Part shown: positions 1-64,000 of the stretch, in pieces
How the letters are laid out: every line of letters starts with the position of its first letter
Position numbering within the stretch: position 1 is the first letter of the stretch
Source of the DNA: Candidatus Poseidoniales archaeon
GTDB taxonomy: Archaea > Thermoplasmatota > Poseidoniia > Poseidoniales > Thalassarchaeaceae
DNA length: 64,000 nucleotides
Reading direction: 5' to 3'
Assembly (NCBI GenBank): GCA_012960975.1
Contig: DUAE01000055.1
Location: forward strand, 107,828 to 171,827
Translations under genes and position numbers: made by a program
The notes under the pieces: generated by a model
Told to the model about the DNA's origin: nothing
The model's database searches: none
The model's input: the letters and a program-made list of their open reading frames with translations, nothing else

Positions 1-513
1 ATGCATTCCTGCTTTAGCTAATTTCTTCAGAACATTCAATGTAGGCAAATTACAAACTTCTGCAATTCCTTCAATTTCAATTGGAGAAAAACAATCTAAA
101 GCAATACTTGGATGATTATCTCTTAAATATTTAATTAGGTCTAAATACCAATCTAATGAAAGTTCAGGATTAACTCCCCCTTGCATCAATATTCTTGTGC
201 CACCAATTTTTTCTAACTCAGAAATTCTAGTTGATATTTCTTCATATGATTGAGTGTAGGCGTCTTTGTGCCCCGGGGGCCTATAGAAAGAACAAAATTG
301 GCAATTTATTGTACAGGCATTAGTATAATTGATATTTCGATCAACCAAATAAGTAATTTTATTCTCTGGGTTGATTAATTTCCTAACCTCCAATGAGGTA
401 TACATTAAATCGTTTAAATCACATTTATCGTATAGCAATGTGGCCTCATCCACACTTAATCTATATCGATAATTCAAAAGTTTATTCTCTAAAATTCGAG
501 ACACAACAGACAA
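1..513 (-). CDS. Radical SAM enzyme, MqnC/MqnE/CofH-like; partial, C-terminus runs off the window
   Basis: My own minus-strand translation. It is absent from the ORF track because there is no stop inside the window. Sequence: ...RLSVDEATLLYDKCDLNDLMYTSLEVRKLINPENKITYLVDRNINYTNACTINCQFCSFYRPPGHKDAYTQSYE... The CxxxCxxC cluster motif sits in the NxNYTNxC context typical of futalosine-pathway and FO-synthase radical SAM enzymes. An in-frame stop at 529-531 bounds the N-terminus. The start is uncertain (TTG 513, GTG 504 or ATG 405). Confidence 0.6.
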   Translation of the reverse strand, partial: MSVVSRILENKLLNYRYRLSVDEATLLYDKCDLNDLMYTSLEVRKLINPENKITYLVDRNINYTNACTINCQFCSFYRPPGHKDAYTQSYEEISTRISELEKIGGTRILMQGGVNPELSLDWYLDLIKYLRDNHPSIALDCFSPIEIEGIAEVCNLPTLNVLKKLAKAGMH

Positions 514-524
514 AAATATACCCC

Positions 525-1820
525 TTAATTACCAACAATATTTTCAATTTCTTCGAGGGTTTTTGGACAGTTTTTCGTTAATACGACAGGACCCGTTTTT
601 GTAATCAATATATCATCTTCTATTCGAACAGCAATTTTAGAATATTTTTGGGGGAAAGTAACATCACTTCGCCATGAACCAAAGTATAATCCTGGTTCGA
701 CAGTTAGCACCATTCCAGCCTGTAATTCAGGCCCAGGGTCAGTACCACGACCCCCGCCAACATCATGAACATCGAGGCCTAGAAAATGCCCTGCACCATG
801 CATGAAGAATTTTCTGAATTCGCCATCACGATTCTTACCTATCGCTTCCTCGAATGAACAATTTAGAATTCCTAGATCTATCAGGCCACGAGCAATCACA
901 TCAGATGCCGCCTCATGCATTGATTCCCACGAATTTCCTATTTGACAGGCTGCAATTGTCGCTTCTTGAGCATTGAGGACAAGATCATAAATTTCCTTCT
1001 GAGGTTCAGTGAATTTTCCATTAACAGGCCAAGTTCTAGTTATATCTGAAGCATAGCCCTCAATTTCACATCCAGCATCGACTAAAACCAAATCCCCATC
1101 TTCAATAAGACAATTATTTTGTGTATAATGCAGAATTGTTCCATTGTCACCACCACCAACAATCGAAGGATAACTCCATTGACTTCCCTTGGAAATAAAA
1201 TACCCTTCAATTACTGCCTGTAATTCGAATTCATTTATGCCACTATATGATGCTTGCATTGCTAAAACATGAGCATTAGATGCCAATTCGGCTGATTGTT
1301 TCATCATATTTATTTCTAAATTGGATTTATATACTCTCATTTCATCCAAAATTGATGAGGGATCAGTTGTAGAAATCGTCAATGTTCGATTAATTAAATT
1401 ATCAACTTCGCTAGATAAATTTTGGATTAGATGTACTTGCTTACAATCCTCGAGAAATCCTTCTAATTTTGGAATCAAATCGTTAAGAGAATAAGCTTCA
1501 TCAATTGGCCATTCTGACACTGCTCTTTCAGTACCAATACGTCTACCCTCCCAAATCTCCATCGTTACATCTTTCGGTTGAATAAAAAGAGAAGTCATCC
1601 AATTCCCATCAATATATTGAGCTGTTAATACAGCTCCTTCGGAATTCCATCCAGAAAGATACATTTGGTAAGAATTGGCTCGGTATGGATAATGTACATC
1701 ATTAGATCTAATCGCCGATGGATTTGCAGGAATTATTAATAATGTATCTTTTGGGAGTTTAGAGTAAAAATTTCTTTGTCTTTGAATATACTCCGAGATA
1801 GGAAATGCTAATTTCGCCAT
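525..1820 (-). CDS. Xaa-Pro aminopeptidase (peptidase M24B)
   Basis: 431 aa. Has an N-terminal AMP_N-like region and M24 metal-ligand motifs: DAGCEIEGYASDITRT, HGAGHFLGLDVHD, VLTVEPGLYF, RIEDDILIT. Confidence 0.8.
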   Translation of the reverse strand: MAKLAFPISEYIQRQRNFYSKLPKDTLLIIPANPSAIRSNDVHYPYRANSYQMYLSGWNSEGAVLTAQYIDGNWMTSLFIQPKDVTMEIWEGRRIGTERAVSEWPIDEAYSLNDLIPKLEGFLEDCKQVHLIQNLSSEVDNLINRTLTISTTDPSSILDEMRVYKSNLEINMMKQSAELASNAHVLAMQASYSGINEFELQAVIEGYFISKGSQWSYPSIVGGGDNGTILHYTQNNCLIEDGDLVLVDAGCEIEGYASDITRTWPVNGKFTEPQKEIYDLVLNAQEATIAACQIGNSWESMHEAASDVIARGLIDLGILNCSFEEAIGKNRDGEFRKFFMHGAGHFLGLDVHDVGGGRGTDPGPELQAGMVLTVEPGLYFGSWRSDVTFPQKYSKIAVRIEDDILITKTGPVVLTKNCPKTLEEIENIVGN

Positions 1821-1882
1821 TAGGTCACCAATCTTCCGAAAATGTTTGGACTTATATTACTGTGCATTAGAGAGATTGATAA

Positions 1883-3325
1883 TTATTTTTTAACATCCCA
1901 TTTCGGAATTGATTGAGTATTTTTATTCCTATAAAATATTGAGGAAATTAAAAAGCCAATTGAAAATATCAATACTACAATTTGATATGGGAATTGTTTA
2001 GTAGCATTTGGATGAATTAATTTCACATTGATTGAATCAAACTCACCATCATCATCCATCACGTCTAATCTTAATATTAAATGGTCATTTGATGAATCTG
2101 GCCAAGTTAAAATGCGTTCACAACCCTCATAGACAGGTGTGTCATCGATAGACCAGCTACACCTTAATTTAGAAATATCATTACTTGTATCATATTCATT
2201 GGCATCTAAGTACCATTTCTCAGAATCTGTTAACTTAATTTCCATACCATCAATAATTGGTTCAGAATCAATTGTTAAATTCGCAATTGGTGGTATGTTT
2301 TCGATTGAAAAAGTTTGTTGTACAGAAACCATTAGACCGCCGGCATCAATAACCAAGAGATTCAATTGGTAAATTCCAGATTGAGATAAATCTATTGTTA
2401 AAGAATCAATTTTCAATCCTTCTGTCACCATGATATCACCATCTGAATCAGATAGAGACCAGATATAATATAGATCAAAATCTGTCCAATATGGTTCAAC
2501 GAAATCAGATGAAATCAAACCAACACCATCGGATTCTACGATATTGGACATGGACATGATGGAGCCAATTGGCACCATATTATTCATTTTAACTGGAGTA
2601 CACAATAATATTTCTAACTCATCACCCCCTTCATCAGAAATGAATAATATTAGATCATGCCATCCTTCAAGATTGGATGAAACATCAATGACATCTGAAA
2701 ATGTACCACTCGAATCAGGAAATATTACAAAATCTACTGTATCATCGAATTCTAAACAAGATTGCCCGATATTATTTATTCGATTTAGTTTTCCGTATAA
2801 TTTTTCTTGATTTTGATAAAGACTACCAACCCAACCTTCAATGAGCATTTCGTTACTAATCCAATCCGAATCGGATGGTGAATCGAGAGTTATTCCTATG
2901 TGTGGATTTACTTCATTCGCAATAAAAAATACAATAGATGAAGATGTTTCGTAATTATTGTCATTCGAGACTGTAATCGAAAAATAACATGCGCAAGATG
3001 AATAATGGGATGAATTTAATTCAACAACCCACAAATACGTACCTTGTGACGAAATAACGCCTATATCAAAATTAATATCACCACCATCAATAACCAAACC
3101 ATCCGACCGATAAATAGACCAAGCAATTTGTAAATTCAACTCTGGGGGGAGGGGAGAAACAGTGCCGGAGAATGCAAAATCCCCATCGGCAACATACCCA
3201 TTCTCATCATCAATCCCAATAGAAAGCGTTTCAAAAGGAACTGAATCTTGTGCATGAGCAGTCGAAATACCGAACAATGATAACGAAAAAAACAACACAG
3301 AAGTCATTATCACCTTGCTCCGCAT
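1883..3325 (-). CDS. Secreted acidic protein with a C-terminal membrane anchor (hypothetical surface protein)
   Basis: The ORF extends to 3382 (TTG). The ATG at 3325 gives a classic signal peptide, MRSKVIMTSVLFFSLSLFGISTAHA. The body is Asp/Ser/Ile-rich, and there is a C-terminal TM (IVVLIFSIGFLISSIFY) plus a basic tail. No catalytic motif recognised. Confidence 0.55.
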   Translation of the reverse strand: MRSKVIMTSVLFFSLSLFGISTAHAQDSVPFETLSIGIDDENGYVADGDFAFSGTVSPLPPELNLQIAWSIYRSDGLVIDGGDINFDIGVISSQGTYLWVVELNSSHYSSCACYFSITVSNDNNYETSSSIVFFIANEVNPHIGITLDSPSDSDWISNEMLIEGWVGSLYQNQEKLYGKLNRINNIGQSCLEFDDTVDFVIFPDSSGTFSDVIDVSSNLEGWHDLILFISDEGGDELEILLCTPVKMNNMVPIGSIMSMSNIVESDGVGLISSDFVEPYWTDFDLYYIWSLSDSDGDIMVTEGLKIDSLTIDLSQSGIYQLNLLVIDAGGLMVSVQQTFSIENIPPIANLTIDSEPIIDGMEIKLTDSEKWYLDANEYDTSNDISKLRCSWSIDDTPVYEGCERILTWPDSSNDHLILRLDVMDDDGEFDSINVKLIHPNATKQFPYQIVVLIFSIGFLISSIFYRNKNTQSIPKWDVKK

Positions 3326-3378
3326 ATAATAATCGAAAGACCTCGGATTATTGAACCCAATCGTTTCCTGGATATAAT

Positions 3379-4434
3379 TCAACGATCAGAGATTTGTAAT
3401 TGCCAAGATAAATCATCAAGCCAGAGACATAATTCGTTCCTATCTACAAATTCGTGGCTGGCTTCAGCGGATAAGACACAATCACACGCTGCAGAAACTA
3501 AAGCCACCGCATCAGTCATAGAATATTGATGCCCCAAAGCTGCTGCGAGCGCAGTTGCAGCAGCATCGTGTAAACCGATTTGCTGGGTAGGAGTTTGAGC
3601 ATTACATTCGTGATGTTCTACATCCCCATTGGATTGGTATAATGTCACACCGTTTACACCACCTAAAATCACCAAAGAATCCCACTCATATTCGTCGATT
3701 AAGTGCTTAGCAGTCAAGGAACTATCTTCAAGCATTAATCGTCGTCTCAATAATTCAAGCCCTCTGATTTCGAATAATACTACCGTTGCACCACGACTAC
3801 GCTCAAGGCCAGTTAATTTCGGGTCTACAATAGAAGGTATTTCATGTTCTTTAGCTGAATTAATCAAAATCTGAGCACCTTCATCAGACAAAACCCCCTT
3901 ATCATAATCAGAGATCACTAAGGCACAAGAATTTGGTATAGAAGTTAAGGCAGAATCGACTAATGAAGAGCTAATTGATTTATCTAAATCATCAAGAGGA
4001 CCTCTATCCGCTTGTAATAATATCTGTTCTTGATCTAACAAACTTTGTCGACTACCATAAAATCTTATTTTCGTTAAAGTCTTGACTCCATGGATTAATT
4101 CAATGCCTGAAATATCTATCCCATCCTCATTGAGTAGAGACTTTATTGTCTGACCTTCTGAGTCTCCACCAACGCATGAATAAAACGCAACAGATAAACC
4201 AAGTGAATGAAGTCCTCGGGCAATATGTGCTGCAGCTCCTGGTGATTCCTCTGAACTAGTAATTTTCAAAACAGGTACTGGAGCAGTAGAATTCAAATTA
4301 TTAGCGTAACCATGGTGATATCTATCCAACATTACATCGCCGATTAAAGTCACTCTAGATGATTCCATAGAATCCAAAAGGGTTCTGAGGTTTTTTAATC
4401 GATTAACTCTTTCTTGACGCTCTTCGTCTATCAT
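3379..4434 (-). CDS. PfkB-family sugar kinase, RfaE/HldE domain-I-like
   Basis: VTLIGDVMLDRYHHGYANNLNSTAPVPVLKI...SPGAAAHIARGLHSLG resembles the N-terminal motif of heptose-7-phosphate/ADP-heptose kinases. The C-terminal GLHDAAATALAAAL is anion-hole-like. The ORF runs to 4551, but that would overlap the divergent endA start, so the ATG at 4434 (MIDEERQ...) is preferred. Confidence 0.55.
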   Translation of the reverse strand: MIDEERQERVNRLKNLRTLLDSMESSRVTLIGDVMLDRYHHGYANNLNSTAPVPVLKITSSEESPGAAAHIARGLHSLGLSVAFYSCVGGDSEGQTIKSLLNEDGIDISGIELIHGVKTLTKIRFYGSRQSLLDQEQILLQADRGPLDDLDKSISSSLVDSALTSIPNSCALVISDYDKGVLSDEGAQILINSAKEHEIPSIVDPKLTGLERSRGATVVLFEIRGLELLRRRLMLEDSSLTAKHLIDEYEWDSLVILGGVNGVTLYQSNGDVEHHECNAQTPTQQIGLHDAAATALAAALGHQYSMTDAVALVSAACDCVLSAEASHEFVDRNELCLWLDDLSWQLQISDR

Positions 4435-4512
4435 ACAAAGACCGCGTGAAGCATCCCATGAATGATATTTTTGGAACCGACTAGATGAAAAAAGGAATGC
4501 TTTAGTGGGACT

Positions 4513-5520
4513 ATGGAATTCCGGGAGGGTTGTTGGAGTTATGACGGCCAAGCTGCAGATAGGCTTTGGAATAAATCAGCTTTAGGGAGGCCAAAAAAAA
4601 ACGGCATTCTGCATTTAACATCTTCAGAATTATTGTTTTGCCATAAATACCGACACATCGATTTACCATCTACTAATTGGCTAATGGAGATGCTATCTTT
4701 GGAACCAAATTTAATTGATGAGTTTTCAATATTAGAAGCATTACGTATGCCAGGTAATCGAATTGTGTTACACAATCATCTACATCAAATGAACCATTCA
4801 TTCGAAAATAGCACTTGGGGATTGAGATGGGATTCAAATAGTCATCCAAGAAATAGTGATCCTGTTTCAGAAATACGTTGGTTTCGATCATCTGACCCAT
4901 TCGACCCTGTCGAATTAATAAAATGGAGCGAAGTAGTGGGGAAGAAGAACAGAATTGCTGAAATATTAATTGTTGATGAAGAACAAGCCGTTGTAACTTA
5001 TAATTTATCTAATAAATCGCCCAAGGGGCAGTTAATTCCGCCATCACAAGAAGTACTCCAAAAATTGAATTCAATAAATAGCATTAACATTGGTGAGGGA
5101 AACCATTTCTTCAATACTACCAAAATTTGGCCAGTGGAGCAATTAGGTATCCCAATGGATGAAGGTAGATTCGTAGATTCATATTCTGTAGAATTAATTC
5201 AAAATCAAAATTCTCTTTCTTCAGGTGCAAGAATTCTATCTGACCTTTTATCTAGAGGGTTACATCCAAGACCCGGATTCAAATACGGCACTCGATGGAG
5301 ATGTTATGATCAATCAATAGGCCAAGATCACGCCCCTTGGTTGATATCGGACCCTGACGAAAGATCAATGGATTGGGGAGATGCATGTCTGACATCTAGG
5401 TTGTCGTCGGGTGTTAACAAAACATGGCTTTATCCGGTCGAAAAAAATGGGATTTGGGGGTTTCTAGCAATTACTAGACCACCTGCCAATGCAAGATGGA
5501 ATAATCCGATTAGAAAATAA
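4513..5520 (+). CDS. endA: tRNA-splicing (intron) endonuclease, two-domain type
   Basis: 335 aa. The C-terminal catalytic-domain pattern is GFKYGTRWRCYD...DHAPWLI...SGVNKTWLY (Tyr/His/Lys triad context). The N-terminal ...LHLTSSELLFCHKY... resembles the EndA N-domain. The length fits the duplicated alpha'2 euryarchaeal type. Confidence 0.65.
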   Translation: MEFREGCWSYDGQAADRLWNKSALGRPKKNGILHLTSSELLFCHKYRHIDLPSTNWLMEMLSLEPNLIDEFSILEALRMPGNRIVLHNHLHQMNHSFENSTWGLRWDSNSHPRNSDPVSEIRWFRSSDPFDPVELIKWSEVVGKKNRIAEILIVDEEQAVVTYNLSNKSPKGQLIPPSQEVLQKLNSINSINIGEGNHFFNTTKIWPVEQLGIPMDEGRFVDSYSVELIQNQNSLSSGARILSDLLSRGLHPRPGFKYGTRWRCYDQSIGQDHAPWLISDPDERSMDWGDACLTSRLSSGVNKTWLYPVEKNGIWGFLAITRPPANARWNNPIRK

Positions 5521-7524
5521 TTAATATTCTGTTTCGTCATTTGGCTGAAGTTTTTGATTGGTTTTATCTTTACCTCCACTGATAATAGAAAAAGCCAGAA
5601 GAATTGTTATCATAAAAATTCCATTAGAAGGTTCTGAAAGCCATGAAAGCATTGAATTCGAATCAAAAGATGATTCGGCTTCTAAAACAATTTGAATTCT
5701 TTGTTCTATTCCGAAATCGTCGACAAAAATTATTTCCCCTCTAGCGACCATACCTGGAACCAATAAACCATCAGGGTCAATTTCGATTGCTATTCCATCT
5801 CCTGAGGTTATTTCACCTTGAGAAAGAACAGTAGAAATTCTTGATGCAGCCCCATCTATCGTGATATCATAATTTCGAGAACCCGTTCCTGCATAATCAA
5901 GATTAACAATAATTTGAGATTTATGTTTAGAATCAATTTTCAAATTAACCTCTTTCGTAATTATTCGGTTGCCAACTCTATACCAATCTAATTCAAAATT
6001 TGTTGAGTCAGAATTTGAGCAACCCATCAATCCATTGATTTTTCCCGCTGAAGGAGAACTGCTATCGACTTCGATAATTTTTATTAAATTCAATCCTTCT
6101 GGTATAATTATTGAATCAATATAATTTAGGCTGGGAAAGGATGAAATATTGTAATTAAGATTACAGGAAATTGGGGCAATGACTTCAACAAAAGCCGACT
6201 CACCATCTAATAATTCAATCGGTGATCGTGGGGGTATCACTTTTACAGAATCAACAGATTGAGTTGGAGAGATTGTAATTACCGCACTATCAGCTGTTAT
6301 TTGAAAAACTTCGGCTACCCAATTAACTAATCTACCTCGATGATCCCTGAGTGACATCCCATTTTCATAATTAATACCTCCAAATACATCTCCAGATTGA
6401 AAAGGGTCCCCAGTACTACCACTATCTCGATTACGGATTAACGCATCATCACCATCTGCTTCGATAATAATTACCCAAGCATTTTTCGGATCGGTATTGA
6501 CTAAATTATTTCGTTCATCGCCATTATTTCTATTTTGATGCTCGACCAAAATTCCTGAGCCGGGTAAACTTGAATCAAAACCATGATTTGAACGATATGA
6601 AATATGGAAATATTCATTTTCTGAACTTTCAATTGAAAGATAATTCCCTCCATTAGATAACGGAGATAATTCAAAATCACCTCCAACATATGGATCGATA
6701 ATTATTGATCTATTCGCACCTATAATATCCAAGGTCGAAGCAATTGGTAGTGCGGGAGAATTCCCATTTCCATTCCAATTACCACTGGCCATCAATCCCC
6801 AATCACCTACGCCATTCCAAGAACGAGTGGGTAATTCACTATGAACATCATAGAGATCTAATGCCCCCATCTGATGTATCATTTCATGAGCAATAGTCCC
6901 CATTCCAGACTCAGTGGATGCAATTGTGTAATGGGAAATTGTCCACTCATCAAGTTTTATCGGCTGATCTAATTCAGAAAAATGACTCCAAATTGAATCT
7001 GTACCTCCGCCTATTTCTTGTGGATTTGCTGAATGGAGAATTAATAATCTATCAATAATTCCATCCTCATTTAAATCCCATTGTGAAAGGTCTTTGCCAG
7101 TCAATATAGATGTTACAACCTGTTTTACCAATTCACCAACTCCAGCACCATCAAGTCCGTAATCTCGTTCATCAGAACTATCTGCACCCCAAAATTTCAA
7201 TGATTCGACAGATTCCCAAGCGTCTCCAAATAATGTAGTTACAACGATTGAATTATTAGCAGAAACTTGAGAAATATAAGATTCTACAGATTCTGAGCCA
7301 GATAATTGTGACAGGGCGGCATCTTTATCGAATTCATTAGATGGAAAAGATACTTGGAGGACTAGCCAATTTTCTCTAGGTTGGATACCTACTAAAAAAT
7401 TATCTTCATTTATCGGATCCTCTGCATTTGACTCAAGCCAATCATTGACCAATGCTGGATTTAAATTCACAAATAACCCGAATAACAATAATGTGACTGC
7501 AGCAATGGCCCTCGCTGCATTCAT
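5521..7524 (-). CDS. Secreted zinc metalloprotease (M6/InhA-like HExxH) with a C-terminal TM anchor
   Basis: Signal peptide MNAARAIAAVTLLLFGLFVN. The zinc motif TIAHEMIHQMGALDLYD resembles the HExxHxxGxxDxYD of the M6 family. C-terminal TM GIFMITILLAFSIISGG. Confidence 0.5.
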   Translation of the reverse strand: MNAARAIAAVTLLLFGLFVNLNPALVNDWLESNAEDPINEDNFLVGIQPRENWLVLQVSFPSNEFDKDAALSQLSGSESVESYISQVSANNSIVVTTLFGDAWESVESLKFWGADSSDERDYGLDGAGVGELVKQVVTSILTGKDLSQWDLNEDGIIDRLLILHSANPQEIGGGTDSIWSHFSELDQPIKLDEWTISHYTIASTESGMGTIAHEMIHQMGALDLYDVHSELPTRSWNGVGDWGLMASGNWNGNGNSPALPIASTLDIIGANRSIIIDPYVGGDFELSPLSNGGNYLSIESSENEYFHISYRSNHGFDSSLPGSGILVEHQNRNNGDERNNLVNTDPKNAWVIIIEADGDDALIRNRDSGSTGDPFQSGDVFGGINYENGMSLRDHRGRLVNWVAEVFQITADSAVITISPTQSVDSVKVIPPRSPIELLDGESAFVEVIAPISCNLNYNISSFPSLNYIDSIIIPEGLNLIKIIEVDSSSPSAGKINGLMGCSNSDSTNFELDWYRVGNRIITKEVNLKIDSKHKSQIIVNLDYAGTGSRNYDITIDGAASRISTVLSQGEITSGDGIAIEIDPDGLLVPGMVARGEIIFVDDFGIEQRIQIVLEAESSFDSNSMLSWLSEPSNGIFMITILLAFSIISGGKDKTNQKLQPNDETEY

Positions 7525-7570
7525 ACTTCACGCTCATCGATACCTGCTTTCAATCCAATGCATCCATGAA

Positions 7571-8668
7571 CTACTCTTCTGAAGAAAACAGGAGAGATTT
7601 GAGCATCCCATCATCGTTAATTGTCGGATTGTCAAGCCAACTTAATCCTGAAAATTCACATTGATTCTTTTTGATCATTTCTTGCATCCTCATTGGCAAA
7701 GGTGAAGCATCACATCCGGTAATTACCAGTTGAGTTAATTTCTTTCCAATTATTAAATCGATAATTGCATTTTGTTCAAATGGATTTAAACAAATTGCAT
7801 TACACTTTGGGTTTGCTATTCCTTCAAAATTCCATGATTCTGGGATTTGGGGAGAAGAACCTTCACAAGAACAATCAATGACGCCGATTCTCTCTATATT
7901 TCCATTGAAAGAGACATTAGATACCTCAAATATTTTTGTACCAAGTAATGGGTTGGGCAATGTTGCTGAAATACGATCGGCGATAAGAATGGTGATGATA
8001 GAAATAAAAACTCTCAAACCATCATAAACCAATGGGAGAGATAGAATTAAAATTGAGGTTGAAATTAGTAATATTCGAATTCTGAATTTAGCATGGCCAT
8101 TTTCAACCAAACCAATTAACCTAGCGAATCCTAACGTTATTATCATCATGCTACCAATCAAAATTACCCAAGAAATACCTATACCAACACCTAGTATTGA
8201 CGCTGCATCATATCTTTTTCCTACGGATTCAACCAATGATGAAATTTCAAATAATTCGATCCATGATGGAATTATGTAAATCCATACTAAAATGAAAATC
8301 AAAGGAGTAATAATTGTACAGAAGAAAAGTGTTAGAGTAAACCATAAGTTTTCTTTCGTTGTCATTCCGATAACTGTAAATTTACGTAACATTATTGAAA
8401 AAAATGGCATCACAACTAAACATGCTAGTATTAAGACGAGAGAAAATCTAATACTCAGCCAATCTGAAGGAGAATAATTAGTTAAATTCAATGAATTGTG
8501 CCCGATATTGATAGAATCAAACCATAATGAAATTATATCATTGATAAAAAATGAGAGAATCATTGAAGAAATAATTACCAGAATCGCTGATTTTTGAAAG
8601 ATGGTTCTTAATTGAATGAGATGGTTTGAAAAATCGAAGTTAAATTCATTTTTAACAAGTGATGACAT
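7571..8668 (-). CDS. Polytopic membrane protein, possibly a divergent TatC, with a Cys-rich cytoplasmic C-terminal domain
   Basis: NHLIQLRTIFQKSAILVIISS resembles the TatC N-terminal HLxELRxR motif and is followed by about 6 TM helices. An extra tail of about 120 aa carries Cys pairs (IDCSCEG, KCNAIC, ITGCD, NQCEF). The ATG at 8668 lies 2 nt after the upstream stop; a TTG at 8674 is the alternative start. Confidence 0.35.
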   Translation of the reverse strand: MSSLVKNEFNFDFSNHLIQLRTIFQKSAILVIISSMILSFFINDIISLWFDSINIGHNSLNLTNYSPSDWLSIRFSLVLILACLVVMPFFSIMLRKFTVIGMTTKENLWFTLTLFFCTIITPLIFILVWIYIIPSWIELFEISSLVESVGKRYDAASILGVGIGISWVILIGSMMIITLGFARLIGLVENGHAKFRIRILLISTSILILSLPLVYDGLRVFISIITILIADRISATLPNPLLGTKIFEVSNVSFNGNIERIGVIDCSCEGSSPQIPESWNFEGIANPKCNAICLNPFEQNAIIDLIIGKKLTQLVITGCDASPLPMRMQEMIKKNQCEFSGLSWLDNPTINDDGMLKSLLFSSEE

Positions 8669-8670
8669 CT

Positions 8671-9699
8671 TCAAAGTATATCCTTGATTTCTGGATTAAC
8701 AGTGGATGATAAAACGGTTCGGTAAATTCCGTAAAAAGCCCATCCACTGACGAAAAATGTCACTCCAACAAAGAAATCAGAAACATTTCCTTCAGATAAC
8801 CACTTCACTCCAAAATAGAATGCTAATATGGCAACTACTCCTCTACGGAATCCTTGTGGATACGCTAATTCTAAAGCGAGATGCTCAGGTTTTTCACCAT
8901 ACTTTCTATCAAATATTTCTCTCTGAATAACAGCTCCTATAATTAAAAATGTTAAGCTGAACCAATAGAATAAATTCCCCTGAGAAAACACTCTTTCGGA
9001 TAACGCCTTCTGATGCACTGCTTCTATTTCAGATGCTGATTCTTCGATAACAAACAATGAATCATAATCACCGACAGAGATAGTTCGTGTAGAAAGTACA
9101 GCACCACTTTCATCTTCAGAAATTGTGCCTGGAGCAGTAATTGAAAAACTCAACAGATTCCAATAATCTCCTGCATCAGCACCACCACTACTATCCACTG
9201 AATTTCCAGCTAGATAAAAGTGAATTGAACCCACATCAGCCATTGGGGCACTCCAAGTTACGACCCAAATTCCATCCACATCCTTATCTGAGTGAGAAAT
9301 ATCATCAGTGTTACTGTCCGCATTTCGAATGTCTTCATCATCAGACCATGAAAATTGACCAAGAGAATTCGAAGATAATAGGAACCCCGCTTTTGTATTT
9401 CCTTCGCCACCAGAAAGTGTTAACGAGTCTGCAACGGTTATTGTAAAGTTGTAAGAAGAACCTACTTCATACATTACCGGGACACCAGTAATCATTACTA
9501 CTGCTTGATTTGAAGGGGATCCGGAATTATGGCAAGTACATCCATATTCAACGGTAGAATCTCCTTGATCATTTGTTCCAGGTGGCCCATTGTTGCTGGC
9601 TAATGATGAAAAAGAAAGCATTCCCACAATGAATAAAACGATTAGTGCTTGCATTACTCGGGACCGCATCCTAACACCTTCAAAACTTTGGAGAATCAT
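8671..9699 (-). CDS. Secreted Reeler-like GCTCH-motif protein with a multi-TM C-terminal region (paralog of 52233..53048)
   Basis: Signal peptide (MRSRVMQALIVLFIVGMLSF; alternative start 9669). YGCTCHNSG..VVMITGVPVMYEVGSSY..AGFLLSS..ISHSD..IWVVTWSAPMADVGSIHFYLAGNSV...DYWN aligns colinearly with the 52233 protein. There are three C-terminal TM helices. Confidence 0.6.
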   Translation of the reverse strand: MILQSFEGVRMRSRVMQALIVLFIVGMLSFSSLASNNGPPGTNDQGDSTVEYGCTCHNSGSPSNQAVVMITGVPVMYEVGSSYNFTITVADSLTLSGGEGNTKAGFLLSSNSLGQFSWSDDEDIRNADSNTDDISHSDKDVDGIWVVTWSAPMADVGSIHFYLAGNSVDSSGGADAGDYWNLLSFSITAPGTISEDESGAVLSTRTISVGDYDSLFVIEESASEIEAVHQKALSERVFSQGNLFYWFSLTFLIIGAVIQREIFDRKYGEKPEHLALELAYPQGFRRGVVAILAFYFGVKWLSEGNVSDFFVGVTFFVSGWAFYGIYRTVLSSTVNPEIKDIL

Positions 9700-9744
9700 T
9701 CATCTCATAACCATTACTCGGAACCTTTGATTAAAGTATCGAAC

Positions 9745-11226
9745 TCAAAACTCCTTCATGGCTGAATTTAGTTCGTTCATCATCTTTTTACCATCACCGA
9801 AGAGCATCATAGTTTTGTCTTCGAAGAAGAGGTCATTATCAACGCCAGCATAGCCAACATTGAGACTACGCTTGATGACAACAACAACGCGAGCCTTGTC
9901 AGCATCAATAATTGGCATTCCAGCAAGTGGACCCTCTCCAGAACGAGCAACGGGATTGACAGTATCGTTAGCACCTATCACTAGTGCAACATCACATTCA
10001 GGCATCTCCAAATTGATTTCGGCCATTTCAATCAACTGTTCGTATGGTACATTAGCCTCAGCAAGTAACACATTCATATGTCCCGGCATTCGACCTGCGA
10101 CTGGATGAATTCCATACTTCACCTCAACTCCTTGAGACTCTAGTAGATCAGCGAATTCTTTGACTGCGTGTTGTGCTTGGCTAACAGCCATCCCATATCC
10201 AGGGATAATAACACAAGTACTGATTCCATCACAAACCATAGCCACCTCTTCAGGGTCACTACCGACTTTTGTTCGTGTAACAGTTTCACGACCGCTGCCA
10301 CCAAATGATTTGAAGAGAACAGCAATCAACGTACGATTCATTGCTTTACACATAATGAATGTCAAAATTAACCCTGCAGCACCGACCATTGAACCTGCAA
10401 TAATCAAGACGTTGTTGCCAATTACGAATCCTGTGAATGCAGCTGCTATTCCAGACATTGAATTCAACAAACTAACAACAACCGGCATATCTGCGCCACC
10501 AATTGGGAGCACGAACAAGATTCCGAGCAAACAAGATGATGCGACTAGACCGTAGATATAATCGGTATTTGTCGGCTCTTGAATTGTTAAAACCACTAGA
10601 GCAAGAGAAACAAACAACATTGCAACCTTGACTAGATTCAACCATGGAGGACCCCATGTAGGGAAATTTACCCACTTGCGGCGTCCACGTGAATCCTTCT
10701 TTGTGAAAGGAATGTAAAATCCACCCATCAACTTGCCCATTGCCATCAGACTACCCGTGAGAGTTAACCAACCAACAAGTCCCGAAAGACCAATTGCAAC
10801 CCAGATTGCATACAATTCGACACCAGGTTCGGGAACATTGCCACTTTGCAAACGAGACAAGACTTCAGATAGCCCAACAAGCGCGGAAGCAGCGCCACCA
10901 AATCCGTTGAAAAGAGCGACTAGTTCTGGCATACCAGTCATTTCAACGCGGACAGCCATCCACCAACCGATGAGTGAGCCGAGTGCCAAACCACCGACAA
11001 TTAGTTCGTAACCAATGATGCCATCAGTATACATTTTCCCGAGTGTAACAAGAACGGCTAAAAGCATTCCTTGAGCGCCCATTTTGTTACCATCAGGAGC
11101 AGTTCTTGGACTAGATAATTTCTTGATCCCCATGATGAAAAGGGCAGCAGAGACTAGATATCCAATATCCCAAATAACAGCGTCAACCATTCTATGCACC
11201 ACCCTTCTTTCTGCGCTTGCCAGCAA
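9745..11226 (-). CDS. pntB: NAD(P) transhydrogenase subunit beta
   Basis: 493 aa. N-terminal polytopic membrane domain plus a C-terminal NADP(H) domain: VIIPGYGMAVSQAQH, GIHPVAGRMPGHMNVLLAEA, VIGANDTVNP. Confidence 0.9.
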   Translation of the reverse strand: MLASAERRVVHRMVDAVIWDIGYLVSAALFIMGIKKLSSPRTAPDGNKMGAQGMLLAVLVTLGKMYTDGIIGYELIVGGLALGSLIGWWMAVRVEMTGMPELVALFNGFGGAASALVGLSEVLSRLQSGNVPEPGVELYAIWVAIGLSGLVGWLTLTGSLMAMGKLMGGFYIPFTKKDSRGRRKWVNFPTWGPPWLNLVKVAMLFVSLALVVLTIQEPTNTDYIYGLVASSCLLGILFVLPIGGADMPVVVSLLNSMSGIAAAFTGFVIGNNVLIIAGSMVGAAGLILTFIMCKAMNRTLIAVLFKSFGGSGRETVTRTKVGSDPEEVAMVCDGISTCVIIPGYGMAVSQAQHAVKEFADLLESQGVEVKYGIHPVAGRMPGHMNVLLAEANVPYEQLIEMAEINLEMPECDVALVIGANDTVNPVARSGEGPLAGMPIIDADKARVVVVIKRSLNVGYAGVDNDLFFEDKTMMLFGDGKKMMNELNSAMKEF

Positions 11227-11515
11227 TCATTTCCAACATCTTGTTGGTAACCATGAATCCTCCAACAACATTGATTGTTGCCATTACTAATGCAGCAAAT
11301 GCAAGCCAAGCAGCTGTACCTGGATTTCCATTATTGAAAGCTGCGTTAGATAAGAAAAGTGCACCTACAATTGAAATTCCTGAAATTGCATTGGCTCCAG
11401 ACATCAATGGAGTGTGCAAGGTTGGAGGAACCTTACTAATCAACTCAAAACCGAGGAAGATTGCTAAAACAAAAACGGTGATACTACCGATTAATGCGGC
11501 TAGTGTGAGGCTCAT
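11192..11515 (-). CDS. pntA: NAD(P) transhydrogenase subunit alpha part 2 (membrane)
   Basis: 107 aa with 3-4 TM helices. It sits between the alpha-1 and beta genes and overlaps both neighbours, which is the typical three-gene pntAA-pntAB-pntB layout. Confidence 0.8.
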   Translation of the reverse strand: MSLTLAALIGSITVFVLAIFLGFELISKVPPTLHTPLMSGANAISGISIVGALFLSNAAFNNGNPGTAAWLAFAALVMATINVVGGFMVTNKMLEMIAGKRRKKGGA

Positions 11516-12675
11516 TCAACCACCCCAGCAAGACGCGATTGCTTCTCATGTATTGCCCCGTCTGTGCAAATTAATACCCCGCCCATCCCTGAGATGTGGA
11601 AGTCACTACCTTCTGGCGCACCAACAAGAATATCGTCTTCTAAATCCAAATACAATTCTCCATCTTTAACAAGTGAGGTGACAAATGTAGTAAGGTTGTT
11701 TGAGTAAAGCATACTAGCTGAAGAAGGTAATTGGCCAGGTAAATTTGGTGTACCAACGATTGTTACCCCGTTATCTGTGACTATAATTTTTCCAACTTCT
11801 GTAAGTTCACAGTTTCCCCCAACGTCAGCATTCATATCGACTACGACAGAACCGACCTTGAAATTCTCAATAGCACTCGCTGGAACGGTAATTGGTGCAG
11901 GACGACCAAAGATTCTAGCAGTTGTAACAATGACATCTGCATCAGAAGCCACTTCACAAACTGTGTCATTGACCTTCTGAATAAATTCAGGAGTCAGTGG
12001 CTTTGCATATCCGGATTCATCTTCAAAATCATCCATTCCATCAACTTCAATGAATCGACCCCCAACAGATTCTATTTGTTCGGCAGCGGATTTCCTAACA
12101 TCTGAGGCATATACAATAGCGCCAAGCCGCTTTGCAGTAGCAATCGCTTGCAAACCTGCAACACCTGAACCCATGATGACAAATTTAGCAGGCCGTATAG
12201 TACCAGCACTAGTAGTCATCATTGGGATTCCTTTAGGCACTTGAGCAGCCCCGGTTAGTACCGCTTTGTAGCCAGCAAGATTGTCTTGACTACTGTTAAC
12301 GTCCATCGCTTGTGCACGAGAAAGTCTCCGGGGAATCATATCCATACTGAAGAGTGTAATCTTCGCAGCCATTGCTGCTTTGACTTTTTCGGGACATCTG
12401 AATGGATCTGAAACACAAGCTACCATTTTCCCCTCTTTCATGCCATCTAATTCAGGCATATCGATGGAAATTACAATATCAGCAGATAAAGCTGTTGTTC
12501 TGTCACAGATAGTAGCACCTGCGTTAGAATATTGCAAATCTGAATGGTGAGCATTTACACCAGCCCCTGATTCAACAAGAACATCAAATCCTAACTTTTT
12601 TAATTTCTTTATCGAATTTGGAACAATAGCGACCCTATTTTCACCATCTGGTTCTGTAATAACTCCAAGTAGCAT
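11512..12675 (-). CDS. pntA: NAD(P) transhydrogenase subunit alpha part 1 (alanine dehydrogenase/PNT domain)
   Basis: 387 aa. Rossmann motif VIMGSGVAGLQAIATAKRLGA; AlaDH/PNT N- and C-domain pattern; operon context with pntB. Confidence 0.85.
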   Translation of the reverse strand: MLLGVITEPDGENRVAIVPNSIKKLKKLGFDVLVESGAGVNAHHSDLQYSNAGATICDRTTALSADIVISIDMPELDGMKEGKMVACVSDPFRCPEKVKAAMAAKITLFSMDMIPRRLSRAQAMDVNSSQDNLAGYKAVLTGAAQVPKGIPMMTTSAGTIRPAKFVIMGSGVAGLQAIATAKRLGAIVYASDVRKSAAEQIESVGGRFIEVDGMDDFEDESGYAKPLTPEFIQKVNDTVCEVASDADVIVTTARIFGRPAPITVPASAIENFKVGSVVVDMNADVGGNCELTEVGKIIVTDNGVTIVGTPNLPGQLPSSASMLYSNNLTTFVTSLVKDGELYLDLEDDILVGAPEGSDFHISGMGGVLICTDGAIHEKQSRLAGVVE

Positions 12676-12799
12676 ATTTTCTCACTCCTCATAATCAGCC
12701 TAGGCTCATCGTAGGTAAACTTCCGAAACGAAGTCGATTATTGAATCAAACGGATGATACAGTTCAGGTATGATATTGAATGAGCTATTAAATTATGAT

Positions 12800-13480
12800 T
12801 TAGAACAGTAAAACATACCCTATTCCAAAGATTGCAATATCACATATTGCATGCGATATCCAACAGACAAATATAGAATTAAACCGGAGGTAAAGCCAGG
12901 ACCAAATTACTCCTGCACCTAATATGCCAATTGACGATAACAATACTTGCCAAGGTTCAAAATAATAGGTCAGGGCTAGTGTGTGATGGACAGTAAAAAA
13001 TATTGCAGAACCCGCTATTGCTAATGGTTGATTATCGGTTATCTCAAATAATTTTGTGGTGACGAATTTTCGGAAAACGAATTCTTCGGCGAGCGAGTTC
13101 ACAAATATCCAATACACTACACCTAAAACAAATATTTTCGGCGTCAATAAACCAGTTTCCCCGATCTCAAATTTCATCAGATCAAGATTAATTGTATTGG
13201 AAAACAAGAAGTATATCATCAAAATAATTGAGGCCATTGCCATTCCTGAAAAAAAACCATATTTGAGCCCTAATGATTTGGGGATGGATAAATCTATTTT
13301 TTCCCTATCTACACACAGAGTCCAATAGATTGGCACCCCTATGAGAAGAATCTTTAATGAAATAAATGCAAATTGGGAAAATAATACTGTATAATCTAAA
13401 CCATAATTAATGTAAATAGACAAAGATGGAAAAATTCCAATTAGCAATAATGGCAAATAAGAGTTATGAGAATCTTTCAC
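12800..13480 (-). CDS. CPBP-family intramembrane glutamic endopeptidase (CAAX protease-like)
   Basis: Polytopic membrane protein with the three family motifs: AEEFVFRKF (EExxxR), FFTVHH (FxxxH) and SHAICD (HxxxD/N). Confidence 0.75.
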   Translation of the reverse strand: MKDSHNSYLPLLLIGIFPSLSIYINYGLDYTVLFSQFAFISLKILLIGVPIYWTLCVDREKIDLSIPKSLGLKYGFFSGMAMASIILMIYFLFSNTINLDLMKFEIGETGLLTPKIFVLGVVYWIFVNSLAEEFVFRKFVTTKLFEITDNQPLAIAGSAIFFTVHHTLALTYYFEPWQVLLSSIGILGAGVIWSWLYLRFNSIFVCWISHAICDIAIFGIGYVLLF

Positions 13481-13592
13481 AATTCCCCCTAAATGACGCC
13501 ACCGAATGAATCTTGTCCCTCACATCTTGAGAATGGCTCTTTCACTAAAGGCTAAGGACATTAGGCGAGCGCGTTCAAAATGAAGTGAGCTC

Positions 13593-14531
13593 ATGACACG
13601 TGAAGCGAGAAAAATTACAGTTATTGGAGCCGGGAATGTGGGAGCATCTTGTGCATTCGTTTTAGCTCAAAGAAAATTGGGTGAAATTGTTCTATTAGAT
13701 ATTTATGAAGGGTTCGCTAAAGGTAAAGCCCTAGATATGAGTCAAGGTGGACAGGTTTTGAATTACGATGGAATTGTCACTGGAACTTCGAGTTACAAAG
13801 ACATTACAGATTCGGATGTAATCGTCGTCACCTCTGGCTTCCCTAGACAACCTGGAATGACAAGAGAAGATTTAATCGGTAAAAATGCAGAAATTATCAC
13901 TCAAGTTGGAACCGGAATTAAAGAGCATGCTCCGAATGCTATCATAATCATGGTGACCAACCCACTAGATTTAATGACTTATCATATGCAAAAAGTCACA
14001 GGATTTCCTTCAAATCGAGTAATTGGCCAAGCAGGAATTCTAGACTCTGCACGTATGACTCATTTCGTTTCGGATGCAATCGGGTGTTCGAATGAAGATG
14101 TTCAAGCAATGGTATTGGGAGGACATGGAGACACCATGGTTCCACTACCAAGATATACAACAGCGGGTGGAATCCCAATTACACAACTTCTAGATGAAGA
14201 AACAATTGATGCAATTTCGAAAAGAACCGCGAATGGAGGGGGAGAGATCGTCAAATTACTGGAACGTGGAAGTGCCTTCTATGCACCCGGAAGTGCAGCA
14301 GCAATTATGGCAGAAGCCGTGTTAAATGACAGGCGAAGGCTATTGCCTTGTAGTGCTCTCCTAAACGGAGAATATGGGTTGAATGATGTATACATCGGCG
14401 TGCCAATAATTCTAGGTAAAAATGGAGTTGAAAAAATAATTGAATTAGATTTAGAAGATCATGAACTTATTAGTTTACAAGAATCTGCAAATTTCTATAA
14501 GACACAATTAAGCGAGATTTTAGGATACTGA
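13593..14531 (+). CDS. mdh: Malate dehydrogenase (LDH-like family)
   Basis: KITVIGAGNVGASCAF Rossmann motif; GFPRQPGMTREDL with the substrate-specifying Arg; catalytic-loop region MVLGGHGDTMVP. Confidence 0.85.
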   Translation: MTREARKITVIGAGNVGASCAFVLAQRKLGEIVLLDIYEGFAKGKALDMSQGGQVLNYDGIVTGTSSYKDITDSDVIVVTSGFPRQPGMTREDLIGKNAEIITQVGTGIKEHAPNAIIIMVTNPLDLMTYHMQKVTGFPSNRVIGQAGILDSARMTHFVSDAIGCSNEDVQAMVLGGHGDTMVPLPRYTTAGGIPITQLLDEETIDAISKRTANGGGEIVKLLERGSAFYAPGSAAAIMAEAVLNDRRRLLPCSALLNGEYGLNDVYIGVPIILGKNGVEKIIELDLEDHELISLQESANFYKTQLSEILGY

Positions 14532-14538
14532 ACACCCG

Positions 14539-15348
14539 TTGGGTTCTTTGCTGAACCTTTCTAACATCAGTATGGAGATTACGTTGCGACGACACATCCA
14601 TCTCGAACATGATGGAAAGCTACTACTTCTAAATATTGATGGAACTGGACCGGCGATACCTAGGGCGGGAAGAACTACTTGGGATGGTGGTGAATTTCTA
14701 ATTCGTTTACCATCGCCGACAGAAGCAGAAGAATTAGGATTAACTTGGACTGAAAAACGCCGCAATAATTTCCAATTAGGAAATGATGATCATGAAATTA
14801 TAATCGCATCACCAAATATCCCATGGCCTGAAAATTGGGCGTGGAAGGATGCTGTGATCAGTGATAGTGCAGTTGATCCTGTTGCTCGAGAATCTGTTTA
14901 CCGAACTTTGCATCGTGTTGTTTCGAAGGTAATTATTCAAAATTCAAAAAATGAAATTCTTCTAGCTAAAGTTAGAAGAGGGTTTTTTACAGGTTGCTGG
15001 ACACTTCCAGGTGGATTTGTCGATTATTCAGAGCACCCACGTACAGGTGCAGTTAGAGAAGTAAAAGAAGAATTAGGACTTAATATTACCATTGCGGATC
15101 CAAAATCAGAATGTGGCGAAGAAATTCCAGGAATTGATGGTGCACTCATTCAACAGGCAATATTTGGTGAAAATGGATTGAGTTGGCTTTCTTTTTCATA
15201 CCACACTGTGATGGATATTCAAGCAGACCAAATAATTCCGAAGGATGATGAAATTGAAAAGGCAGAATGGTTTTCTCCTGAGGAGGCTCTAGAAGTTGCA
15301 GTCAGCGCCTTCGATATCGAAGCGATAAGGAGAAATATGGAGAAATAA
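14539..15348 (+). CDS. NUDIX hydrolase with an N-terminal domain of unknown function
   Basis: Nudix box GGFVDYSEHPRTGAVREVKEELGL (Gx5Ex7REUxEExGU) in the C-terminal half. Confidence 0.75.
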   Translation: MGSLLNLSNISMEITLRRHIHLEHDGKLLLLNIDGTGPAIPRAGRTTWDGGEFLIRLPSPTEAEELGLTWTEKRRNNFQLGNDDHEIIIASPNIPWPENWAWKDAVISDSAVDPVARESVYRTLHRVVSKVIIQNSKNEILLAKVRRGFFTGCWTLPGGFVDYSEHPRTGAVREVKEELGLNITIADPKSECGEEIPGIDGALIQQAIFGENGLSWLSFSYHTVMDIQADQIIPKDDEIEKAEWFSPEEALEVAVSAFDIEAIRRNMEK

Positions 15349-15402
15349 TAGTTTTAATTATGAATTTATTATTTATTAAAAGATGATTTTAACATCAAAT
15401 AA

Positions 15403-15480
15403 TGGTGGGCCTGCCTGGATTTGAACCAGAGTCTGTTCGTCCCAAACGAACAAGCATAGACCAGACTAACCCACAGGCCC
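15403..15480 (-). tRNA. tRNA-Pro (anticodon UGG), CCA encoded
   Basis: The reverse complement GGGCCTGTGGGTTAGTCTGGTCTATGCTTGTTCGTTTGGGACGAACAGACTCTGGTTCAAATCCAGGCAGGCCCACCA folds by hand. The acceptor stem has 7 Watson-Crick pairs. The anticodon stem is GTTCG/CGAAC with loop TTTGGGA (UGG). The T arm is TCTGG-TTCAAAT-CCAGG. The D loop has GG, and the D stem is weak (G-U pairs, one U-U). Confidence 0.85.
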
Positions 15481-15517
15481 TGTGAGTAAACCGCCCACCA
15501 ACGATTGGGTCATGAAC

Positions 15518-15967
15518 TTAACCCAACCAATTCCATGTATCAGAGTCCACCCTAATCAATAGTCCCTGCATTTCTGCTTGACCAATTATTTGTTCGGCCG
15601 TTGTATTATCGAATCCCTCTTTCATCATTGTATTTATGACCGACTCCAAACTTAGATTGCCATTATCTCCTAAGGAAATTTTTATTATTCTAAGCATCAT
15701 TTCCCCTCCACCGCCACTATTAGATTGGGATTTGATATTTTTCTGCCGTTCAATTTCCATCTTTTTTGAAAATTCTTTATGGAGTCCTTTTGGTAAATTC
15801 ATTGCAGAAACTGCCAAGGCTAAATCAGAATTTGTCTCAAATTTAGCAATAATGGATAGCTTTTGATTTGAATGGCAATGATAGCAGTTAGCAGAATGCA
15901 AATTCTGGCTTCCAAAAGAGTGACCACATTTACAGCGAATCAATAACCATTCGCCGCCCATAACCAA
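15518..15967 (-). CDS. Zinc-ribbon protein with a C-terminal winged-helix-like domain (hypothetical)
   Basis: CKCGHSFG...CYHCHS Cys4-type ribbon at the N-terminus, a Gly-rich linker (SNSGGGGE), then a small helical domain. No family confidently recognised. Confidence 0.4.
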   Translation of the reverse strand: MVMGGEWLLIRCKCGHSFGSQNLHSANCYHCHSNQKLSIIAKFETNSDLALAVSAMNLPKGLHKEFSKKMEIERQKNIKSQSNSGGGGEMMLRIIKISLGDNGNLSLESVINTMMKEGFDNTTAEQIIGQAEMQGLLIRVDSDTWNWLG

Positions 15968-16040
15968 TAGTCGGAACTAATAGTCGATAAATTATTGCTA
16001 TAGGCGATAGTAATTTCAAACAAAGCCATGACGGAGTATT

Positions 16041-16319
16041 GTGTTCGGAACGAGCAAATCATACATCATTTGGTTTTTCACTGGAATATTAGTTGCTCTT
16101 TCTATTAATTCATTCACAACAGATGGCCCTTCAGTTGAAGCTTGGGCGTATCTAATGTTGACTCCTTTTCCATTATTCTTTATTTCAAAAAGTTTGGAAA
16201 AAAATAATATTAATAACGACCTTGAAGAGGTTTTTCGAGGTGATGAAGGAGATGAGAATATCGAATCACCTCACGCCTGTGACCCGATTAATGAGGGGTT
16301 TGACACCCCACTTTTGTAA
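16041..16319 (+). CDS. Small membrane protein (hypothetical)
   Basis: 92-aa ORF with a GTG start, two predicted TM helices and an acidic tail. Supported only by the ORF and its hydrophobicity. Confidence 0.3.
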   Translation: MFGTSKSYIIWFFTGILVALSINSFTTDGPSVEAWAYLMLTPFPLFFISKSLEKNNINNDLEEVFRGDEGDENIESPHACDPINEGFDTPLL

Positions 16320-18236
16320 TCAAAGCAATCTCAGAGTCTCTAAGTTCGCTGGCGCATAAGTTTGAACACGGAATTTCTCCCTCAGGCCCTGCCTAAATGC
16401 ATTACATGTATGCGCATCACCATGATGACAAATTATCTTTCTCGGTGTTGGATTTAGCGCGCCGACATAATCCATCAATTGTTTTCGGTCAGAATGTCCG
16501 CTAAATCCGTCGATTTTTCGAAGTGAACAATTCACTTCAATCATCAATGTTTGACCCTTATCTACGAGGGGAACGGTAGAATGTCCATCACGAAGGCGAC
16601 TTCCTAGGGTACCTGAGGCCTGGTAACCGACAAAACAGAGGGTATTCGAAGGTTCAGGTGCCCAGTATTTGAAATATTCAACGATTGGCCCTCCAGTCAT
16701 CATTCCACTAGTAGCCAAAACAATACAAGGGCTAGGATCTAAAAGAATTGACTCTCGTTGATCTCTCGACTCGACCTGCTTAAACCACTTCGAATGGAAG
16801 GGATTATCAGTTCCTCCCTTCAACATCTTTTTCCTTAAATCACGATTTAAGAATTTAGGATGGCTAGAATGAATCGCTGTAGCTTCAGAAATCATTCCAT
16901 CTAACCAAACAGTGCATGGGGATACTTTACCTGATTTGAACAATTCATCTATGGCAATCATCACTTCTTGAGAACGCCCAACTGCGAAAACAGGACAGAA
17001 AATTTTTCCACCTCGTCCAATTACATCCATAATTAATTCTTGTAATTCATGAGAAGCGGCTTCCCGAGTTGGTTGAAAATCTTGGGGGCCACCATAAGTA
17101 GATTCGATAATCAAAGTGTCGACCTTTGGATATCTTACTGTTGCCGCATCGAATAACCAAGATTTTTCATATTTAATATCTCCAGAGAATAATATTCGAT
17201 GTTCATTTTTGCCTTCTCCAACACTCATATAAACACTCGAAGAACCTAAAATATGCCCCGCATTTTCCATCGTCATTTTGATATCTGGTGCGATATCTGT
17301 TTTTTCCCCCCAATTGACATCGACTACATGTTTGATACATTCTTGAATATCTGCCTTCGAATAGGGAGGCTCATTTCCTTCCGCAGCACTGACTTTGATG
17401 TAATCAATTTGTAATAATGTCATCAAATCACGTGTTGGTGGAGTACAATAAACAGGGCCCCGATAACCATAACGGAATAGAACGGGTAACATTGCGATAT
17501 GGTCTACGTGTGCATGGGTAATCACAATCGCATCCAAATTGTCCAATGGCATCAATTCAGGAGCTGTGAAAAATGGCTGGATCTCGTTTTTATTCGTAGT
17601 TGGTTTTGCTCCAACATCGACTAAAACCTTTGATTCGTTGGTGGTAATAAGATGCATTGCTCTGCCAACTTCACGATACGAACCTAGGGCAGTTATCCTA
17701 ACCCATGGTTCTCCTGGCCGTTGATGTCGATATATTCGGGTACCGAATTTTCTCATCAAGGCCTTACGTTCATCCCCCATCTCTTTTCTATATCTGCGAA
17801 TATCATGTTGGGTACGACTCTCAATTGAAGGAGCGCGTACTACGTTAACCAGCCAACCAATATTATCCCTTAATTCCAAAATATGAGCCCCTTTTGGCCC
17901 TACTGCTGCAGTTGGATTATCACACTCTAAAATGACCTCACTTAGAGCGGGGTCAAGCCAAATTTTCCTTACTTCCGCTTCTGGAGGAATTATTTGTGAA
18001 ACTTTGTCATGTACCTGTTTTTCATCGACTAAAATACTTGGATGAGGTCTGACTACTATTTTTCTTTTCACTAATTTAGCAATTTTTACAGTTAAATTTT
18101 CAGCACCGTCGACAAATGACTTTGGAGTCTTCGTAATAATCGAAATAGAGCCAGCTTCAAGATCGACCTCATAGTCGATATTCTTGGGAATGACCTTTGA
18201 AATTTTTTTCTTTAGTTCAGTTAGTGTTAATCGCAT
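16320..18236 (-). CDS. Archaeal CPSF1-type KH-domain / metallo-beta-lactamase / beta-CASP ribonuclease
   Basis: 638 aa. The N-terminal KH-like region is followed by VITHAHVDHIAMLP (HxHxDH) and beta-CASP motifs. The length and the adjacency to the proteasome beta gene are typical of aCPSF1. Confidence 0.85.
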   Translation of the reverse strand: MRLTLTELKKKISKVIPKNIDYEVDLEAGSISIITKTPKSFVDGAENLTVKIAKLVKRKIVVRPHPSILVDEKQVHDKVSQIIPPEAEVRKIWLDPALSEVILECDNPTAAVGPKGAHILELRDNIGWLVNVVRAPSIESRTQHDIRRYRKEMGDERKALMRKFGTRIYRHQRPGEPWVRITALGSYREVGRAMHLITTNESKVLVDVGAKPTTNKNEIQPFFTAPELMPLDNLDAIVITHAHVDHIAMLPVLFRYGYRGPVYCTPPTRDLMTLLQIDYIKVSAAEGNEPPYSKADIQECIKHVVDVNWGEKTDIAPDIKMTMENAGHILGSSSVYMSVGEGKNEHRILFSGDIKYEKSWLFDAATVRYPKVDTLIIESTYGGPQDFQPTREAASHELQELIMDVIGRGGKIFCPVFAVGRSQEVMIAIDELFKSGKVSPCTVWLDGMISEATAIHSSHPKFLNRDLRKKMLKGGTDNPFHSKWFKQVESRDQRESILLDPSPCIVLATSGMMTGGPIVEYFKYWAPEPSNTLCFVGYQASGTLGSRLRDGHSTVPLVDKGQTLMIEVNCSLRKIDGFSGHSDRKQLMDYVGALNPTPRKIICHHGDAHTCNAFRQGLREKFRVQTYAPANLETLRLL

Positions 18237-18312
18237 GATAATACCTCTCTGCGAGCCTCACGACAATTGTGAAATCTCCAATTAATGGAGTCGCTCAAAA
18301 GCGTCGTGAATT

Positions 18313-18939
18313 TTAAAGTGAAGAAAGCAAGTCTGAGATTTGCTCTGGTGAAAGTTGCTGGAATCCATTATCTGCTGTGATGACTGCTAGATCCATACCA
18401 TTTCCACTAGCAGCATCTCTTTGAGCAGATGCTAGTAATGACTTAGCAGCAACTTGTAAAGCAGATTTTTCAGTCATCCCCTCTCTATATTGATCTTCTA
18501 GAACACCGTACATATACGGCGAACCTGATCCTGTTGCACAGTATACATCAGGAATTGAACCACCCGCTGAATCAATGCTGTAAACGCTAGGACCTGAATC
18601 ATCGACGCCTACAATAAGAAGTTGGACATAGTGGGGACGTCCGACTAAAATATTAGCAGTCAAAGTCGCTGCTCCTTTCACAGTCATTAAGTTCCCCTGT
18701 TTTAGTTCGTACAAACGTAATTCTGCAGCAAGAGTTCTAGCAAGAGATTGTGCGTGTCCAACTAAGCCAGCGGTTGTCAAAGCCATATTATCTGCAATTC
18801 GAAATAATTTCTGAACACTTTTATTCGCAATAAAATGACCCATAGTTGCTCGATGATCGGAACCAACGACGACCCCACCATCAAAGGTTATTCCTATTGT
18901 GCTGGTTCCAGTCTTTACCGCTTCAGAAGTTGTGTGCAT
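18313..18939 (-). CDS. psmB: Proteasome subunit beta
   Basis: Short propeptide then the catalytic Thr context ...KTG/TSTIGITFDGGVVVGSDHRAT; Ntn-hydrolase beta-subunit pattern. The ORF extends to a TTG at 18978; the ATG at 18939 gives a typical short propeptide. Confidence 0.85.
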   Translation of the reverse strand: MHTTSEAVKTGTSTIGITFDGGVVVGSDHRATMGHFIANKSVQKLFRIADNMALTTAGLVGHAQSLARTLAAELRLYELKQGNLMTVKGAATLTANILVGRPHYVQLLIVGVDDSGPSVYSIDSAGGSIPDVYCATGSGSPYMYGVLEDQYREGMTEKSALQVAAKSLLASAQRDAASGNGMDLAVITADNGFQQLSPEQISDLLSSL

Positions 18940-19104
18940 GAAATTCACCTCGTCTAGGGGAGGTCCCCGACGAATCAAACTCGAATCCGCTCCCTTATGA
19001 ATGCGTTGGGAAACGATTCGTCGAAACTTCAGATAGTGAATAAATGAGAATTAATCAACCTAGTTCACCGCAGATGTGAAAGGATAGAACTTTTACCATA
19101 ACTT

Positions 19105-19500
19105 ATGGTGAAGGGGGTTGATGCTGAACCTCGTTGGATAAACATGCCTAGCATCCCAAATGTAACAAATACTAATTTAAGTCCTGAACAAGAATATCAC
19201 GACTTAGCAGACAAATATCCACAAGCACCTGTGCCACGAGTTAGTGGAGACACCATAATTCACAGGGCGGTACTCGATGATATTACCGGGACGGCTAAAT
19301 TGATGAATTGGGTCTCAGACGGAGATGTTGTGATTGTAGAAATGAGTGGATTGGTAAATCGTGAAGTCGAATTACATGCTGCAGTGAAAAAATTACAACA
19401 ATTCATTGAAGGTGACCTTTCAGGCACCGTCTTCGGCATTGGCCGAGAAAGATTACTGCTCTTACCTCCAACTTTTGGTACCAAAAAAGGAAAGGAATGA
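19105..19500 (+). CDS. sepF: SepF-like cell-division protein (DUF552-like)
   Basis: 131 aa. The C-terminal core ...LMNWVSDGDVVIVEMSGLVNREVELHAAVKKLQQFIEGDLSGTVFGIGRERLLLLPP matches the archaeal SepF pattern (GxxVIvdl...l+..i...gGd..gig.drilltP). Confidence 0.5.
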   Translation: MVKGVDAEPRWINMPSIPNVTNTNLSPEQEYHDLADKYPQAPVPRVSGDTIIHRAVLDDITGTAKLMNWVSDGDVVIVEMSGLVNREVELHAAVKKLQQFIEGDLSGTVFGIGRERLLLLPPTFGTKKGKE

Positions 19501-19512
19501 TCGGGCTGTGAT

Positions 19513-20115
19513 TTGTTGGAAAGCATAATTGAACAACCCTGCCCTATTTGTTCATCCAATTCAGGAATAACGATGATCGTCCATAATTCAGAGATACCTT
19601 ATTTTGGAGAACACACTCAAATGACAATGTTGTGCGATAATTGTGGATGGCGGCATACTGATTTCATTCCAGCAGAAGGGAAAAAACCGGGAGCCTGGGA
19701 AATCAATGTTGATAGTATTGGAAAATTAAATGTGCGAATTGTTCGTTCATCATCTTGTACTGTAATTATTGAGGAATTAGGTTTAGAGGTCGAACCGGGG
19801 GGTTCGTCAACTGGATATATATCAAATATCGAAGGTGTATTAAATAGATTTGAAAATGCTGTAAGTCTCATTTACCGACAATCATTAACCGATACTTCCG
19901 AAAGAGAAAATCAAGAAAAATGCAGTCAACTTTTATCTGAAATAACTCTAGTAAAAAATGGTAAGAAAACTGTTAAACTACAATTATTGGATCCAATGGG
20001 ACATAGTCAAATTTTAGATGAATCAGCAAAACCTAGAGAATTAACAACTAATGAATTGGAGACTCTTCAAGTTGGCCCTACCATACCCGTTTTCGACGCA
20101 GATGATCTAATTTAA
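19513..20115 (+). CDS. ZPR1-type zinc-finger protein
   Basis: CPICSS...IPYFGE...CDNCGWRH is the ZPR1 zinc-ribbon signature. The 200-aa length fits the single-module archaeal form. TTG start. Confidence 0.7.
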   Translation: MLESIIEQPCPICSSNSGITMIVHNSEIPYFGEHTQMTMLCDNCGWRHTDFIPAEGKKPGAWEINVDSIGKLNVRIVRSSSCTVIIEELGLEVEPGGSSTGYISNIEGVLNRFENAVSLIYRQSLTDTSERENQEKCSQLLSEITLVKNGKKTVKLQLLDPMGHSQILDESAKPRELTTNELETLQVGPTIPVFDADDLI

Positions 20116-21494
20116 AGTGCATCTTCCGCTAAAAATTCGTCTAGCCTATCTTCCCAAGTTACTCTCTTTTCGGCTAAATCTTCTAGCCAAGTCGTAGCAC
20201 TATCAATGCACAATTGCTTGATTTCTCCAGCTAGCATTCTTCCAGATTGATACTCACGGCCAATTGAAGCTAATTCATCATCATCAGATTCAAAGAAGTA
20301 TTGTAAGTATTGAAATGCAACATCCTTCGTTAAGTTTCCACCTAGTCTACGGTGTTCTTCTATTGTAGCTTGGCCACCAGAAAATGCACGCTTGACTTTT
20401 TTAGACATTACATCAATCGAATCATCAAGGAAAATTGTCGTTTCTGGTTTAGAAGAGGACATTTTGTCCCCCGTCATCCCTACAACAAAACGATGGTAGG
20501 TGGAGGATGGAGGCATCAATCCAATTCCTCCCATTTTTCGTTCTAAAGATAGAAGAGTAAAACGAATTCTAGAACGGTCGGTTAAGGTGGCACCGGGTAA
20601 ATCCAAAGTTCCATGTTTAGGATTTACTAAAATATCAGCAAATCCTAATTTTGCTAAATACGCTTGAATTTTGTCGAAAATTCCAGCACGGGCTTTTCGA
20701 TCCACTCTACCTTTGGAATCGATGCCGAATGCTTGATAATTTTCATCTTGAACAGATAAGGCAACTGTCAAACCACCGTTTTTTCTAACATTCACATTGA
20801 ACCAATTCGATTTGCTAGCTAATCCTCTTGTTAACCTTAAATGAGGATCTTGATCAATGCCTACTGGAACAACGATTGGCCTTAAGCCACCATATTCATC
20901 CAACATTGGATGAAGAATATCTCCAGCTTGAATTAGAGGAGCTTGGACATGTGCCAAATTCGTTTCTCCTCTAAATCCATAGATTGCCTCGAACTCGGAT
21001 AAGTTAGTTTTTTTACCTAAGGTAAATGCTAATCGTTGTACTGCAGACCGTGTACTTTGGAAATACACATTTGTATTATCCGGGTCAAGTCCCATCGCAG
21101 CATAGTTGATTATGTACTCATTTAATGCATTTTTTCGACCCTCTTCAAGTGAGATTCCTCTTGTCGCCAGAGATTCCAAATCGGCAACAGTGACAGTGAC
21201 GTCACCGCCCTGTTCTTGGAACCATTTAACTTGCTCAATTACCATACTGTGACCGAGATGCATTTTTCCACTCGGCATTAATCCAGTCAACACACCGAAG
21301 GGATTAGCTCTCTCAATCGAATTGAGAATATTACCAAAATCACGATGAGCGAAAATAATTCCTCTTCGATGAAGTTGATTTGGATTTGGAATTTTTGACA
21401 AATCAATTGGTTCTAATCCAAATTGATCAATCAATTTTTTGTAGTCTGTTGACTGTTCTGACGACCAAGGGTCAATACGAGAGTCTGTTGCCAC
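20112..21494 (-). CDS. trpS: Tryptophan--tRNA ligase (archaeal/eukaryotic type) with an internal insertion
   Basis: N-terminal IDPWSS..DYKKLIDQFG; HIGH-type motif PSGKMHLGH; IDQDPHLRL; KMSSSKPETTIFLDD; FSGGQATIEEHRRLGGN..DVAFQYLQYFFESDDD. All are colinear with archaeal TrpRS as I remember it. Confidence 0.75.
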   Translation of the reverse strand: MATDSRIDPWSSEQSTDYKKLIDQFGLEPIDLSKIPNPNQLHRRGIIFAHRDFGNILNSIERANPFGVLTGLMPSGKMHLGHSMVIEQVKWFQEQGGDVTVTVADLESLATRGISLEEGRKNALNEYIINYAAMGLDPDNTNVYFQSTRSAVQRLAFTLGKKTNLSEFEAIYGFRGETNLAHVQAPLIQAGDILHPMLDEYGGLRPIVVPVGIDQDPHLRLTRGLASKSNWFNVNVRKNGGLTVALSVQDENYQAFGIDSKGRVDRKARAGIFDKIQAYLAKLGFADILVNPKHGTLDLPGATLTDRSRIRFTLLSLERKMGGIGLMPPSSTYHRFVVGMTGDKMSSSKPETTIFLDDSIDVMSKKVKRAFSGGQATIEEHRRLGGNLTKDVAFQYLQYFFESDDDELASIGREYQSGRMLAGEIKQLCIDSATTWLEDLAEKRVTWEDRLDEFLAEDAL

Positions 21495-21593
21495 GGCGTT
21501 TCGTCTGCATTATCCTCAATGAAGGCTGTGGATAAAAAGTATGGGAAAAGCCCGAACCGTTACTGACAATACCTCAACCGATAACCGAAGGGC

Positions 21594-22655
21594 ATGGCTA
21601 ACGTACATTGTCTCGGATGTGGATTGGTCGGTACATTCGTAGTAAACAGATTAGCCAACCTTGGACATGTTATTCATGTCCACGAAATTACCGAGCCACC
21701 GAGGCTTGACAGTTGTGAATCAATTCATGTACATCTAGGAGATGCGATAGAACATTCTAAACATTTGAAAGAATTTGGTGATGTTGATTTTGTAGTGAAT
21801 ATGTTGCCTGGAGATTTAGGACACCAAGCAACAATAAATTTAGTTGATGGAGGTTATCGAATCATAGACTTGAGCTTTAGCGAAATCACACCAGATAAAC
21901 TTCATGAAATAGCAAAAGAAACAGGTGCGCGACTCCTATGGGATGTTGGAATAGCTCCGGGACTTTCAAACATGTTAATCGCATATGCTGCAAGAAAAGG
22001 CGAAGGAATCGTCAGAGCAGAGGTTAGGGTCGGAGGTAATCCTAGCGAACCTGATTCAGAATGGAGTTACATGGCGCCATTTTCACCAAGTGATGTGATT
22101 GCTGAATATACTCGCCCTGCCAGAATAATTCGCGACCGTATGGAAAGTATACTTCCCGCTTTGAGTGAACGGCATCGAATCAATGTGGAAGGAAAAGGAG
22201 AGATGGAAGCCTTTCTGACCGATGGGTTGCGCAGCCTTCTCGATACAATACCAGCACAAGACATGGCTGAATATACCGTTAGATGGCCAGGTCATATTCA
22301 GAGATACATCGATGAAAAGAAAAGCGGGAGATTGGAACCTCAATCACTTATCCTTGACTGGAAATTTGATCCAAACCGTCCAGAATTCACTTGGATGGAA
22401 GTCAAAGTCGATTGTGAAAATGGAGAGTATTTTCATTGGATAATCGAAGATCATGGTGGATCTGATGGGTCATCAATGGCTAGAACCACAGGCTTAGTAA
22501 CCTCCTCTTGTGTTACTGAGTGGGCAAACAGTGAAAATATCATTGAAGAAGGATCATATCCACCTGAAATTCTAAGTGATACTGTAATTTATTCAATCAT
22601 CCAAACAATGAAAGATTCAGGAGTTGAAATAAGAGGACCAGATATTCAACTCTGA
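21594..22655 (+). CDS. Saccharopine dehydrogenase-family NAD(P) oxidoreductase
   Basis: N-terminal Rossmann motif VHCLGCGLVGTFVV and the family-typical GIAPGLSNML motif. Substrate cannot be assigned. Confidence 0.55.
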   Translation: MANVHCLGCGLVGTFVVNRLANLGHVIHVHEITEPPRLDSCESIHVHLGDAIEHSKHLKEFGDVDFVVNMLPGDLGHQATINLVDGGYRIIDLSFSEITPDKLHEIAKETGARLLWDVGIAPGLSNMLIAYAARKGEGIVRAEVRVGGNPSEPDSEWSYMAPFSPSDVIAEYTRPARIIRDRMESILPALSERHRINVEGKGEMEAFLTDGLRSLLDTIPAQDMAEYTVRWPGHIQRYIDEKKSGRLEPQSLILDWKFDPNRPEFTWMEVKVDCENGEYFHWIIEDHGGSDGSSMARTTGLVTSSCVTEWANSENIIEEGSYPPEILSDTVIYSIIQTMKDSGVEIRGPDIQL

Positions 22656-23845
22656 TTAATATTCTGAGAATCTTGGTCGCGTTGAACCAATTTTTTGATA
22701 ATTACTGGAGTTGCAATCAGAACACTTACTGCGATAATTGGCAGAATCCAATTCATTTTTAACGCAGCCGGCCTTTCTATTAACCATGTGAAACGAAGTT
22801 GGGAATCGTAAAAATCTGAGCTCCATTGGTGTAAATCTGTAACATGATGACCGACGATTGTTACCGAATGATGTAGACCGTTAAATGTCAATTGTGGAGT
22901 GATTGATAATTGAGGTGCTGGATCTATGAATTCCAAAATGATTTCTTGACCTGGACTAAGGGTTAGGTAAGCCCCACCATCGGCATATCTGTAACCATTT
23001 TTCAAAATTTTATCATCGGCTTCAAGATTGCCCGAATCAAGCCAAGAGAAAGGATCAGCCCCATTCCATTCAATAAATACAGTACCAGGAACTTGCCAAC
23101 CATTTGTGCTTGAATAGTTATTTGTGATGTGAATTCTAGAATACCCGTCAGTGGTATTTTCATCTGTCAATTCTTCAATATAAGAATATATATTTTCACC
23201 TGAATATTTGTGATTATACCATTCCCCCCACGTAGTATACCAGACATCTTGAGAAACCAATAGTGCAATTGCTTCTTTGTCTTCACGGATTTTAACATCA
23301 TGCCATTTTGCTATCCAATAAACACTCAACAATTCATCTTTGGTAGCATTGGTCAGAAATTCCATTTCAACTTGATTTTTCTCCAAAGTTGTCGTACGTG
23401 AAAATACATGAAGATCTTTTCTTTCAAGTTCGGCTAAATCTCCAATGATTGAAAAATTATTTTCTATTAATGTGGAAAAAACCGCTTCATTTTCTGTCCC
23501 ATATGGTAAACCAAAGGAAATGGGGATAGAACCCCATCGTGAAGCATTCGTGAAACCCATCAAATAATCTCTACATGCTTCGATAATCCATTGTTCTATG
23601 TTGATATCTACCCCCTCGTATCCATGACAACCAAATTCATCACCTAGCGCCAAACGTTCCGGACCAATAATATTCCAAAGCCAATTATCTTCATCCCATT
23701 CTGCAGTAGCAATAGGTGCAAGAGTCGGAATTAAAAATATCACTAGAAGGATTACACCCACTCTCCTCTCAGCCACATACAATGGTTGGATAATGAATTG
23801 ATGAACCCTCCCCTTAGTCGGGAAACTATCAAGTCTAAAACTCAT
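22646..23845 (-). CDS. Membrane-anchored extracytoplasmic protein (hypothetical)
   Basis: N-terminal TM/signal (VGVILLVIFLIPTLAPIATA), a Trp/Tyr-rich hydrophilic body and a C-terminal TM (WILPIIAVSVLIATPVII). No motif recognised. Confidence 0.5.
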   Translation of the reverse strand: MSFRLDSFPTKGRVHQFIIQPLYVAERRVGVILLVIFLIPTLAPIATAEWDEDNWLWNIIGPERLALGDEFGCHGYEGVDINIEQWIIEACRDYLMGFTNASRWGSIPISFGLPYGTENEAVFSTLIENNFSIIGDLAELERKDLHVFSRTTTLEKNQVEMEFLTNATKDELLSVYWIAKWHDVKIREDKEAIALLVSQDVWYTTWGEWYNHKYSGENIYSYIEELTDENTTDGYSRIHITNNYSSTNGWQVPGTVFIEWNGADPFSWLDSGNLEADDKILKNGYRYADGGAYLTLSPGQEIILEFIDPAPQLSITPQLTFNGLHHSVTIVGHHVTDLHQWSSDFYDSQLRFTWLIERPAALKMNWILPIIAVSVLIATPVIIKKLVQRDQDSQNINQS

Positions 23846-23944
23846 CAGGACAAACTCGTGAATGGCTTATCTGAGGCGAGTTTGAATTCAATTTCATCAA
23901 GAGTTCAATTGCACGGCACGGGTGATAATTTCCGGACACCGTTC

Positions 23945-24634
23945 ATGTATCGTTTTCTTCTTTTTATTCTGCCACCAATTTTCCGAACATTTACGAATAT
24001 CAGATTTGTTGGTTTGGAAAACATCCCAACGGATGGTGCAGCAATATTTATTGGAAATCATACATCACACATCGACCCGTTTGTCAAAATTATGGCAGGT
24101 ATGAGACCTATGCATTATTTGGCCAAAGAAGAACACTTTGAGAAACAGAATACAAGAATATTGATGGAAAGTACTGGACAAATTGAAACATTAAGAAAAC
24201 AAGGTGGGACTGAAGCGCTATCAAGGGCTGTTGATGTATTATCCGCAGATATTCCAATGGCAATTTTTCCCGAAGGCACACGCTCGCGACGAAAACAGGC
24301 ACCGTTTCTTGCTAGAGGCAAAACCGGTGCAGCACGGTTAGCAGCGAAATTTCCAAACATACCTGTTGTCCCCATGGCTATTATAGGAGCAAGAAATTTT
24401 ATGTCACCAGGAGATAAAATATTCAATCCTTTGAAGAAGGTAACAGTTAATGTAGGTCAACCAATTTCTTTTGGTGATTGGATCAGTCACTCAGAAGGTG
24501 GTTCTCTTGATGATGAAGATATACGGAACATATTGGAATTAGATGACCATGGCCAACGATCGATTATGAAGAGTTTATACCGAGAGTTCACAGATCAAAT
24601 CATAGAGAGTTTGAGAAGATTAGGTGCACCTTGA
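23945..24634 (+). CDS. plsC: 1-acyl-sn-glycerol-3-phosphate acyltransferase-like (bacterial PlsC family)
   Basis: Acyltransferase motif I FIGNHTSHIDP (NHxxxxD) and motif III IFPEGTRS. Start uncertain: the ORF opens at 23786 (TTG) but then overlaps the divergent gene. GTG 23858 or ATG 23945 avoid the overlap. Confidence 0.7.
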   Translation: MYRFLLFILPPIFRTFTNIRFVGLENIPTDGAAIFIGNHTSHIDPFVKIMAGMRPMHYLAKEEHFEKQNTRILMESTGQIETLRKQGGTEALSRAVDVLSADIPMAIFPEGTRSRRKQAPFLARGKTGAARLAAKFPNIPVVPMAIIGARNFMSPGDKIFNPLKKVTVNVGQPISFGDWISHSEGGSLDDEDIRNILELDDHGQRSIMKSLYREFTDQIIESLRRLGAP

Positions 24635-24690
24635 GTGATATCTCGAGAGCATTGTTGAAAGACTCCCGCTGATGAGCGATTGTAGATAAC

Positions 24691-25485
24691 ATGGAAGAGT
24701 ACCTCAATTTCTTACGCCATATTCTTAAAAATGGTGAAGATAAAGGTGACAGAACCGGAACCGGAACTACCTCTTTATTTGGTTATCAAATGCGTTTTAA
24801 TTTTGAGGAAGGGTTTCCTGCAATAACAACAAAAAAAATACATTGGCCTAGTGTTATCCATGAATTATTATGGTTTATCTCCGGTGAAACAAATATCGAA
24901 TACCTGCAACAAAATAATATCAGAATATGGAATGAATGGGCTGATGAAAATGGAGATTTAGGGCCAGTATATGGCAAACAATGGAGGAATTGGGAGGGAG
25001 AAGATGGAAAAATAATCGATCAGCTTGAAAATGCCATTGAATTAATCAAAACAAATCCAAATTCAAGGAGAATTATCATTTCAGCATGGAATGTTGGAGA
25101 ATTAGATAAAATGGCATTGATGCCTTGCCATGCTTTTTTCCAATTCTATGTAAATAATGGAAAATTATCATGTCAATTATACCAAAGAAGCGCAGATGCT
25201 TTTCTCGGTGTACCATTCAATATCTCGTCATACAGTTTGTTATTGCTGATGATTGCTCAATTATGTGATTTAGAACCTGGCGAATTTATCTGGACTGGGG
25301 GAGATTGCCATCTATACAGCAACCACCTCGAACAAACTAGACTTCAAATTGAGCGAATACCACTAGAACTGCCAATTGTCAAATTGAATTCAGAAATTAA
25401 ATCTATTGATGATTTTACAGCAGAAGATATTGAAATTATTGATTATGAACATCACCCACACATCAAAGCACCAATTTCCATATGA
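24691..25485 (+). CDS. thyA: Thymidylate synthase (ThyA type)
   Basis: 264 aa. [20 protein letters not shown] (catalytic Cys), [15 protein letters not shown]. Confidence 0.95.
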
Positions 25486-25494
25486 GGAATCAAA

Positions 25495-26004
25495 ATGAAA
25501 ATTTCCATGATTGTTGCGATGGATGAACAAGGATATATTGGTCGCGGAAATGATTTACCATGGAAAATATATTCAGACATGACTCGATTCAAACAATTAA
25601 CCGTAGGTGATGGTTCGAATGCAGTCATAATGGGAAGAAGAACTTGGGAATCATTACCAAATTCCTTCAGGCCACTTCCCGATAGAACTAACATCGTAAT
25701 GTCGAGATCTACAAATTGGTCAGATGATGGAACAGAAAATGCGCTATATCCAGGGCGGGCAATCGAAATTGCATACGCCCAAGGCTGTGATGAATGCTGG
25801 GTTATCGGTGGAGCACAAATCTATGCAATGTTTCTTGAATTAATTGATGAAATTCATGTTACAACCGTACACACATCAGACAGTGGAGATGTACTATTCC
25901 CTGATTGGGATCGTTCTAATTGGTATGAAGAAATTATCGAGAAAGTCGATTCTGACGAACGAAATGAATTTGAAACTACTTATTCAATATGGAAAAAAAA
26001 GTAA
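25495..26004 (+). CDS. folA: Dihydrofolate reductase
   Basis: MIVAMDEQGYIGRGNDLPW, VIMGRRTWESLP, VIGGAQIY. Lies immediately downstream of thyA with an SD-like GAGGAA. Confidence 0.9.
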   Translation: MKISMIVAMDEQGYIGRGNDLPWKIYSDMTRFKQLTVGDGSNAVIMGRRTWESLPNSFRPLPDRTNIVMSRSTNWSDDGTENALYPGRAIEIAYAQGCDECWVIGGAQIYAMFLELIDEIHVTTVHTSDSGDVLFPDWDRSNWYEEIIEKVDSDERNEFETTYSIWKKK

Positions 26005-26006
26005 TT

Positions 26007-26396
26007 TTATTCTCCGGAATATTCTGTAACACGAATGCCTAAGTTTCCTCTCCGGGATTTACGTTGCATTATTATAGCCATTTTCTTGTGAAATTCAGAT
26101 TCAAGGTCAATTTTCATTGCAAGTGAATGGCCGAGAATCAATATTAGTAAATCAGCGAGTTCCTCTGCTGCTTCTTCATCCGGTTTGCCTTTGGTTATTG
26201 CAGCAGCAAATTCCCCTAATTCCTCGACTGTCAAGGCGATTCGATATCCCATATTGTGACCGTTGTTTTCGCTACTTTCAAAATCATGCTTGTCATGGAA
26301 TTCAGCTACCTTTCTCATCATCGAATTCCATGACCCTTTTCTGTAATAATTTTCTTCAAGATTCATCCATTCATCTACACTCAATAGTTGTGCCAT
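26007..26396 (-). CDS. MazG-like nucleotide pyrophosphohydrolase
   Basis: EELGEFAAAI ... EELADLLILILGH is the paired EExxE/ExxD helix signature of the all-alpha NTP pyrophosphatase (MazG) family. Confidence 0.6.
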   Translation of the reverse strand: MAQLLSVDEWMNLEENYYRKGSWNSMMRKVAEFHDKHDFESSENNGHNMGYRIALTVEELGEFAAAITKGKPDEEAAEELADLLILILGHSLAMKIDLESEFHKKMAIIMQRKSRRGNLGIRVTEYSGE

Positions 26397-26421
26397 AAAT
26401 GGCCGGAGTATTACTTACGCT

Positions 26422-26745
26422 TCAACGTAAGCGCTGGTATGAGTTGGAATCAAAACCACTGCTCGGCAATATCAGAATTAATCCAGCGAGACTAGAAATC
26501 ATGAATCCGGATAAAGTGATGAGGAAAATTAGTAGATTGAACTCTTTCGCTGAAAGTAATTCTTCACATAATTCTGGATCAATAGAACCTGTCGTTTGCA
26601 TCATCATTCTAGTTTGAACATCACAGTTTTGTTTATACTCAACTTCAGATTTATCCCATTTATCAAGAACTGACATCGTCGTGGGTAATAGAATCAATGC
26701 TAAGGTTACTAAAACAAAACCGCTTTTATATCTCATAGAAATCAC
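26422..26745 (-). CDS. Small membrane/secreted protein (hypothetical)
   Basis: 107 aa with an N-terminal signal-like helix and a C-terminal TM. Its start abuts the stop of the upstream phosphorylase gene. Confidence 0.35.
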   Translation of the reverse strand: MISMRYKSGFVLVTLALILLPTTMSVLDKWDKSEVEYKQNCDVQTRMMMQTTGSIDPELCEELLSAKEFNLLIFLITLSGFMISSLAGLILILPSSGFDSNSYQRLR

Positions 26746-27501
26746 TCAATATAATTGAATAAGAGAATCTAAACATTTAGAGATTCGTGATCTCAATGTG
26801 CCTGCAATGGCATCTACGGAATGATGATCAATTGGAGCAATAGGATCACCCGGTTCTCTTCCAGCAGCCCAATTAGATGAGCAACAAAGAGCTAAGTGGG
26901 GAATACCAGTTTCACAAACAAGCCTTTGTTCGGGGCCTAAAGTCATACCGACCACATCGGCCCCAAGCTTTTCTAGAGCATCAATCTCGACAGCAGTTTC
27001 AAATTGAGGTCCAACACACTGCGCGACGATCAAATTCTTGATAACGACACCCTCTTGTGTTGAAAGAGCCTTAGTTGCTATTGAAATTGCTTTTTCATCA
27101 AAGGGGGATGTTCTGTCAAAATGTGAATCATCGTCATGAAATGACCATGGACGTATTGAAAGATCGAGAACATCTCCCGCGATTCCAATATTTCCGGGAG
27201 GTAATTCATCATTCATTGAACCAACCGAATTGATTGAAATTATCAATTTCGGATCAGTACTCGCGGCAGCATGAACATTAGCTCGATGTTCAATTTCGTG
27301 AGGAGCGGTTCTTGAGCCTTTGAGTGAGTGATGGCGATCTATAATCACTATTTCACCATGATTAGTTTTGACAAGGTTAAGTGGAACATCGCCCCATTCA
27401 GATGATGCCCTGATGTAAGTTACTACGTTTTTTCCAGATAATATGAAGTCATCTGCAAGTGAACTCATCCCGGTTCCGCATAATACCGCGATGCGCGTCA
27501 T
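26746..27501 (-). CDS. Purine nucleoside / 5'-methylthioadenosine phosphorylase (PNP family 2)
   Basis: IAVLCGTGMSS, DRHHS...PHEIEHRANV, CVGPQFETAVEIDALEKLGADVVGMTLGPE match the MTAP/PNP-2 pattern (GPxFETxAE...GMT). Confidence 0.7.
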   Translation of the reverse strand: MTRIAVLCGTGMSSLADDFILSGKNVVTYIRASSEWGDVPLNLVKTNHGEIVIIDRHHSLKGSRTAPHEIEHRANVHAAASTDPKLIISINSVGSMNDELPPGNIGIAGDVLDLSIRPWSFHDDDSHFDRTSPFDEKAISIATKALSTQEGVVIKNLIVAQCVGPQFETAVEIDALEKLGADVVGMTLGPEQRLVCETGIPHLALCCSSNWAAGREPGDPIAPIDHHSVDAIAGTLRSRISKCLDSLIQLY

Positions 27502-27549
27502 AACCGACCCTCGTTGATTTCATTCAAAGGGCTTGTCGCCACATAGAGA

Positions 27550-28473
27550 TTATTCATTTAGTCTATCGATGAGGTCTGATTTCTTTCCAGAAACCGGTTT
27601 TCCTTGAGATTTAAGCAATTCTTTGAGTTCAGTAACCTTCATCGAGGAATAGTCTATTGATTCAGATTCATCTTCAAGTTCAGGTTCTTCTTTAAGTTCA
27701 GATTCTACGGAATCATCAACGATTTCATCACTAATGTCATCGGCATCTTCGTCCGCTTCATCTACATTTTCTTCAGTGCCTGAAGCATCTCTAATCTTAG
27801 CCTCTTCTGCATCTGCAGATTCTTGAGCATGAATCTCATCCAGTGTTGGTCCATCCTCGACAAGAACACCAGATTGGAGAAGTTGAGTCCTACGAATAAT
27901 AACTGTACGAACAGGTTGAATTTTAGATACTGATTCTTCAATTGTATTTTCGATTGAGCCATCTAACACTGCTTTTTGCAATGCGAGCCAGGTCATTGAA
28001 GCACCAGTAGTTAGAATCGCATCTCTTGCTATTGTCCTCATCTCTTGCTTCTGGCTTGATTTAGCACGACCTCTAGTGATGATTAGAGGCTTGAATCGAA
28101 CATAATATCCATCTTCAGTAACAACATCTACTGTATCATCTATTTTTCCACGATCTCGGCGAACTTGTCGGCGAATATGATCCTTCAAATGCTCATGACC
28201 GACAAATTCGGTCAATGCATCACCAGATACGACATCAATAACTCGAAATTGAATTTTTACATGCATCTTAGAAAAGTCGCCGTCTAGTTCATTTTGCATA
28301 ATTTCATAACTACGGCCAATCAAAAATTCGTTATCTTCAGCGAGTGTTTCGCCAATAACTCTGAACGACCATGGATTACGAGGTGCTCTGATGGTGAACC
28401 AGCGTTTTGCCTTCCACTTATCTTTCTGTTTACGTGCCGCTACTCTTGCTGATGCTCCTTTTGCCATTTCCAA
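27550..28473 (-). CDS. rps3ae: 30S ribosomal protein S3Ae (eS1) with an acidic linker and a C-terminal SAP-like domain
   Basis: KDKWKAKRWFTIRAPRNPWSFRVIGETLAEDNEFLIGRSYEI...TEFVGHE is the S3Ae core (about 205 aa). It is followed by an Asp/Glu-rich stretch and MKVTELKELLKSQGKPVSGKKSDLIDRLNE. Confidence 0.85.
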   Translation of the reverse strand: MEMAKGASARVAARKQKDKWKAKRWFTIRAPRNPWSFRVIGETLAEDNEFLIGRSYEIMQNELDGDFSKMHVKIQFRVIDVVSGDALTEFVGHEHLKDHIRRQVRRDRGKIDDTVDVVTEDGYYVRFKPLIITRGRAKSSQKQEMRTIARDAILTTGASMTWLALQKAVLDGSIENTIEESVSKIQPVRTVIIRRTQLLQSGVLVEDGPTLDEIHAQESADAEEAKIRDASGTEENVDEADEDADDISDEIVDDSVESELKEEPELEDESESIDYSSMKVTELKELLKSQGKPVSGKKSDLIDRLNE

Positions 28474-28612
28474 CGACTCCGTATCTTTCGGGGGCTACCC
28501 CGTATGCGAGCCGAGCGAACTACATTCAGTATATGAACGAGACGATGATAATGAGGATGGAAATTCCCTTGACAGCGGCGCATTCAAGGGCAGAGTGTGT
28601 TCGCGTTTAACT

Positions 28613-29050
28613 ATGAGTTTGCATAACGCTTCTTGGAGAGTCAATGCAAGCGCCATAGATGATTTAGAATTATTAGAAACAACTATTGTCTGGTTAGCGG
28701 GAAACAATTCCGAATTTTCCATCAAAAAGGACAAATCTTGGCATGGTTCCCCTCATCACACGCTCGTCGCAACAGTAGATAAGCGTCGACCATCGATAGA
28801 ATCATTGGCGAGACTTGGCAACAATACCTTGCAAGAAATCCTCGATGGAGATATTTCTCAAAGAATTGATGAAGAAAAAACACTCCATATTCGATTGCGA
28901 CTTGATAAACTGGTAAATTCGGAAGCTGTTCTTGTTGAAAACAAATTCAAAGGTGCCTCGGTAAAAGGTAAATTCAAAATTGAATCATACCCGGGCGACA
29001 ATCCTGAAATAATAGTTACCGAATTAATCAATAAAATTGTTAATTCATAA
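28613..29050 (+). CDS. Hypothetical protein, possibly a UPF0201/DUF54-like RNA-binding protein
   Basis: The track ORF opens at 28391, but its first 74 codons overlap the divergent rps3ae start region. ATG 28613 gives 145 aa. The family resemblance is weak and from memory only. Confidence 0.3.
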   Translation: MSLHNASWRVNASAIDDLELLETTIVWLAGNNSEFSIKKDKSWHGSPHHTLVATVDKRRPSIESLARLGNNTLQEILDGDISQRIDEEKTLHIRLRLDKLVNSEAVLVENKFKGASVKGKFKIESYPGDNPEIIVTELINKIVNS

Positions 29051-29116
29051 TAATTCGGAAATATCAAAAAGCAAGATTTGATATGTAGTTGGCATAACCA
29101 TAGGATGAGGATTAAG

Positions 29117-29395
29117 ATGACCCACGTAGTTACCGATGCATGTGTGAATCATAAGTACCAAGATTGTGTCGCAGTTTGCCCTGTTGAAGCATTTAAAGAA
29201 GCCGAAAATTATCTCGTTATCGATCCAGATGAATGTATTGATTGTGCTGCTTGTATACCCGAATGTCCAGTAGGAGCGATTTATGCAGATACCGACTTAC
29301 CTGATGATCAGGAATCTTGGCTGGATAAAAATGAAAATGAAGCAATCGAACTTCCTATTGCTGAAGGTGACTCTCCGGTATTAGCAGATTTGTAG
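29117..29395 (+). CDS. Ferredoxin, 7Fe ([3Fe-4S][4Fe-4S]) type
   Basis: [26 protein letters not shown]...[24 protein letters not shown] is colinear with Azotobacter-type FdxA (Cx7CxxxCP ... CxxCxxCxxxCP). Started at the internal ATG that aligns with the family N-terminus. Confidence 0.75.
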
Positions 29396-29458
29396 TATTC
29401 ATCGCACCTAAAGAATTCGCTGAACATAGGTTATTGAACTATTGAAAGTGCGGTATAC

Positions 29459-30454
29459 ATGATGGCAAATCCACTCGACTTCCAACAAATGAGACACGGT
29501 ACTGCTTTGCTTAAGCGAGGATTTGCAAAAATGCAAGAAGGAGGCGTCATCATGGACGTCGTAAACCCTGAAGAAGCGCATATCGCGGAAGATGCGGGTG
29601 CAGTTTCAGTAATGGCATTGGAACGTGTACCTGCTGATATTCGAGCAGATGGGGGGGTCGCTCGAATGAGCCATCCAGATATGATTAGAGAAATTATCGA
29701 AACCACGAGCATTCCTGTCATGGCCAAGGCACGGATTGGTCATTCAGATGAAGCAAAAGTATTGGAAGCCCTAGGAGTCGACATGGTGGATGAATCTGAA
29801 GTATTGACTCCTGCTGATCCATTCTATCATATTCCCAAAAATGACTTTTCTATTCCATTCGTCTGTGGCTGTACAAATTTAGGAGAAGCGATCAGAAGAG
29901 TTGCAGAAGGAGCTGCTATGATCCGAACAAAAGGAGAAGCTGGTACCGGAAATGTAGTCAGTGCAATTCAACATGCAAGAGTAGTTGCTGAAGAAATTAA
30001 TCTTGCACAAACAACTGATGCATCAGGAAGGGAAAAAATGATTAATCAAATAATGAAAGGTTTCTCCCAAAGATTAGAATCTGCTTCAGAATTCGGTTTT
30101 ACTGTGAAAAATACTCCTTTTGGTTCAATGGATGATTTACGAAATGAAGCCTCATTAATCCTTGAAGAAGTAGCATCTATTGGAAGGTTACCAGTCGTTA
30201 CATTCTCGGCTGGAGGAATAGCCACTCCAGCTGATGCTGCACTATTAATGAATCAAGGAATGGATGGCATATTTGTAGGATCTGGCATTTTTAAATCATC
30301 CAATCCAGTAGTAACTGCGGAAGCAATAGTATTGGCAACTCATCATTATGAAGATGCGACTGTTGTCGCCGAAGCTTCGGCAATGATGGGAGATGCTATG
30401 CCTGGTTTAGAAATTGAAAGCTTAGATGTTCGTTTTGAAGAACGTGGATTGTAA
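29459..30454 (+). CDS. pdxS: Pyridoxal 5'-phosphate synthase subunit PdxS
   Basis: [43 protein letters not shown], catalytic-Lys region [26 protein letters not shown]. Confidence 0.9.
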
Positions 30455-30456
30455 GA

Positions 30457-31503
30457 CTATTTTTTCCCTCGAGCGGTGCCAAATTTTCTTCCACGCTTTT
30501 TATTGAGACCACCATCTTTTGATACAGTTAATTGTTCGTCTGACTCTCTTATTCCACCAATAATCAATGAACCGCTATTCAATAATTGTTCAGTAAGAGA
30601 ATCGGCCATGTCCTCATCTTGATCTGGAGTCCTCAATGCATCTTTAACAGAAAGATTATGATCCCGGATAACTCTTTCACGCTCCTCATTCGCCGCTTTA
30701 ATCTCATCTCGAATTTCATTACATTGGTCAATTATTTCTTTCATGTTTTCATGGACTTCGTTTGCAGCTTCCCGAGAAGTGATATAGGCTGCATGTAGGC
30801 GATCACCCTCTGCTCTCAAAAAATCCCTCTCTTCCAAAATTGGCTTAACATCTTCCCAAATTCCATCTGCTTGCTTGTGGCAATCAATCATAGCCTGATG
30901 CTCTGAATCCGCCTCCGACTTCAAAATAATTATGGAACCATCCATATCATTGAGGTCAATCTTGATAATTTCAAATTCAGCCACGGCTGGTAATAATTCA
31001 TTTCTTCGAGAAATCAAAGATTTTAGTTTTTTTAACAATTTATTTTCGGACTCTAGAGTTAAGCGACCATCGGTCATTATTGTATTTTCAATACGATCGA
31101 TTTCACTAACCGTTTCAGTCAATTGAAGTACGATGGATTTAGAATTCTTTTCATCAGAACGACGACCTTTCTTTTGGTTGATTAATTCTCGAATCTGGTT
31201 TTGAATCTCATCCCTCTTTGCTTTGTGAACTTTCGCTTGATCCCTAATGGTTTTTTGCTCATCTAACCGAGCCTTAATTGATTCACGCAATTCTTTTCCT
31301 TGTTCCTGAATTGCATTCCGAGAATCTGCAGCTCGTCGAGCATCTTCATTGTGACCATTGCGCTGATCACGCATACGGCGCATGCGTGTTTCCATAGCAT
31401 GTAGACGAGTTCTCAAATCGTCATCGGGCTTCTCAACATCTTCAGGCACAACTCGCCGAGAAGGGATCCCTTCTTCAATGAAACTACTTGAATCAGAGCC
31501 CAA
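30457..31503 (-). CDS. Coiled-coil protein A (archaeal COG1340-like), basic C-terminal tail
   Basis: 348 aa, Glu/Lys/Arg/Asp-rich heptad-like sequence. Central IDRIENTIMTDGRLTLESENKLLKKLKSL element; His-containing second half (EHQAMIDCHKQAD...EVHENMKE); tail KKRGRKFGTARGKK. Overlaps the upstream gene by 11 nt. Confidence 0.6.
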   Translation of the reverse strand: MGSDSSSFIEEGIPSRRVVPEDVEKPDDDLRTRLHAMETRMRRMRDQRNGHNEDARRAADSRNAIQEQGKELRESIKARLDEQKTIRDQAKVHKAKRDEIQNQIRELINQKKGRRSDEKNSKSIVLQLTETVSEIDRIENTIMTDGRLTLESENKLLKKLKSLISRRNELLPAVAEFEIIKIDLNDMDGSIIILKSEADSEHQAMIDCHKQADGIWEDVKPILEERDFLRAEGDRLHAAYITSREAANEVHENMKEIIDQCNEIRDEIKAANEERERVIRDHNLSVKDALRTPDQDEDMADSLTEQLLNSGSLIIGGIRESDEQLTVSKDGGLNKKRGRKFGTARGKK

Positions 31504-33061
31504 TTAGTGAAGTGAAAAATGGTAATATCGGTGAAAGAACAACAATGGCTGCACCTGCTAAAAATAAGCCACCAACTGTCAGTCGTAGCCTAGTAAACAT
31601 GTCCGGCCGATTTTGTACTGTTAATACTCGGCCAGAGATTAAATTCCCATAAATGTCTTCAAGACGTACAGAGACTGTTGCTTCTCCAGTATGGGCTGGC
31701 AAAAGACTCTGCCAAATTATATCTGTGGATTTTAGCGCATCTGGTAGTTGTTGAATGATCGAAAGGTTGCTTTTTCCGATTTTTGAAGGTTCGTACGGAT
31801 CAATCCGAAGGTTGTAAACACATTCATTAGGACGGAAATCAGGAGTTTGAACTCGTAGAATTAAATCGACAGAAGAGTCTCCTTGATTTAGAATGAAAGC
31901 GAACAAATTTGCTCGGCCAACAACTAAATTTTCCATGTCAACATCAAACCAAATATTTCTCGAATGCCCCTTTTCTAAATGCATTCTCATTCGGTCATGC
32001 AATCTAAAAAAAGACGCGCAACGGTTTCTAGCACGTATCAATAATCTATCCCACGTCTCTTCACCTAATTCTGGGTGATTGAATAATTCATCAATAATTT
32101 GAATCGGCATTAATAATTCCAATGAACTCCTAAATTCATTTTCGTTCATCAATCCCGCTCTCCGAATATGCAATAAATGTAACAAACCTTCTTGTAAATT
32201 TGTCATACTTCTACCGTCATCAATATTTTTCTGAACAAGCCGGAGATAATCAGAAATTTTCACTGCAAGGAGTGGATCTACATGCGCTCTAATTACATCA
32301 CTAAATGGCCGACGCAAAAGAGCAGGGTGAACTGGGGGGGAGAATGCATCGAGCATCCCCCAAGGTTCTGATGCGTTGAATCGGGAACGATTAGATACCA
32401 TATGAACACCATGACCCGACAACAACGCCCCCGTTGAAAGTGCCAAGAGAATAGGTATCCCCCTTGTAAAATCAGAAAATTGTAAACTGAGCAGTAGGAA
32501 TATTCCGGACAAAAACATCAGAAGAGTTGTAGCTCCAACCTGGCGAATTGATCCTTCAATAGTTTCTTTCATCTCTGCATATCCATGAGCACTTTTGAAA
32601 GTAAATCCAGATGTAGTCAATCGCTCTGATTGAAGATGAAATATTTTTCTTGTGAGAATTAATAGCCTAAATAATACGATTAATAATCCAATATCTGCAA
32701 CCAAAATAAAAAGAGCTAAGATGTAAAATCCACGATTTACATTAACCTCTCCAATCAACGGTTGAGCATTTTCCACCCACCAATTTGGTGCTGAATTAGT
32801 GAATGATTGTGCAAGCCCAAATAGTAATATCACCAGCATTGGCAAAACGGAAACAAATCTTGTTCCTCGACTAATAAAAAGTCGATCAATACGAACTAAT
32901 ATGGACTCATATGATTGATATTTAGTTATCATGTCAGATTTGTGTGGGTATCTATGAATTGGATCATCTCTATTCACGGTAGAATCTAAAATAGGTGCTG
33001 AAGGAGGGGGGGTTTCTTTTGAGTTGTTATTTTCGTTCAAAATGTCATTGAATTCTTTCAT
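31493..33061 (-). CDS. Membrane protein, 522 aa (hypothetical)
   Basis: About 4 TM helices in the first half, a hydrophilic domain of about 270 aa and a C-terminal TM (VGGLFLAGAAIVVLSPILPFF). In an operon between the DtxR-like gene and coiled-coil A. Confidence 0.5.
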   Translation of the reverse strand: MKEFNDILNENNNSKETPPPSAPILDSTVNRDDPIHRYPHKSDMITKYQSYESILVRIDRLFISRGTRFVSVLPMLVILLFGLAQSFTNSAPNWWVENAQPLIGEVNVNRGFYILALFILVADIGLLIVLFRLLILTRKIFHLQSERLTTSGFTFKSAHGYAEMKETIEGSIRQVGATTLLMFLSGIFLLLSLQFSDFTRGIPILLALSTGALLSGHGVHMVSNRSRFNASEPWGMLDAFSPPVHPALLRRPFSDVIRAHVDPLLAVKISDYLRLVQKNIDDGRSMTNLQEGLLHLLHIRRAGLMNENEFRSSLELLMPIQIIDELFNHPELGEETWDRLLIRARNRCASFFRLHDRMRMHLEKGHSRNIWFDVDMENLVVGRANLFAFILNQGDSSVDLILRVQTPDFRPNECVYNLRIDPYEPSKIGKSNLSIIQQLPDALKSTDIIWQSLLPAHTGEATVSVRLEDIYGNLISGRVLTVQNRPDMFTRLRLTVGGLFLAGAAIVVLSPILPFFTSLIGL

Positions 33062-33070
33062 TATTTCACC

Positions 33071-33718
33071 TCAAATTATTCGAGCAAGGATACGGAAACC
33101 TATTTTCTCTGAAAATTGAAAAGTTTTTTCTCCAATAAAATATTCATTATTTGAATGAATTATTTTTTGACCTATTTCTATACCTAAATCATTAATGGTT
33201 CGATTTTCAACACCACTAAGCAAAATTACCTCAATTATCGCAGAAGTATCAGGCGGTAATGTTTGGATGGGAATAAGCATACCGCTACCCACAATTGTGG
33301 GTTGTCGATTGATTAAAGGAATTTTTTCACCGTCTAAACGAAGTTCGGGGAAGCCCAACAATTCTTCTAATCGTGATTCCAATTCATCATTTACTACGTG
33401 TTCCATCTTACAGGACATCTCGTCAATATCTCCTTGAAAACCAATAATATCTCGCAATAATATTTGTAGAAGAGATTCTCGACGTTTGATTTTTGCAGCA
33501 TGATGGAATCCTTCAGAAGTTAATCTCGAACCACGGTATGGAATGTGCGTGACAAGTCCCCTCCTGGCAAGACGTTGTATCATTTCAGTTGTCGACGCAG
33601 GGCTGACGTTCATCATCTCCGCTAATTGAGTTGTCTTGACTATTTCATCAGGTTGTTCGAAGTGTGCTTCAAAAATCCGTTTGAGATACATCTCTTCGTA
33701 TTCACTTAATTCACTCAT
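33071..33718 (-). CDS. DtxR/MntR-family metal-dependent transcriptional regulator with an FeoA/SH3-like C-terminal domain
   Basis: SEYEEMYLKRIFE..., wHTH TTQLAEMMNVSPASTTEMIQRLARRGLV, dimerisation/metal region TSEGFHHAAKIKRRESLLQILL...MEHV, then a small C-terminal beta-domain. Confidence 0.75.
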   Translation of the reverse strand: MSELSEYEEMYLKRIFEAHFEQPDEIVKTTQLAEMMNVSPASTTEMIQRLARRGLVTHIPYRGSRLTSEGFHHAAKIKRRESLLQILLRDIIGFQGDIDEMSCKMEHVVNDELESRLEELLGFPELRLDGEKIPLINRQPTIVGSGMLIPIQTLPPDTSAIIEVILLSGVENRTINDLGIEIGQKIIHSNNEYFIGEKTFQFSEKIGFRILARII

Positions 33719-33723
33719 TCAAA

Positions 33724-35616
33724 TCACCCAATCTCTGAAATAAATTCTGAACGGCAGGCAGGACATCGAGATCTAATCGGGCGTTTAGCAATTGGAACAC
33801 GTAATACTTGGTCACATGTTGGACAGGATAGGAGATCATCCATTGATTGAGAAGTGAGATTCTGTTCTGGTTCAAAATTATTCGACAATTGATTCTCTAA
33901 GTTTACTGAATCATTCAAAACCTTCGTTTGGAAATTATTAACGGAAAATTGTTGAGTACACGCTGGACATTTTACATCACCTTCATGAGTTGATGGAATG
34001 TTCAACCTCTGATTACAACCAGGGCATTGAATTTCTTTTTTAGAATCAATTTGGTTTCGTCGTGAAATTCTAGTTTCCGATAAGCGTTTTGATTTAGCAT
34101 CAGTTGTAGAAGGAGTTCGTTGAGAAACTGCTCGATAAACAACAGCACTAGCCATTACCAGAGACAAACCCGATAATGCTCCAAAAACAGCAGCAGCCAT
34201 ATTGAATGGTAGAACTATACCTGTATCGATTTTTTCTTCAGCGATAATAGATATTTGCTCCGAAGTCACTAAACCTTCCATCAGCCAAATTATTTCTATA
34301 TCGACGGTTTGAGAATAGCTCCACGAAGGAATTGACAGTGAACTAGAAAATGAACCACCTGGTCCTACCGGCGAAACATTTTGTTCAGCGAGGATTAAGT
34401 TATCTGCGACATTTACTATTCGAATAATTCCAATTTGTGAAGATTCGGTGCCAGAATTATTTAACCAATAATTAATTGAAATGGGTTCTGATAATTTGGC
34501 TTGAGATGGAATAATATCTCCTATTTCAACGGTTGTTAATATAGCAGGGGGGTGCAATTCAAGAATTAAAATTGCATCGCCATCAGATGCAAACCATCCA
34601 TTTGCCGAACCAATTATCTGTAACCGATCCCCATCAGGGTGACCTAGAATTACTGAAATCATCCTTATTCCAGGAGACATTTCAAGGTTTAATGACTGGA
34701 TTTCAGTGTATTCATTATTGTTTTTTAATTGAATTGAAACATCAATCTCTCTTTCTTTTCCATCACCCATCAACAACTCAAAATTAATAATCAATCCATC
34801 ATCATTAGTCCAATCCATGTCCACTAATTGGATAGAAATTTGTTGTGCTTCTAAAATCACTAGATCCATGGTTCCATTCAAGTTGACTGAAACTCCACCT
34901 GTTGGTGAAATTATTCTCCAATCAATAGACTGTTGTCCATCTTGTCCAATCAAAAATGTAGTAATCACCTCCCTGCTTGAACCTGGAATAATATATACCG
35001 AATCGCCAATTGAGATAATATTTCCATCCGGTTTGTAAAGACCCAATTCAACTTCACCACCATATTCACCATTATTATGAACAAGAATAGATGCAACTAA
35101 CTCATCTCCGACATGTGCGGGTTGACCGATGATAGCAACATCAGGAGTTCCTGCTGCAGTGAAATTGATGGGGTTAGGGCCAATTCTCAACTCAAGTATT
35201 TCAAACACGTCTGAATTAATAAGTTCAAGTTTACACAAAAGGTTTCCTTCGTACACCGGTCCAAATTGAATCTCGATTATAGAATAATCATCTTCATTCA
35301 ATATTCCACTATTACCACCGTACCATTGGCCATTAAATCCAAAACTGAATTGCCAAGACTCATTCCCAACTGAAATCTGAGATAGTTCGATACTCAATCG
35401 AACAATATCTCCAGAAGAAATTGTAGAGTTTTCATTATCTAACCCTGTCGAACCGTCTACAATCCTTACATCCCAAAGAGATGATTCTTCTATAGAATAA
35501 TTACCGACCTCTGCATGGGTCTCAGTAACAAAAATTAATATTATCAACAATACTATTGATGAACGAGAGATAGAAGTCAAACTCTCACCGATACTCATCA
35601 ATACTCGTCGAATCAA
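33724..35616 (-). CDS. Single-pass surface protein: CARDB-like extracellular repeats, TM, cytoplasmic tail with two MJ0042-type zinc ribbons
   Basis: Signal/TM at the N-terminus. LVHNNGEYGGEVELGLYKPDGN and WLNNSGTESSQIGIIRIV resemble CARDB repeats. TM AAAVFGALSGLSLVMASAVVY. Then CPGCNQRLNIP...VKCPACTQQFSV and CPTCDQVLRVP...SRCPACRSEF. Confidence 0.6.
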   Translation of the reverse strand: MIRRVLMSIGESLTSISRSSIVLLIILIFVTETHAEVGNYSIEESSLWDVRIVDGSTGLDNENSTISSGDIVRLSIELSQISVGNESWQFSFGFNGQWYGGNSGILNEDDYSIIEIQFGPVYEGNLLCKLELINSDVFEILELRIGPNPINFTAAGTPDVAIIGQPAHVGDELVASILVHNNGEYGGEVELGLYKPDGNIISIGDSVYIIPGSSREVITTFLIGQDGQQSIDWRIISPTGGVSVNLNGTMDLVILEAQQISIQLVDMDWTNDDGLIINFELLMGDGKEREIDVSIQLKNNNEYTEIQSLNLEMSPGIRMISVILGHPDGDRLQIIGSANGWFASDGDAILILELHPPAILTTVEIGDIIPSQAKLSEPISINYWLNNSGTESSQIGIIRIVNVADNLILAEQNVSPVGPGGSFSSSLSIPSWSYSQTVDIEIIWLMEGLVTSEQISIIAEEKIDTGIVLPFNMAAAVFGALSGLSLVMASAVVYRAVSQRTPSTTDAKSKRLSETRISRRNQIDSKKEIQCPGCNQRLNIPSTHEGDVKCPACTQQFSVNNFQTKVLNDSVNLENQLSNNFEPEQNLTSQSMDDLLSCPTCDQVLRVPIAKRPIRSRCPACRSEFISEIG

Positions 35617-35692
35617 TTGTCCGTATCAATGAAACCCATGTTCTAAGTCACATAGTGACCTTTATGCACACCATCCAAGTGCCCCGAATCCA

Positions 35693-36577
35693 ATGGATAC
35701 CGATGCACTGCTGTCTGTCTCTCCCACAGATATGGCGAAAGCCTTACTTGCCCGTCGGCAGATGTTGAAAGAGCAATTACCGACAGTAATTCGAACACTA
35801 GAAGCAGAGGAACAATCGTTGGCTCCAAAGGTCGAGCGGGTAGTGAATTCACACCGTGTATCGAATACTAAAGTAAGTGAATTAAAATCAATTAGGAATG
35901 AATCTCAAATCAAGGCAGGAAAGTCACTTAAACAAGTAAAACTCTCACATGAAAAATTGCTTTCATCGGGTGGAATGATAAATTTAGATCCTATGTGGGT
36001 TAAGGAAAAATTACTCGAAGAACTTGAAGAAATAGAAGAAAAAATCCAAACATCTGCACTCGATCACAAAGCTGAAGGAAAACTCATCGACCGCAGAAAA
36101 AAATTGGTTGAAAAGAATGAAAATTGGTTAAAAGAACGTAGAGATTCGAACCCCGAGATGGCAATATACATCGAAGCAAGGAAAAAAATGAGTGAATATT
36201 ACCGGGAAGCAGACAAAACTCACCAGAACATGTTAGCCATGGTAAAAAAGGCTCAACCGCTTCATGAAAAACAGTTATTATTGAAAAATGAACTGCTTGA
36301 GATACGCAGGCAACTCGACCGAGCAAAGGAATTAATGGCTCAATCTGAACGTACTATTTCATACTGGGAAAGAAGATTGAATGATGGATTTGGCGAGTTA
36401 AATACCGGTTTCTCTGATTTATTAATTGCACAACAAAAGGTAGTCTCTGGTGGAAATTCTAGTTTCGCCAGAAAAAAACAGAAGAAGAACAAGAAACCCT
36501 CCCTAGGAAAAAGCGACTCCATTAAAAAATCACCTAAAAAAATTGAAGATAGTTCAAATGGAGGTGAAGAAGAGTGA
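35693..36577 (+). CDS. Coiled-coil protein B (COG1340-like), basic C-terminal tail
   Basis: 294 aa. LEEIEEKIQTSALDHKAEGKLIDRRKKL element plus the second-half ADKTHQNMLAMVKKA. Tail ARKKQKKNKKPSLGK. Its stop overlaps the GTG start of the next gene (GTGA). Confidence 0.6.
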   Translation: MDTDALLSVSPTDMAKALLARRQMLKEQLPTVIRTLEAEEQSLAPKVERVVNSHRVSNTKVSELKSIRNESQIKAGKSLKQVKLSHEKLLSSGGMINLDPMWVKEKLLEELEEIEEKIQTSALDHKAEGKLIDRRKKLVEKNENWLKERRDSNPEMAIYIEARKKMSEYYREADKTHQNMLAMVKKAQPLHEKQLLLKNELLEIRRQLDRAKELMAQSERTISYWERRLNDGFGELNTGFSDLLIAQQKVVSGGNSSFARKKQKKNKKPSLGKSDSIKKSPKKIEDSSNGGEEE

Positions 36578-37536
36578 GTAGCGAAACAAAAGATGGGATG
36601 TTTTCGGACCTTGAAGAATTATCACATACTGAAGTGAAACAACTGGTCAAGGATGCTGATATTCAAGTTCGGTCCCTTGAACAAGAGCATCAAGATATTC
36701 GAGATGAACGAAAAAATCAAATTACTCTTGTAAAATCAATGCGCCTAGCAGTTGGAGATATGGAAGAGGGAAATCTGGAGCGGAAGAAATTGCTTCAACG
36801 ATTTCATTCTGCAAGGAAATCTTTAGAAATTGCGCGAAATCAAAGAGATGCTGTAAATAGAGCAGTTCCCCCTCCGGTTAATATTCTAGAAGAATGGTTG
36901 GGAGAAACTCATCAAAGGTTAGTTACGATAAACAATGATTTGACATCAGTTCCAACGTTAAATCGGGAAATTGAGATGTTCAAACGGTTCTTCGAAATAC
37001 AGGCATCAGTTGTAAGGAAATATGATTCAGAAAAATATCATTCTGAATATGTAAAACATATTGAATCTATAAGGGAAATAACTTCAGAATTGGATAAAAC
37101 TAGAAAACCTAAACCTTCAAAATCAGAGCAATCAGATGTAGAAACGGAAAACAATGTATCTCATTCAGAACTCAGAAAATTAAGTAAACGAATTTCTAAT
37201 ATTGATAAAAAATTAGACTCACTTTACTCAGAGATAAAAGAACAAAAGAAGGAACTTAAACGGCTTCGGTCGTATGTAAATATCACAAGAGGGAGAGGGA
37301 AACCGATTAAAATTGCAGAAGTAAAAAGTCGTGCGCAGAGTGGCGGGTCACTGAATGCTGCTGAACTTGGAGCCCTCCTTAATTCAGGAGGATTAACTGA
37401 ATTAACAAGCGAGGATTCTTCAAAGACATTAAAATCTAAACTAAATAAATCCAATTCAAAACACCCAAGAAAAAAAATTGGAGTTGCCCGCCGAGGAGCT
37501 AGGAGAGGGACTCTAGCTACACGCAGAGATGACTAA
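36574..37536 (+). CDS. Coiled-coil protein C (COG1340-like), Arg-rich C-terminal tail
   Basis: 320 aa. GTG start preceded by GGAGGTGA. Heptad-rich sequence; tail HPRKKIGVARRGARRGTLATRRDD. Confidence 0.6.
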   Translation: MSSETKDGMFSDLEELSHTEVKQLVKDADIQVRSLEQEHQDIRDERKNQITLVKSMRLAVGDMEEGNLERKKLLQRFHSARKSLEIARNQRDAVNRAVPPPVNILEEWLGETHQRLVTINNDLTSVPTLNREIEMFKRFFEIQASVVRKYDSEKYHSEYVKHIESIREITSELDKTRKPKPSKSEQSDVETENNVSHSELRKLSKRISNIDKKLDSLYSEIKEQKKELKRLRSYVNITRGRGKPIKIAEVKSRAQSGGSLNAAELGALLNSGGLTELTSEDSSKTLKSKLNKSNSKHPRKKIGVARRGARRGTLATRRDD

Positions 37537-37618
37537 ACGCTAGGACGAAAACGCCGCACTGCTACTATGGTATTATATGCAACATGAATGCGCCGAGAAT
37601 ACAGGAGAGGAGTGTTTG

Positions 37619-38488
37619 ATGGATTACGCAGAAGTTCGAAGCACCCTTATTCCGAAGAATGAATCATTAGATGAAAAATTAAATTTATTCAGAAGCGATA
37701 GAGACGAATGGAATTCCAGAGTGAAGAAATATTTGATTGAAAGAAACGATATTAATCGACAAGTGAAGGAATTAATTTCAGAAGTCCAAAAGCAGAAACT
37801 GGTTAGAGACGAAGCAAATTCTAGCGTTAAAGAATTAAAAATCATAAGGGCAGAACATTCTGAGAAACTTAAAGCATTACGCGCAGAATTAAAAGAAAAA
37901 AAACCTGATGAAAAAGAAAAGTTCGAATCTAAGAAGGAACAGAAAAGATCTGAAAGACAGATTAGTACTGACATTGAGAGGTTAGATAACAAATATCAAA
38001 GAGGAGCTTTTCAGGATAACGAAAAGAAATTCGAACGTAGTATGAAAAAATTATATCAAGAATTAAAAGCTGTCAAAGCTATTAAAATGTTGAACAAATT
38101 CGCAGGATTAGAAGCAGACATTCGTGCTGCTTCTTCACTGCAAGAAAATTCCCATAAGACCGTTGAAAAAGCTGTCGGTACGGCTCAAGAAGCTCATGAT
38201 CTAATGATCGAGTTATCCGAAGAGGTAGATCGTTTGAGAGAAATAGCAAATACTGCCCAGGAAGGAGTAATTCGCTCAAAAAGAGAGGCCGATTCATTGC
38301 ATAGGAAATATATTGTATCACTTCGAAGTATTCATTCAATTCAAGATTTGTTAAAGGCAATGAACACGCAAGAACGTGAGAGTGAAGAAGATGGGAACGA
38401 AAAGTTAGAGATCAATGATTTGATGACTAGATTGATGGCGGGTGACACACTTTCCACTGAAGAATTGATGGCTTTACAACGAAATTGA
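37619..38488 (+). CDS. Coiled-coil protein D (COG1340-like)
   Basis: The ATG at 37619 is preceded by GGAGAGGAGTG; the track ORF opens at 37577. Contains the IERLDNKYQRGAFQDNEKKFERSMKKL element and AQEAHDLMIELSEEVDRL. No basic tail. Confidence 0.6.
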   Translation: MDYAEVRSTLIPKNESLDEKLNLFRSDRDEWNSRVKKYLIERNDINRQVKELISEVQKQKLVRDEANSSVKELKIIRAEHSEKLKALRAELKEKKPDEKEKFESKKEQKRSERQISTDIERLDNKYQRGAFQDNEKKFERSMKKLYQELKAVKAIKMLNKFAGLEADIRAASSLQENSHKTVEKAVGTAQEAHDLMIELSEEVDRLREIANTAQEGVIRSKREADSLHRKYIVSLRSIHSIQDLLKAMNTQERESEEDGNEKLEINDLMTRLMAGDTLSTEELMALQRN

Positions 38489-39427
38489 TCACTTATTATC
38501 GTATAATTTTCCATTCCGGCCATGTAGGATTTGTTCATCTCCGCCTTCAAATTGTAAATTCCAGCCAGGAATTAGTAAGATAGAGCTAGACATTGAAATT
38601 GTATCTAAATCTGCTCTCCACCATTCGAGTAACATACTTTTTACTTTGGATGATGATTCAGAACCTTTCTGAATCCTTCTTGTATCTAGTAAAGGTTTGA
38701 GATTTTTAAATAATTTTTCATTAGATAACCAAGAATTACTAGATTTTATTTTCCTTAAATTTAGATATGATTCAAGAACCTCGTCATTAGAAAACTCACC
38801 AGTTGATTCGGACCAAGGGTCTTCGATTATTTGCCAATTCTTGGATTCCATTTCCCCACTAGGGCCAACTAAACTTCCAGAGATGCTCCATAATTTACAT
38901 TCCAAAACAATTGGAATGGTATTCACGGTTGCCCAACCTCTGTTATCAAGCCAAGATTCTAAATCTACAATTGGGCGCAGAAAAATAGTCTCAACGTCTT
39001 GATTATAGATTGATTTAAAATAATTCTGAGTAGTCACATCATCTGTTTTTGTATTAAGAATTGACTCTATATCGCCATTCAATACCGCTTTACCAATCCA
39101 CGAAGAAAACAGAGGGGAATCCCAAAATTGAATGTTATCTAATTTAGACAAAAGCAGTTCCGATTGAGATGTCAAATTTCGTTCACTAAGGAACCAATGA
39201 TTTCCTTGGGGAGCATCCACTAACCATCTCTCGATTTCATTCACATCAATGGGCAAAATCCCCTTTGGGATATACCAAACAAATATTTTATAATCTTCAG
39301 AGAAATGAACTTCGGGTAATGCAAAGATTGAGCCAATGCACTTAAAATCAAAAGGAGTGAAATTCATTTCCTCCGAATTAAGGATGTCACCCCGTGAAGC
39401 GAACAGTGCTCGCACGGTCTCTTCCAT
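38489..39427 (-). CDS. Hypothetical protein, 312 aa
   Basis: Long ORF directly downstream of rpl30e on the same strand. Trp/Ser-rich, with no motif recognised. Confidence 0.45.
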   Translation of the reverse strand: MEETVRALFASRGDILNSEEMNFTPFDFKCIGSIFALPEVHFSEDYKIFVWYIPKGILPIDVNEIERWLVDAPQGNHWFLSERNLTSQSELLLSKLDNIQFWDSPLFSSWIGKAVLNGDIESILNTKTDDVTTQNYFKSIYNQDVETIFLRPIVDLESWLDNRGWATVNTIPIVLECKLWSISGSLVGPSGEMESKNWQIIEDPWSESTGEFSNDEVLESYLNLRKIKSSNSWLSNEKLFKNLKPLLDTRRIQKGSESSSKVKSMLLEWWRADLDTISMSSSILLIPGWNLQFEGGDEQILHGRNGKLYDNK

Positions 39428-39513
39428 AGTATGGCATCGCTACCGTTGCTATCAAACAAGCGTTGAAATCAATAAAGAACAGTATTATTCAAGATAGAAT
39501 AAACAATTCCGAT

Positions 39514-39810
39514 TCAAACATTAGTTGACAAATCAAGTAATTCACTCTGCCCAGGATCGACAACACAGATTGTACTCACAGGGAACGGTTTGGCACAGGC
39601 AGCACCTAGTTGTCGGTTGACCATCGTGACCTGATGAATTATTACATCAGGATGATTGGTTCGCAAATCACTAATATAATTTATTGGACAGTTTGCTGCG
39701 ACTAAGATTAGTCTTGCATCACCATTTGAACATGCACCCTTTGCTTGGCGTTGACCAAAAAGAAGATTGCCAGTTTTAATTCCTTGTTTTAATTGACGTG
39801 ATATATCCAT
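39514..39810 (-). CDS. rpl30e: 50S ribosomal protein L30e
   Basis: 98 aa. IKTGNLLFGQRQA...ARLILVAANCP...LGAACAKPFPVSTICVVDPG. Canonical position downstream of rpoA''. SD-like GAGGGGGA upstream. Confidence 0.85.
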   Translation of the reverse strand: MDISRQLKQGIKTGNLLFGQRQAKGACSNGDARLILVAANCPINYISDLRTNHPDVIIHQVTMVNRQLGAACAKPFPVSTICVVDPGQSELLDLSTNV

Positions 39811-39822
39811 TCAAAATCCCCC

Positions 39823-41403
39823 TCATGCATCCTCTGGGATGTAATAAAGATCAACACTGCCAGTGCCGAGAGCGACTGGTTGACCAACGATGATGTTTTC
39901 TGTAACACCACGGAGCTTATCTCTCTCACCGATAATACCTGCCCTAAGCAAGTGTGTGACTGTTACTTCGAAAGCCGAACGAGCTAGAATACTGTGTTTA
40001 GTACCACTAACTCCATGACGTCCAATAGCTCGTACTTCTCCTTCGCTGGTCATAACATCGGAGACCATCAATAAGTGACGAATATCTACATCTAGGCCAG
40101 CGCCTTGTAAAGTATCTAACATTTCATTGATGATCGCTTGTCGAGCAGCTTCAATCCCCAAGTAGGCATAAATCTCAGTTACATTATTTGTATAAGTTCG
40201 TGCTCGATCAACTCCAGCAAAAATACTCACCTTAGCAAGATTTGAACCGATTGTTGAGATGTAATATTCTCCAGTTTCCTTGTTAGGTCCCTGCACATTA
40301 GCTCTAATGACGTCCGGTAAACCTTTTAATCGGAGTTTTTTGATTTTTTCCTCGAGTTGAAGTAACGCGGTGTAAGTAGGTGGATCACTAGCTAAATCAG
40401 CTAGGTCATCTTCTTTGATAACACCAGGAATAATTTTTAAATTCTTAGGTTTATCTTCGTTATCTGCTTGAATATATAATCGGAGAGCACGAGATAATTT
40501 ATCTCGAACTTCTGCACCATTCATCTTTTTCAAACGAAGGTTTGAAGCATTCAATGACAAGCTAATATATCGTTGAGTGATATCTACGTCAATAGAAGCG
40601 ATGTCTACGGTCGTGGTTGTTTCGAGACCAGCAGCAATCTCTTGGACGAGTTTTTCATTCGTTCTCAATGGCTTCTTTTTAGCATTAAATTCTTCTAAAT
40701 AAATTCTCATTGTAGGAGTCTTAGGAACCTTTCTTGCATCTACAATTTCGATAATTCTTGGTAACCCTTGTGTGACGTTGACAGTTGCAACACCAGCATA
40801 GTGGAATGTTCTCATCGTCATTTGAGTTCCCGGCTCACCAATAGATTGGGCGGTTGTAATACCAACTGCTTCGTGAGGATCTACTCTCGCCTTAGAAAGA
40901 TAATACGAAGCTGATTCAATGACCTTTTTTGCTTTTGCTGGAGTCAATTTCTTGACATTCCTGGAAATTAATCCATTAACAAGATCGTTGACAATTCTAG
41001 GCGTCATAGGTACATTCATCTTTGCGGCTAAGTTTGATAGCACTTGATACATTTCTGATTCAACGTCTACATCCCTTAGGATTTGGACCATCTTTGAATC
41101 GCTATCATAGTCTTGAATCGGCAAAGATTTCTTAGCGCGAGTTCTAGAACGAGCACTTGGTTTTCTACGTACTAATGTCTTGTCAATTCTAGCAGCAGCG
41201 CGTTGGGCTGCCTTGGATGAGCCTGCCATTACTTCGAAGATTTTTGACGCTGTTCCTGAATCGGTTCCACAAATCTGAGCAATTTGAGCAGAGGTCAATA
41301 CTTTTACATCATCCCATTTCTTATCGTCAGCAAGTTTGTGAGCGTATTCTTCCTCAATTCCGAGATCCATCAACTTCTTCTTTGTTGCACTCTTTACTAC
41401 CAT
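39823..41403 (-). CDS. rpoA2: DNA-directed RNA polymerase subunit A'' with an N-terminal extension of about 105 aa
   Basis: Core motifs [62 protein letters not shown]-terminal [27 protein letters not shown]... plus a basic linker precede the conserved core. Confidence 0.9.
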
Positions 41404-44400
41404 CAGTTTCCACCCCCAAGAGCATCATCTAGGACTTGATTAATTTCGAATGGTTCACCTTTACGGCTTCGAGCAGGATCGATTCTATCTTCTCCGTACT
41501 CGAATTGAATGATACGATCAGCAGTATTTCTGACAGATCTCATATCATCATTTGAAACCTTCAAATCATCCATTGCGTTAATCAACCGACGTTGCATATA
41601 TCCAGATTTAGAAGTACGAACTGCAGTATCGACCAAGGATTCCCGACCAGATACGGACAACATGAAAAACTCGGTTGGTTCAAGCCCACGCTTGAACGAA
41701 GAAGATACGAAACCTTTCTCTTTAGCACCTTTAACTCCACGCTGGAAGTGAGTTAGGACACGCCCTTGATAGCCGCGTTCCAATCTCTTACCACGAACTT
41801 TTGGTTGCCCGATTGATCCTGCCATCATAGCCAAGTTATCCATCGAACCACGTGCACCGGATGTTGCCATCAGAACTGCAGAGTTATCATCTCCAAGGAA
41901 TGTCTTTGCAACATTACCTGATTCACCTTTACCTGAATCGAGAATTGTCAAAATATTCTCTTCAAGTGTCTCCATAGGTGTTCGGCCAGGACGAGCTTCG
42001 TAGCGGCGACCATCTTTTCCGAATTTTAATAATTCTTCATCGACAGCATCGCTAGCGCGCTTGTTAATTGCATCAATTTCTGCTTTTGCTTCCGGAGGCA
42101 AATCTTCGTCATCAATTCCTGTTGTGAATCCCATCGAAGTACAAATTGCAATCGTCATGTTTGTCATGCGGTTGATGAATTCAGCACCAACATCTGAGCC
42201 ATGAGTTTGAACCACTGCATCGAGTAATCGACCGTCTTCGGCACCGATTCCACGTTTATCGATAGTTCCCGTAACTTTTCCATCTTGGACGATAACGTTG
42301 TCACCTGATCGACTTGTATAATCTAGATTAAATCCAGTAGGTACAATCAGACTGAGAATATCAGTACCAAGATAACCAGTGACGCCATCTCTTTCAATAG
42401 CTTCTGGTAATTCTCCATCCCATCCAACTGCTCCTAATACTTCCATCACTAATTTTTTCGGGAGGAATCTGTCACCATGTGTCAAAAGATATGCACCCGA
42501 AATGTGATCGTGTATTCCACCGATAACAGATCCACCATAACGAGGTGTGATGATGTGTTCTTGGACTCTCATTAATATCTTAGCTTCTGCACGTGCTTCC
42601 TCAGATTGAATAACGTGAAGATTCATTTCATCTCCATCAAAATCCGCATTGTATGGAGTACAATCTGCGAGGTTAAATCTGAATGTCTTACCAGCCATCA
42701 CTCTGATTTCATGAACCATCATCGACATTCGATGAAGAGATGGTTGCCGATTGAATATCGTCACATCACCATCGATGAGATGACGCTCAACTACAACACC
42801 AGGTCGTGGATTTCCGTCACGGTCGAAAGTGCTTAGTCGATCTTCAACTTCAGTATGGTGGGACTCTCCATAATCATTCTCAATAGAAGGGCTTCCACAG
42901 TGAGGGCAATTAATTTCAAGATGTGCAGGGTAGAATTCATCTGGATGTGAGTGTTCCCACTTCCAACGATTGTAAATTAGAGCACGTTCATCATCTTCTG
43001 CCAGGGGCTGACCGCGTTCATCTTCACCTCTGAGGTTAGCAAGAGTTTTTTCGAGATCTACACCCCACTCTTCCTCTAATTCACCAACTGAATTTCTTCT
43101 CATTTGGCGCTTCAATTCAATACCGGGGAGGAAATTTGGAGCATGTAATACTTGGTCAAGGTCTGCACGATATCCATTGTAAGGTACGTCCTCACTATCC
43201 GTAAGACAATCGGGGTTGAGACACCGGAAACCTGCCCAAATATATTTTGTTCGATCTGTGATTCGAACACGTAATCTATCTCCACGAATGATATAGTTGA
43301 CTCCAGGATGTACATCGGGACCTCGTAGAATCATCTGTCGTAATTGTTCTCTATTTCGACTTGTAATTCGAATAGGGACGGTTAATTCTTTTGCTGTCTG
43401 AACTGGAATTCCAACTTCATTGATACCAAGGTTTGGATCTGGAGAAATAACTGTACGCGCACAGAAATTAACACGCTTTCCTGAAAGGTTACTTCGGAAT
43501 CTTCCTTCTTTACCCTTCAACCGTTGAGTCAAAGTCTTCAATGGACGACCAGATCGGTGTCGAGCAGGAGGGATACCTGCGGTTTGGTTATCGAAATAGG
43601 TAGTACAGTGGTACTGAAGTAATTCCCAAAGATCCTCTACAATCAATTGTGGAGCTCCAGCGTCACGATTTTCCCGTAGTCTCTGATTTATTCTAAGCAC
43701 ATCAACCAACTTGTGAGTTAAATCATCCTCTGATCTATCCCCACTATCCAGTGTAATTGATGGTCTAACCGTAATTGGAGGTACTGGTAACACCTTCATA
43801 ATCGTCCATTCAGGGCGGCTAGAGTGGTAATCCATACCAATAAAAATCAAATGTTGGTCAGGTATTCTTTCTAACCATTCTCTAATATCACGAGCATTGA
43901 GTTTATGCTCACCCTTATTTTCTCTCTTTTCTTTGTAAGTTGAAGGTTTGTCTAGAATGATTTTACCTTGTTCTGAACCACAATGCATGCAAATAGTTCT
44001 CTTTTTGCTTGAACATTCTTTCTCAATATCCTTAATGATTTTTTTGAATTCACGTGACCCGACCCCATGTTTAATCATTACATCCTTCACACGATCACGA
44101 TAGTAATCTTGCTCGGATTTCTCTGGATCTAATGGGTGAGAGTTTATTTGGCTATGCAGAAGTATTTGACTACATGAATTACATGTAGATTTCAATGACA
44201 TTTTAATTAAATCAGTGAAACCAATGTGCATTACGGGAAGTTCAAGAGCAATGTGACCGAAGTGGCTTGGGCACTCTTCGTGCTTATTCCCACAAGTTTC
44301 ACAACGCACTCCAGGATCTATTACACCCATTTTTGGATCCATCAATCCTTGCTTGAATGCGTGACCATCGTCACGATAAGTATCTGCAGTCTTGACCTCG

Positions 44401-44495
44401 ACAGAGGACATCTTTCGAATCTCATTTGGATCCATTAGACTGAATTTAATTGAGTCAATCCTCTTAGGGATTTTTGCAACATCTTTAGTACTCAT
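41403..44495 (-). CDS. rpoA1: DNA-directed RNA polymerase subunit A' with an internal insertion of about 150 aa
   Basis: Zn sites CETCGN..CPSHFGH; RPEW; [12 protein letters not shown]; catalytic [12 protein letters not shown]. 1030 aa. SD-like GGAGGA upstream. Confidence 0.95.
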
Positions 44496-47400
44496 TTTCG
44501 GTCCTCCAACTCAAGTCTCATAGCGACCCCTAAACTCTTCATCTCGTCCAGAAGTAGCTTGAATGCATATGAAGTTTGGACCGTGTGAACATCAGCACGA
44601 TCACCACAATAAGGACAAACACTAGTTCGGCGTTTCCAATCATAGTAAGCGATATGCCCACAACCAGTAGTGTTACAGACCATTAAGTTCCATCCATCAG
44701 ACTCATCGAGTAATCTATCTTTGATAACCATCGATGCACCGTGTGAAATCAAACAATCACGCTCCATTTCACCAAATCTTAGTCCACCCTGGCGTGCACG
44801 TCCTTCGGTTGGTTGACGGGTAAGAATTTGTACACGTCCGCGACTTCTTGCGTGGATTTTACTACTTACTAAGTGGTGCAGTCTTTGGTAGTAAATTACA
44901 CCGACAAAGATATCCGCAGGATATTCTTCACCTGTTTCACCATTAATCATTATTTCACGACCGGTATGGTTGAAGCCATTACGTAAGAGACCGGCTCTAA
45001 CAGATTCTTCCTTTTCACCAGTGAATGCGGTTCCATCAACCTTTCGACCTTCCATGGAACCGACCTTTCCACCAATCATTTCTAGAACGTGAGCGACGGT
45101 CATTCGCGAAGGAATAGCGTGTGGATTGATAAGAACATCAGGCACAACACCGTCAACAGTGAAGGGAAGATTTTCTGAATCAACCAATCTACCAATGACA
45201 CCTTTCTGGCCGTGGCGCGAAGCGAATTTATCTCCCAACTCAGGGATTTTATTGGTACGTAATGTGATTCTAACCAATCTTGTAGAATCAAGTGATTCAG
45301 TAACGAAGACATTGTCCACCCAACCGTATTCACCATGACGAACCATCATCGAAGATTCACGACGTTCTTGTGCTTGTAGGAAAGCTCCAGCCGCTTCCTC
45401 AAGGAAACGTGGAGGACTAGTCTTCCCAACTAATACCTTAGAATCCACCTTACCACTAGTTAGGAATTCTTCAGGAGTAGGTAAACCATCTCTTTCAAGA
45501 TGCGAATAATTATCCCATGATTTCAATCCTTTAATTTCATCTAGCCCTGTGCCTGGAATTTCGATTCGTTCTTCTTGACCGCCTGGGAATCTTTTATTCT
45601 CAGCGGTATAGGTTCGAATGAAAGAGGAGCGACCTAATGATCGTTCGACAGATGCACGATTCATGATGATTGCATCCTGCATGTTATATCCATGATGACT
45701 CATGATTGCGACCACGTAATTTTGCCCTCCAGGACGACGAAGGAAACCAGTTGACTGCATTGCTCGAGTACCAACTATCGATCGTTGAGGGTAGTGTAGA
45801 ATATGCGCTCTTGTATCAGGACGCAATCTGTAATTGGCACTTGGTAGTCCAAGGCTCTGTTTGACCATCGCCGTTCCACCCGTAACTCTTGGTGTTGAGT
45901 TGTGCTCTGGATATGGCACTAGAGATGCACAAACACCCAAAATTAGTTGAGGATCTACTTCTACATGAGTATAAACTAGGATTGTGTGGTTCTTCTGTTG
46001 TTTCTTAGTTAGAGTTTCAATATCAGACTGATAATAGCTAAGTGGAACACTGAAATTTTCAATTTTCTTTTCACCATTTGGGAGTTGAACTTCAACACGG
46101 AGTTTGGCCTTAGAAATTTCTGGTTTACCCAAGTTCATCCATTCAACCTTTGCAGGGTTGATTGGTCTGCCATATTTTGGTGACGCTTGAGGTATATCGA
46201 AAGGACGTGGAGCGATCAATAAATCCTCTTCTTCTTCAGCATCTACCCATTCTACAACTCCTGAAGAAACCAAATCATTGAAGATGATTTCACCAGTTCT
46301 CAGACCTTCTAAATGTTGTTTTGATAATTTTAAACTTCCATGCTCGAGAACTAGAAGTGGACGAAGAATTCGTCCACGATCGGTATTTATGAATACATCT
46401 TTGTTTTCAGTATCATGACGAATACTAACCTCATGTCGAATACGACCAGCTCGTCGGCGGGCCTTGAATTGAGCGACCAGTTTCTTTGGACGCTTGTGTA
46501 GACCGAAAATATCCCCATTGACGTGAATTCTGGAACCATCTGCCCAACCGGCAGGTGAATCATCAACACCTGCTTCCTTTAGTAGTTCTTTGACATCGTC
46601 TGAAGGCACGTCTTCAGAAACGTCGATCATTTGAGCTGCGTTCTTTACAAGACCACAATTTTGACCTTCTGGAGTCTCATTTGGACACAATCTTCCCCAA
46701 TGTGTTGGATGAAGGTCACGTGCTTCGAAATGAGGTTGACTTCGAACTAATGGACTGGTAACTCGTCGCATATGTGACAGAGCGGACAAATAGGTTGTCC
46801 GATCTAATAATTGACTGACACCTGAACGACCGCCGACCCAATTACCTGTAGCGAGTGCATGCATGATTTTTGAGGTCAAGACATCAGGCCTTAGACAAGC
46901 ATTAATTTTGAGATCACGCTTACGGTTGTGGTGTCTTTCTAGTTGATATTTTAGATCTCTAGCTAATTGTTGCAAACTAACTCGAAAGAGATCTTCAATT
47001 AAATCTCCAGCCAAGCGAACACGCTTATTTGCGTAGTGATCCTTATCGTTTGGATCTCGATTTGTAATCGCCATTTCGAGGACTTGACGGACAATACGTC
47101 CGAGGAAAATTGCTTTTTTCTCACGTACATCTGGACCATCTCCCAGATGAGGGAGAAGTTCTTTGTCCAACATATTCTGAATTCGAGATTCACGATACTC
47201 CTTCTGTTGCCCTGCTGCGAATTTCTTCTCGAGCCACGCAACTGCTTCGTCTTGAGTTTCGACACCATATTCTTCATTGTCTTTGACGTCGTTAAGGTTT
47301 GCAACGGTATATTTCATTGCTGCGACTGGCCCTGCGATTGCTGCGAAAATCTCTCGGTCATTTTCCATACCTAGTGCTCGCATAAGAAGAACGACTGGAA

Positions 47401-48199
47401 TTGCGGCGGTTCCGGCACTTGGAATTTTTACCATAAGCATACCATCTCGACGCTTTTCCACGTTCAGAGGTTTTCGAACACCGTCTTTTTGAGAGAAAAT
47501 CTTAGCAACTTCAGTTTCATGGGCATATTTTTTATTCTTTTCTACCGTAACTCGATTAGGTGCCAAATCTTCCATTGAGATTAGAACTCTCTCTGTTCCA
47601 TTAATGATAAAATAACCGCCCGTATCCATTGGATCCTCTCCTGCTTTTTGCCTTAGAGAAACAAGATGTTCAGCATCTTCTTCAGATGTATGAGGTGAAA
47701 GTTTCCGATTCGGGTCGATGTTATCGGAATGTACATTACATCGAGCGGATTTCACCATTATAGGTAAATTTCCTATGTGAACGCTAGGTTCATCGACGAC
47801 TCCGTGGGTATCTCCTGCCTCAGGAGGGATGTCATCACGATAAATTTTGAAATCCATGTAAATGGGTGAAAAATAGGTGAGCTTTCTGACACGGCATTCC
47901 ATTGGAGTAGCAGGGTGTTCAGCACCATTTGCTTCTCGTATAGTAGGTTTGCCTAATCTAAGACCCTTCAATCGAACAAAAATTTCTTTGTCTAAAACGT
48001 CGAGTTTGATCGCGCCCCCGCCAGTTTCCCCGCCAGGAATCATATCTAGGGGTTCATCGGTTCCAATTCGGATATTTCTAACGATTTTTTCCATACGGCT
48101 TGCACGTGCTTCGCCACCTAGAATACAATCGTTATATGATGCAAGTTGATGGTTTACCATGCTTCGTCTTTGAAAATAACTCTCTACAATTTCCTTCAT
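44492..48199 (-). CDS. rpoB: DNA-directed RNA polymerase subunit B (unsplit)
   Basis: 1235 aa. GLVKNAA, SRHGQKGV, RFGEMERD, and the C-terminal Zn ribbon CNTTGCGH...CPYCG. A single ORF rather than B'/B''. Confidence 0.95.
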   Translation of the reverse strand: MKEIVESYFQRRSMVNHQLASYNDCILGGEARASRMEKIVRNIRIGTDEPLDMIPGGETGGGAIKLDVLDKEIFVRLKGLRLGKPTIREANGAEHPATPMECRVRKLTYFSPIYMDFKIYRDDIPPEAGDTHGVVDEPSVHIGNLPIMVKSARCNVHSDNIDPNRKLSPHTSEEDAEHLVSLRQKAGEDPMDTGGYFIINGTERVLISMEDLAPNRVTVEKNKKYAHETEVAKIFSQKDGVRKPLNVEKRRDGMLMVKIPSAGTAAIPVVLLMRALGMENDREIFAAIAGPVAAMKYTVANLNDVKDNEEYGVETQDEAVAWLEKKFAAGQQKEYRESRIQNMLDKELLPHLGDGPDVREKKAIFLGRIVRQVLEMAITNRDPNDKDHYANKRVRLAGDLIEDLFRVSLQQLARDLKYQLERHHNRKRDLKINACLRPDVLTSKIMHALATGNWVGGRSGVSQLLDRTTYLSALSHMRRVTSPLVRSQPHFEARDLHPTHWGRLCPNETPEGQNCGLVKNAAQMIDVSEDVPSDDVKELLKEAGVDDSPAGWADGSRIHVNGDIFGLHKRPKKLVAQFKARRRAGRIRHEVSIRHDTENKDVFINTDRGRILRPLLVLEHGSLKLSKQHLEGLRTGEIIFNDLVSSGVVEWVDAEEEEDLLIAPRPFDIPQASPKYGRPINPAKVEWMNLGKPEISKAKLRVEVQLPNGEKKIENFSVPLSYYQSDIETLTKKQQKNHTILVYTHVEVDPQLILGVCASLVPYPEHNSTPRVTGGTAMVKQSLGLPSANYRLRPDTRAHILHYPQRSIVGTRAMQSTGFLRRPGGQNYVVAIMSHHGYNMQDAIIMNRASVERSLGRSSFIRTYTAENKRFPGGQEERIEIPGTGLDEIKGLKSWDNYSHLERDGLPTPEEFLTSGKVDSKVLVGKTSPPRFLEEAAGAFLQAQERRESSMMVRHGEYGWVDNVFVTESLDSTRLVRITLRTNKIPELGDKFASRHGQKGVIGRLVDSENLPFTVDGVVPDVLINPHAIPSRMTVAHVLEMIGGKVGSMEGRKVDGTAFTGEKEESVRAGLLRNGFNHTGREIMINGETGEEYPADIFVGVIYYQRLHHLVSSKIHARSRGRVQILTRQPTEGRARQGGLRFGEMERDCLISHGASMVIKDRLLDESDGWNLMVCNTTGCGHIAYYDWKRRTSVCPYCGDRADVHTVQTSYAFKLLLDEMKSLGVAMRLELEDRK

Positions 48200-48211
48200 T
48201 TAATCAACCCC

Positions 48212-48820
48212 TCACGTATTCTCCACAATTAGTCGGAATGCAGTACTTGAACCAGCAGATCTGCTATACCTGTCCACTCGCACAACCCTGTTAGTTAACC
48301 ATCCAGCAGGTAATTCATGGTTATCAATTTCTTCTGTTTCCTTTATTGATTGAATTGCAGGATCTGTAATCAAAATTTTAGGAAGTAATTCTTTGGCCAA
48401 TCTACTGGTCCCATCAAAATCTAGTTGAGTCAAATTCCAAGGAGCTAATACTGATGCTTCTTCTTCGACAGGAACTAATTCGTGATGAGGAACTAAGAAG
48501 TGATTTAAGACATTAAAACGGTCAGTGCCCTGAGGGATATCTTCATCGAGAATAGCCTTTCTAGAAATTGTAATTCTACTACTTCGGCTTCGCTTACGGG
48601 ATGCCATTTGTTCACGGATAATTCCCATGATGTTGTCCAAATCAGAATCACCAGATTTGAGATCAACCTTCTTTGCAACCTGTTCAACGGTCATACGCTT
48701 AATTGCGTCCATGTTTGCGTCGTCGGCAAGTTTGTGTGCGTGCTCCTCAGAGACACCCAATTCCATTAGTCGCTTTTTTGTTGAACTCTTAACTGCCAAA
48801 TCATCGCCCCGGGCCAGCAA
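48212..48820 (-). CDS. rpoH: DNA-directed RNA polymerase subunit H with an N-terminal extension of about 95 aa
   Basis: C-terminal core FNVLNHFLVPHHELVPVEEEASVL...LPKILITDPAIQSI...RVVRVDRYSRSAGSSTAFRLIV matches RpoH/Rpb5-C. The ORF has a TTG start at 48820. A TTG at 48799 would give (M)AVKSSTKKRLMELG..., colinear with the rpoA2 start. Confidence 0.8.
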   Translation of the reverse strand: MLARGDDLAVKSSTKKRLMELGVSEEHAHKLADDANMDAIKRMTVEQVAKKVDLKSGDSDLDNIMGIIREQMASRKRSRSSRITISRKAILDEDIPQGTDRFNVLNHFLVPHHELVPVEEEASVLAPWNLTQLDFDGTSRLAKELLPKILITDPAIQSIKETEEIDNHELPAGWLTNRVVRVDRYSRSAGSSTAFRLIVENT

Positions 48821-48847
48821 AAACCGTGAGCCTGCGGCTTAGTCAGG

Positions 48848-48921
48848 CGGGCCCGAGGGGATTCGAACCCCTGGCCACCGGGTTAAAAGCCCGGCGCTCT
48901 ACCTGACTAAGCTACAGGCCC
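48848..48921 (-). tRNA. tRNA-Lys (anticodon UUU)
   Basis: The reverse complement GGGCCTGTAGCTTAGTCAGGTAGAGCGCCGGGCTTTTAACCCGGTGGCCAGGGGTTCGAATCCCCTCGGGCCCG folds as a cloverleaf. Anticodon stem CCGGG/CCCGG with loop CTTTTAA. T arm AGGGG-TTCGAAT-CCCCT. CCA is not fully encoded (CCT follows). Confidence 0.9.
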
Positions 48922-48996
48922 ATAGCTGATGCTGGGCTATCGGCGGACTGAGGGGGGCTTTATGAAACTGATGGTAGAGGCATAGTTACCACTGAA

Positions 48997-49014
48997 GGGG
49001 GGGGGGATCCCCCC
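48997..49014. repeat. G10-AT-C6 homopolymer palindrome (core GGGGGGATCCCCCC) in a G-rich intergenic spacer
   Basis: Read directly: ...actgaaGGGGGGGGGGATCCCCCCgaagcc... Further G-tracts lie at 48952-48957 and near 49070. Confidence 0.9.
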
Positions 49015-49084
49015 GAAGCCGAAGGGACAATCATAATTGAGGCACTGCTGACATAAAGGTTTGTGAAAAAGAGGGGGTTTTGAC

Positions 49085-50473
49085 ATGAAAAATAGAGATT
49101 CTCCAGCGGTATCATTCTCCAAAGCAGATGTAGAATCAAAAATAATAAATTTCAAAATATCTGAAACTATTTCTTATGATTTGGTGATACCAAAATCTGT
49201 TTATCCACCAAGGGAAGATACGCGACTCTTGTCCAATTCTTTGAAAATGTTAGATGGCAAGGTTGGAAATGCAATTGAAATCGGACCTGGATCTGGGATA
49301 TTAACAATTCAATTAGCAAATTTAGGCTGGAAAGTAAAAGCATATGATGTAAATCCACTAGCCGCAACAGCAACCAAGCACAACGTTGCAATAGCCGGCC
49401 TGAGCAAACAAGTAGATGTTGAAGAAGGGGCATTAGGAGATTTTGAATTCGACCTCAACAGTACAGATTTATTAATTTGGAATTTACCTTATTTATCTCC
49501 GCCATCCTCTGATGAACAACACCTTGAGTGGATAGAAGAAGCCTCAATGTCAGACTTACCCGGTAGCGGTTGGTCGGGAGAATTGATAAATTACTTGGAG
49601 AAACATATAACTAATATTAATCCCAATTTACTAATACTTTTGTTGTTTAGAACCGAACCTCAAAGTCCGAGTCTACCAGCTGATTGGGCGAATTCTGGCT
49701 GGTCGATAAGACAAGTGAATAGTGTCAGAATTCAAGATGAAAAATTAGATGTATATGCATTTTGGAAACCTGGTCTTGATACAAATCCACATTTAATAAA
49801 TTCTTGTGAATCCACGATGGATGAGGCAAAAAAATTACCTAAACTAGGGTGGCAAAGAATTAGGGCAAAGCATCAGACTGGAGGACGAGGCAGAAGAAAA
49901 TCCATCTGGAAATCTAATGATGGCGACATGATTGCAACTTGGAATATTTCTTCAGAAACATTCCAAATAATGGCACCGGGGATGATACAAACAATCGTAG
50001 GAAGTAAAATTGCTGAAATCATGGGATGTTTGATCAAATGGCCAAATGATTTAATCAATAAAAAAGGCCATAAGTTAGGTGGGATTCTAATTGAAACCGA
50101 TTCCTCCTCTGCCAATATTCGAATTGGTGTAGGCATCAATAAATCTCTAGGCGAACATAATGGGAAGAAAACATCGGGTTGGCAAGAATTTCAGCCGAAT
50201 TTAGAAAGCCAACGACTCTTTCGGCAAATTGATTCTGTGATATCATCAATTTTCGAAACTCATCCACTCCTACCCTACACCATTAATTTGGAGAGTGTAC
50301 AACTAGAATCGTGGAAAGGGATTTCTAAATCGATGTCTCGAGGTGTCTGCACTTACACAAATAATAAGAATTCACGGATTGTATCAATCAATCAGTCGGG
50401 GGAACTTGAGTTTGAAATGAGCGGTGAAAGAATTCTATTATCTGACATCGACTCAATAAAATGGAAATATTAA
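49085..50473 (+). CDS. Fusion protein: N-terminal HemK/Mtq2-like SAM methyltransferase + C-terminal biotin--protein ligase
   Basis: N-terminal half: VYPPREDTRLL, SAM motif IEIGPGSGILT, NPPY-type motif LLIWNLPYLSP. C-terminal half: ESTMDEAKKL, QTGGRGRRKSIWKS (GRGRxGRxW), IKWPNDLI, KLGGILIE, GVGIN. Confidence 0.75.
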   Translation: MKNRDSPAVSFSKADVESKIINFKISETISYDLVIPKSVYPPREDTRLLSNSLKMLDGKVGNAIEIGPGSGILTIQLANLGWKVKAYDVNPLAATATKHNVAIAGLSKQVDVEEGALGDFEFDLNSTDLLIWNLPYLSPPSSDEQHLEWIEEASMSDLPGSGWSGELINYLEKHITNINPNLLILLLFRTEPQSPSLPADWANSGWSIRQVNSVRIQDEKLDVYAFWKPGLDTNPHLINSCESTMDEAKKLPKLGWQRIRAKHQTGGRGRRKSIWKSNDGDMIATWNISSETFQIMAPGMIQTIVGSKIAEIMGCLIKWPNDLINKKGHKLGGILIETDSSSANIRIGVGINKSLGEHNGKKTSGWQEFQPNLESQRLFRQIDSVISSIFETHPLLPYTINLESVQLESWKGISKSMSRGVCTYTNNKNSRIVSINQSGELEFEMSGERILLSDIDSIKWKY

Positions 50474-50476
50474 TTT

Positions 50477-50788
50477 CTATCGCTTCTTCCTCATCACTTT
50501 AATCCCTAAACGTTCCCTTACTAGAATGATTTTTCCTGAAGAAGTAATAGTCTTGAAAGTTCCATGGTGGTTTAAAATTTCTAAAGATTCACGATAATTT
50601 TTTAACGGCACTTTAATTATAGCTAATAATTCATTTTCGACATTAATAAAATCGAATAATTTTGAGTTGAAATGTTTGAGTTCTGATTCGAGTTTATTCT
50701 GACAATCCAATCGAGATAATTTCCTATCTGATACGCTCAAACCAATCCAACGATGCTTGCCTCTAGCGACTTTATTCAAACGAGCCAC
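50477..50788 (-). CDS. RNase P protein component 2 (Pop5-like)
   Basis: 103 aa. RGKHRWIGLSV near the N-terminus (RxKxRYIxF pattern) and C-terminal FKTITSSGKIILVRERL (FKTLGVSGTIKRLKRKF in the Pyrococcus Pop5 as I recall it). Confidence 0.5.
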   Translation of the reverse strand: MARLNKVARGKHRWIGLSVSDRKLSRLDCQNKLESELKHFNSKLFDFINVENELLAIIKVPLKNYRESLEILNHHGTFKTITSSGKIILVRERLGIKVMRKKR

Positions 50789-50835
50789 AATGCCCCGATG
50801 AGTTTCTCCTTAACGAATAGGTCGGTAAAAAACAG

Positions 50836-51756
50836 TCATAGTCCACTGACTACGGCTGTAATTCGAAGTTTGCCAATCAAACCTTCACCAACTCTTGCTC
50901 CCATTATAACTTGGCAATTCGGACTGAGATTTGATACGAATTCGTCAGTGACCTCATTCAGATGTGAGAGTGTCATGTCGGGCCCCCCCTCGACCTGGAT
51001 CAAACAGCCACTAGCCCCATCTATATTCAAATCATAAAGAGGTGATTCGCGAGCAATTTGAACAACTCCTTTCGGATTTCTTGTAGTGCCGGTTCCTACA
51101 ATCAACGTAGAGTTTCCCTCATGACCAACAACTGACCTTAAATCCATCAAATCAAGATTGATTTTCCCTACTCTTGCGAGAGTCGACACAAGACCCTCGA
51201 CCAACTCTTCTATCCAACCTGCTCCTGATTGCCATTCCAATGCTCTCTGTTTCGCCTGCCATGCTAAGCGTTCTAGACTAATTCGAATACAAACATGAGA
51301 ATTTTTATCTAATTCTTCCATAGCATCCTTTGCTAATTGCATTCTCACTGGTTGTTCAGCGAATGGAAGGCTAGCAACTGAAACTACTAAGCAATTTGTA
51401 GATTGTGCTATTTTGGCAATTTCTGATGCGACACCTGAACCAACACCCCCACCTAATCCGGTAAGTATCACAATCATCTCTGCATCCTCTAGTAACGGTC
51501 TAATCGAGTCAAGGCCGTCCCGGAGCCGGTGGGCAGCTAGTAGTGGTAATGCAGCAGCACCACGACCATCACCAGCCGCATCGAGGTGAAGACAATGAGC
51601 TTCGGCTGAACTAAGAAAAGAGTGCTCATCTGCATCGATCAGAAGCAGGTCTGCTAATCGCGGGCAACGAGAATGGGCATTTTGAGCCCAAATACAACCC
51701 AATCCACCAACGCCTGTAATCAGCAAGTCGCCCTGTTTCACAGACAAGCCAGACAA
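50836..51756 (-). CDS. Divergent FtsZ/tubulin-superfamily protein
   Basis: 306 aa, TTG start. Colinear with FtsZ: LLITGVGGLGCIWAQN (GvGGgGnN), LLIDAD, tubulin-signature variant ILTGLGGGVGSG (GGGTGTG), SLPFAEQPVR (PFxFEGxxR), T7-like KINLDLMDL (NxDxxD), GASGCLIQVEGGPDMTL. No C-terminal tail. Confidence 0.6.
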   Translation of the reverse strand: MSGLSVKQGDLLITGVGGLGCIWAQNAHSRCPRLADLLLIDADEHSFLSSAEAHCLHLDAAGDGRGAAALPLLAAHRLRDGLDSIRPLLEDAEMIVILTGLGGGVGSGVASEIAKIAQSTNCLVVSVASLPFAEQPVRMQLAKDAMEELDKNSHVCIRISLERLAWQAKQRALEWQSGAGWIEELVEGLVSTLARVGKINLDLMDLRSVVGHEGNSTLIVGTGTTRNPKGVVQIARESPLYDLNIDGASGCLIQVEGGPDMTLSHLNEVTDEFVSNLSPNCQVIMGARVGEGLIGKLRITAVVSGL

Positions 51757-51775
51757 ATAGAGCCGTTAATATTTC

Positions 51776-52081
51776 TTAATCATATGTGAGGTAACGACTG
51801 TATTTTCTTCTTTCATCTCTCGCCCAAGCATTGTCGGGTTCAATTTCGAGAACTTTTGAATAATACTCTACAGCAGATTCGAAATCAGAAAGGTGTCGGC
51901 CATACATATGAGCTAACACATTTAGTATGGGAACGCAATTTGGATCAGCCTCATTCATCTGCAATAGTAATAATTCTGCTTTTGATAAATCCATCATATC
52001 AATGAAATCTTCTGCTTGATTTAAGTTTGAAATTTGGTCTTCGCTCAGACGGTAAACATTCTTCCAAGCAGGCCCGGACAT
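51776..52081 (-). CDS. TPR-repeat protein
   Basis: 101 aa. LNVLAHMYGRHLSDFESAVEYYSKVLEIEPDNAWA is a canonical TPR unit. Lies directly upstream of the FtsZ-like gene. Confidence 0.6.
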   Translation of the reverse strand: MSGPAWKNVYRLSEDQISNLNQAEDFIDMMDLSKAELLLLQMNEADPNCVPILNVLAHMYGRHLSDFESAVEYYSKVLEIEPDNAWARDERRKYSRYLTYD

Positions 52082-52232
52082 ATACCCCCCCTAGATGCCC
52101 ATAAGTAAGATGTTTTCCAATCGTATTATCTAAAGATAAAACTAGATTTTAAAACCTCTCAAGGAACAATCCTAACTGGAACTTTAATATCCCAAGTTCA
52201 GGTCGCTCTGAATATTCAAAAGAGGCGTATAG

Positions 52233-53048
52233 ATGTCAAGTCAAAACCTCTCAACTCGACGCATCTTCATTCTGAGCGTTCTAGCCATATTCTTGGCCTC
52301 CACTACTCAGGCCTATCACACTGGCATCAGCGGTGATGCTGACAATAAAGGAGAAATTGCAATTGCTGGTTGCACGTGCCATTCTGGAGAGCCAGATAAC
52401 TCTGTGACCGTCGTGCTAGACGGTGTTCCGTATCACTATGAAACTGGCATAGTTTACGAAATGAAAATTCAATTAATTGGCGGAGCAGAAATTGATACAT
52501 CATCGCAAACAGGAGGGTTTTCAATGCTTGTCAACATCGGTTCACTATCGGCATCTGAGGGCTATGAAAACGATGTTCAAAACTGGGAAGATGACGAGAA
52601 AAGATTGACTCATTCCAACGCAGGATCAAAAACAGAAGAAAGGATTTGGCATTTCACCTGGACAGCTCCCGAGAGTGAATCGGGGGTCGTGGAATTTTGG
52701 ATTAGTGGAAATACTGTAAACGGAGATTCAATTCCATCGGCCTTGGATCGATGGAATCGAGTAACTACCTCAGTATCTGAAGGAACTGATGACGGGAGGA
52801 CACGCACTATTTTTTCGGGCAATGGAGAAATAACTCCTCCAGCACCAACAGACACCCACGTCAATCTACATGACATGGGTGCACCATTGAAAGCACATTG
52901 GTTAGGATTGCTAGGATTCGGAGCAGTAGTGTTAGTAATTATCTTCTGTGGATTATTCCTTAGATACGGATTATCTCATCACTCTACTGGAAGATCGAAC
53001 CTACTTAAATTAAGAATAAAACATCTAAGACGGGGTGACCAAATATGA
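52233..53048 (+). CDS. Secreted Reeler-like GCTCH-motif protein with a C-terminal TM anchor; first gene of the Rieske/cytochrome b operon
   Basis: Signal peptide IFILSVLAIFLASTTQA. AGCTCHSGEPDNSVTVVLDGVPYHYETGIVYEM...GGFSMLV...LTHSNAGSK...IWHFTWTAPESESGVVEFWISGNTVNGD...DRWN. TM WLGLLGFGAVVLVIIFCGLFL. ATGA overlap with the next gene. Confidence 0.6.
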   Translation: MSSQNLSTRRIFILSVLAIFLASTTQAYHTGISGDADNKGEIAIAGCTCHSGEPDNSVTVVLDGVPYHYETGIVYEMKIQLIGGAEIDTSSQTGGFSMLVNIGSLSASEGYENDVQNWEDDEKRLTHSNAGSKTEERIWHFTWTAPESESGVVEFWISGNTVNGDSIPSALDRWNRVTTSVSEGTDDGRTRTIFSGNGEITPPAPTDTHVNLHDMGAPLKAHWLGLLGFGAVVLVIIFCGLFLRYGLSHHSTGRSNLLKLRIKHLRRGDQI

Positions 53049-53494
53049 AAGAAGATATGGTTCTAAAACTTCTCCGGCAAGTAAAATCAGGAGAAGTTTC
53101 CATAGAAGATGCTCAATCTGCTTTAGAGGGAGTGAACCTTTCTGAAGAAGCGTATGAAGTCGCAGTCGATCATGGAGTATTCAATGAACCTGCGCCAGGC
53201 ACAATAGTCAGAGCAAGTATTCGTCCATCTGGAGAATCGTTCTTAGTAGTCCTAATTGGGCTATGGGGGATTCTTTGGACATTGTACTGGGCAGGTTCAC
53301 TGACTTACGGACTTATCCATCACTGGGATCAGCAACTTCTATCATTTTTCCTAGCCATGACCTTGTTGACAGTAATTATTCTTGGCATAGTCTATATCAG
53401 ATTTGTAATGCCTGACCTGATTATAGTTAAGCATCGTAGAAATAAATTCATTCAACCAAACGACCCAGAAGGTTGGCAACAATTCGAGGTATAA
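53045..53494 (+). CDS. Small two-TM membrane protein with an N-terminal helical-hairpin (SHOCT-like) segment
   Basis: 149 aa. LKLLRQVKSGEVSIEDAQSALEG, then two TM helices. Translationally coupled within the operon. Confidence 0.45.
   Translation: MKEDMVLKLLRQVKSGEVSIEDAQSALEGVNLSEEAYEVAVDHGVFNEPAPGTIVRASIRPSGESFLVVLIGLWGILWTLYWAGSLTYGLIHHWDQQLLSFFLAMTLLTVIILGIVYIRFVMPDLIIVKHRRNKFIQPNDPEGWQQFEV
53486..53490 (+). promoter_or_regulatory. Shine-Dalgarno-like GAGGT upstream of the Rieske gene
   Basis: cGAGGTataattATG, with a 6-nt spacer to the ATG at 53497. Confidence 0.4.
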
Positions 53495-53496
53495 TT

Positions 53497-54351
53497 ATGG
53501 CTAGACGATTCAAATTACGGCCAATTCCTGGTGAAGAATCGGACACCTCAGAACCAGATAGTATGATTGATCGAAGATCATTTCTTCGTTATTCATTCAA
53601 TACTGCAGCTGGTGCAATTACAATGGCGAGCCTCGGAAGTATCGGGTTCGCATCTTTGTTAATGGGTCAAGCAGAATCATCAGGTGGTGATTCTGCCGTC
53701 AGATTCTGGGTGCCATCTGGCGCAGAAGATTCAGTTTGGTATGGAGATAGGCACTTAGATGCGATGAATTATACTTCCTTCGTTGAGGCTGCAGCTACAA
53801 CAAACACAGGGATGTCAGGTGCACAAGGCGTATGGTCAGGGATGCCGGTAAGTGTCATCTATGTACCCCACGAAGAAAATAAAAATTTGGGATTGATTGA
53901 AAATAAACCTAGATTTCAATTCTTAGAAGGATACACAGCGGATGGCAAATACGTAGGATCAGGGCATGAGCTCAATGAAAAAGAAGAATTCTCGGCCCTT
54001 TCAATCCATGACAACCTAATAATTATCTTCTCAAGATGCCCTCATCTTTGTTGCATTCCAGGATGGCAATTAGTCGCTAATGATTTCACAAACGATAATT
54101 GGACATCTGGCGGTTCAGACGGAGGAGGAAATAAATTATTTTGTATTTGTCATTCGAGTAGATTTGACCCTACCGTTATCGAAAAGAACAGAAATAGAAA
54201 CAGATCGACCGGTTCAGAATTCGAATTTTTTGGCGTGAAGAGATCGGGTGGACCGGCGCCAGTCGGGATGCCACTCATTCCATATGTCCTCAATGGCGAT
54301 TTACTAGAAGCCCTTCCGGACTTCAAAGACTGGTATACATATTGTGACTGA
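53497..54351 (+). CDS. Rieske [2Fe-2S] iron-sulfur subunit with a twin-arginine signal
   Basis: Tat motif IDRRSFLRY plus a hydrophobic helix. Cluster boxes CPHLCC (CxHxxC) and CICHSSRFD (CxCHxS). The track ORF opens at 53473, but the ATG at 53497 has an SD and does not overlap. Confidence 0.8.
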   Translation: MARRFKLRPIPGEESDTSEPDSMIDRRSFLRYSFNTAAGAITMASLGSIGFASLLMGQAESSGGDSAVRFWVPSGAEDSVWYGDRHLDAMNYTSFVEAAATTNTGMSGAQGVWSGMPVSVIYVPHEENKNLGLIENKPRFQFLEGYTADGKYVGSGHELNEKEEFSALSIHDNLIIIFSRCPHLCCIPGWQLVANDFTNDNWTSGGSDGGGNKLFCICHSSRFDPTVIEKNRNRNRSTGSEFEFFGVKRSGGPAPVGMPLIPYVLNGDLLEALPDFKDWYTYCD

Positions 54352-54356
54352 GGTGA
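54350..54356 (+). promoter_or_regulatory. Shine-Dalgarno-like GAGGTGA upstream of the cytochrome b gene
   Basis: ctGAGGTGAaaaaaaATG. Confidence 0.4.
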
Positions 54357-54362
54357 AAAAAA

Positions 54363-55229
54363 ATGATACAATTTTGGTTCTTATGGATTTTTATCTCAAT
54401 CGTTGTTGTCCTCGTGGCTCTAACATTGCGTAAGGAGCGTGAGGAAATACCGCGAACAGATATTCTGCGCGCAGTAGAAACTAGTGCCTCTAACATGGGT
54501 CTTGCAGAAAAATTATTTCTGTGGGCATTTTCTTGGCTTGATACACGATTCCGAATTCAAGATTATTGGGGCATGAGTAGAGACACCTATCACAGCATCC
54601 ATCGTCAAATGCCGTTAACCCATGCTGAAAAATATAAATTACGAATTATTTGGTATTGGTATCCACTCTATTGTTTGGGTGGAATTTCGTTCTTGGCATT
54701 TATCATCCTCGTCATCACAGGGACAGTTCTCGGACTTTATTATGTCCCAGGTGGAGAAGGAGATCCAACCCCCGCTTACTCATCGATGGAATTCATCATG
54801 ATTCAGCTTCCATTCGGCTATATCATTAGATCCATTCATCATTGGGCTACCCATTTCATGGTTGCATCTGTTTTCTTACACATGTGCCGCGTTTACTTCA
54901 CTGGTGCATACCGTAACCCTCGTGAACTCAATTGGTTAATCGGAGTTTCATTGATGTTCTTCACAATTTTCTTTGGTTATTCAGGTTACCTCCTCCCTTG
55001 GGATAGCTTGGCATTCGGTGCTGCAACTATCGGAATTAACATGGCAAATTCTACACCTCTTATCGGAGCATGGGTTGCAAAAGCAATGTTTGCTGGAACA
55101 TCCCTCTCAGGTCAAACTGTAACCCGAATGTATTTCCTCCACGTATTCATATTACCTGTTATTGTAACTACACTAATCATCGCTCATCTGTTTATCGTTT
55201 GGGTTCAAGGAATTGCGGAGCCACATTGA
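54363..55229 (+). CDS. Cytochrome b, N-terminal (b6-like) di-heme subunit
   Basis: RSIHHWATHFMVASVFLHMCRVYFTGAY has helix-B His ligands 13 residues apart. YSGYLLPWD. FLHVFILPVIVTTLIIAH has helix-D His with 14 residues between them, as in b6/Bacillus-type cytochromes. Confidence 0.85.
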   Translation: MIQFWFLWIFISIVVVLVALTLRKEREEIPRTDILRAVETSASNMGLAEKLFLWAFSWLDTRFRIQDYWGMSRDTYHSIHRQMPLTHAEKYKLRIIWYWYPLYCLGGISFLAFIILVITGTVLGLYYVPGGEGDPTPAYSSMEFIMIQLPFGYIIRSIHHWATHFMVASVFLHMCRVYFTGAYRNPRELNWLIGVSLMFFTIFFGYSGYLLPWDSLAFGAATIGINMANSTPLIGAWVAKAMFAGTSLSGQTVTRMYFLHVFILPVIVTTLIIAHLFIVWVQGIAEPH

Positions 55230-55234
55230 GGTGA
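55228..55234 (+). promoter_or_regulatory. Shine-Dalgarno-like GAGGTGA upstream of the fusion gene
   Basis: ttGAGGTGAtttaATG. Confidence 0.4.
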
Positions 55235-55238
55235 TTTA

Positions 55239-58007
55239 ATGGGATTGATTGAACGATTCGGACGCATTGCTGATGTATATATCAGTGAGAGAGATCAACT
55301 TGTCACCGCAGAACATGAACGGCGACGAGTATTCACCGGCCAACCATTTTGGCCAACAGAAGTATTGAGGGACACAATTATTTTAGCTGCAATGGTAATG
55401 GTTCTTGCATTCTATTGTTGGTTAATTCCTCCTCCTTTACATAGTGCAGCAGATCCATTTGCACAGGCAGGCTTTGTGTTCCCTGATTGGTATGTTTTAT
55501 TCTCGTATGGTTACTTACGTTGGGGAGAATATCTACCACAATTCATCATCCCAGCTGGGCCGATAGGTGCTTTCTTAGGAACTCCTGTAATCTCATGGAA
55601 CGCAGCATGGTGGGGAGCTTTTATCACCGGATTACCAGTTGGAATTCTAACATTACCTCCATTCTTAGGAGGTCGGGAAAAGAGACCTGCTGAAGATCCA
55701 TGGTTTGCGACGGCCGGGGCAGTTTACCTTGCTCATGTTTGGTTTATTTCCGTATTTTCAATTAACATATTCTTACAACTCTACTCAAAGGATTTGTCAA
55801 ATTTTTGTTGGTTGAATTCTCATGGTGCTTTATTCTGTGGTAGGCAAGCACCATGGACTGCTCAAGTTTTCAATACAATACCTTGGTTATTAACCGGTGT
55901 TTTCATATTCGCAGTGATTTATTTTGTTGTCCGAAAATTTGGACTAAATTCAATGGGTGCAAGGTTAACACCGGCGCTAGGAAAGCAAATTGCAGTCGGA
56001 TCCGCAGTTGCAGCTGTCCTAATTTGCATAGTAACATGGCCTATTTACGAAAGTGGTTTCTGGGATTACGGAGGATTAGGAGCCATGGAGGATATCGAAG
56101 AACTCGAAGAACTCCGAGGACAACCATCAGATACTCTCGTTCATGCTGAAAAAGGCAATGCTTGGAGTGATTGGGGGGACGAGTGTTTACCTTACGAAGA
56201 TACAGGAAATTTAGCAATTTGGGAAAGTTTGAGCCATGGTGAAGATTTTGCTGATTATTGTGTGATTCCAGCAACACATTGGGTTAATTGGGGATTATTC
56301 CAACCAACGCGAACAACGCTTCTAGATTTCTCAGGAGTAAACGAACATACCGATACAAATAATGGGATTAATGGAGCTTCGATGGATTATTCTTATGACG
56401 GGAGTGATACAATTACAGAAATAAAATCATTCACAATTGAAAATTTTGGAATTGGCTTAGTTCCCGTAGACATTAGCTGTAACTTCCGCACGACAGTCCG
56501 CGATGCAGGCGTACATTCCCAATCCCTTACTCTAAATGATGCAACTGGAACTGAAATCTGGAGTACTAGCGATGGAATTTGTAGTTCAACCACTCTGAAT
56601 CTTGATTCAGGATCATCTTATTCATTGCATTTCTCCTGTATTAGTACAGATGTTGATTCATCGGTCACAATGATTACTGGATTTTCAGCAATAGCATTCC
56701 AACCTCTTCTGCTGGCCGAAGACGGCACCGCGTTCTTGAGGTCAGAATCAGACAGTAGTCCATCAGAATTAATGACTCTATCCATCGATAATCCTACTTA
56801 TCATAAAAATCCGAAAGCCTTGGATGCGAAATTAATCTATTCTCTATTCATCCCATGCTTAGGTGTTGGGGCGATGGTTTTCATGTTGATGAGATCATTG
56901 GCTAGGGGATATGAGTGGGAAATGAACAAATGCTACGGCTGCGATTTATGTGATGATGCATGCCCTGTTCGATTGTTTACTGCTGGTGATAAACTCAACA
57001 TCATTTACAATACCTGGAACAATGAAGATGATGGAGTCCCCCTCTATTCTTGTTTGACGTGCAGTGCTTGTACAAATGCTTGTCCACAATTAGTCGATTA
57101 CGACTCTTATATCGATATTCGACGAAATCTAATCGTAGGGGGCCCACCTGCTGCTGAAATCCCACACTCTGTCCTGCAAGCAGTTTTAGCTGCAGAAGCG
57201 GAAGAAGATGCAGATGAGTTTTTCATCTCAATAGAGGATTACCCCATTGATTCGAATGTGGGTTATTACCCGGGTTGTGTTGATTACATCGATCAAGAAA
57301 TGATTTTCAGTAGTGTCAACGAAGGTAGCATGGATTTGGGTGATACTACGACTGCAGCATTCACATTGTTTGAAGAAATGGACGCAGAGGTCACCTATCT
57401 TGGTAGAGATTTCTTGAAGTGTTGTGGGCATGACCAGAAATGGCAAGGAATGACCGAAGTCTTTGAAAAATTAAAGGCGTATAATCAGAAAAAACTTGAT
57501 GATAGTGGAATAGATACCCTAGTTACATCTTGTGCAGAATGTTTCCGGACTTTTGCGATGGATTACGAATTAGAAAATATGAAGGTAATGCACACTACTG
57601 AATATCTAATAGAAAATGGATTTGACATGGAATTGTCAACAGAAGAAGATATGACAGTCACATTCCACGACCCTTGCAGGCTCGGAAGGCAAATGAATAT
57701 CTATGAGGAACCTAGGAATTTGATAAGGGCAGTCGATGGTGTTGAATTAGTCGAAATGGAACATACAGGAGAAGATGCTCTTTGCTGTGGCGTATCCAGC
57801 ATGATGTCTTGTAACGAGGATAGTCGTGCGTTAAGAATCCAAAGATTCGATGAGGTAAAAGCAACTGGTGCAGACATTATGTTGACATCATGTCCAAAAT
57901 GCGTCAGCCATTTTGAATGTCTGAAGTTTGAAGGAGACCCTTCCAATAATATCGAAATTCTTGATGTTGTTTCATTCCTTGCAAACCAAATAAATAATCG
58001 AAAATAA
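55239..58007 (+). CDS. Fusion protein: cytochrome b C-terminal/subunit IV-like domain + extracytoplasmic domain + HdrD/GlpC-type 2x[4Fe-4S] and 2xCCG domain
   Basis: aa 1 to about 270: TM helices with FVFPDWYVLFSYGYLR (PEWY-type Qo motif). aa about 280-545: hydrophilic acidic domain. TM LIYSLFIPCLGVGAMVFMLM. Then CYGCDLCDDACP and CLTCSACTNACP, YPGC...KCCGHD...TSCAEC and HDPCRLGR...LCCGVS...TSCPKC. Confidence 0.8.
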   Translation: MGLIERFGRIADVYISERDQLVTAEHERRRVFTGQPFWPTEVLRDTIILAAMVMVLAFYCWLIPPPLHSAADPFAQAGFVFPDWYVLFSYGYLRWGEYLPQFIIPAGPIGAFLGTPVISWNAAWWGAFITGLPVGILTLPPFLGGREKRPAEDPWFATAGAVYLAHVWFISVFSINIFLQLYSKDLSNFCWLNSHGALFCGRQAPWTAQVFNTIPWLLTGVFIFAVIYFVVRKFGLNSMGARLTPALGKQIAVGSAVAAVLICIVTWPIYESGFWDYGGLGAMEDIEELEELRGQPSDTLVHAEKGNAWSDWGDECLPYEDTGNLAIWESLSHGEDFADYCVIPATHWVNWGLFQPTRTTLLDFSGVNEHTDTNNGINGASMDYSYDGSDTITEIKSFTIENFGIGLVPVDISCNFRTTVRDAGVHSQSLTLNDATGTEIWSTSDGICSSTTLNLDSGSSYSLHFSCISTDVDSSVTMITGFSAIAFQPLLLAEDGTAFLRSESDSSPSELMTLSIDNPTYHKNPKALDAKLIYSLFIPCLGVGAMVFMLMRSLARGYEWEMNKCYGCDLCDDACPVRLFTAGDKLNIIYNTWNNEDDGVPLYSCLTCSACTNACPQLVDYDSYIDIRRNLIVGGPPAAEIPHSVLQAVLAAEAEEDADEFFISIEDYPIDSNVGYYPGCVDYIDQEMIFSSVNEGSMDLGDTTTAAFTLFEEMDAEVTYLGRDFLKCCGHDQKWQGMTEVFEKLKAYNQKKLDDSGIDTLVTSCAECFRTFAMDYELENMKVMHTTEYLIENGFDMELSTEEDMTVTFHDPCRLGRQMNIYEEPRNLIRAVDGVELVEMEHTGEDALCCGVSSMMSCNEDSRALRIQRFDEVKATGADIMLTSCPKCVSHFECLKFEGDPSNNIEILDVVSFLANQINNRK

Positions 58008-58017
58008 TTTTTGGTTT

Positions 58018-58302
58018 TTAATTAAAGGCGAGAAATCCTGAATATATTGCAGCAATAAAGTTTAACAAAACACCTATAATAGTCATTTTTGCCATTTGAG
58101 GATTGTTATAACCCATTGCGATAAGACATAGAAAGAAACCAATTAAACCACCACATGCAAATGAAATCCAAGCAATTTCAACAGAGATAAATATCGCCAT
58201 CACAAACCAAATGGAGATTGGCAATAATAATCCCAACCAAGCGGTTGAATACTTCCACCAAGGCAACTCCTCGACTGAGATTTCCATGGTTAATCCAAAC
58301 AT
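58018..58302 (-). CDS. Small three-TM membrane protein (hypothetical)
   Basis: 94 aa and strongly hydrophobic (LGLLLPISIWFVMAIFISV, FACGGLIGFFLCLIAM, IIGVLLNFIAAIYSGFLAF). Confidence 0.4.
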   Translation of the reverse strand: MFGLTMEISVEELPWWKYSTAWLGLLLPISIWFVMAIFISVEIAWISFACGGLIGFFLCLIAMGYNNPQMAKMTIIGVLLNFIAAIYSGFLAFN

Positions 58303-58367
58303 GTCCTCAACATCAAACTAACGTAACAACCATAGACTTGAGAAGAGGAAGGCTCTCGTTCTATCCA

Positions 58368-58700
58368 ATGACCAATGTCTCAGACCTCTCTGAGCGGCGT
58401 TCAAAACAAAAAAACCGTATAAGGCAAATGTTGAACACGGTTAGAGCTGAAGAACGCCTCAACCTCAAAGGTGGTGAAGATGCAGTTGCTTGGGTAAAAG
58501 AAGAATTATGCATCGGTTGTGATCAATGCACAATCGTCTGTGATGATGAAGCAATCGAATTATACGATACCCCGTTGGCCAGCCCGATTCTCAATATCGA
58601 TGTAAATCGCAAAGCGAGAGTTTTGAGAGAACCCTGTACTGGTTGCAAATTATGTGTTCTCGCTTGTCCGACAGACGCGATAATAATGATAGATAGGTGA
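58368..58700 (+). CDS. 2x[4Fe-4S] ferredoxin-domain protein
   Basis: CIGCDQCTIVCDDEAI and CTGCKLCVLACPTDAI. Started at the internal ATG 58368, because the track ORF from 58218 overlaps the opposite-strand membrane gene. Confidence 0.6.
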   Translation: MTNVSDLSERRSKQKNRIRQMLNTVRAEERLNLKGGEDAVAWVKEELCIGCDQCTIVCDDEAIELYDTPLASPILNIDVNRKARVLREPCTGCKLCVLACPTDAIIMIDR

Positions 58701-58705
58701 GATAT

Positions 58706-59017
58706 ATGAGTAAAGAAACGGAAGATGAACCCCTTAGATTCGGGGCAGAATTTGGCCCAAAACGTACCGACTTAAACAAAGGAGTCTCATTATCGACGTT
58801 CAAATCACTTGTTTGGGTTTCAAATTTGGGTGGATTGATTCTGTTCGCAATTGGTTTAGAACTATTGATGGTTCAACAACAATTCTATCTGGCATTAGGC
58901 TGTTTAGTAGGTGGAGTAGTCATTGCTCTTTTCCCTTCAAACTATGAAATTGTAGGGATGGAAGGAATAGAAATTGATTCAGGGGACTCAGAAAATGAAA
59001 AGGAACCAAAAACTTAG
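58706..59017 (+). CDS. Small two-TM membrane protein (hypothetical)
   Basis: The ATG at 58706 is preceded by AGGTGA; the track start is GTG 58697. Two TM helices and an acidic tail. Confidence 0.4.
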   Translation: MSKETEDEPLRFGAEFGPKRTDLNKGVSLSTFKSLVWVSNLGGLILFAIGLELLMVQQQFYLALGCLVGGVVIALFPSNYEIVGMEGIEIDSGDSENEKEPKT

Positions 59018-59062
59018 CATGAGTCTGCAAATGCTTCCTAAATCTATGACAATGCATTAACG

Positions 59063-59539
59063 GTGTTTCATATGAACCAATTATTTCGTCAAACATTAAA
59101 CACTCCTTTGGGGAAAATGTTTGTCGAAGCAAGCAGTTATGGATTGACACGAGTTGGTTGGGGAGAAAATGAGCATTCAGAAATGGCAAATATTCACACA
59201 CAGAAAGGAGTACTTTGGCTAAACAGATATTTCGAAAAAAATGATACAGAGATGCTAGAATTTGACACAAGAAGTTTAACAATCTTCCAAAAATCTGTAT
59301 TACTGAAATTAAATACTTCAAAATTTGGAAATGTAATGTCTTATAGAGAATTGGCATCAAAGGTAAATTCACCAGGAGCTAGTAGAGCAGTGGGTTCAGT
59401 GATGGCCATGAATCCTTGGCCGATTATCGTACCTTGCCATAGAGTGGTCAGATCTGATGGAATCATTGGAAATTATAGTGGAGTTGGTGGAAAAACAACA
59501 AAACAATGGCTTCTAAACCACGAGAGAATTGAGTCCTAG
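59063..59539 (+). CDS. ogt: Methylated-DNA--protein-cysteine methyltransferase
   Basis: YRELASKV..PGASRAVGSVMAMNPWPIIVPCHRVVRSDG..GNYSGVGG...KQWLLNHE, with the PCHRV active site. Confidence 0.85.
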   Translation: MFHMNQLFRQTLNTPLGKMFVEASSYGLTRVGWGENEHSEMANIHTQKGVLWLNRYFEKNDTEMLEFDTRSLTIFQKSVLLKLNTSKFGNVMSYRELASKVNSPGASRAVGSVMAMNPWPIIVPCHRVVRSDGIIGNYSGVGGKTTKQWLLNHERIES

Positions 59540-59541
59540 AG

Positions 59542-60765
59542 TTAATTTTCTAATTCTGCATATTCTGCAGACAACCCGAGAAGAGCTAATTCAGCAACCA
59601 AGGTATGCCAACCTGAAGCATGCAGAAGAGCCTCTTTACCACCCTCGTCCATCTCGAGTTTTGATGGGGTGATAAAACGTGTCGAGGGGGTATTCAGATT
59701 TGCAAGATCTCCTTTCTTGTTATTGGCTCTGTAGAACCAAGCATCGACATCACCACCAACTGAATACATACAAGGTTCAATGACATAATCCCCCCACTTC
59801 AAACGAGTTGGAACACCTTCTTGGATTAAAAAATCAATAACTTCTGCCCCTCCTTTCCCATAGGTTAATTTATTCATTTTTCTTTTAGATAAATTCAATA
59901 ATTCATCACCAGATGAAATTTCAAGAATTCCTAATCCGTATGTTCCAGAATCGTTTTTTACAAATAATTTTGGCTTACTATCAATTCCTAATGAACGATA
60001 TTTGTCCCGCAACATGTCTAGGCAATCATCAACGTCCTTAGCAAGGGCTTGACGGCAAGTTTCCTGTTCTAGACATTTATTTCCACTAACAAACCAATGT
60101 GTCCCTAAAACCCAAGGGTCAATTTCCAATAATTCTGCCACTTCATCAATAAATGGCTGAACCACTCTGAAATGATTGGATTTTTTCCGCTGAAACCACC
60201 CTAAACCCTGAGGGGGTGCAACTGGAATTTTACCTGAAGGTATTTTTCCAGCAGTAAGATCATTATTCGTGATAATCAAATCCGGTCGTTGACCATTTAC
60301 CAATACTCCATCAGGACATATAGTCACTGGAGATAATGGAAGGGGGCCAGATAATGCCTCAATTTCTGCAAAGTCTGCCAATTCTACTGATCCAACTCTA
60401 CACTCTCTACCTGCTGATTGTATCAGTTTTTTTATTACCAATATATTTTCAGCATAACCTGGATTACGGGTATTTGATTCAGGCCAAAGTAACACAAGTT
60501 GTGAACCGGGGTATTCGTTATCCAACCAATGACGTATAGGTCCAACAAGGCGTTGTAAATCATCTTCTTCAATATTATTAAATCCAGCAGGAAAAGCATT
60601 AATATCGACTGCGGCAACCTTCCAACCCGAATCTCTAATGTCGACAGACCCGTATAGTGGAGCTGGATATTGAGCACGTTTGTGTTCGAACCATTCGGCA
60701 AGCATTTCTCGGTTTGCTTCTAATCGTGGCCGCAATTCATTCAATAAATTCGACTTATCATACAA
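59542..60765 (-). CDS. gshA: Glutamate--cysteine ligase, rare 'T. ferrooxidans-type' GshA family (putative)
   Basis: 407 aa. YPAPLYGSVDIRDSGWKVAAVDINAFPAGFNN matches my memory of the signature of this GshA family (PFYxSVDLRNxGFKxAPVDxNLFPAGFNN). Overlaps the upstream asnB stop by 8 nt. Confidence 0.5.
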   Translation of the reverse strand: MYDKSNLLNELRPRLEANREMLAEWFEHKRAQYPAPLYGSVDIRDSGWKVAAVDINAFPAGFNNIEEDDLQRLVGPIRHWLDNEYPGSQLVLLWPESNTRNPGYAENILVIKKLIQSAGRECRVGSVELADFAEIEALSGPLPLSPVTICPDGVLVNGQRPDLIITNNDLTAGKIPSGKIPVAPPQGLGWFQRKKSNHFRVVQPFIDEVAELLEIDPWVLGTHWFVSGNKCLEQETCRQALAKDVDDCLDMLRDKYRSLGIDSKPKLFVKNDSGTYGLGILEISSGDELLNLSKRKMNKLTYGKGGAEVIDFLIQEGVPTRLKWGDYVIEPCMYSVGGDVDAWFYRANNKKGDLANLNTPSTRFITPSKLEMDEGGKEALLHASGWHTLVAELALLGLSAEYAELEN

Positions 60766-62629
60766 TTAAATCACTCCAATTACTTACATCATCTAAAACA
60801 TCTAACAAAGAACCACTCCGCATACCATTTTCCGAATCTGTGAAATGCATTGCATGAAAGATTCGTAAACCTATCGCCATATCTGGTTGATCCCTCAACA
60901 TCGGTGCGAGATTTCCATATTCTGAAGCCCATTCTAATGCTCTCGGCTTTAATTCATTAATTAAATTTGAAATTTGTGAAGGAGCTGTAGCCGTACCAGC
61001 AGGGATTTTAGGTCGATGAATAATATTATCAGGTAAATTTGTTAGTTTAGCGGCTTCACGTAAAGCCATTTTTTCATTATCTTCCGATAAACGCCAATTC
61101 AATGGTAGTTGATGAGATGCTTTTCGATGGGCTGAGCCGAGGAAAGGTACTCGAACTTCCAATCCATAGGCCATACTATGTCGATCACCTAATCGCAATT
61201 GGAAATTTGCTAACTGACCGCGATCCATCTCAAATTGGAGGGTGGAAGTTAGATCTCTCAGATGTGTTTTTGGATCGACAATGCCATCTACCCAAGGTTG
61301 AGCCATTCCAACCGATGTTGAATCGATTGAAACTTGTCCGCCCAAATCCATGCGTTTCTGAATCAAATCCGCATGTGCAGAAATATTGCGAAATCTAGGA
61401 TAACCAGCGTGTAGTTCATCTGCTCCTTGACCACACAATCCAACACGAACTTTTCGGGACATTTCTTCAAATAAAGGTTGCCAGAATAAGACAGTGATGT
61501 CTAAATCTTCCCCACTCCACACAAAAGATGGTAATCGCCGCCAAAAATCTTCTTCTTCGAGAATCTTTGTGTGATGAACTAATTCATGATTGGCAGTGAC
61601 CTCTCGGGATGCCAATAAATCGGGATTTTCTTCACTACCAGCAACTGTCCAACACTCAGGAACGGGATTACCAGTAGAATCTGCAGCCTTGTGGGCGAGG
61701 GCAGCGACCAAACTTGAATCCAATCCACCTGAAAGTACGATACCTACAGGAACATCAGCCATCAAACGATCTTCAAGACTATTACACAAACTATCGAGAA
61801 GTGGTTGTGCCCCTGTTGCAGGATTCCAAGAGTTGCTAGGAGAAACTATATCTTGAGAATACTGAGCAACCCCAGTGAGTACTGCTTTTCCAGCTTTATC
61901 TAAAGACCATGTTTCAATTGTCCCTGGACCCACTGAACTAACATTGGCAAAAAGGGTCGTTCTATCCAATGGATATTCGTAAGCCAATCTGACATGCAAC
62001 GCTGTGACATCCGGAACTGCTCTAAATTCAGGATGCCCAAAAAAACATTTGACCTCTGAACCAAATAATAATGTCCCATCGGCTAAAATTGTACGTACTA
62101 ATGGATTAACTCCCATCCCATCTCGACAAAGAATGAGTTGCTTCGCACTCTCGTCCCATATTGCAAACCCCCACACGCCGTCGAGTTGAGAAATCCATTC
62201 AATGTGTTTTTCTGCTGGGTTTCCAGGTAGAGTTGCACCCCGAGTGCAGCGCAACCCACCAATTTGGATAGATTCCGGAATTGTTGAAGCTATGTTAGAT
62301 GTCCAGCCACCTCTCTTGTGAAGTGCTAGAATAGTCTCTGCGTCTCCAGATGTATTCCAGGGATAATTTGAATTGTTTTTCCTAATGATTTTATGATTGT
62401 AAATTTCACCATTTTGGATCAATACACAATTGTGTTCAGATTGAATCGGCTGCCAAGAACCATTCAAATCTACTATTGCTAAACGTGCTTGTGCTAAAGC
62501 CACAGCACCGGCTCCTACATCAGCACCGAATTTTCCAGAACCATCTGGACCTCGGTGCGCTAAACGAGCAGCCATGGAGCTAGCAATTGACGAATCACCG
62601 TTGCCAAGTAAGCCACTAATTCCACACAT
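60758..62629 (-). CDS. asnB: Asparagine synthase (glutamine-hydrolysing) family amidotransferase
   Basis: N-terminal MCGISG (Cys2 nucleophile), class-II GATase domain, and PP-loop LSGGLDSS in the synthetase domain. The track ORF opens 8 codons earlier at 62653. Confidence 0.8.
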   Translation of the reverse strand: MCGISGLLGNGDSSIASSMAARLAHRGPDGSGKFGADVGAGAVALAQARLAIVDLNGSWQPIQSEHNCVLIQNGEIYNHKIIRKNNSNYPWNTSGDAETILALHKRGGWTSNIASTIPESIQIGGLRCTRGATLPGNPAEKHIEWISQLDGVWGFAIWDESAKQLILCRDGMGVNPLVRTILADGTLLFGSEVKCFFGHPEFRAVPDVTALHVRLAYEYPLDRTTLFANVSSVGPGTIETWSLDKAGKAVLTGVAQYSQDIVSPSNSWNPATGAQPLLDSLCNSLEDRLMADVPVGIVLSGGLDSSLVAALAHKAADSTGNPVPECWTVAGSEENPDLLASREVTANHELVHHTKILEEEDFWRRLPSFVWSGEDLDITVLFWQPLFEEMSRKVRVGLCGQGADELHAGYPRFRNISAHADLIQKRMDLGGQVSIDSTSVGMAQPWVDGIVDPKTHLRDLTSTLQFEMDRGQLANFQLRLGDRHSMAYGLEVRVPFLGSAHRKASHQLPLNWRLSEDNEKMALREAAKLTNLPDNIIHRPKIPAGTATAPSQISNLINELKPRALEWASEYGNLAPMLRDQPDMAIGLRIFHAMHFTDSENGMRSGSLLDVLDDVSNWSDLIV

Positions 62630-62678
62630 AGTTAACCCTCTAACGAACAACAATCATGGTCATGAAAATTGATATTGA

Positions 62679-62795
62679 TCAGAAGAATTTTACAAAAATA
62701 AACAGGGAAGCAACCGATGCAATTATCCACATCATCACATAAGTATTTTGGGATAATGGAGACTTAACTATTCCACTCTTATCTTCATCACTCAT
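62679..62795 (-). CDS. Possible 38-aa single-TM micro-protein
   Basis: My own translation: MSDEDKSGIVKSPLSQNTYVMMWIIASVASLFIFVKFF. Below the track cutoff and supported only by the ORF and a TM-like segment. Confidence 0.2.
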   Translation of the reverse strand: MSDEDKSGIVKSPLSQNTYVMMWIIASVASLFIFVKFF

Positions 62796-62847
62796 GTCTA
62801 TCAAACCTGCGAGTGGCATTAGGATTGTAAAGATAACGCTATTCTAC

Positions 62848-63489
62848 TCAAATGAATGGTTGTAGAAGAAATAAAATTGTTAGCGGAACGAGAATCATCG
62901 TTGCGTTATCATCAATCCATTTCACTCGAGGCAATTCACCGAGAACGGTGAACGGCGCTAAAATTAGTGCTATCCAAAGAGGTGTTCCCAACCAAAAAGA
63001 ACTACCTATCCAGATAATAAAAGAAATAATTAATCCCCCAATTATTGCTGCTTGAATCCCTTGTTTATTACGTTTAATTTCACCCATCACCGGGTCGACA
63101 AATGTCAGCCCCCAAATCATCGGAGCCCCATACAATCCAGATTTCATTCCACTTCCTTCTTGTGGAGTAATAAGCAATGCGAGACACACAGCAAATGCAC
63201 CCCATGCTAATGCTGAAATTTGTGTTGCTTCGTATTCTCGTTGGCCAATTATAATAATTCCAAATTTTAATCTAATCGTTTCTAGTGATAATATAGTGAA
63301 ACAAATTAATATCACCAATTGAGTAGGGGAAATAGAAATTATACTAGATATATCTTCACCTTTTGTGTAATAGAGAACTGGAATTACAGCCATGCTAATA
63401 TGAAGGAGGCGGCGGAAAAAGTGACCTCCTACTCCACCAACAGAATGGTTCACATGATCTATATCGATCGGGATTTCTTCATTATTCAT
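62848..63489 (-). CDS. Polytopic membrane protein, possibly polyprenol/dolichol-kinase or CTP-transferase-like
   Basis: 213 aa with about 6 TM helices. The FFRRLLHISMAVIPVLYY region vaguely resembles CTP-dependent polyprenol kinases. Weak call. Confidence 0.3.
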   Translation of the reverse strand: MNNEEIPIDIDHVNHSVGGVGGHFFRRLLHISMAVIPVLYYTKGEDISSIISISPTQLVILICFTILSLETIRLKFGIIIIGQREYEATQISALAWGAFAVCLALLITPQEGSGMKSGLYGAPMIWGLTFVDPVMGEIKRNKQGIQAAIIGGLIISFIIWIGSSFWLGTPLWIALILAPFTVLGELPRVKWIDDNATMILVPLTILFLLQPFI

Positions 63490-63501
63490 CTGTAATCCAT
63501 C

Positions 63502-64000
63502 CTAATTTGTGGCTTGACTAATTTGCTCGAGTGCTTCATCAAGTGTGATTGTTCCGGCTGAAAGTGCTCGGATAACTTCATTGAATTGAGGATGAGAAAT
63601 AAGCCTAGAATCCCATGCAGATAGTAATCTTTCCCTAAATCGAATAGTGTCGCGATTTGAATCTGTCTCGATTTGTTCAATTGATTCCACTAATTCAGTT
63701 ACACCATCCCCTAAATGAGCAGATACCAGGCAAACCTCAATGGCGGTTTCAGTTGATAATGATAGTGAGTTTTGTAACGAATCCGCTGCTAATTGTGCAC
63801 TCGGTAAATCAGACTTATTTATCGCGATAATGTCTGCTAACTCAATTATTCCAGCTTTTTCTGCCTGAATAATATCGCCTCTATCGGGCCCTTCTACCAG
63901 CAATACTCTATCGGCAAATGCAACTATTCTAATCTCTGATTGACCACTACCAACAGTTTCAATTATTATTCTAGTCCATCCACATTGACTTAACAAAGAT
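63502..64000 (-). CDS. MeaB/ArgK-type G3E GTPase (methylmalonyl-CoA mutase chaperone); partial, N-terminus off the window
   Basis: IIIETVGSGQSE (ETVGVGQSE), GDIIQAEKAGIIELADIIAINKSDL (GDxxQxxKxGxxExAD...NKxD). The conserved core normally lies mid-protein, so the gene continues beyond 64000. Confidence 0.7.
   Translation of the reverse strand, partial: SLLSQCGWTRIIIETVGSGQSEIRIVAFADRVLLVEGPDRGDIIQAEKAGIIELADIIAINKSDLPSAQLAADSLQNSLSLSTETAIEVCLVSAHLGDGVTELVESIEQIETDSNRDTIRFRERLLSAWDSRLISHPQFNEVIRALSAGTITLDEALEQISQATN

Follow-up and report, generated by a model that had tools for sequence, protein, structure and literature searches.

The uncharacterised coiled-coil family arCOG01159, represented by TK2157, is near-universal in Archaea. 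It is linked in genomes to a SerB-type HAD phosphatase and stands first in a list of top-priority uncharacterised archaeal proteins (PMC6393860). The TK2157 gene lies upstream of the tRNA-modification gene arcS (PMC6393311), and a chromosome-associated fraction from T. kodakarensis contained the protein together with RNA polymerase, ribosomal proteins and EF-1alpha (PMC7325993). Matched by description, arCOG01159 very probably corresponds to Pfam DUF7121 (PF23435). Fusions of a HAD/SerB-type phosphatase with DUF7121 occur in three clusters, and this fits the published description of arCOG01159 (PMC6393860). A HAD-like ORF, recognised by reading of its sequence, also recurs near the DUF7121 gene of the lineage called D-type below in one family. 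Here we analyse a 64,000-nt stretch of DNA from a Candidatus Poseidoniales archaeon (the window). This MGII archaeon carries the most widespread uncharacterised coiled-coil protein of Archaea in four strongly diverged copies, gathered with two membrane proteins in one conserved, apparently co-regulated cluster. No HAD phosphatase gene was seen in that cluster.

An ORF check of the window confirmed all the ORFs of a divergent, seven-gene cluster (Table 1). The layout described in an earlier, sequence-only reading of this DNA is correct, including the 11-nt overlap of A and TM522, the 76-nt divergent spacer and the 4-nt overlap of the B stop with the GTG of C. A is translationally coupled to TM522 and belongs to the same operon as S630. 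Shine-Dalgarno motifs had been proposed for both C and D. That of C is strong (GGAGGTGA, 6 nt ahead of the GTG), but the one at the annotated ATG of D is weak. Because D orthologues start at about residue 14 of the annotated protein and AGGAG precedes Met15, the true start of D is probably the downstream one given in Table 1.

Table 1. Features of the divergent cluster (positions in the window)
Feature	Position	Strand	Description
Coiled-coil A	30457-31503	-	348 aa; last gene of the S630-DtxR-TM522-A operon
TM522	31493-33061	-	522 aa; polytopic membrane protein
DtxR	33071-33718	-	215 aa; DtxR/MntR-family metal-dependent repressor
S630	33724-35616	-	630 aa; type-I surface protein
Shared divergent control region	35617-35692	.	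76 nt
Coiled-coil B	35693-36577	+	294 aa; translationally coupled to C
Coiled-coil C	36574-37536	+	320 aa; GTG start
Coiled-coil D	37577-38488	+	303 aa; probable true start 37619

The divergon is real and is kept across the order. Synteny is conserved in three families of Poseidoniales, so the possibility that no related genome would share the cluster does not apply. Of the 20 loci examined, 18 have S630, 17 contain a DtxR-family repressor embedded in the cluster and 16 have B, for which the two g11 loci leave no room. An orthologue of D was found in 40 of 41 related genomes. RNA libraries of three marine studies contain contigs that span the B/C and DtxR/S630 junctions and take in all four coiled-coil genes, with DNA carry-over possible.

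The coiled-coil build attributed to all four proteins was borne out. In all four, heptad periodicity exceeds chance by far: 28-43% of 28-residue windows pass, as against about 5% in shuffles of the same proteins. Lys/Arg-rich tails had been noted on A, B and C only, and counts of these residues in the last 30 positions (10 in A, 8 in B, 11 in C, 3 in D) agree. A carries an added basic tail (...KKRGRKFGTARGKK) in which G342 and R345 are invariant. The tail of B is Lys-rich and then ends in an acidic stretch. C is nearest to A, with which it has in common an LLNSGxL motif and a KxGxxRG-type basic tail. D has no basic tail and ends with the family motif ...LMAGDTLSTEELMALQRN.

Pairwise BLASTP among A-D with composition correction gave no significant match. 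Paralogy was assessed by profile-profile comparison (hhalign) of orthologue alignments, with reversed profiles as controls. Collinear matches were obtained for A-D (98.1% probability over 258 columns), A-C (97.8% over 275), B-D (96.9% over 170), A-B (96.1% over 117) and C-D (91.2%). The direct B-C comparison reached 28% only, and the reversed controls stayed at or below 15%. These profiles show that the four proteins are true but very diverged paralogues, as first proposed, with a similarity that goes beyond compositional bias.

The resemblance to COG1340 that had been noted from the sequence was also upheld. D matches PF23435 with 47.2 bits (E 2.6e-12, profile positions 44-303 of 307), above the curated cut-off of 29 bits, and the match was confirmed on the genome. 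JGI names D orthologues "uncharacterized coiled-coil DUF342 family protein". These matches place D in DUF7121, that is COG1340. As single sequences, A and B fall below the cut-off (17.1 and 21.8 bits) and C has no match to DUF7121 in Pfam; membership of these three follows from their profile-profile relation to D.

In Thermoplasmatota, DUF7121 was found in 121 of 121 genomes, usually in one or two copies, the number that had been supposed to be the norm. In outgroup genomes there is one copy of the D type and one of the A type, and the profiles tell them cleanly apart: the A profile finds A-type proteins at about 1e-39 to 1e-41, and the D profile finds D-type proteins at 1e-34 to 1e-53. Two ancient lineages, both spread across Thermoplasmatota, therefore have their orthologues in D (the canonical D-type) and A (the A-type), an assignment that is new here. 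B and C, as well as all three basic tails, appear specific to Poseidoniales, where alone they were found; this is also a new observation, and the outgroup A-type copies have no such tail. D resembles the described family in its length of about 300 aa, its helical hairpin, the [KR]RDxxN motifs repeated along helix 1, the His residues of helix 2 and a GxxLSTE[DE]L motif at the C-terminus, and A represents the second ancient lineage. The window departs from the family in having four copies rather than one or two, in scores of at most 47 bits as compared with up to 190 bits in other Thermoplasmatota, in the basic tails of three copies, and in the fixed association of the copies with a DtxR paralogue and two membrane proteins.

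An AF2 model of D (pLDDT 82.5) predicts an antiparallel hairpin formed by helices 17-108 and 176-287, with tip helices 126-141 and 149-171. The two arms, of about 100 residues each, have a pLDDT of about 95. The central element singled out in the sequence-only reading corresponds to the tip of this modelled hairpin. A, B and C would form like hairpins, with arms of similar length. SMC coiled-coil arms are the closest structural analogues of the model (Z 13.9, rmsd 4.2 over 220 residues); any long helical hairpin would be expected to match equally well. PspA (Z 10.7) and IST1-CHMP1B (Z 9.7) appear only among many generic helical matches. Like the Smc segment of P. yayanosii (PDB 5xg2), modelled D is a long antiparallel two-helix rod. 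Unlike SMC and Rad50 proteins, it is a single chain folding back, without ATPase head or hinge and without significant sequence relation. Membership of A-D in SMC/Rad50 was rejected, as the weak matches of the coiled-coil region to the SMC model reach about 21 bits against a cut-off of 567 and no ATPase or hinge domain is present.

Outside MGII, the gene context of DUF7121 points to the RNA/translation apparatus and not to the envelope, which is new here. In 39 of the 62 outgroup loci with enough sequence, the D-type gene is followed on the same strand by SRP54 (N+G+M domains, 2.6e-69); in 4 more, SRP54 lies within 3.6 kb upstream. A PF04013 RNA methyltransferase gene comes next after SRP54. 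An Archaeoglobi-like MAG shows the order prefoldin-FtsY-SRP54-x-x-D-type, and at one locus (L081) a SAP+DUF7121 fusion directly follows uL10 and P1. Further neighbours of D-type genes encode an HTH_3/zinc-ribbon protein (MBF1-like by reading), Sua5, an M24 (methionine-aminopeptidase family) protein, Nep1 and D-aminoacyl-tRNA deacylase; in Methanothrix they encode Cgi121 and an M24 protein. Usually 200-300 nt separate the D-type gene from SRP54, and the two are not translationally coupled. Most of the 39 SRP54-linked loci belong to related Thermoplasmata or Methanomassiliicoccales, so much of this count may reflect inherited gene order. In the window's genome, SRP54 is about 125 kb away.

A link with RNA is also suggested by a fusion found in a sister family. 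In 26 of 34 Poseidoniaceae genomes, C is fused to a nucleotidyltransferase of the Cid1/MTPAP type; the orthologue at locus L023, for instance, has 730 aa and matches PF22600 (4.8e-30) and PAP_assoc (3.3e-11). The C-terminal half of the fusion is orthologous to the window's C and has the same position after B, the same translational coupling and the same basic tail. The window's C is the unfused counterpart, with no enzyme domain. A Cid1/TUTase-type identity was rejected for it, the Pol-beta-type palm (PF22600/PF01909) and the PAP-associated domain being absent in a Pfam scan. Searches of the window's genome and of 35 genomes of its family found no such nucleotidyltransferase, a new observation for this family; the fusion thus bears on the window only indirectly.

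From this context, we tentatively favour the view that A-D are rod-shaped adaptors linked to RNA or translation, partly at the membrane, rather than cytoskeletal filaments. Placed beside the RNA/translation apparatus, the hairpin would act as a docking rod or rigid spacer, and RNA or some other polyanion would be bound by the basic tails. In Poseidoniaceae, the rod of C carries an RNA 3'-terminal nucleotidyltransferase.

SAP is classically a DNA-binding motif, and SAP domains and basic tails also bind DNA. The four proteins could accordingly be nucleoid or chromatin rods, SMC-arm-like hairpins that bind DNA via basic tails or SAP, either organising the chromosome or tethering it, possibly to the membrane. 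The structural analogy with SMC arms and the recovery of TK2157 in the chromosome-associated fraction (PMC7325993) agree with this idea. However, the analogy is one that any long hairpin would give, and the TK2157 fraction is not specific since it also held ribosomal proteins and EF-1alpha (PMC7325993). The neighbouring genes are those of translation, tRNA modification and SRP, not of replication or segregation. In addition, the window's own ribosomal protein S3Ae carries a SAP domain, so that in this lineage SAP is used on a ribosomal protein. We regard the nucleoid role as unlikely.

S630 starts with a hydrophobic signal or anchor, followed by a CARDB-type ectodomain (a CARDB domain is matched at 7.7e-9 in the L023 orthologue) and, towards the C-terminus, by a membrane helix. 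Its cytoplasmic tail contains two CPxC...CPxC zinc ribbons joined by an acidic linker, and all eight Cys are invariant across the order (16 orthologues). TM522 was modelled (AF2, pTM 0.72) with four N-terminal membrane helices, a helical domain (~250-365), an Ig/CARDB-like beta-sandwich (~370-485) and a C-terminal membrane helix. According to the positive-inside rule, its large domain would be cytoplasmic. TM522 has no match in Pfam or NCBIfam, its fold matches are generic Ig-like domains only, and its family occurs only among Thermoplasmatota hypothetical proteins. Three fairly complete genomes yielded no TM522, and the two of them that were examined retain the coiled-coil cluster. TM522 is thus dispensable in some genera, a new observation.

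These two proteins bear on the membrane-attached filament or envelope-to-cytoplasm coupling system suggested in the sequence-only reading. In such a system, docking sites for the rods would be the zinc-ribbon tail of S630, the cytoplasmic domain of TM522 or both, and the rods would form a sub-membrane lattice or relay a surface signal. The coupling of A to TM522 in an operon common with S630, and the retention of S630 with its invariant tail Cys, speak for it. Acidic lipids could be bound by the basic tails just as well, and in another, unrelated Thermoplasmatota family an exported Ig/CARDB protein comes directly before an A-type gene. On the other hand, the coiled-coil cluster persists where TM522 was not found, the canonical family is near-universal in Archaea in a housekeeping or translation gene context, and its fusions are to nucleic-acid-related or enzyme domains, not to membrane anchors. 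No membrane segment was found in A, B, C or D. The suggestion is therefore not supported, and we judge it rather unlikely. For A itself, the operon with two membrane proteins and the exported CARDB protein beside an A-type gene elsewhere fit an envelope role, and A may act close to the membrane. Under the adaptor reading, joint production of rods and membrane proteins would bring some of the four, chiefly A, to the membrane.

A broader version of the adaptor reading, which we consider speculative and quite improbable, would make DUF7121/arCOG01159 an archaea-wide co-translational factor whose tailed MGII members tether ribosomes or RNAs to membrane proteins, with a metal-sensing repressor. If true, the DUF7121 rod would act at the ribosome with SRP54 and with nascent-chain or tRNA-processing enzymes. 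MGII would have expanded it into a four-member set, and in Poseidoniaceae an RNA-tailing enzyme would be tethered too. The targets of the tether would be cytoplasmic zinc-ribbon tails or domains of specific membrane proteins.

The DtxR call proved correct. The cluster protein has the HTH (PF01325, 8.6e-17) and the metal-binding/dimerisation domain (PF02742, 8.2e-15) of DtxR/IdeR/MntR repressors, plus an extra C-terminal domain of ~75 aa; its closest solved relative is 8pvt (3e-18). A second DtxR of the genome (158 aa) adjoins a ZIP transporter on another contig. The cluster copy is a separate, cluster-specific paralogue, which is new here, and differs from the described repressors in being embedded in a non-metal gene cluster. 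Its Met10, Cys103, Glu106 and His107 presumably correspond to Met10, Cys102, Glu105 and His106 of DtxR, from a manual alignment, the computed alignments being to other relatives and not to DtxR itself. By eye, the ancillary metal-site residues appear substituted.

The repressor's regular presence in the cluster, together with an operator-like palindrome and conserved His residues on the return helix of the hairpin, could denote a metal-stress module, that is a DtxR-controlled regulon in which His-bearing coiled coils and membrane proteins handle or store iron or manganese. However, the conserved His are few (~2% of residues) and have conserved Arg/Asp/Asn counterparts on the facing helix. This pattern is family-wide, and the family is not linked to metal genes elsewhere. 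The transporter-linked DtxR is the genome's other copy, and no transporter, siderophore or ferritin gene is present in the cluster. A metal-stress module is thus very unlikely.

The S630-DtxR-TM522-A and B-C-D operons both start from the one 76-nt region, which has a single TATA-like element. The palindrome, GTCACATAGTGAC, lies at 35647-35659 and abuts this element (TTTAT, 35661-65). It occurs once in the 1.59-Mb genome. All six loci of the genus have it at -46 from the B ATG, exact in three, including the window, and with one mismatch in the other three; a GTCAC half-site is also found in three further loci. With 5-bp arms and a 3-bp spacer, the candidate operator differs from the classical 19-bp DtxR box. 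The cluster's own DtxR is proposed to bind it in a metal-dependent manner, and such control would lead to the rods and the two membrane proteins being made together. Every locus of the order has TTTAT at an unchanged offset. It stands ~32 nt upstream of the B ATG, and a leaderless or near-leaderless B mRNA is therefore implied.

The four coiled-coil proteins of the cluster, A on the minus strand and B, C and D on the plus strand, are true homologs whose likeness goes beyond composition. Composition-corrected BLASTP found no significant match for any of the six pairs. Alignments of 16-20 orthologs per protein, taken from related genomes, were compared profile against profile. Collinear matches were obtained for A-D (98.1% over 258 columns), A-C (97.8% over 275 columns), B-D (96.9%), A-B (96.1%) and C-D (91.2%); direct comparison of B with C gave 28% only. 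In 16 controls against column-reversed profiles, which retain composition and helical periodicity, values did not exceed 15%. The heptad periodicity of each protein also far exceeds that of shuffles of its own sequence. Because five pairs reach 91-98%, far above the reversed controls, and because the periodicity exceeds the shuffles, compositional bias alone fails to account for the resemblance.

The sequence-only reading had likened the four proteins to COG1340, a family usually present in one or two copies. D scores 47.2 bits against the corresponding Pfam family DUF7121 (PF23435; curated cut-off 29 bits). As single sequences in Pfam, A and B fall under the cut-off and C has no match. With D over the cut-off and A, B and C linked by the profiles, the family assignment is supported. 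JGI labels D orthologs “uncharacterized coiled-coil DUF342 family protein”, which we take to be the current COG1340 label. The copy number is also borne out: DUF7121 was found in all 121 sampled Thermoplasmatota genomes, usually in 1-2 copies. Outside Poseidoniales, HMMs built from the A and D alignments cleanly tell the two copies apart. D-type copies match the D profile with E-values of 1e-34 to 1e-53 and end in ...GEKLSTEDLMxLQKAGLL; A-type copies match the A profile at about 1e-39 to 1e-41 and end in ...ALKxGKKIxL. Since the outgroup copies separate in this way, the A/D split is older than the order, and A-type and D-type represent two ancient lineages. B and C are additions found in Poseidoniales only, with A as the closest relative of C. 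The Lys/Arg-rich tails that A, B and C carry are innovations, because outgroup A-type proteins do not have them.

In an exhaustive profile search, D-type relatives fell into about 2,080 clusters. Among the longer ones, three (P0160, P0181 and P0267) are fusions of DUF7121 with a HAD/SerB-type phosphatase. arCOG01159 was described as a coiled-coil protein found in 492 of 524 archaeal genomes and linked to a SerB-type phosphatase. It stands first among the top-priority archaeal unknowns in a “dark matter” review (PMC6393860), so that any functional handle on it is valuable. This description fits, and together with the fusions it makes it very probable that DUF7121 and arCOG01159 are the same family. 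A search for longer fused forms yielded a single NACHT + DUF7121 protein (P0275, 1,676 aa). A KH_2 fusion (P0224) is weak, barely over the cut-off and alone on a 1.7-kb contig. Our literature search on DUF7121/COG1340 and on Poseidoniales uridylyltransferases found no characterization. The high-confidence model of D is an antiparallel hairpin; its two helices have about 100 residues each, and its tip is small and helical. No relative with a solved structure emerged when PDB sequences were searched with a D profile, and fold searches with the model (Foldseek against the PDB; VIA wide) returned generic antiparallel coiled coils only. These include SMC arms, the dynein stalk, chemoreceptors, PspA and prefoldin. 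We consider nucleoid-associated rods an improbable reading of the four proteins.

The neighbors of the canonical D-type copy share translation as their theme, from modification of tRNA and rRNA through the ribosome to co-translational processing and targeting. Of eighty outgroup loci sampled, 62 extend 2.5 kb or more downstream. SRP54, with its N, GTPase and signal-peptide-binding domains, lies 3’ of the D-type gene and in the same orientation in 39 of these 62; most of the 39 loci are related to each other. SRP54 lies at most 3.6 kb upstream in 4 more loci; flanks of 1.5 kb are too short to show the link. SRP54 is followed by a Pfam PF04013 RNA methyltransferase, then by adenylosuccinate lyase. 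The D-type/SRP54 gaps of 200-300 nt give no sign of coupling, and an Rfam scan of six outgroup loci found no RNA gene within them, distant tRNAs only. In the genome of the window, SRP54 is about 125 kb from D. A second phylum shows a related arrangement, an Archaeoglobi-like MAG carrying prefoldin-alpha, FtsY, SRP54, two genes and then D-type (L182). Further D-type neighbors are an HTH_3/zinc-ribbon protein (in our own reading MBF1-like) together with Sua5 and an M24 gene, Nep1, a D-aminoacyl-tRNA deacylase gene and, in Methanothrix, Cgi121 with an M24 gene. In Thermococcus kodakarensis, arcS is downstream of TK2157, the arCOG01159 representative (PMC6393311). In one lineage, which shares its class with Marine Group II, the D-type protein is fused to a SAP domain and its gene adjoins ribosomal stalk genes (see table). 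The S3Ae protein of the window carries the same domain at its C-terminus, behind an acidic linker (PF02037, 1.6e-12). We tentatively propose, with somewhat less than an even chance of being right, that the four coiled coils would act as rod-shaped adaptors at the RNA/translation apparatus, and that a dedicated DtxR paralog would co-regulate these rods with the two membrane proteins of the cluster.

Coordinates of the features discussed (L-numbers designate loci of the analysis; X312 is an orphan protein)
Feature	Location	Strand	Remark
S3Ae with SAP domain	window 27550-28473	-	
Palindrome in the spacer	window 35647-35659		
19-nt tandem repeat, 2.2 copies	window 36095-36136		within the B coding sequence
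X312, 312 aa	window 38489-39427	-	between D and L30e
D-type, SRP54, PF04013 RNA methyltransferase, adenylosuccinate lyase	L103 4899-9913	+	Methanomassiliicoccales and other Thermoplasmata; 38 similar loci
SAP + DUF7121 fusion, directly downstream of uL10(P0) + P1	L081 7096-9589	-	SAP N-terminal; lineage in the class of Marine Group II
A-type gene after 968-aa exported Ig/CARDB protein	L078 1188-5029	+	another, unrelated Thermoplasmatota family
Nucleotidyltransferase + C-type coiled coil + basic tail	L023 4923-7115	-	Poseidoniaceae
GNAT acetyltransferase, ~120-aa protein, KaiC/RecA-like ATPase	L021 7764-9367; L028 3981-5153		C-D gap in other Thalassarchaeaceae genera
Second DtxR gene beside ZIP metal transporter	L037 (G000 contig C28) 603-1950		DtxR of 158 aa

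The envelope scaffold proposed in the sequence-only reading depends on the two membrane proteins. S630, of 630 aa, is a surface protein of type I; its cytoplasmic tail bears two zinc ribbons with eight invariant cysteines. The 522-aa polytopic protein TM522 folds well in its model (pTM 0.72): four membrane helices at the N-terminus are followed by a helical domain, then by an Ig/CARDB-like sandwich and, at the C-terminus, another membrane helix; the positive-inside rule predicts a cytoplasmic location of its large domain. No characterized relative was found for either protein, and searches with TM522 in the atlas (features, shape) and in the PDB gave generic Ig/CARDB-like sandwiches and unnamed relatives only. 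In a binding prediction, A as the scored partner was set against residues 226-487 of TM522 and the tail of S630; the score was 0.00 (mark 0.32), which is evidence neither way. Three genomes, 89-98% complete, yielded no member of the TM522 family, and the two of them that were examined keep the coiled-coil cluster. TM522 is thus dispensable in some genera and not an obligatory partner of the coiled coils. A membrane scaffold is unsupported by what could be tested, and we consider it unlikely. For the A lineage, a link with surface proteins may exist, because an exported Ig/CARDB protein precedes the A-type gene in L078, one of the four outgroup loci from which the A-type neighborhood is known. 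Mevalonate-pathway-type genes (HMG-CoA synthase/thiolase-like) lie downstream of the A-type gene in this locus.

The cluster is conserved: A-TM522-DtxR-S630 facing B-C-D is seen again in loci of all three families of the order. A D ortholog is present in 40 of 41 related genomes. In Poseidoniaceae, the C ortholog reaches about 700-730 aa, with a Cid1/MTPAP-type terminal nucleotidyltransferase (PF22600, 4.8e-30; PAP_assoc, 3.3e-11) as its N-terminal half. This domain is present in 26 of 34 Poseidoniaceae genomes and was found in none of 35 genomes of Thalassarchaeaceae, the family of the window. Other Thalassarchaeaceae genera carry three genes in the C-D gap, including a ~120-aa protein that looks Roadblock/LC7-like by eye and whose L023 ortholog has no Pfam match. 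None of the three was found in the genome of the window (82% complete), and the genus of the window has the most compact version of the cluster. In genus g11, both loci leave no room for B.

The source genome is a Candidatus Thalassarchaeaceae MAG (Marine Group IIb, Poseidoniales) of 1.59 Mb. All seven ORFs of the cluster were confirmed at the places proposed earlier. The minus strand forms a tight operon in the order S630, DtxR, TM522, A, with gaps of 5 and 9 nt and an 11-nt overlap of A and TM522. On the plus strand, the B stop overlaps the GTG start of C, whose Shine-Dalgarno motif is GGAGGTGA. D probably starts at Met15, because its orthologs begin there and AGGAG precedes this codon. The B coding sequence contains a short tandem repeat.

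Both operons originate from a 76-nt spacer that contains the perfect palindrome GTCACATAGTGAC, found once in the whole assembly. Its position is identical in 6 of 6 loci of the genus, even where B is only ~67% identical. A TTTAT element abuts it, about 32 nt upstream of the B ATG; this element keeps its offset throughout the loci of the order, and a GTCAC half-site recurs in Poseidoniaceae. We infer that the DtxR/MntR-family repressor of the cluster autoregulates both operons via this candidate operator. A ZIP transporter neighborhood is the usual setting of a metal-homeostasis regulator. A second DtxR of the genome, shorter and without the C-terminal extension, lies in such a setting, so the DtxR of the cluster is a separate paralog; a metal-stress module is a very unlikely reading of this locus. 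In three separate marine studies, contigs from RNA libraries span A, B, C and D as well as the B/C and DtxR/S630 junctions; stretches left uncovered, among them large parts of TM522 and S630, are uninformative. These contigs indicate presence in RNA libraries and fit co-transcription, DNA carry-over being possible.

Marine Group II ranks among the most abundant archaeal groups of the surface ocean. Its cluster offers a natural experiment in which DUF7121 is split into four specialized forms, one of them fused to an RNA 3’-end enzyme in a sister lineage. The context pattern of the canonical copy (SRP54, ribosomal stalk, t6A genes, M24 aminopeptidase, Nep1, tRNA deacylase, SAP and HAD fusions) provides testable hypotheses for tractable archaea such as T. 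kodakarensis or H. volcanii. If the link with translation or protein targeting is true, the family would be a new component of a core archaeal process; if it fails, the envelope or nucleoid readings become leads.

X312, beside D, keeps this place in two of the order’s three families. It has no match in Pfam and NCBIfam, and the one lead, from a language model, points weakly (0.89) to Mrr-type restriction-endonuclease folds. L30e-RpoA’’ lies two genes from D in the window, an adjacency confined to two of the three families.

Follow-up and report, generated by a model that had tools for sequence, protein, structure and literature searches.

In textbooks and in the primary literature, archaeal RpoH is the counterpart of the Rpb5 C-terminal domain alone, and is said to be "without any N-terminal extensions" (PMC3906176). 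The window (the whole 64-kb stretch of DNA analysed here) contains an open reading frame on its minus strand, at 48212..48820, which is the rpoH gene of a Marine Group II (Poseidoniales) archaeon and does not follow this description. The locus therefore raises the question of what precedes the Rpb5-C core of this subunit, whether the additional residues are translated, and what they might do on the enzyme. We report that they include a new, lineage-specific accessory domain on a multisubunit RNA polymerase, which forms an unassigned sequence family with a common, predicted fold. No description of the RpoH extension, or of a related extension of RpoA'', was found in the literature searched or in the domain libraries searched. 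A 2026 survey of small-subunit variants covers Rpo6 and Rpo8, not Rpo5, and leaves Poseidoniales unmentioned; a preprint on Charybdis elements, also considered, proved to be unrelated.

The rpoH gene, its start codon and its coding status

The Pfam family RNA_pol_Rpb5_C (PF01191) matches residues 102-198 of the 202-aa reading of this frame (E 1.1e-11) with a score of 44.8 bits against a gathering cut-off of 23.5, and the whole model (1-73) is covered. The nearest PDB match of the protein is subunit H of M. jannaschii (E 2.4e-7). A first-pass annotation of this DNA had put RpoH at about 2.5 times its normal size, with around 100 residues ahead of the Rpb5-C core, and both statements hold, given a product of 195 aa (see below), solved archaeal H subunits of 77-84 aa (1hmj, 1eik, 4qiw_H, 2waq_H) and the position of the Pfam match. 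It should be noted that part of the excess lies within the core itself, which, when aligned with M. jannaschii H (1hmj_A), shows two insertions, one of 11 and one of 13 aa, that bring it to 103 aa; the core is preceded by 92 residues without family assignment. The protein is not a canonical 75-90 aa H subunit, and it falls below the cut-off of the RpoH equivalog NCBIfam NF007129 (49 vs 83 bits). Its orthologs are named 'RpoH/Rpb5 C-terminal domain-containing protein' or 'hypothetical protein' by NCBI. The proposed N-terminal domain with a basic linker is likewise borne out, since the layout resolves into a 66-aa helical module (AlphaFold2), a 26-aa linker of pI 11.4 and the Rpb5-C core (Table 1).

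rpoH is the first gene of an rpoH-rpoB-rpoA'-rpoA'' operon, both in the window and, with Pfam assignments, in locus L082 of Marine Group IIa (MGIIa). In the window, rpoB and rpoA' (41403..48199, minus strand) lie in this one operon between two genes that bear the module.

Table 1. Features of the polymerase operon and its upstream flank, in window coordinates
Feature	Position	Strand	Basis
tRNA-Lys(UUU)	48846..48921	-	ARAGORN
rpoH coding sequence, 195 aa + stop, start TTG 48799	48212..48799	-	ORF, Rpb5_C match, start conserved in 79/79 loci
RpoH N-terminal module, residues 1-66, basic tail MAVKSSTKKR + five predicted helices	48602..48799	-	AlphaFold2, pN/pS, Foldseek
RpoH basic linker, residues 67-92 (SRKRSRSSRITISRKAILDEDIPQGT), pI 11.4	48524..48601	-	Composition, pLDDT, pN/pS
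Rpb5-C (RpoH) core, residues 93-195, two lineage-specific insertions	48215..48523	-	Pfam PF01191, alignment to 1hmj_A
rpoB, unsplit, 1235 aa	44492..48199	-	ORF
rpoA', 1030 aa	41403..44495	-	ORF
rpoA'' coding sequence, 526 aa	39823..41403	-	ORF, Pfam Rpb1_5
Paralogous module at RpoA'' N-terminus, residues 1-62	41218..41403	-	In-window tblastn
RpoA'' basic linker, residues 63 to ~115	41059..41217	-	Composition; boundary from alignment to solved A''

Two start codons, TTG 48820 and TTG 48799, had been offered for rpoH, and comparison across GTDB species genomes, in which the gene could be located in 79 of 80 loci, settles the choice for the second. A start codon occupies the position equivalent to 48799 in all 79 orthologous loci (ATG in 49, TTG in 26 and GTG in 4), and the in-frame stretch 5' of it runs for 4-53 codons without conservation. 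Because the start codon is conserved at this position and the upstream stretch is not, the comparison indicates a 195-aa product that begins at TTG 48799 rather than at TTG 48820. The upstream reach of the reading frame is further limited by tRNA-Lys(UUU), the 3' end of which lies on the same strand 46 nt 5' of TTG 48799 and only 25 nt from TTG 48820. This tRNA gene is in the same place in 19 of the 22 orthologous loci checked, as well as in locus L082.

To describe the constraint on each part of the protein, pN/pS was calculated from Nei-Gojobori counts over 2346 species pairs of the 195-aa orthologs. The values are 0.057 for the tail (residues 2-11), 0.17 for the module (residues 2-66), 0.44 for the linker (residues 67-92) and 0.29 for the core (residues 93-195), while pS is about 0.73-0.82 in all regions, so that synonymous differences are about equally saturated throughout. 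The module is thus under stronger purifying selection than the Rpb5-C core to which it is joined (0.17 vs 0.29). Low pN/pS together with saturated pS means that the extension is translated and that selection is on its protein sequence rather than on the RNA. These data bear directly on the suggestion that the extension is an annotation artefact, with translation from near residue 93 and the upstream part serving as a leader or a separate small gene. The window's own start is indeed a weak TTG, as such an artefact would have it. However, the same position carries ATG in 49 of the 79 loci, synonymous sites change freely under strong protein-level constraint, the frame from module to core is free of stop codons in all 79 scorable loci, no conserved methionine is found near residue 93 in the orthologs, and RpoA'' has the same architecture. 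Hence, we give the artefact practically no weight.

A second copy on RpoA'' and the distribution of the module

The RpoA'' gene, about 7 kb downstream of rpoH in the same operon, encodes a second copy. An in-window tblastn search with the RpoH extension matches RpoA'' with an E of 2.6e-13 and 52% identity over 50 aa. The Pfam Rpb1_5 match in RpoA'' begins at residue 103, and residue 124 aligns with residue 9 of solved Rpo1C chains (391-397 aa), which places the length of the N-terminal addition at about 115 aa. Residues 63-102 of this addition have a pI of 11.3, with 12 lysines and arginines in 40 aa. RpoA'' copies of the module, and those on a few non-polymerase proteins, had escaped the first-pass annotation. 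Apart from rpoH, rpoA'' and the queried carriers, no further copies were found in the 64-kb window and 85 loci.

Both subunits bear the module in MGIIa and in MGIIb. Locus L082, for example, has the order tRNA-Lys, rpoH with module, rpoB, rpoA', rpoA'' (517 aa) with module, and rpl7ae. Within the window, the H and A'' modules share 74% identity over residues 1-27 and 19% beyond. Between MGIIa and MGIIb the modules of H orthologs are 56% identical and those of A'' orthologs 66%, compared with 42-44% between H and A''. Since orthologs are closer to each other than paralogs are, the H/A'' paralogy is ancient, and these identities date the duplication to before the split of MGIIa and MGIIb.

The first-pass annotation had asked whether orthologs in related genomes keep the extension, and they do so across the order. 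Full-length RpoH matches more than 1000 proteins in a metagenome and genome collection, and a scan of GTDB species genomes identified 157 that encode a long RpoH. The 80 loci kept from these genomes all belong to Poseidoniales / Marine Group II, mostly to Thalassarchaeaceae, and the nearest is 97% identical. A more distant form of 216 aa, of the 'ATDRNMTDIK' type, occurs in Poseidoniaceae (MGIIa). The extension is thus almost certainly a genuine, translated and order-wide module common to H and A''.

An exhaustive HMMER search of the 92-aa extension against 1.84 billion representative proteins (E<=0.001) returned 83 matches, nearly all of which begin at residue 1 of the protein; the few that do not resemble over-extended start calls or fragments. 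The matches fall into two large groups, one being RpoH and the other running into the trigger-loop region of RpoA''. The module was located only at protein N-termini, on RpoH, on RpoA'' and on a few non-polymerase proteins. Among the latter, P0132 (413 aa) has the whole RpoH-type extension, including the linker to 'DDDIPTGD', followed by a cysteine-rich body with zinc-ribbon-like motifs. P0130 is also cysteine-rich, P0156 has a coiled coil, P0173 is without an assignable domain, and P0131 carries two module copies. Finally, in P0196 and its relatives, which are proteins of 1200-1480 aa without any Pfam domain, only some members have the module.

The contigs that encode these non-polymerase carriers look like those of a virus or mobile element, an assignment that we regard as putative. 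Nearly all genes on the contigs of P0132 and P0250 are without a Pfam or PHROG family, the exceptions being a NUDIX gene and a thymidylate-synthase-like PHROG match; a 3012-aa ORF without a match is also present. One relative comes from a Tara size fraction <0.22 um. The evidence for a viral origin consists of this ORFan-rich context, the thymidylate-synthase-like match, the NUDIX gene and the Tara fraction, and searches of IMG/VR and of INPHARED/GenBank phages with the module and with the 1292-aa P0196 gave no match.

Sequence and predicted fold of the module

Residues 1-27, which comprise the basic tail, a helix, a tight glycine-containing turn and a second helix, are the part common to all carriers. 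In an alignment of 30 diverse carriers, the most frequent residue of a column has an average frequency of 0.78 in columns 1-27 and of 0.43 in the columns after them. T7, L11, L24 and A25 are invariant, and M1, V3, K4, S5, K8, K9, G15, A21 and D27 are at least 90% conserved, so that the motif L11-x-x-[LM]-G15-[VI]-x4-A21-x-x-L24-A25 is 90-100% conserved across carriers. The helix-hairpin-helix (HhH) consensus reads h-x-x-h-x-G-h-G-x-x-x-A-x-x-h, and its G-to-A and A-to-hydrophobic spacing was reportedly described by Doherty et al. in 1996. The first motif of the module keeps the G-A-h spacing of this consensus (G15 90%, A21 97%, L24 100%); it lacks the second consensus glycine and has one residue too few ahead of the first. 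The second hairpin is weakly conserved (G46 53%, A52 37%). Canonical HhH spacing is found in it exactly in the A'' copy, and the RpoH copy is degenerate, with a 2-residue insertion. The module has a pI of about 6, with a slightly acidic globular part, and the tail and linkers have a pI >11. The RpoH linkers of MGIIa and MGIIb have a motif in common, [KR]ITI.xKA.

An AlphaFold2 model of the module, based on a diverse 30-sequence alignment, has a pLDDT of 79.5 and a pTM of 0.58. Helices are predicted at residues 6-14, 18-26, 30-35, 38-44 and 52-66, with residues 1-5 of the tail unstructured; the turn between helices 1 and 2 has three residues (G-V-S) and the second turn has 7. A full-length RpoH model from 43 close orthologs is poor (pLDDT 48, with the core unfolded and the linker at pLDDT 33-39), and the module-only model was used for the fold search. 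Foldseek against the PDB returned nothing with E<0.001, all matches having E >0.7, which is not unusual for a 68-residue query. The matches nonetheless form a coherent list. SAM domains are matched with TM-scores (query) in the range 0.62-0.69 and E of 0.95-3 (EphB2 0.69, LEAFY 0.69, SARM1 0.62-0.68, and Ste50). The (HhH)2 matches include the C-half of UvrC, FANCM/FAAP24, ERCC1/XPF, the N-domains of RadA and of a RAD51 paralog, and NusA, with TM-scores mostly of 0.52-0.64 (NusA 0.49) and rmsd mostly of 1.9-3 and up to 5.0; the UvrC superposition has an rmsd of 1.9 over 57 columns. In this list, SAM domains are on a par with or ahead of the (HhH)2 domains. Comparison of the model with viral structures (BFVD, Foldseek) was uninformative.

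At the sequence level, searches of Pfam, NCBIfam, PHROGs and the PDB with single sequences or a profile gave no consistent match for the module. No HhH Pfam family matches the RpoH module at E<=10, and one of 30 module sequences matches HHH_6 with an E of 0.096; no solved HhH protein appears in the profile search against the PDB. Likewise, SAM_1, SAM_2 and SAM_PNT are absent from the Pfam matches of the 30 module sequences. The module is predicted to adopt a SAM-like five-helix fold of the class that includes (HhH)2 domains, and SAM and (HhH)2 are not separable by prediction because both belong to this one class. The first-pass annotation had proposed an HhH of the RadA/Rad51 type and had suggested structure prediction as a check. 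The five-helix topology and the presence of RadA/RAD51 N-domains and other HhH-like structures among the matches agree with that proposal; the equal or better SAM scores, the high E values and the missing HhH matches in Pfam and the PDB do not, and the prediction leaves SAM and (HhH)2 together. We consider the label 'HhH-like' plausible but unproven.

Possible roles and comparison with known systems

RpoA'' is the subunit bound by H, in agreement with a reported contact between Rpo5 and the C-terminal portion of the largest subunit (PMC13257274), a portion that in archaea is A'', and both H and RpoA'' carry the module on a basic, probably flexible linker. In our preferred reading, the modules would act as tethered, non-sequence-specific contacts to duplex DNA. 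The two would touch the duplex at the DNA-entry (jaw) side of the polymerase, with basic tails and linkers adding electrostatic grip, and the H and A'' modules might pair in the manner of the (HhH)2 domains of XPF/ERCC1. The enzyme would thus have in cis a function that eukaryotes obtain from the Rpb5 jaw, Sulfolobales from Rpo13 and bacteria from the alpha C-terminal domains, and the open complex, or the grip on downstream DNA, would become more stable. We advance this mechanism tentatively, at a little less than an even chance, and several observations speak against it. The module has no sequence-level link to any HhH family, no Foldseek match has an E below 0.7, and equal or better scores go to SAM domains, the usual partners of which are proteins. 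In addition, conservation of the second hairpin is poor, the globular part of the module is slightly acidic, and the module also occurs on unrelated proteins from ORFan-rich contigs, a pattern that a docking or targeting tag explains no worse than a DNA binder does.

Such a tag is what a SAM-type docking or oligomerisation domain would provide. The H and A'' copies would then bind each other or a common partner, or recruit module-bearing proteins, of which mobile elements or viruses would carry look-alikes. The highest TM-scores, to EphB2, LEAFY and SARM1, point this way, as does the invariable position of the module at the very start of proteins that are unrelated in other respects, its presence in only some members of the P0196 family and the fusion of a whole RpoH-type extension with linker to the different body of P0132. 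The contigs nearly devoid of known families and the relative from the <0.22 um fraction agree with it, and distinct partner surfaces would account for the paralog-specific sequence of the second half of the module, in which H and A'' are 19% identical. However, no SAM Pfam family is matched. SAM polymers typically use mid-loop and end-helix surfaces, whereas the best-conserved part of the module is the basic tail and the helix-turn-helix with HhH-like spacing, and the viral origin of the other carriers is unproven, with neither IMG/VR nor INPHARED giving a match. On balance docking seems to us somewhat unlikely as the sole role; it should be noted that it and DNA contact are not mutually exclusive, since (HhH)2 domains also heterodimerise. 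In a broader proposal, the tethered pair on H and A'' would serve at the jaw as a DNA clamp or docking platform peculiar to this lineage, and viruses or mobile elements of these archaea would have taken over the 5' ends of rpoH and rpoA'', so that their own proteins reach the polymerase or its partner. We rate this combination as unlikely, a shade below docking; if true, multisubunit RNA polymerases would have a further, new family of accessory domains, and host mimicry would take a new form in the planktonic archaea that are most abundant.

Other roles and origins are further from the evidence. The SAM-like fold class includes RNA-binding members such as Smaug/Vts1, and the linker contains an RS-like SRKRSRSSR, from which it could be supposed that the module binds a nascent transcript or a regulatory RNA with the help of its Arg/Ser-rich linker. 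Yet no specific Vts1/Smaug match is found among the best 50 Foldseek matches, and subunit H is on the DNA-entry side of the polymerase, remote from the RNA exit, which makes RNA binding improbable. Homology to the eukaryotic Rpb5 N-terminal jaw, by which the protein would be a 'full-length Rpb5', might be read into PDB profile alignments that run upstream of the core (query 43/55-127 against Rpb5 80/97-169). The upstream part of these alignments is almost without identities and therefore uninformative, and their weak E values of 0.002-0.007 come from the C-domain. Moreover, no Pfam Rpb5_N (PF03871) match is obtained even at E<=10, five helices are predicted where the eukaryotic jaw is a mixed alpha/beta domain, and the same module occurs on RpoA'' and on non-polymerase proteins. 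Jaw homology is thus effectively refuted and very improbable in our estimate, and the idea that a module was acquired independently at the position of the jaw stands on the lack of an Rpb5_N match and the all-alpha predicted fold.

Whichever role applies, the RpoH rule fails for a whole order of highly abundant marine archaea, and the departure is coordinated between two neighbouring subunits, so that the question moves from an odd RpoH to a lineage-specific N-terminal module used twice per enzyme. The module is a new and easily recognised domain family that can correct the start calls of rpoH and rpoA'' in thousands of MAGs. It also offers a handle on transcription, and possibly on virus-host interplay, in organisms that are so far uncultured. 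The finding bears on how multisubunit polymerases acquire accessory elements for DNA contact or docking: with this module added to the Rpb5 jaw, Rpo13 and the alpha C-terminal domains, there now seem to be four solutions of independent origin.

For tethered DNA contact, the closest parallels are (HhH)2 domains, which resemble the module, as predicted, in their length of about 60 residues, their five helices and the tight turn with a glycine that joins helix 1 to helix 2, and the consensus of which is fitted by the hydrophobic/G/A spacing of the module's first motif. The N-domain of RadA/Rad51 is likewise N-terminal and linker-tethered. In contrast to these domains, the module is without a detectable sequence relationship to them, has GVS or GIE instead of GIG and has a degenerate second hairpin. 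Its invariant basic tail VKSATKK has no counterpart in the (HhH)2 families RadA/Rad51, XPF/ERCC1, FANCM/FAAP24, UvrC and NusA AR1/AR2. DNA binding by the module is put forward as putative. SAM domains give the best overall superpositions and share with the module, as predicted, a five-helix bundle with a long last helix, as well as portability among many proteins, but they differ in that the module has no SAM Pfam match. SAM domains are uncommon among archaea and, to our knowledge, none is known from an RNA polymerase subunit; the literature searched gave no report of one.

At the level of the subunit, the Rpb5 jaw resembles the extension in being an extra domain N-terminal to the Rpb5-C core, in a protein of about 200 aa. 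The jaw lines the downstream DNA channel in eukaryotes, and the extension is unrelated to it in sequence and in predicted fold, so that the likeness is one of analogy and not of homology. Rpo13 of Sulfolobales and Desulfurococcales is, like the module, a small, lineage-specific helical element at Rpo5/H; it is docked on Rpo5 with a strongly basic, flexible tail in the DNA entry channel that is thought to reach DNA (PMC2675907). Unlike the module, which is fused to H and has its second copy fused to A'', Rpo13 is a separate polypeptide with a helix-turn-helix, and a search of the module profile against all PDB chains at E<=10, Rpo13 entries included, retrieved no RNA polymerase chain. Bacterial alpha C-terminal domains make non-specific or UP-element DNA contacts and also dock factors. 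They differ from the module in being C-terminal, on the equivalent of Rpo3/D, and they are not among the best 50 Foldseek matches; as in the Poseidoniales enzyme, however, there are two of them per polymerase, each a small helical domain, of the fold class predicted for the module, carried on a flexible linker.

The rpo operon and its flanking genes

Immediately upstream of rpoH lies a gene for tRNA-Lys(UUU), which is found at the equivalent position in 19 of the 22 Marine Group IIb loci checked. The gap between its 3' end and the rpoH start is 46 nt in the window and 47 nt in the Marine Group IIa (Poseidoniaceae) locus L082. This short spacer is G+C-rich and has no obvious A/T-rich promoter element, and for this reason rpoH may share a transcript with the tRNA.

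RpoA' in the window has two CxxC pairs within a stretch of about 150 aa that is N-terminal to a conserved 12-residue segment. Judged against typical archaeal A' lengths, this stretch looks like a lineage-specific zinc-ribbon insertion. RpoB, which is 1205 aa in L082 versus 1235 aa in the window, probably contains lineage-specific insertions as well.

On the other side of the tRNA, the 462-aa ORF seems to be a fusion of a methyltransferase-like N-terminal part, with the motif NLPY, and a biotin/lipoate protein ligase-like C-terminal part; its syntenic counterpart in L082 matches the Pfam family BPL_LplA_LipB. The tubulin/FtsZ-like ORF, whose counterpart in L082 matches Tubulin and FtsZ_C, and the small basic ORF keep their order near the operon across Marine Groups IIa and IIb. 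Elsewhere in the window, three successive ORFs with highly charged, coiled-coil-looking products appear to be tandem paralogs.

Coordinates of the features discussed (in the window unless a locus is named)
Feature	Position	Strand	Remarks
Charged ORF trio	35693..38488	+	294-320 aa each
rpoA'	41403..44495	-	1030 aa
rpoB	44492..48199	-	unsplit, 1235 aa
tRNA-Lys(UUU) and spacer to rpoH start	48800..48921	-	
462-aa ORF	49085..50473	+	divergent from tRNA-rpoH unit
Basic ORF	50477..50788	-	103 aa; adjoins operon neighbourhood
Tubulin/FtsZ-like ORF	50836..51756	-	306 aa; adjoins operon neighbourhood
Non-polymerase module carrier	L081 10001..11242		
Non-polymerase module carrier	L083 10001..14434		

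The N-terminal module outside RNA polymerase

The helical module of RpoH and RpoA'' is also found on proteins that are not polymerase subunits, and some carriers have a second or partial copy at an internal position. For example, the metagenomic protein P0245 has an internal repeat of IEEKYAHLLADDKKW, and HMMER matches the module to two stretches of another, P0131, which from about residue 104 onwards has a second stretch resembling the module (LGIKDEHAEAL...). The carriers in the fetched loci L081, L083, L084 and L085 have an RpoH-type or RpoA''-type module as their N-terminus. Nearly all genes on the contigs with such carriers lack known families, and their gene content includes a 3012-aa ORF as well as genes for a NUDIX protein and a thymidylate-synthase-like protein. 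These carriers may belong to Marine Group II viruses or mobile elements that have acquired the 5'-terminal parts of rpoH and rpoA'' by capture.

Follow-up and report, generated by a model that had tools for sequence, protein, structure and literature searches.

A Rieske/cytochrome b6 operon of Marine Group II archaea encodes a subunit IV-like protein fused to an HdrD-type Fe-S/CCG module

The locus described here raises the question of what an HdrD-like Fe-S/CCG module does when it is covalently attached to a membrane subunit of a Rieske/cytochrome b complex, and in which direction electrons would pass between the two. It lies in a 64,000-nucleotide stretch of DNA from a Candidatus Poseidoniales archaeon (the window), in which the ORF at 55239..58007 was called with an ATG start and a product of 922 aa; all features for which coordinates are given below are on the + strand. 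A first-pass annotation, made from the letters of the window, had read the product as a fusion of this kind and had proposed that it provides a second, cytoplasmic electron exit. In the abundant Marine Group II (MGII) archaea a respiratory Rieske/cytochrome b membrane subunit is permanently joined to a cytoplasmic HdrD/EtfD-type Fe-S module, which would give complex III a direct electrical link to the cell interior that has hardly been noticed so far.

The fusion protein is a genuine, conserved covalent join of a subunit IV-type and an HdrD-type module and not an assembly artefact, because 56 species-level Poseidoniales genomes all have it as a single ORF, 915-967 aa long, and all arrange the operon alike (anchor-V protein, DUF7318, Rieske, cytochrome b6, fusion). 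The first-pass annotation had suggested surveying related archaeal operons; the fusion was found to be kept in 56 MGII loci, and shorter forms, always downstream of Rieske and cytochrome b genes, occur in other archaea. Common to the 56 MGII loci and to the further loci L081-L090 is a fusion or subunit IV gene directly downstream of cytochrome b6. The fusion family set consists of 80 sequences that are just 33-39% identical overall.

Residues 1-190 (55239..55808) were assigned to the subunit IV/cytochrome b C-terminal domain, helices E, F and G, from PDB matches, a family profile and relatives. The identity rests on these routes because Pfam gives no Cytochrom_B_C (PF00032) match on the protein, either at E<=0.1 for the full length or even at E<=10 for aa 1-280. 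A phmmer search of aa 1-280 against the PDB returned b6f subunit IV chains only, in register (best E 0.0028), and the 80-sequence profile matched the C-terminal half of bc1 cytochrome b (E 2.5e-12) as well as subunit IV (E 1.7e-7). Relatives retrieved with aa 1-280 pass the PF00032 gathering score (P0176, 48.7 bits; P0186, 44.4 bits). This evidence establishes the N-terminus as a diverged cytochrome b6f subunit IV, in line with the first-pass annotation. The segment FVFPDWYVLFSYGYLR (aa 78-93) holds the Qo-site motif PDWY at aa 82-85 (55482..55493), a PEWY-type motif which hydropathy and the AF2 topology place on the p side, in the loop following the first helix; P82, D83 and W84 are invariant and the Y nearly invariant across the 80 sequences. 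The N-terminal part supplies the PDWY side of the outer-face quinol-oxidation (Qo) site.

Hydropathy, the positive-inside rule and AF2 secondary structure together indicate six TM helices (~39-62, ~122-143, 154-183, 206-242, 245-271 and 532-554). Two of these, at aa 206-271 (55854..56051; AF2 helices 206-242 and 245-271), are additional to the subunit IV core, are separated by a positively charged cytoplasmic loop, and correspond to a gap in the alignment of the short forms. The last, at aa 532-554 (56832..56900; hydropathy, AF2), is the counterpart of helix H in long cytochromes b and is directly followed by the basic stretch RSLARGYEWEMNK. The number of membrane crossings is even, and therefore the two [4Fe-4S] and two CCG-type cluster sites are placed on the cytoplasmic side, with the Fe-S/CCG part on the n face beside cytochrome b6 and the middle domain outside, as the first-pass annotation had supposed. 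This middle domain (aa 275-531; 56061..56831) is acidic, with 40 D+E against 10 K+R and 5 Cys, has no Pfam match, and was modelled confidently by AF2 (pLDDT ~85-93) as helices plus a beta-sandwich for which a fold search gave weak, GOLD-like matches. It reaches ~680 aa in extra-long forms and is absent from the short forms; within MGII its identity is 32-57%, against 78-88% for the Fe-S/CCG part, which is the best-conserved part of the fusion. The external domain is a lineage-specific, fast-evolving and length-variable accessory outside the redox core.

The cytoplasmic module begins with a 2x[4Fe-4S] ferredoxin-type, HdrC-like domain (aa 561-617; 56919..57089; Pfam, profile), which contains two CxxCxxCxxxCP motifs, CYGCDLCDDACP at aa 565-576 and CLTCSACTNACP at aa 605-616, and scores above the Pfam gathering thresholds for Fer4_9, Fer4_8 and Fer4_10. 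It is followed by two HdrB-like CCG domains (aa 676-892; 57264..57914; Pfam, Foldseek) with the full Hdr-type ten-cysteine set. Both cysteine patterns are complete, C680-x47-C728C729-x35-C765xxC768 in the first and C813-x35-C849C850-x34-C885xxC888 in the second, and PF02754 (CCG) matches at E 2.3e-24, scoring 85.7 bits where the cut-off is 20.6. The fusion thus carries the HdrD-type hallmark, two CxxCxxCxxxCP motifs and then two PF02754 domains with CXnCCGXmCXXC. All eight Cys of the ferredoxin-type domain are invariant in the 80 sequences, as are all 18 cluster-ligand Cys or nearly so. The 80-sequence profile matches HdrC (E 5e-10) and HdrB (E 2e-6), and the NCBIfam equivalog cut-offs were not reached: the best was TfrB, 113 bits against 385, and the scores for the DsrK, GlpC, GlcF, LdhH, TmcB and HmcF equivalogs were far under theirs. 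The four elements that the first-pass annotation had read from the letters, namely PDWY in a TM N-terminus, an acidic middle domain, two CxxCxxCxxxCP motifs and two CCG repeats, are all present; of the profiles that it had named for a search, CCG and the Fer4 families matched, and Cytochrom_B_C did not.

Upstream, gene calls and profiles confirmed the Rieske and cytochrome b genes that the first-pass annotation had placed before the fusion. The Rieske [2Fe-2S] protein (53497..54351) is divergent: it is recognised by TIGR01416 (E 3.8e-10) only, with no Pfam match and no PDB sequence match, and has a twin-arginine signal, DRRSFL (RRSF at 34), and the cluster-binding boxes I (CPHLCC at 189) and II (CICH at 224), which are kept in 47/47 orthologues. 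Cytochrome b6 (54363..55229; PF00033, E 1.9e-41) is of the four-helix, split type, and its gene ends just before the fusion begins at 55239. Its alignment with b6f cytochrome b6 (E 5.5e-41) puts CLGG and the four haem-b ligands (His159, His173, His260 and His275) in register. Ahead of these two is a gene for a small membrane protein of 149 aa (53045..53494; PF24002, E 3.6e-5, under the cut-off), DUF7318, which precedes the Rieske or cytochrome b gene in every MGII locus as well as in L083-L092 and shares a WDQR motif with a 77-aa protein of L081; DUF7318 is a conserved extra subunit gene of the archaeal-type Rieske/cytochrome b operon.

The DUF7318 gene overlaps, by ATGA, the first gene of the operon, which encodes the secreted anchor-V protein (271 aa; 52233..53048; NCBIfam NF041895, E 2.5e-25). 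Among 27 aligned orthologues, C47, C49 and H50 of its G-C-x-C-H motif are invariant, and the C-terminal TM anchor and tail nearly so. The MGII operon has no cytochrome f, c1 or halocyanin gene, and Pfam and NCBIfam gave no cytochrome c or cupredoxin family match in it (cytochrome c1, cytochrome f, dihaem c, halocyanin); the anchor-V protein occupies that slot, which in L081, L086, L087, L088 and L091 is filled by a halocyanin, a cytochrome c or a blue-copper protein. By analogy, the anchor-V protein is a candidate p-side electron acceptor.

In b6f complexes, haem c_n is bound covalently, through a cysteine of cytochrome b6, at the Qi site, where quinone is reduced. Cys104 in the helix A CLGG of the MGII protein aligns with the position of this cysteine (FYCLGG in b6f), and CLGG is kept in 52/52 MGII cytochrome b6 orthologues, so that haem c_n in MGII cytochrome b6 is putative, on the strength of one cysteine. 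The CxGG cysteine of the partner cytochrome b tracks the Fe-S module in all MGII loci and in 9/10 other loci, the sole exception being L083, in which the fusion is present and the haem c_n cysteine is not.

The membrane part of the operon belongs with known systems. The order Rieske, cytochrome b6, subunit IV is shared with split-cytochrome b b6f/menaquinol:cytochrome c reductases, to which the halocyanin-Rieske/cytb cluster of haloarchaea belongs (Baymann 2012, PMC3509893; Dibrova 2017, subfamily N, PMC5600118), as are the four haem-b His and a PEWY-type Qo motif in subunit IV. CxGG is common to the MGII, cyanobacterial and firmicute b6 proteins, and outside MGII it is haloarchaea that have the nearest relatives of the cytochrome b (53-57% identity). 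Haloferax has the DUF7318 gene in common with the MGII operon, but a plain subunit IV and no CxGG cysteine. Unlike its b6f counterpart, the MGII subunit IV extends through two TM helices, the external domain and a further TM helix into the HdrD-like Fe-S/CCG module. That module has the composition known from HdrDE, DsrMK and HdrBC, in which a Fer4 dicluster and two CCG domains equal HdrC plus HdrB, or HdrD; HdrD-type enzymes, however, partner a NarI/HdrE/DsrM-type cytochrome, whereas the fusion partners bc-type cytochrome b6/subunit IV and a Rieske protein.

The closest solved structure to aa ~555-922, by sequence (phmmer E 6e-23), profile (E 5e-40) and fold (Foldseek E 1.6e-14, rank 1, with LutA at TM 0.78 and HdrB at TM ~0.63), is mycobacterial EtfD (Rv0338c; PDB 9OJN; Courbon et al. 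2026, PMC13083937). Like the fusion, EtfD combines a membrane domain, 2x[4Fe-4S] and two CCG domains in one polypeptide on the cytoplasmic side, and it is wired to a b-type haem and menaquinone; cryo-EM resolved a wire of CCG clusters, 2x[4Fe-4S], haem b and menaquinone with 7-9 A gaps, running in the input direction (PMC13083937). Because this closest solved relative is an input wire into menaquinone, we favour, with roughly even confidence, a reading in which the fusion is subunit IV of a menaquinol-oxidising Rieske/cytochrome b6-type complex with an HdrD-like wire, through which ferredoxin-level electrons enter the haem b_n/c_n-Qi site. The Fe-S chain would lie within electron-transfer distance of haem b_n/c_n and link that haem site to a one-electron carrier in the cytoplasm, most likely a 110-aa "RnfB-like" ferredoxin encoded nearby. 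In these aerobic heterotrophs net flow would be inward, from ferredoxin through the CCG clusters and the two [4Fe-4S] clusters to haem c_n/b_n, whose electrons would reduce menaquinone at Qi; menaquinol would be oxidised at Qo of the same complex, and one Qo electron would travel to the oxidase by way of the Rieske protein and then the p-side acceptor, which is probably the anchor-V protein. If so, the complex would be a ferredoxin:menaquinone reductase and a menaquinol oxidase in one, and a hard-wired form of the ferredoxin-to-haem-c_n route long proposed for b6f cyclic electron flow, which is an established hypothesis (PMC5600118).

The ferredoxin gene (58368..58700, callable from 58218; 2x[4Fe-4S], Fer4_21, E 9e-12) is the "RnfB" of MGII annotations, although its match to TIGR01944 rnfB (E 6e-11) is under the cut-off; an MGII "orphan RnfB" has been noted (Tully 2019). 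It is found 0-3 kb from the fusion in 50/56 MGII loci, near the operon and not within it, whereas in L089 and L090 it is inside the operon, directly 3' of the CCG gene. We regard its product as a candidate cytoplasmic redox partner of the fusion; proximity alone is weak evidence, the whole MGII region being syntenic. By a GTGA overlap the gene is translationally coupled to one for a 106-aa two-TM protein (58697..59017) of weak DUF7322 similarity (PF24008, E 0.018), possibly a membrane tether, and the two are paired, on either strand, in 51/56 MGII loci.

For the second cytoplasmic exit of the first-pass proposal, direction is not established, and the evidence favours an electron entry or exchange port no less strongly than an exit, because of the input direction of EtfD, the conserved ferredoxin neighbour, the co-occurrence of the haem c_n cysteine and the electron-donating HdrA/FrhB/MvhD modules that follow the fusion elsewhere. 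In L081 the fusion is followed by HdrCBA-MvhD genes, and in L083 it stands in place of HdrBC, adjoining FrhB-HdrA-MvhD; this Hdr-linked context fits quinone as the high-potential acceptor of the cytoplasmic modules. Three observations count against the entry wire: both CCG motifs are full Hdr-type, without EtfD-type changes; the L083 fusion has no haem c_n cysteine beside it; and the ferredoxin gene is outside the MGII operon in a region that is syntenic throughout.

An exit through the same wire would have the low-potential Qo electron pass by way of b_p and b_n (c_n) into the Fe-S chain, with the CCG site reducing a disulfide or another acceptor, so that the complex would resemble HdrDE/DsrMK with a bc-type in place of a NarI-type cytochrome and the Q cycle would be replaced or bypassed by quinone-based electron bifurcation. 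We consider this a live rival, if a somewhat unlikely one. It is favoured by the CCG domains, both of which have the full Hdr-type Cys and neither of which shows the capping His or the Cys-to-Thr change of EtfD; such a ligand set would suit thiol/disulfide catalysis at least as well as it would a simple wire. The closest stand-alone homologues are HdrD-type proteins of Methanoperedens and ANME (~40% identity), which in Methanoperedens adjoin HdrCBA-MvhD; Hdr genes lie downstream of the fusion in L081 and L083; and glutamate-cysteine ligase, which makes a low-molecular-weight thiol, is encoded 1.5 kb downstream. However, GshA adjacency (33/56 loci) is no better kept than that of unrelated flanking genes, and no disulfide-carrier gene is specifically linked to the fusion. 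Most quinone-linked CCG proteins feed electrons in, as EtfD does and as GlpC, LutA and GlcF do. In contrast to HdrDE, the fusion occurs in a host lineage that is not known to use CoM/CoB; MGII have been characterised as aerobic heterotrophs that show no trace of CoM/CoB metabolism (Tully 2019). Oxygen sensitivity is expected of the open catalytic clusters in Hdr (PMC13083937).

Should the fusion instead be a functional analogue of EtfD, ETF reduced by acyl-CoA dehydrogenases would dock on the CCG domains, and beta-oxidation and amino-acid oxidation would be coupled to complex III. The rank of EtfD as top sequence, profile and fold match speaks for this, as do the acyl-CoA dehydrogenases of all MGII families, which degrade fatty acids and proteins (Tully 2019), and the acceptance of electrons from ETF by the EtfD homologues FadF and DgcB. 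Yet it is improbable. Neither the surroundings of the operon in the window nor the genes called in the related loci that were inspected included etfAB, the conserved neighbour is the ferredoxin, and the resemblance stops short of the features specific to EtfD. The membrane part of EtfD is a NarI/HdrE-like 5-TM mono-haem domain, that of the fusion a Rieske-type subunit IV; EtfD has C-T-G (linear [3Fe-4S]) and a capping His583 in CxHC, marks of a purely electron-transferring, oxygen-shielded site (PMC13083937), in contrast to the Hdr-like C728-C729-G and C765-A-E-C768 of the fusion, which also has no counterpart of the long disordered tail.

A module that carries no through-current, and instead senses redox state or iron, aids assembly or stability or is a relic, is very improbable: AF2 modelled the ferredoxin-domain part at low confidence, but the ligand Cys have been retained through the divergence of the 80 sequences, the module is the best-conserved part in MGII, and it recurs, fused or split, beside redox partners in several archaeal lineages. 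The possibility that an assembly chimera or frameshift joined two genes, for which no support was found, is negligible and was rejected, since conservation already refutes it: the homologue search gave 471 matches, the best 120 of which all have the full length (925-939 aa) and lie on many independent contigs, some of them 1.49 Mb long; the fusion is a single ORF in the 56 MGII species genomes, and short-form fusions occur in unrelated archaea.

Rieske/cytochrome b complexes with added electron-transfer subunits have precedents. In anammox R/b complexes these are NAD(P)-linked flavoprotein subunits encoded by separate genes. The non-canonical complexes of Methanoperedens (Arshad 2015, PMC4683180), whose cluster L081 resembles (pentahaem c, small protein, Rieske, cytochrome b), likewise add subunits to the core, but as p-side multihaem cytochromes from separate genes, whereas the MGII addition is an n-side Fe-S/CCG module fused to subunit IV. 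The first-pass view that the architecture is undescribed is essentially right and needs a small correction as to complete novelty, since one mention was found: a single sentence in Diamond et al. 2022 (PMC9038741) on hdrD-like and rnfB-like genes adjoining complex III in Ca. Angelarchaeales, a sister Thermoplasmatota lineage, with ferredoxin entry suggested independently; the subunit IV fusion, its MGII and Hdr-linked versions and the link to haem c_n go unmentioned there. The layout of L088-L090 (SUIV::Fer4, CCG, ferredoxin) is likely the equivalent of that Ca. Angelarchaeales arrangement.

The fusion gene (55239..58007, + strand) opens with ATG and encodes 922 aa, and the four sequence features that the first-pass annotation had named in it were all found in place by motif inspection and Pfam searches. 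These are FVFPDWYVLFSYGYLR at aa 78-93; a hydrophilic, acidic stretch at aa 275-531 (D+E 40 vs K+R 10) with hydrophobic helices at both ends; two CxxCxxCxxxCP motifs (aa 565-576 and 605-616); and two CCG repeats, C680-x47-C728C729-x35-C765xxC768 and C813-x35-C849C850-x34-C885xxC888. As to the domains proposed for it, Pfam supported, above gathering scores, the CCG part (PF02754, two domains, E 2.3e-24) and a 4Fe-4S dicluster domain, but not Cytochrom_B_C: the N-terminal 280 aa and the middle domain gave no Pfam match even at E<=10. A search of 5.8 billion proteins returned 471 homologues, the best 120 of which were all 925-939 aa long with 100% query coverage and came from many independent contigs, some of ~1.49 Mb, under the source names Thalassarchaeaceae, Poseidoniales and Marine Group II (MGII). 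Related operons keep the fusion too, as one ORF of 915-967 aa in 56 Poseidoniales loci from a scan with one genome per species in which MGIIa and MGIIb were both represented. The gene order anchor-V protein, DUF7318, Rieske, cytochrome b6, fusion was constant across these loci. Against single ORFs in 56 species-level loci and full-length homologues on many independent contigs, an assembly artefact can be set aside with near certainty. Among MGII orthologues, identity to the window protein was 65-81% in the N-terminal domain, 32-57% in the middle domain and 78-88% in the Fe-S/CCG part.

Several agreeing lines of sequence comparison show that the N-terminal domain is subunit IV, and the initial reading of it as the C-terminal half of cytochrome b or subunit IV was borne out by the PDB, by exhaustive phmmer and by a family profile. 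When aa 1-280 were compared with all PDB sequences by phmmer, six matches were obtained, every one a b6f subunit IV, in a register that places fusion GQPFWPTEVL on b6f GEPAWPNDIL and fusion ADPF...PDWY on b6f ADPF...PEWY. Exhaustive phmmer among 1.84 billion representatives yielded only 109 relatives, and distant full-length relatives exceeded the PF00032 gathering score (P0176, 48.7 bits; P0186, 44.4 bits). A profile of 80 family sequences matched bc1 cytochrome b over its C-terminal half (E 2.5e-12) as well as b6f subunit IV (E 1.7e-7), and later parts of the same profile matched HdrC (5e-10), HdrB (2e-6) and EtfD, mycobacterial Rv0338c (5e-40). P82, D83 and W84 are invariant in family sequences that are otherwise just 33-39% identical. 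Kao and Hunte reportedly associated PDWY with low-potential quinones in 2014.

Hydropathy, the positive-inside rule and AF2 secondary structure agreed on six transmembrane (TM) helices, at ~39-62 (E), ~122-143 (F), 154-183 (G), 206-242, 245-271 and 532-554. The predicted sidedness has the N-terminus inside, as in b6f, the PDWY motif outside and the loop at 232-250 (RK..R..K) inside; the same three approaches upheld the earlier placement of the acidic middle domain outside and the Fe-S/CCG module inside. Outside MGII the fusion occurs in a short form of 543-713 aa (PF00032, Fer4 and two CCG domains), always immediately 3' of Rieske and cytochrome b genes. Because these short forms have helices E, F and G plus one more helix and then Fer4 at once, the MGII fusion can be described as a short form into which two helices and an external domain have been inserted, leaving the module in the same orientation. 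The AF2 model of this insert (pLDDT ~85-93) comprises helices and a beta-sandwich with only generic fold matches, and we regard it as a lineage-specific accessory. Missing from the short forms, the insert reaches ~680 aa instead of ~260 aa in some MGII proteins (P0275, P0310 and P0327, ~1334-1349 aa), where it had no match in Pfam. In a separate protein, P0166 (577 aa), subunit IV is joined to a Laminin_G_3 (ConA-like) domain and not to Fe-S domains.

The partner subunits are encoded directly upstream. Cytochrome b6 (54363..55229, +) aligns to cyanobacterial and plant b6 (E 5.5e-41), keeps all four haem-ligand histidines (His159, His173, His260 and His275) and carries a CLGG motif, found in 52/52 complete MGII orthologues, whose Cys104 aligns with the b6f cysteine to which haem c_n is covalently attached. 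The Rieske protein (53497..54351, +) is divergent, matching only TIGR01416 (E 3.8e-10); its Tat motif and the boxes CPHLCC and CICH were kept in 47 of 47 cases. A gene for a small DUF7318 membrane protein (53045..53494, +) has counterparts in the related loci L081 (4456..4689) and L083-L092 and, across the examined archaeal operons of this type (Haloferax through MGII), always lies 5' of Rieske or cytochrome b; its product has probably been overlooked as a structural subunit of these complexes. The product of the first operon gene (52233..53048, +) is a secreted 'choice-of-anchor V' protein; its G-C-x-C-H motif is invariant, its C-terminal TM helix and tail are nearly so, and its soluble domain is only ~45-63% identical. 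Its profile found nothing significant in the PDB, Pfam gave weak Reeler hints only (best E 0.055), and a single-sequence structure model reached pLDDT 45, too low to be of use. In related operons its slot is occupied by a halocyanin (Haloferax), a cytochrome c, a pentahaem cytochrome, a blue-copper-like protein with an MGII-resembling anchor or a weakly Reeler-like protein. Since it sits in the slot of a halocyanin, cytochrome c or blue-copper protein, the anchor-V protein is a candidate acceptor on the outer (p) side, possibly of a type new to Rieske/cytochrome b complexes.

The gene contexts of the short forms differ among lineages. At L081 (GCA_964347835.1, 3729..13632) one contiguous cluster runs from a pentahaem cytochrome c through a small TM protein, Rieske and cytochrome b (CFGG) to the fusion of subunit IV, Fer4 and two CCG domains, followed by HdrC-, HdrB- and HdrA-like genes (the last of 1010 aa), MvhD and a multihaem cytochrome. 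In L082, likewise contiguous, HdrC-, HdrB- and HdrA-like genes and then MvhD come after the fusion, and multihaem cytochromes lie at the flanks; this arrangement points to physical coupling of a Rieske/cytochrome b complex with a flavin-based bifurcating Hdr module. The counterpart of this cluster in Ca. Methanoperedens begins with a stand-alone HdrD-like gene. Genome-scan matches in Methanoperedens and ANME were rejected as fusions, being stand-alone HdrD-like proteins that adjoin HdrCBA-MvhD. At L083 (Ca. Geothermarchaeales, GCA_046757245.1, 123..9710) the fusion is followed by genes for FrhB/FdhB-like, HdrA-like, MvhD, a second, stand-alone HdrD-like protein and GcvH, a lipoyl carrier as found in sulfur-oxidising Hdr-like systems. 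At L084 a polyferredoxin-MvhD fusion gene follows; the same locus (3304..5931) encodes an 875-aa cytochrome b in which an extracellular N-terminal stretch of ~620 aa with Big_5 domains precedes a normal four-helix b6 core. Fer4 is the sole fusion partner of subunit IV in L087 (a Halobacteria MAG), L089 (a JGI metagenome contig) and L090 (a MAG), and in the latter two separate genes for a CCG protein, a ferredoxin and a small protein come after it. In L088 (a Thermoplasmata MAG) subunit IV is joined to Fer4 via additional TM helices, and the gene is truncated by the contig edge. Plain subunit IV was found in L086 (cultured Haloferax), L091 (a JGI contig) and L092 (a Halobacteriales MAG).

Presence of the Fe-S domain on subunit IV goes together with the c_n cysteine of the partner cytochrome b. 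The cysteine of CxGG is present in MGII, L081, L084, L087, L088, L089 and L090, all with an Fe-S domain, and is missing where subunit IV is plain (TLGL in L086, ALGG in L091, SLGS in L092); the sole exception is L083, where the fusion is present and cytochrome b has YLGS. The rule thus holds in all MGII and in 9/10 other loci, a small sample in which kinship was ignored. The co-occurrence does link the module to the n-side (cytoplasmic) haem and quinone site. Among 120 cytochrome b homologues, 82 had CLGG and 16 TLGL, which was the motif in all homologues whose names assign them to cultured haloarchaeal species.

Downstream of the fusion lie genes for a 110-aa ferredoxin (58368..58700, +), the 'RnfB' of published MGII annotations, and a two-TM protein of 106 aa that weakly resembles DUF7322 (58697..59017, +), translationally coupled through a GTGA overlap. 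The pair is found 0-3 kb from the fusion in 50-51 of the 56 MGII loci and stays together on either strand. On the opposite strand just past the fusion stop codon is a 94-aa hydrophobic ORF (58018..58302, -), whose coding status is uncertain because homologues were found in 8/56 loci only. GshA (glutamate-cysteine ligase, E 5.5e-94; 59542..60765, -), 1.5 kb 3' of the fusion, implies a gamma-glutamylcysteine-type thiol in this archaeon. Its adjacency was rejected as a specific sign of a thiol substrate: the whole region is syntenic, GshA is adjacent in 33/56 loci, and unrelated flanking genes are conserved equally well or better, so that the adjacency appears to be general synteny.

EtfD is the best solved relative of the Fe-S/CCG module; in EtfD an unbroken path with gaps of 4-9 A joins the CCG clusters to two cubane clusters, a b haem and menaquinone, and electrons move along it inward from ETF (PMC13083937). 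Homology and topology place the fusion module on the n face beside cytochrome b6, where it would exchange electrons with haem b_n/c_n. The reading we favour, at roughly even chances, is ferredoxin input into the Qi site: in these aerobic heterotrophs (Tully 2019, PMC6336850) the main role would be to pass ferredoxin-level electrons to Qi, with the quinol reoxidised at the PDWY Qo site of the same complex. Reduction of haem c_n by ferredoxin is a long-standing proposal for b6f (PMC5600118). We suggest, tentatively, a broader version in which a b6f-type complex acts as a natural hard-wired ferredoxin:quinone reductase, with menaquinone both reduced and oxidised and with HdrA/MvhD docking in anaerobic relatives. 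The HdrD-like Fe-S chain on subunit IV would then carry low-potential electrons directly to haem c_n/b_n at Qi, and in the anaerobic relatives docked HdrA/MvhD flavin-bifurcating modules would bring flavin-based and quinone-based bifurcation into one complex.

The opposite direction, in which electrons leave cytochrome b through the module to a cytoplasmic acceptor, had been proposed in the first-pass annotation. We judge it less likely than ferredoxin input, the main argument against which is nevertheless chemical: the cysteine set is Hdr-type and the EtfD-type changes are lacking. Both CCG motifs hold the full Hdr-type set, which makes a catalytic thiol/disulfide site, and hence electron exit, possible, and in place of the Cys-to-Thr change and capping histidine of EtfD the fusion has C-C-G and C-A-E-C, with A766 and E767 of the latter invariant. 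Input from ETF is improbable; the fusion differs from EtfD in membrane domain and in cluster ligands, and so falls outside that class. A module beside cytochrome b6 without through electron transfer is more improbable still.

The fusion is also distinct from canonical HdrDE and DsrMK, its cytochrome partner being of the wrong type, and it reached no named CCG equivalog (best TfrB, 113 bits vs a cut-off of 385). Homology identifies it as a subunit IV belonging to a Rieske/cytochrome b6 operon. The suggestion that this architecture was undescribed held in part: the Fe-S/CCG fusion was not found in openly readable literature, including reviews of Rieske/cytochrome b diversity, but targeted open full-text searches did return one sentence, in which ferredoxin entry was proposed for a related order (Diamond et al. 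2022, PMC9038741). For MGII itself, published work goes no further than reporting 'a cytochrome b and a Rieske protein', no canonical bc1 and an RnfB of unexplained role, leaving the 'MGII-specific complex III' and 'orphan RnfB' unaccounted for (Tully 2019, PMC6336850). Our analysis accounts for the missing subunit IV and the RnfB-like ferredoxin, and probably for the missing p-side acceptor. Beyond MGII, it finds fusions of subunit IV with Fer4, either with or without CCG domains, in several archaeal lineages, nearly always accompanied by the haem c_n cysteine and in some lineages adjoined by HdrABC-MvhD genes. MGII rank among the most abundant archaea of the plankton, and to our knowledge none has been cultured; the interest of the fusion rests on this abundance, on its conservation and on its mechanistic implications. 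A Rieske/cytochrome b complex whose n-side Fe-S port is covalently attached is relevant to a long-debated bioenergetic problem, namely whether ferredoxin-level electrons enter a b6f-type Qi/haem c_n site, as in cyclic electron flow, and by what means, and also to the coupling of quinone-based with flavin-based bifurcation. A ferredoxin:quinone reductase, if that reading is true, would explain ferredoxin reoxidation in MGII, the role of the 'orphan RnfB' and the presence of haem c_n in non-photosynthetic lineages. Structural and biochemical work can be aimed directly at the sequences found here.

Elsewhere in the window, three large neighbouring ORFs (347, 521 and 629 aa) at 30457..35616 (-) had no Pfam match at E<=1e-5. 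A scan for bacterial-type promoters and terminators, uninformative for an archaeal host, gave 19 promoter-like sites against 19.4 expected. The remainder has the usual contents of an archaeal chromosome, among them RNA polymerase subunits, FttA, PntAB and tRNAs.
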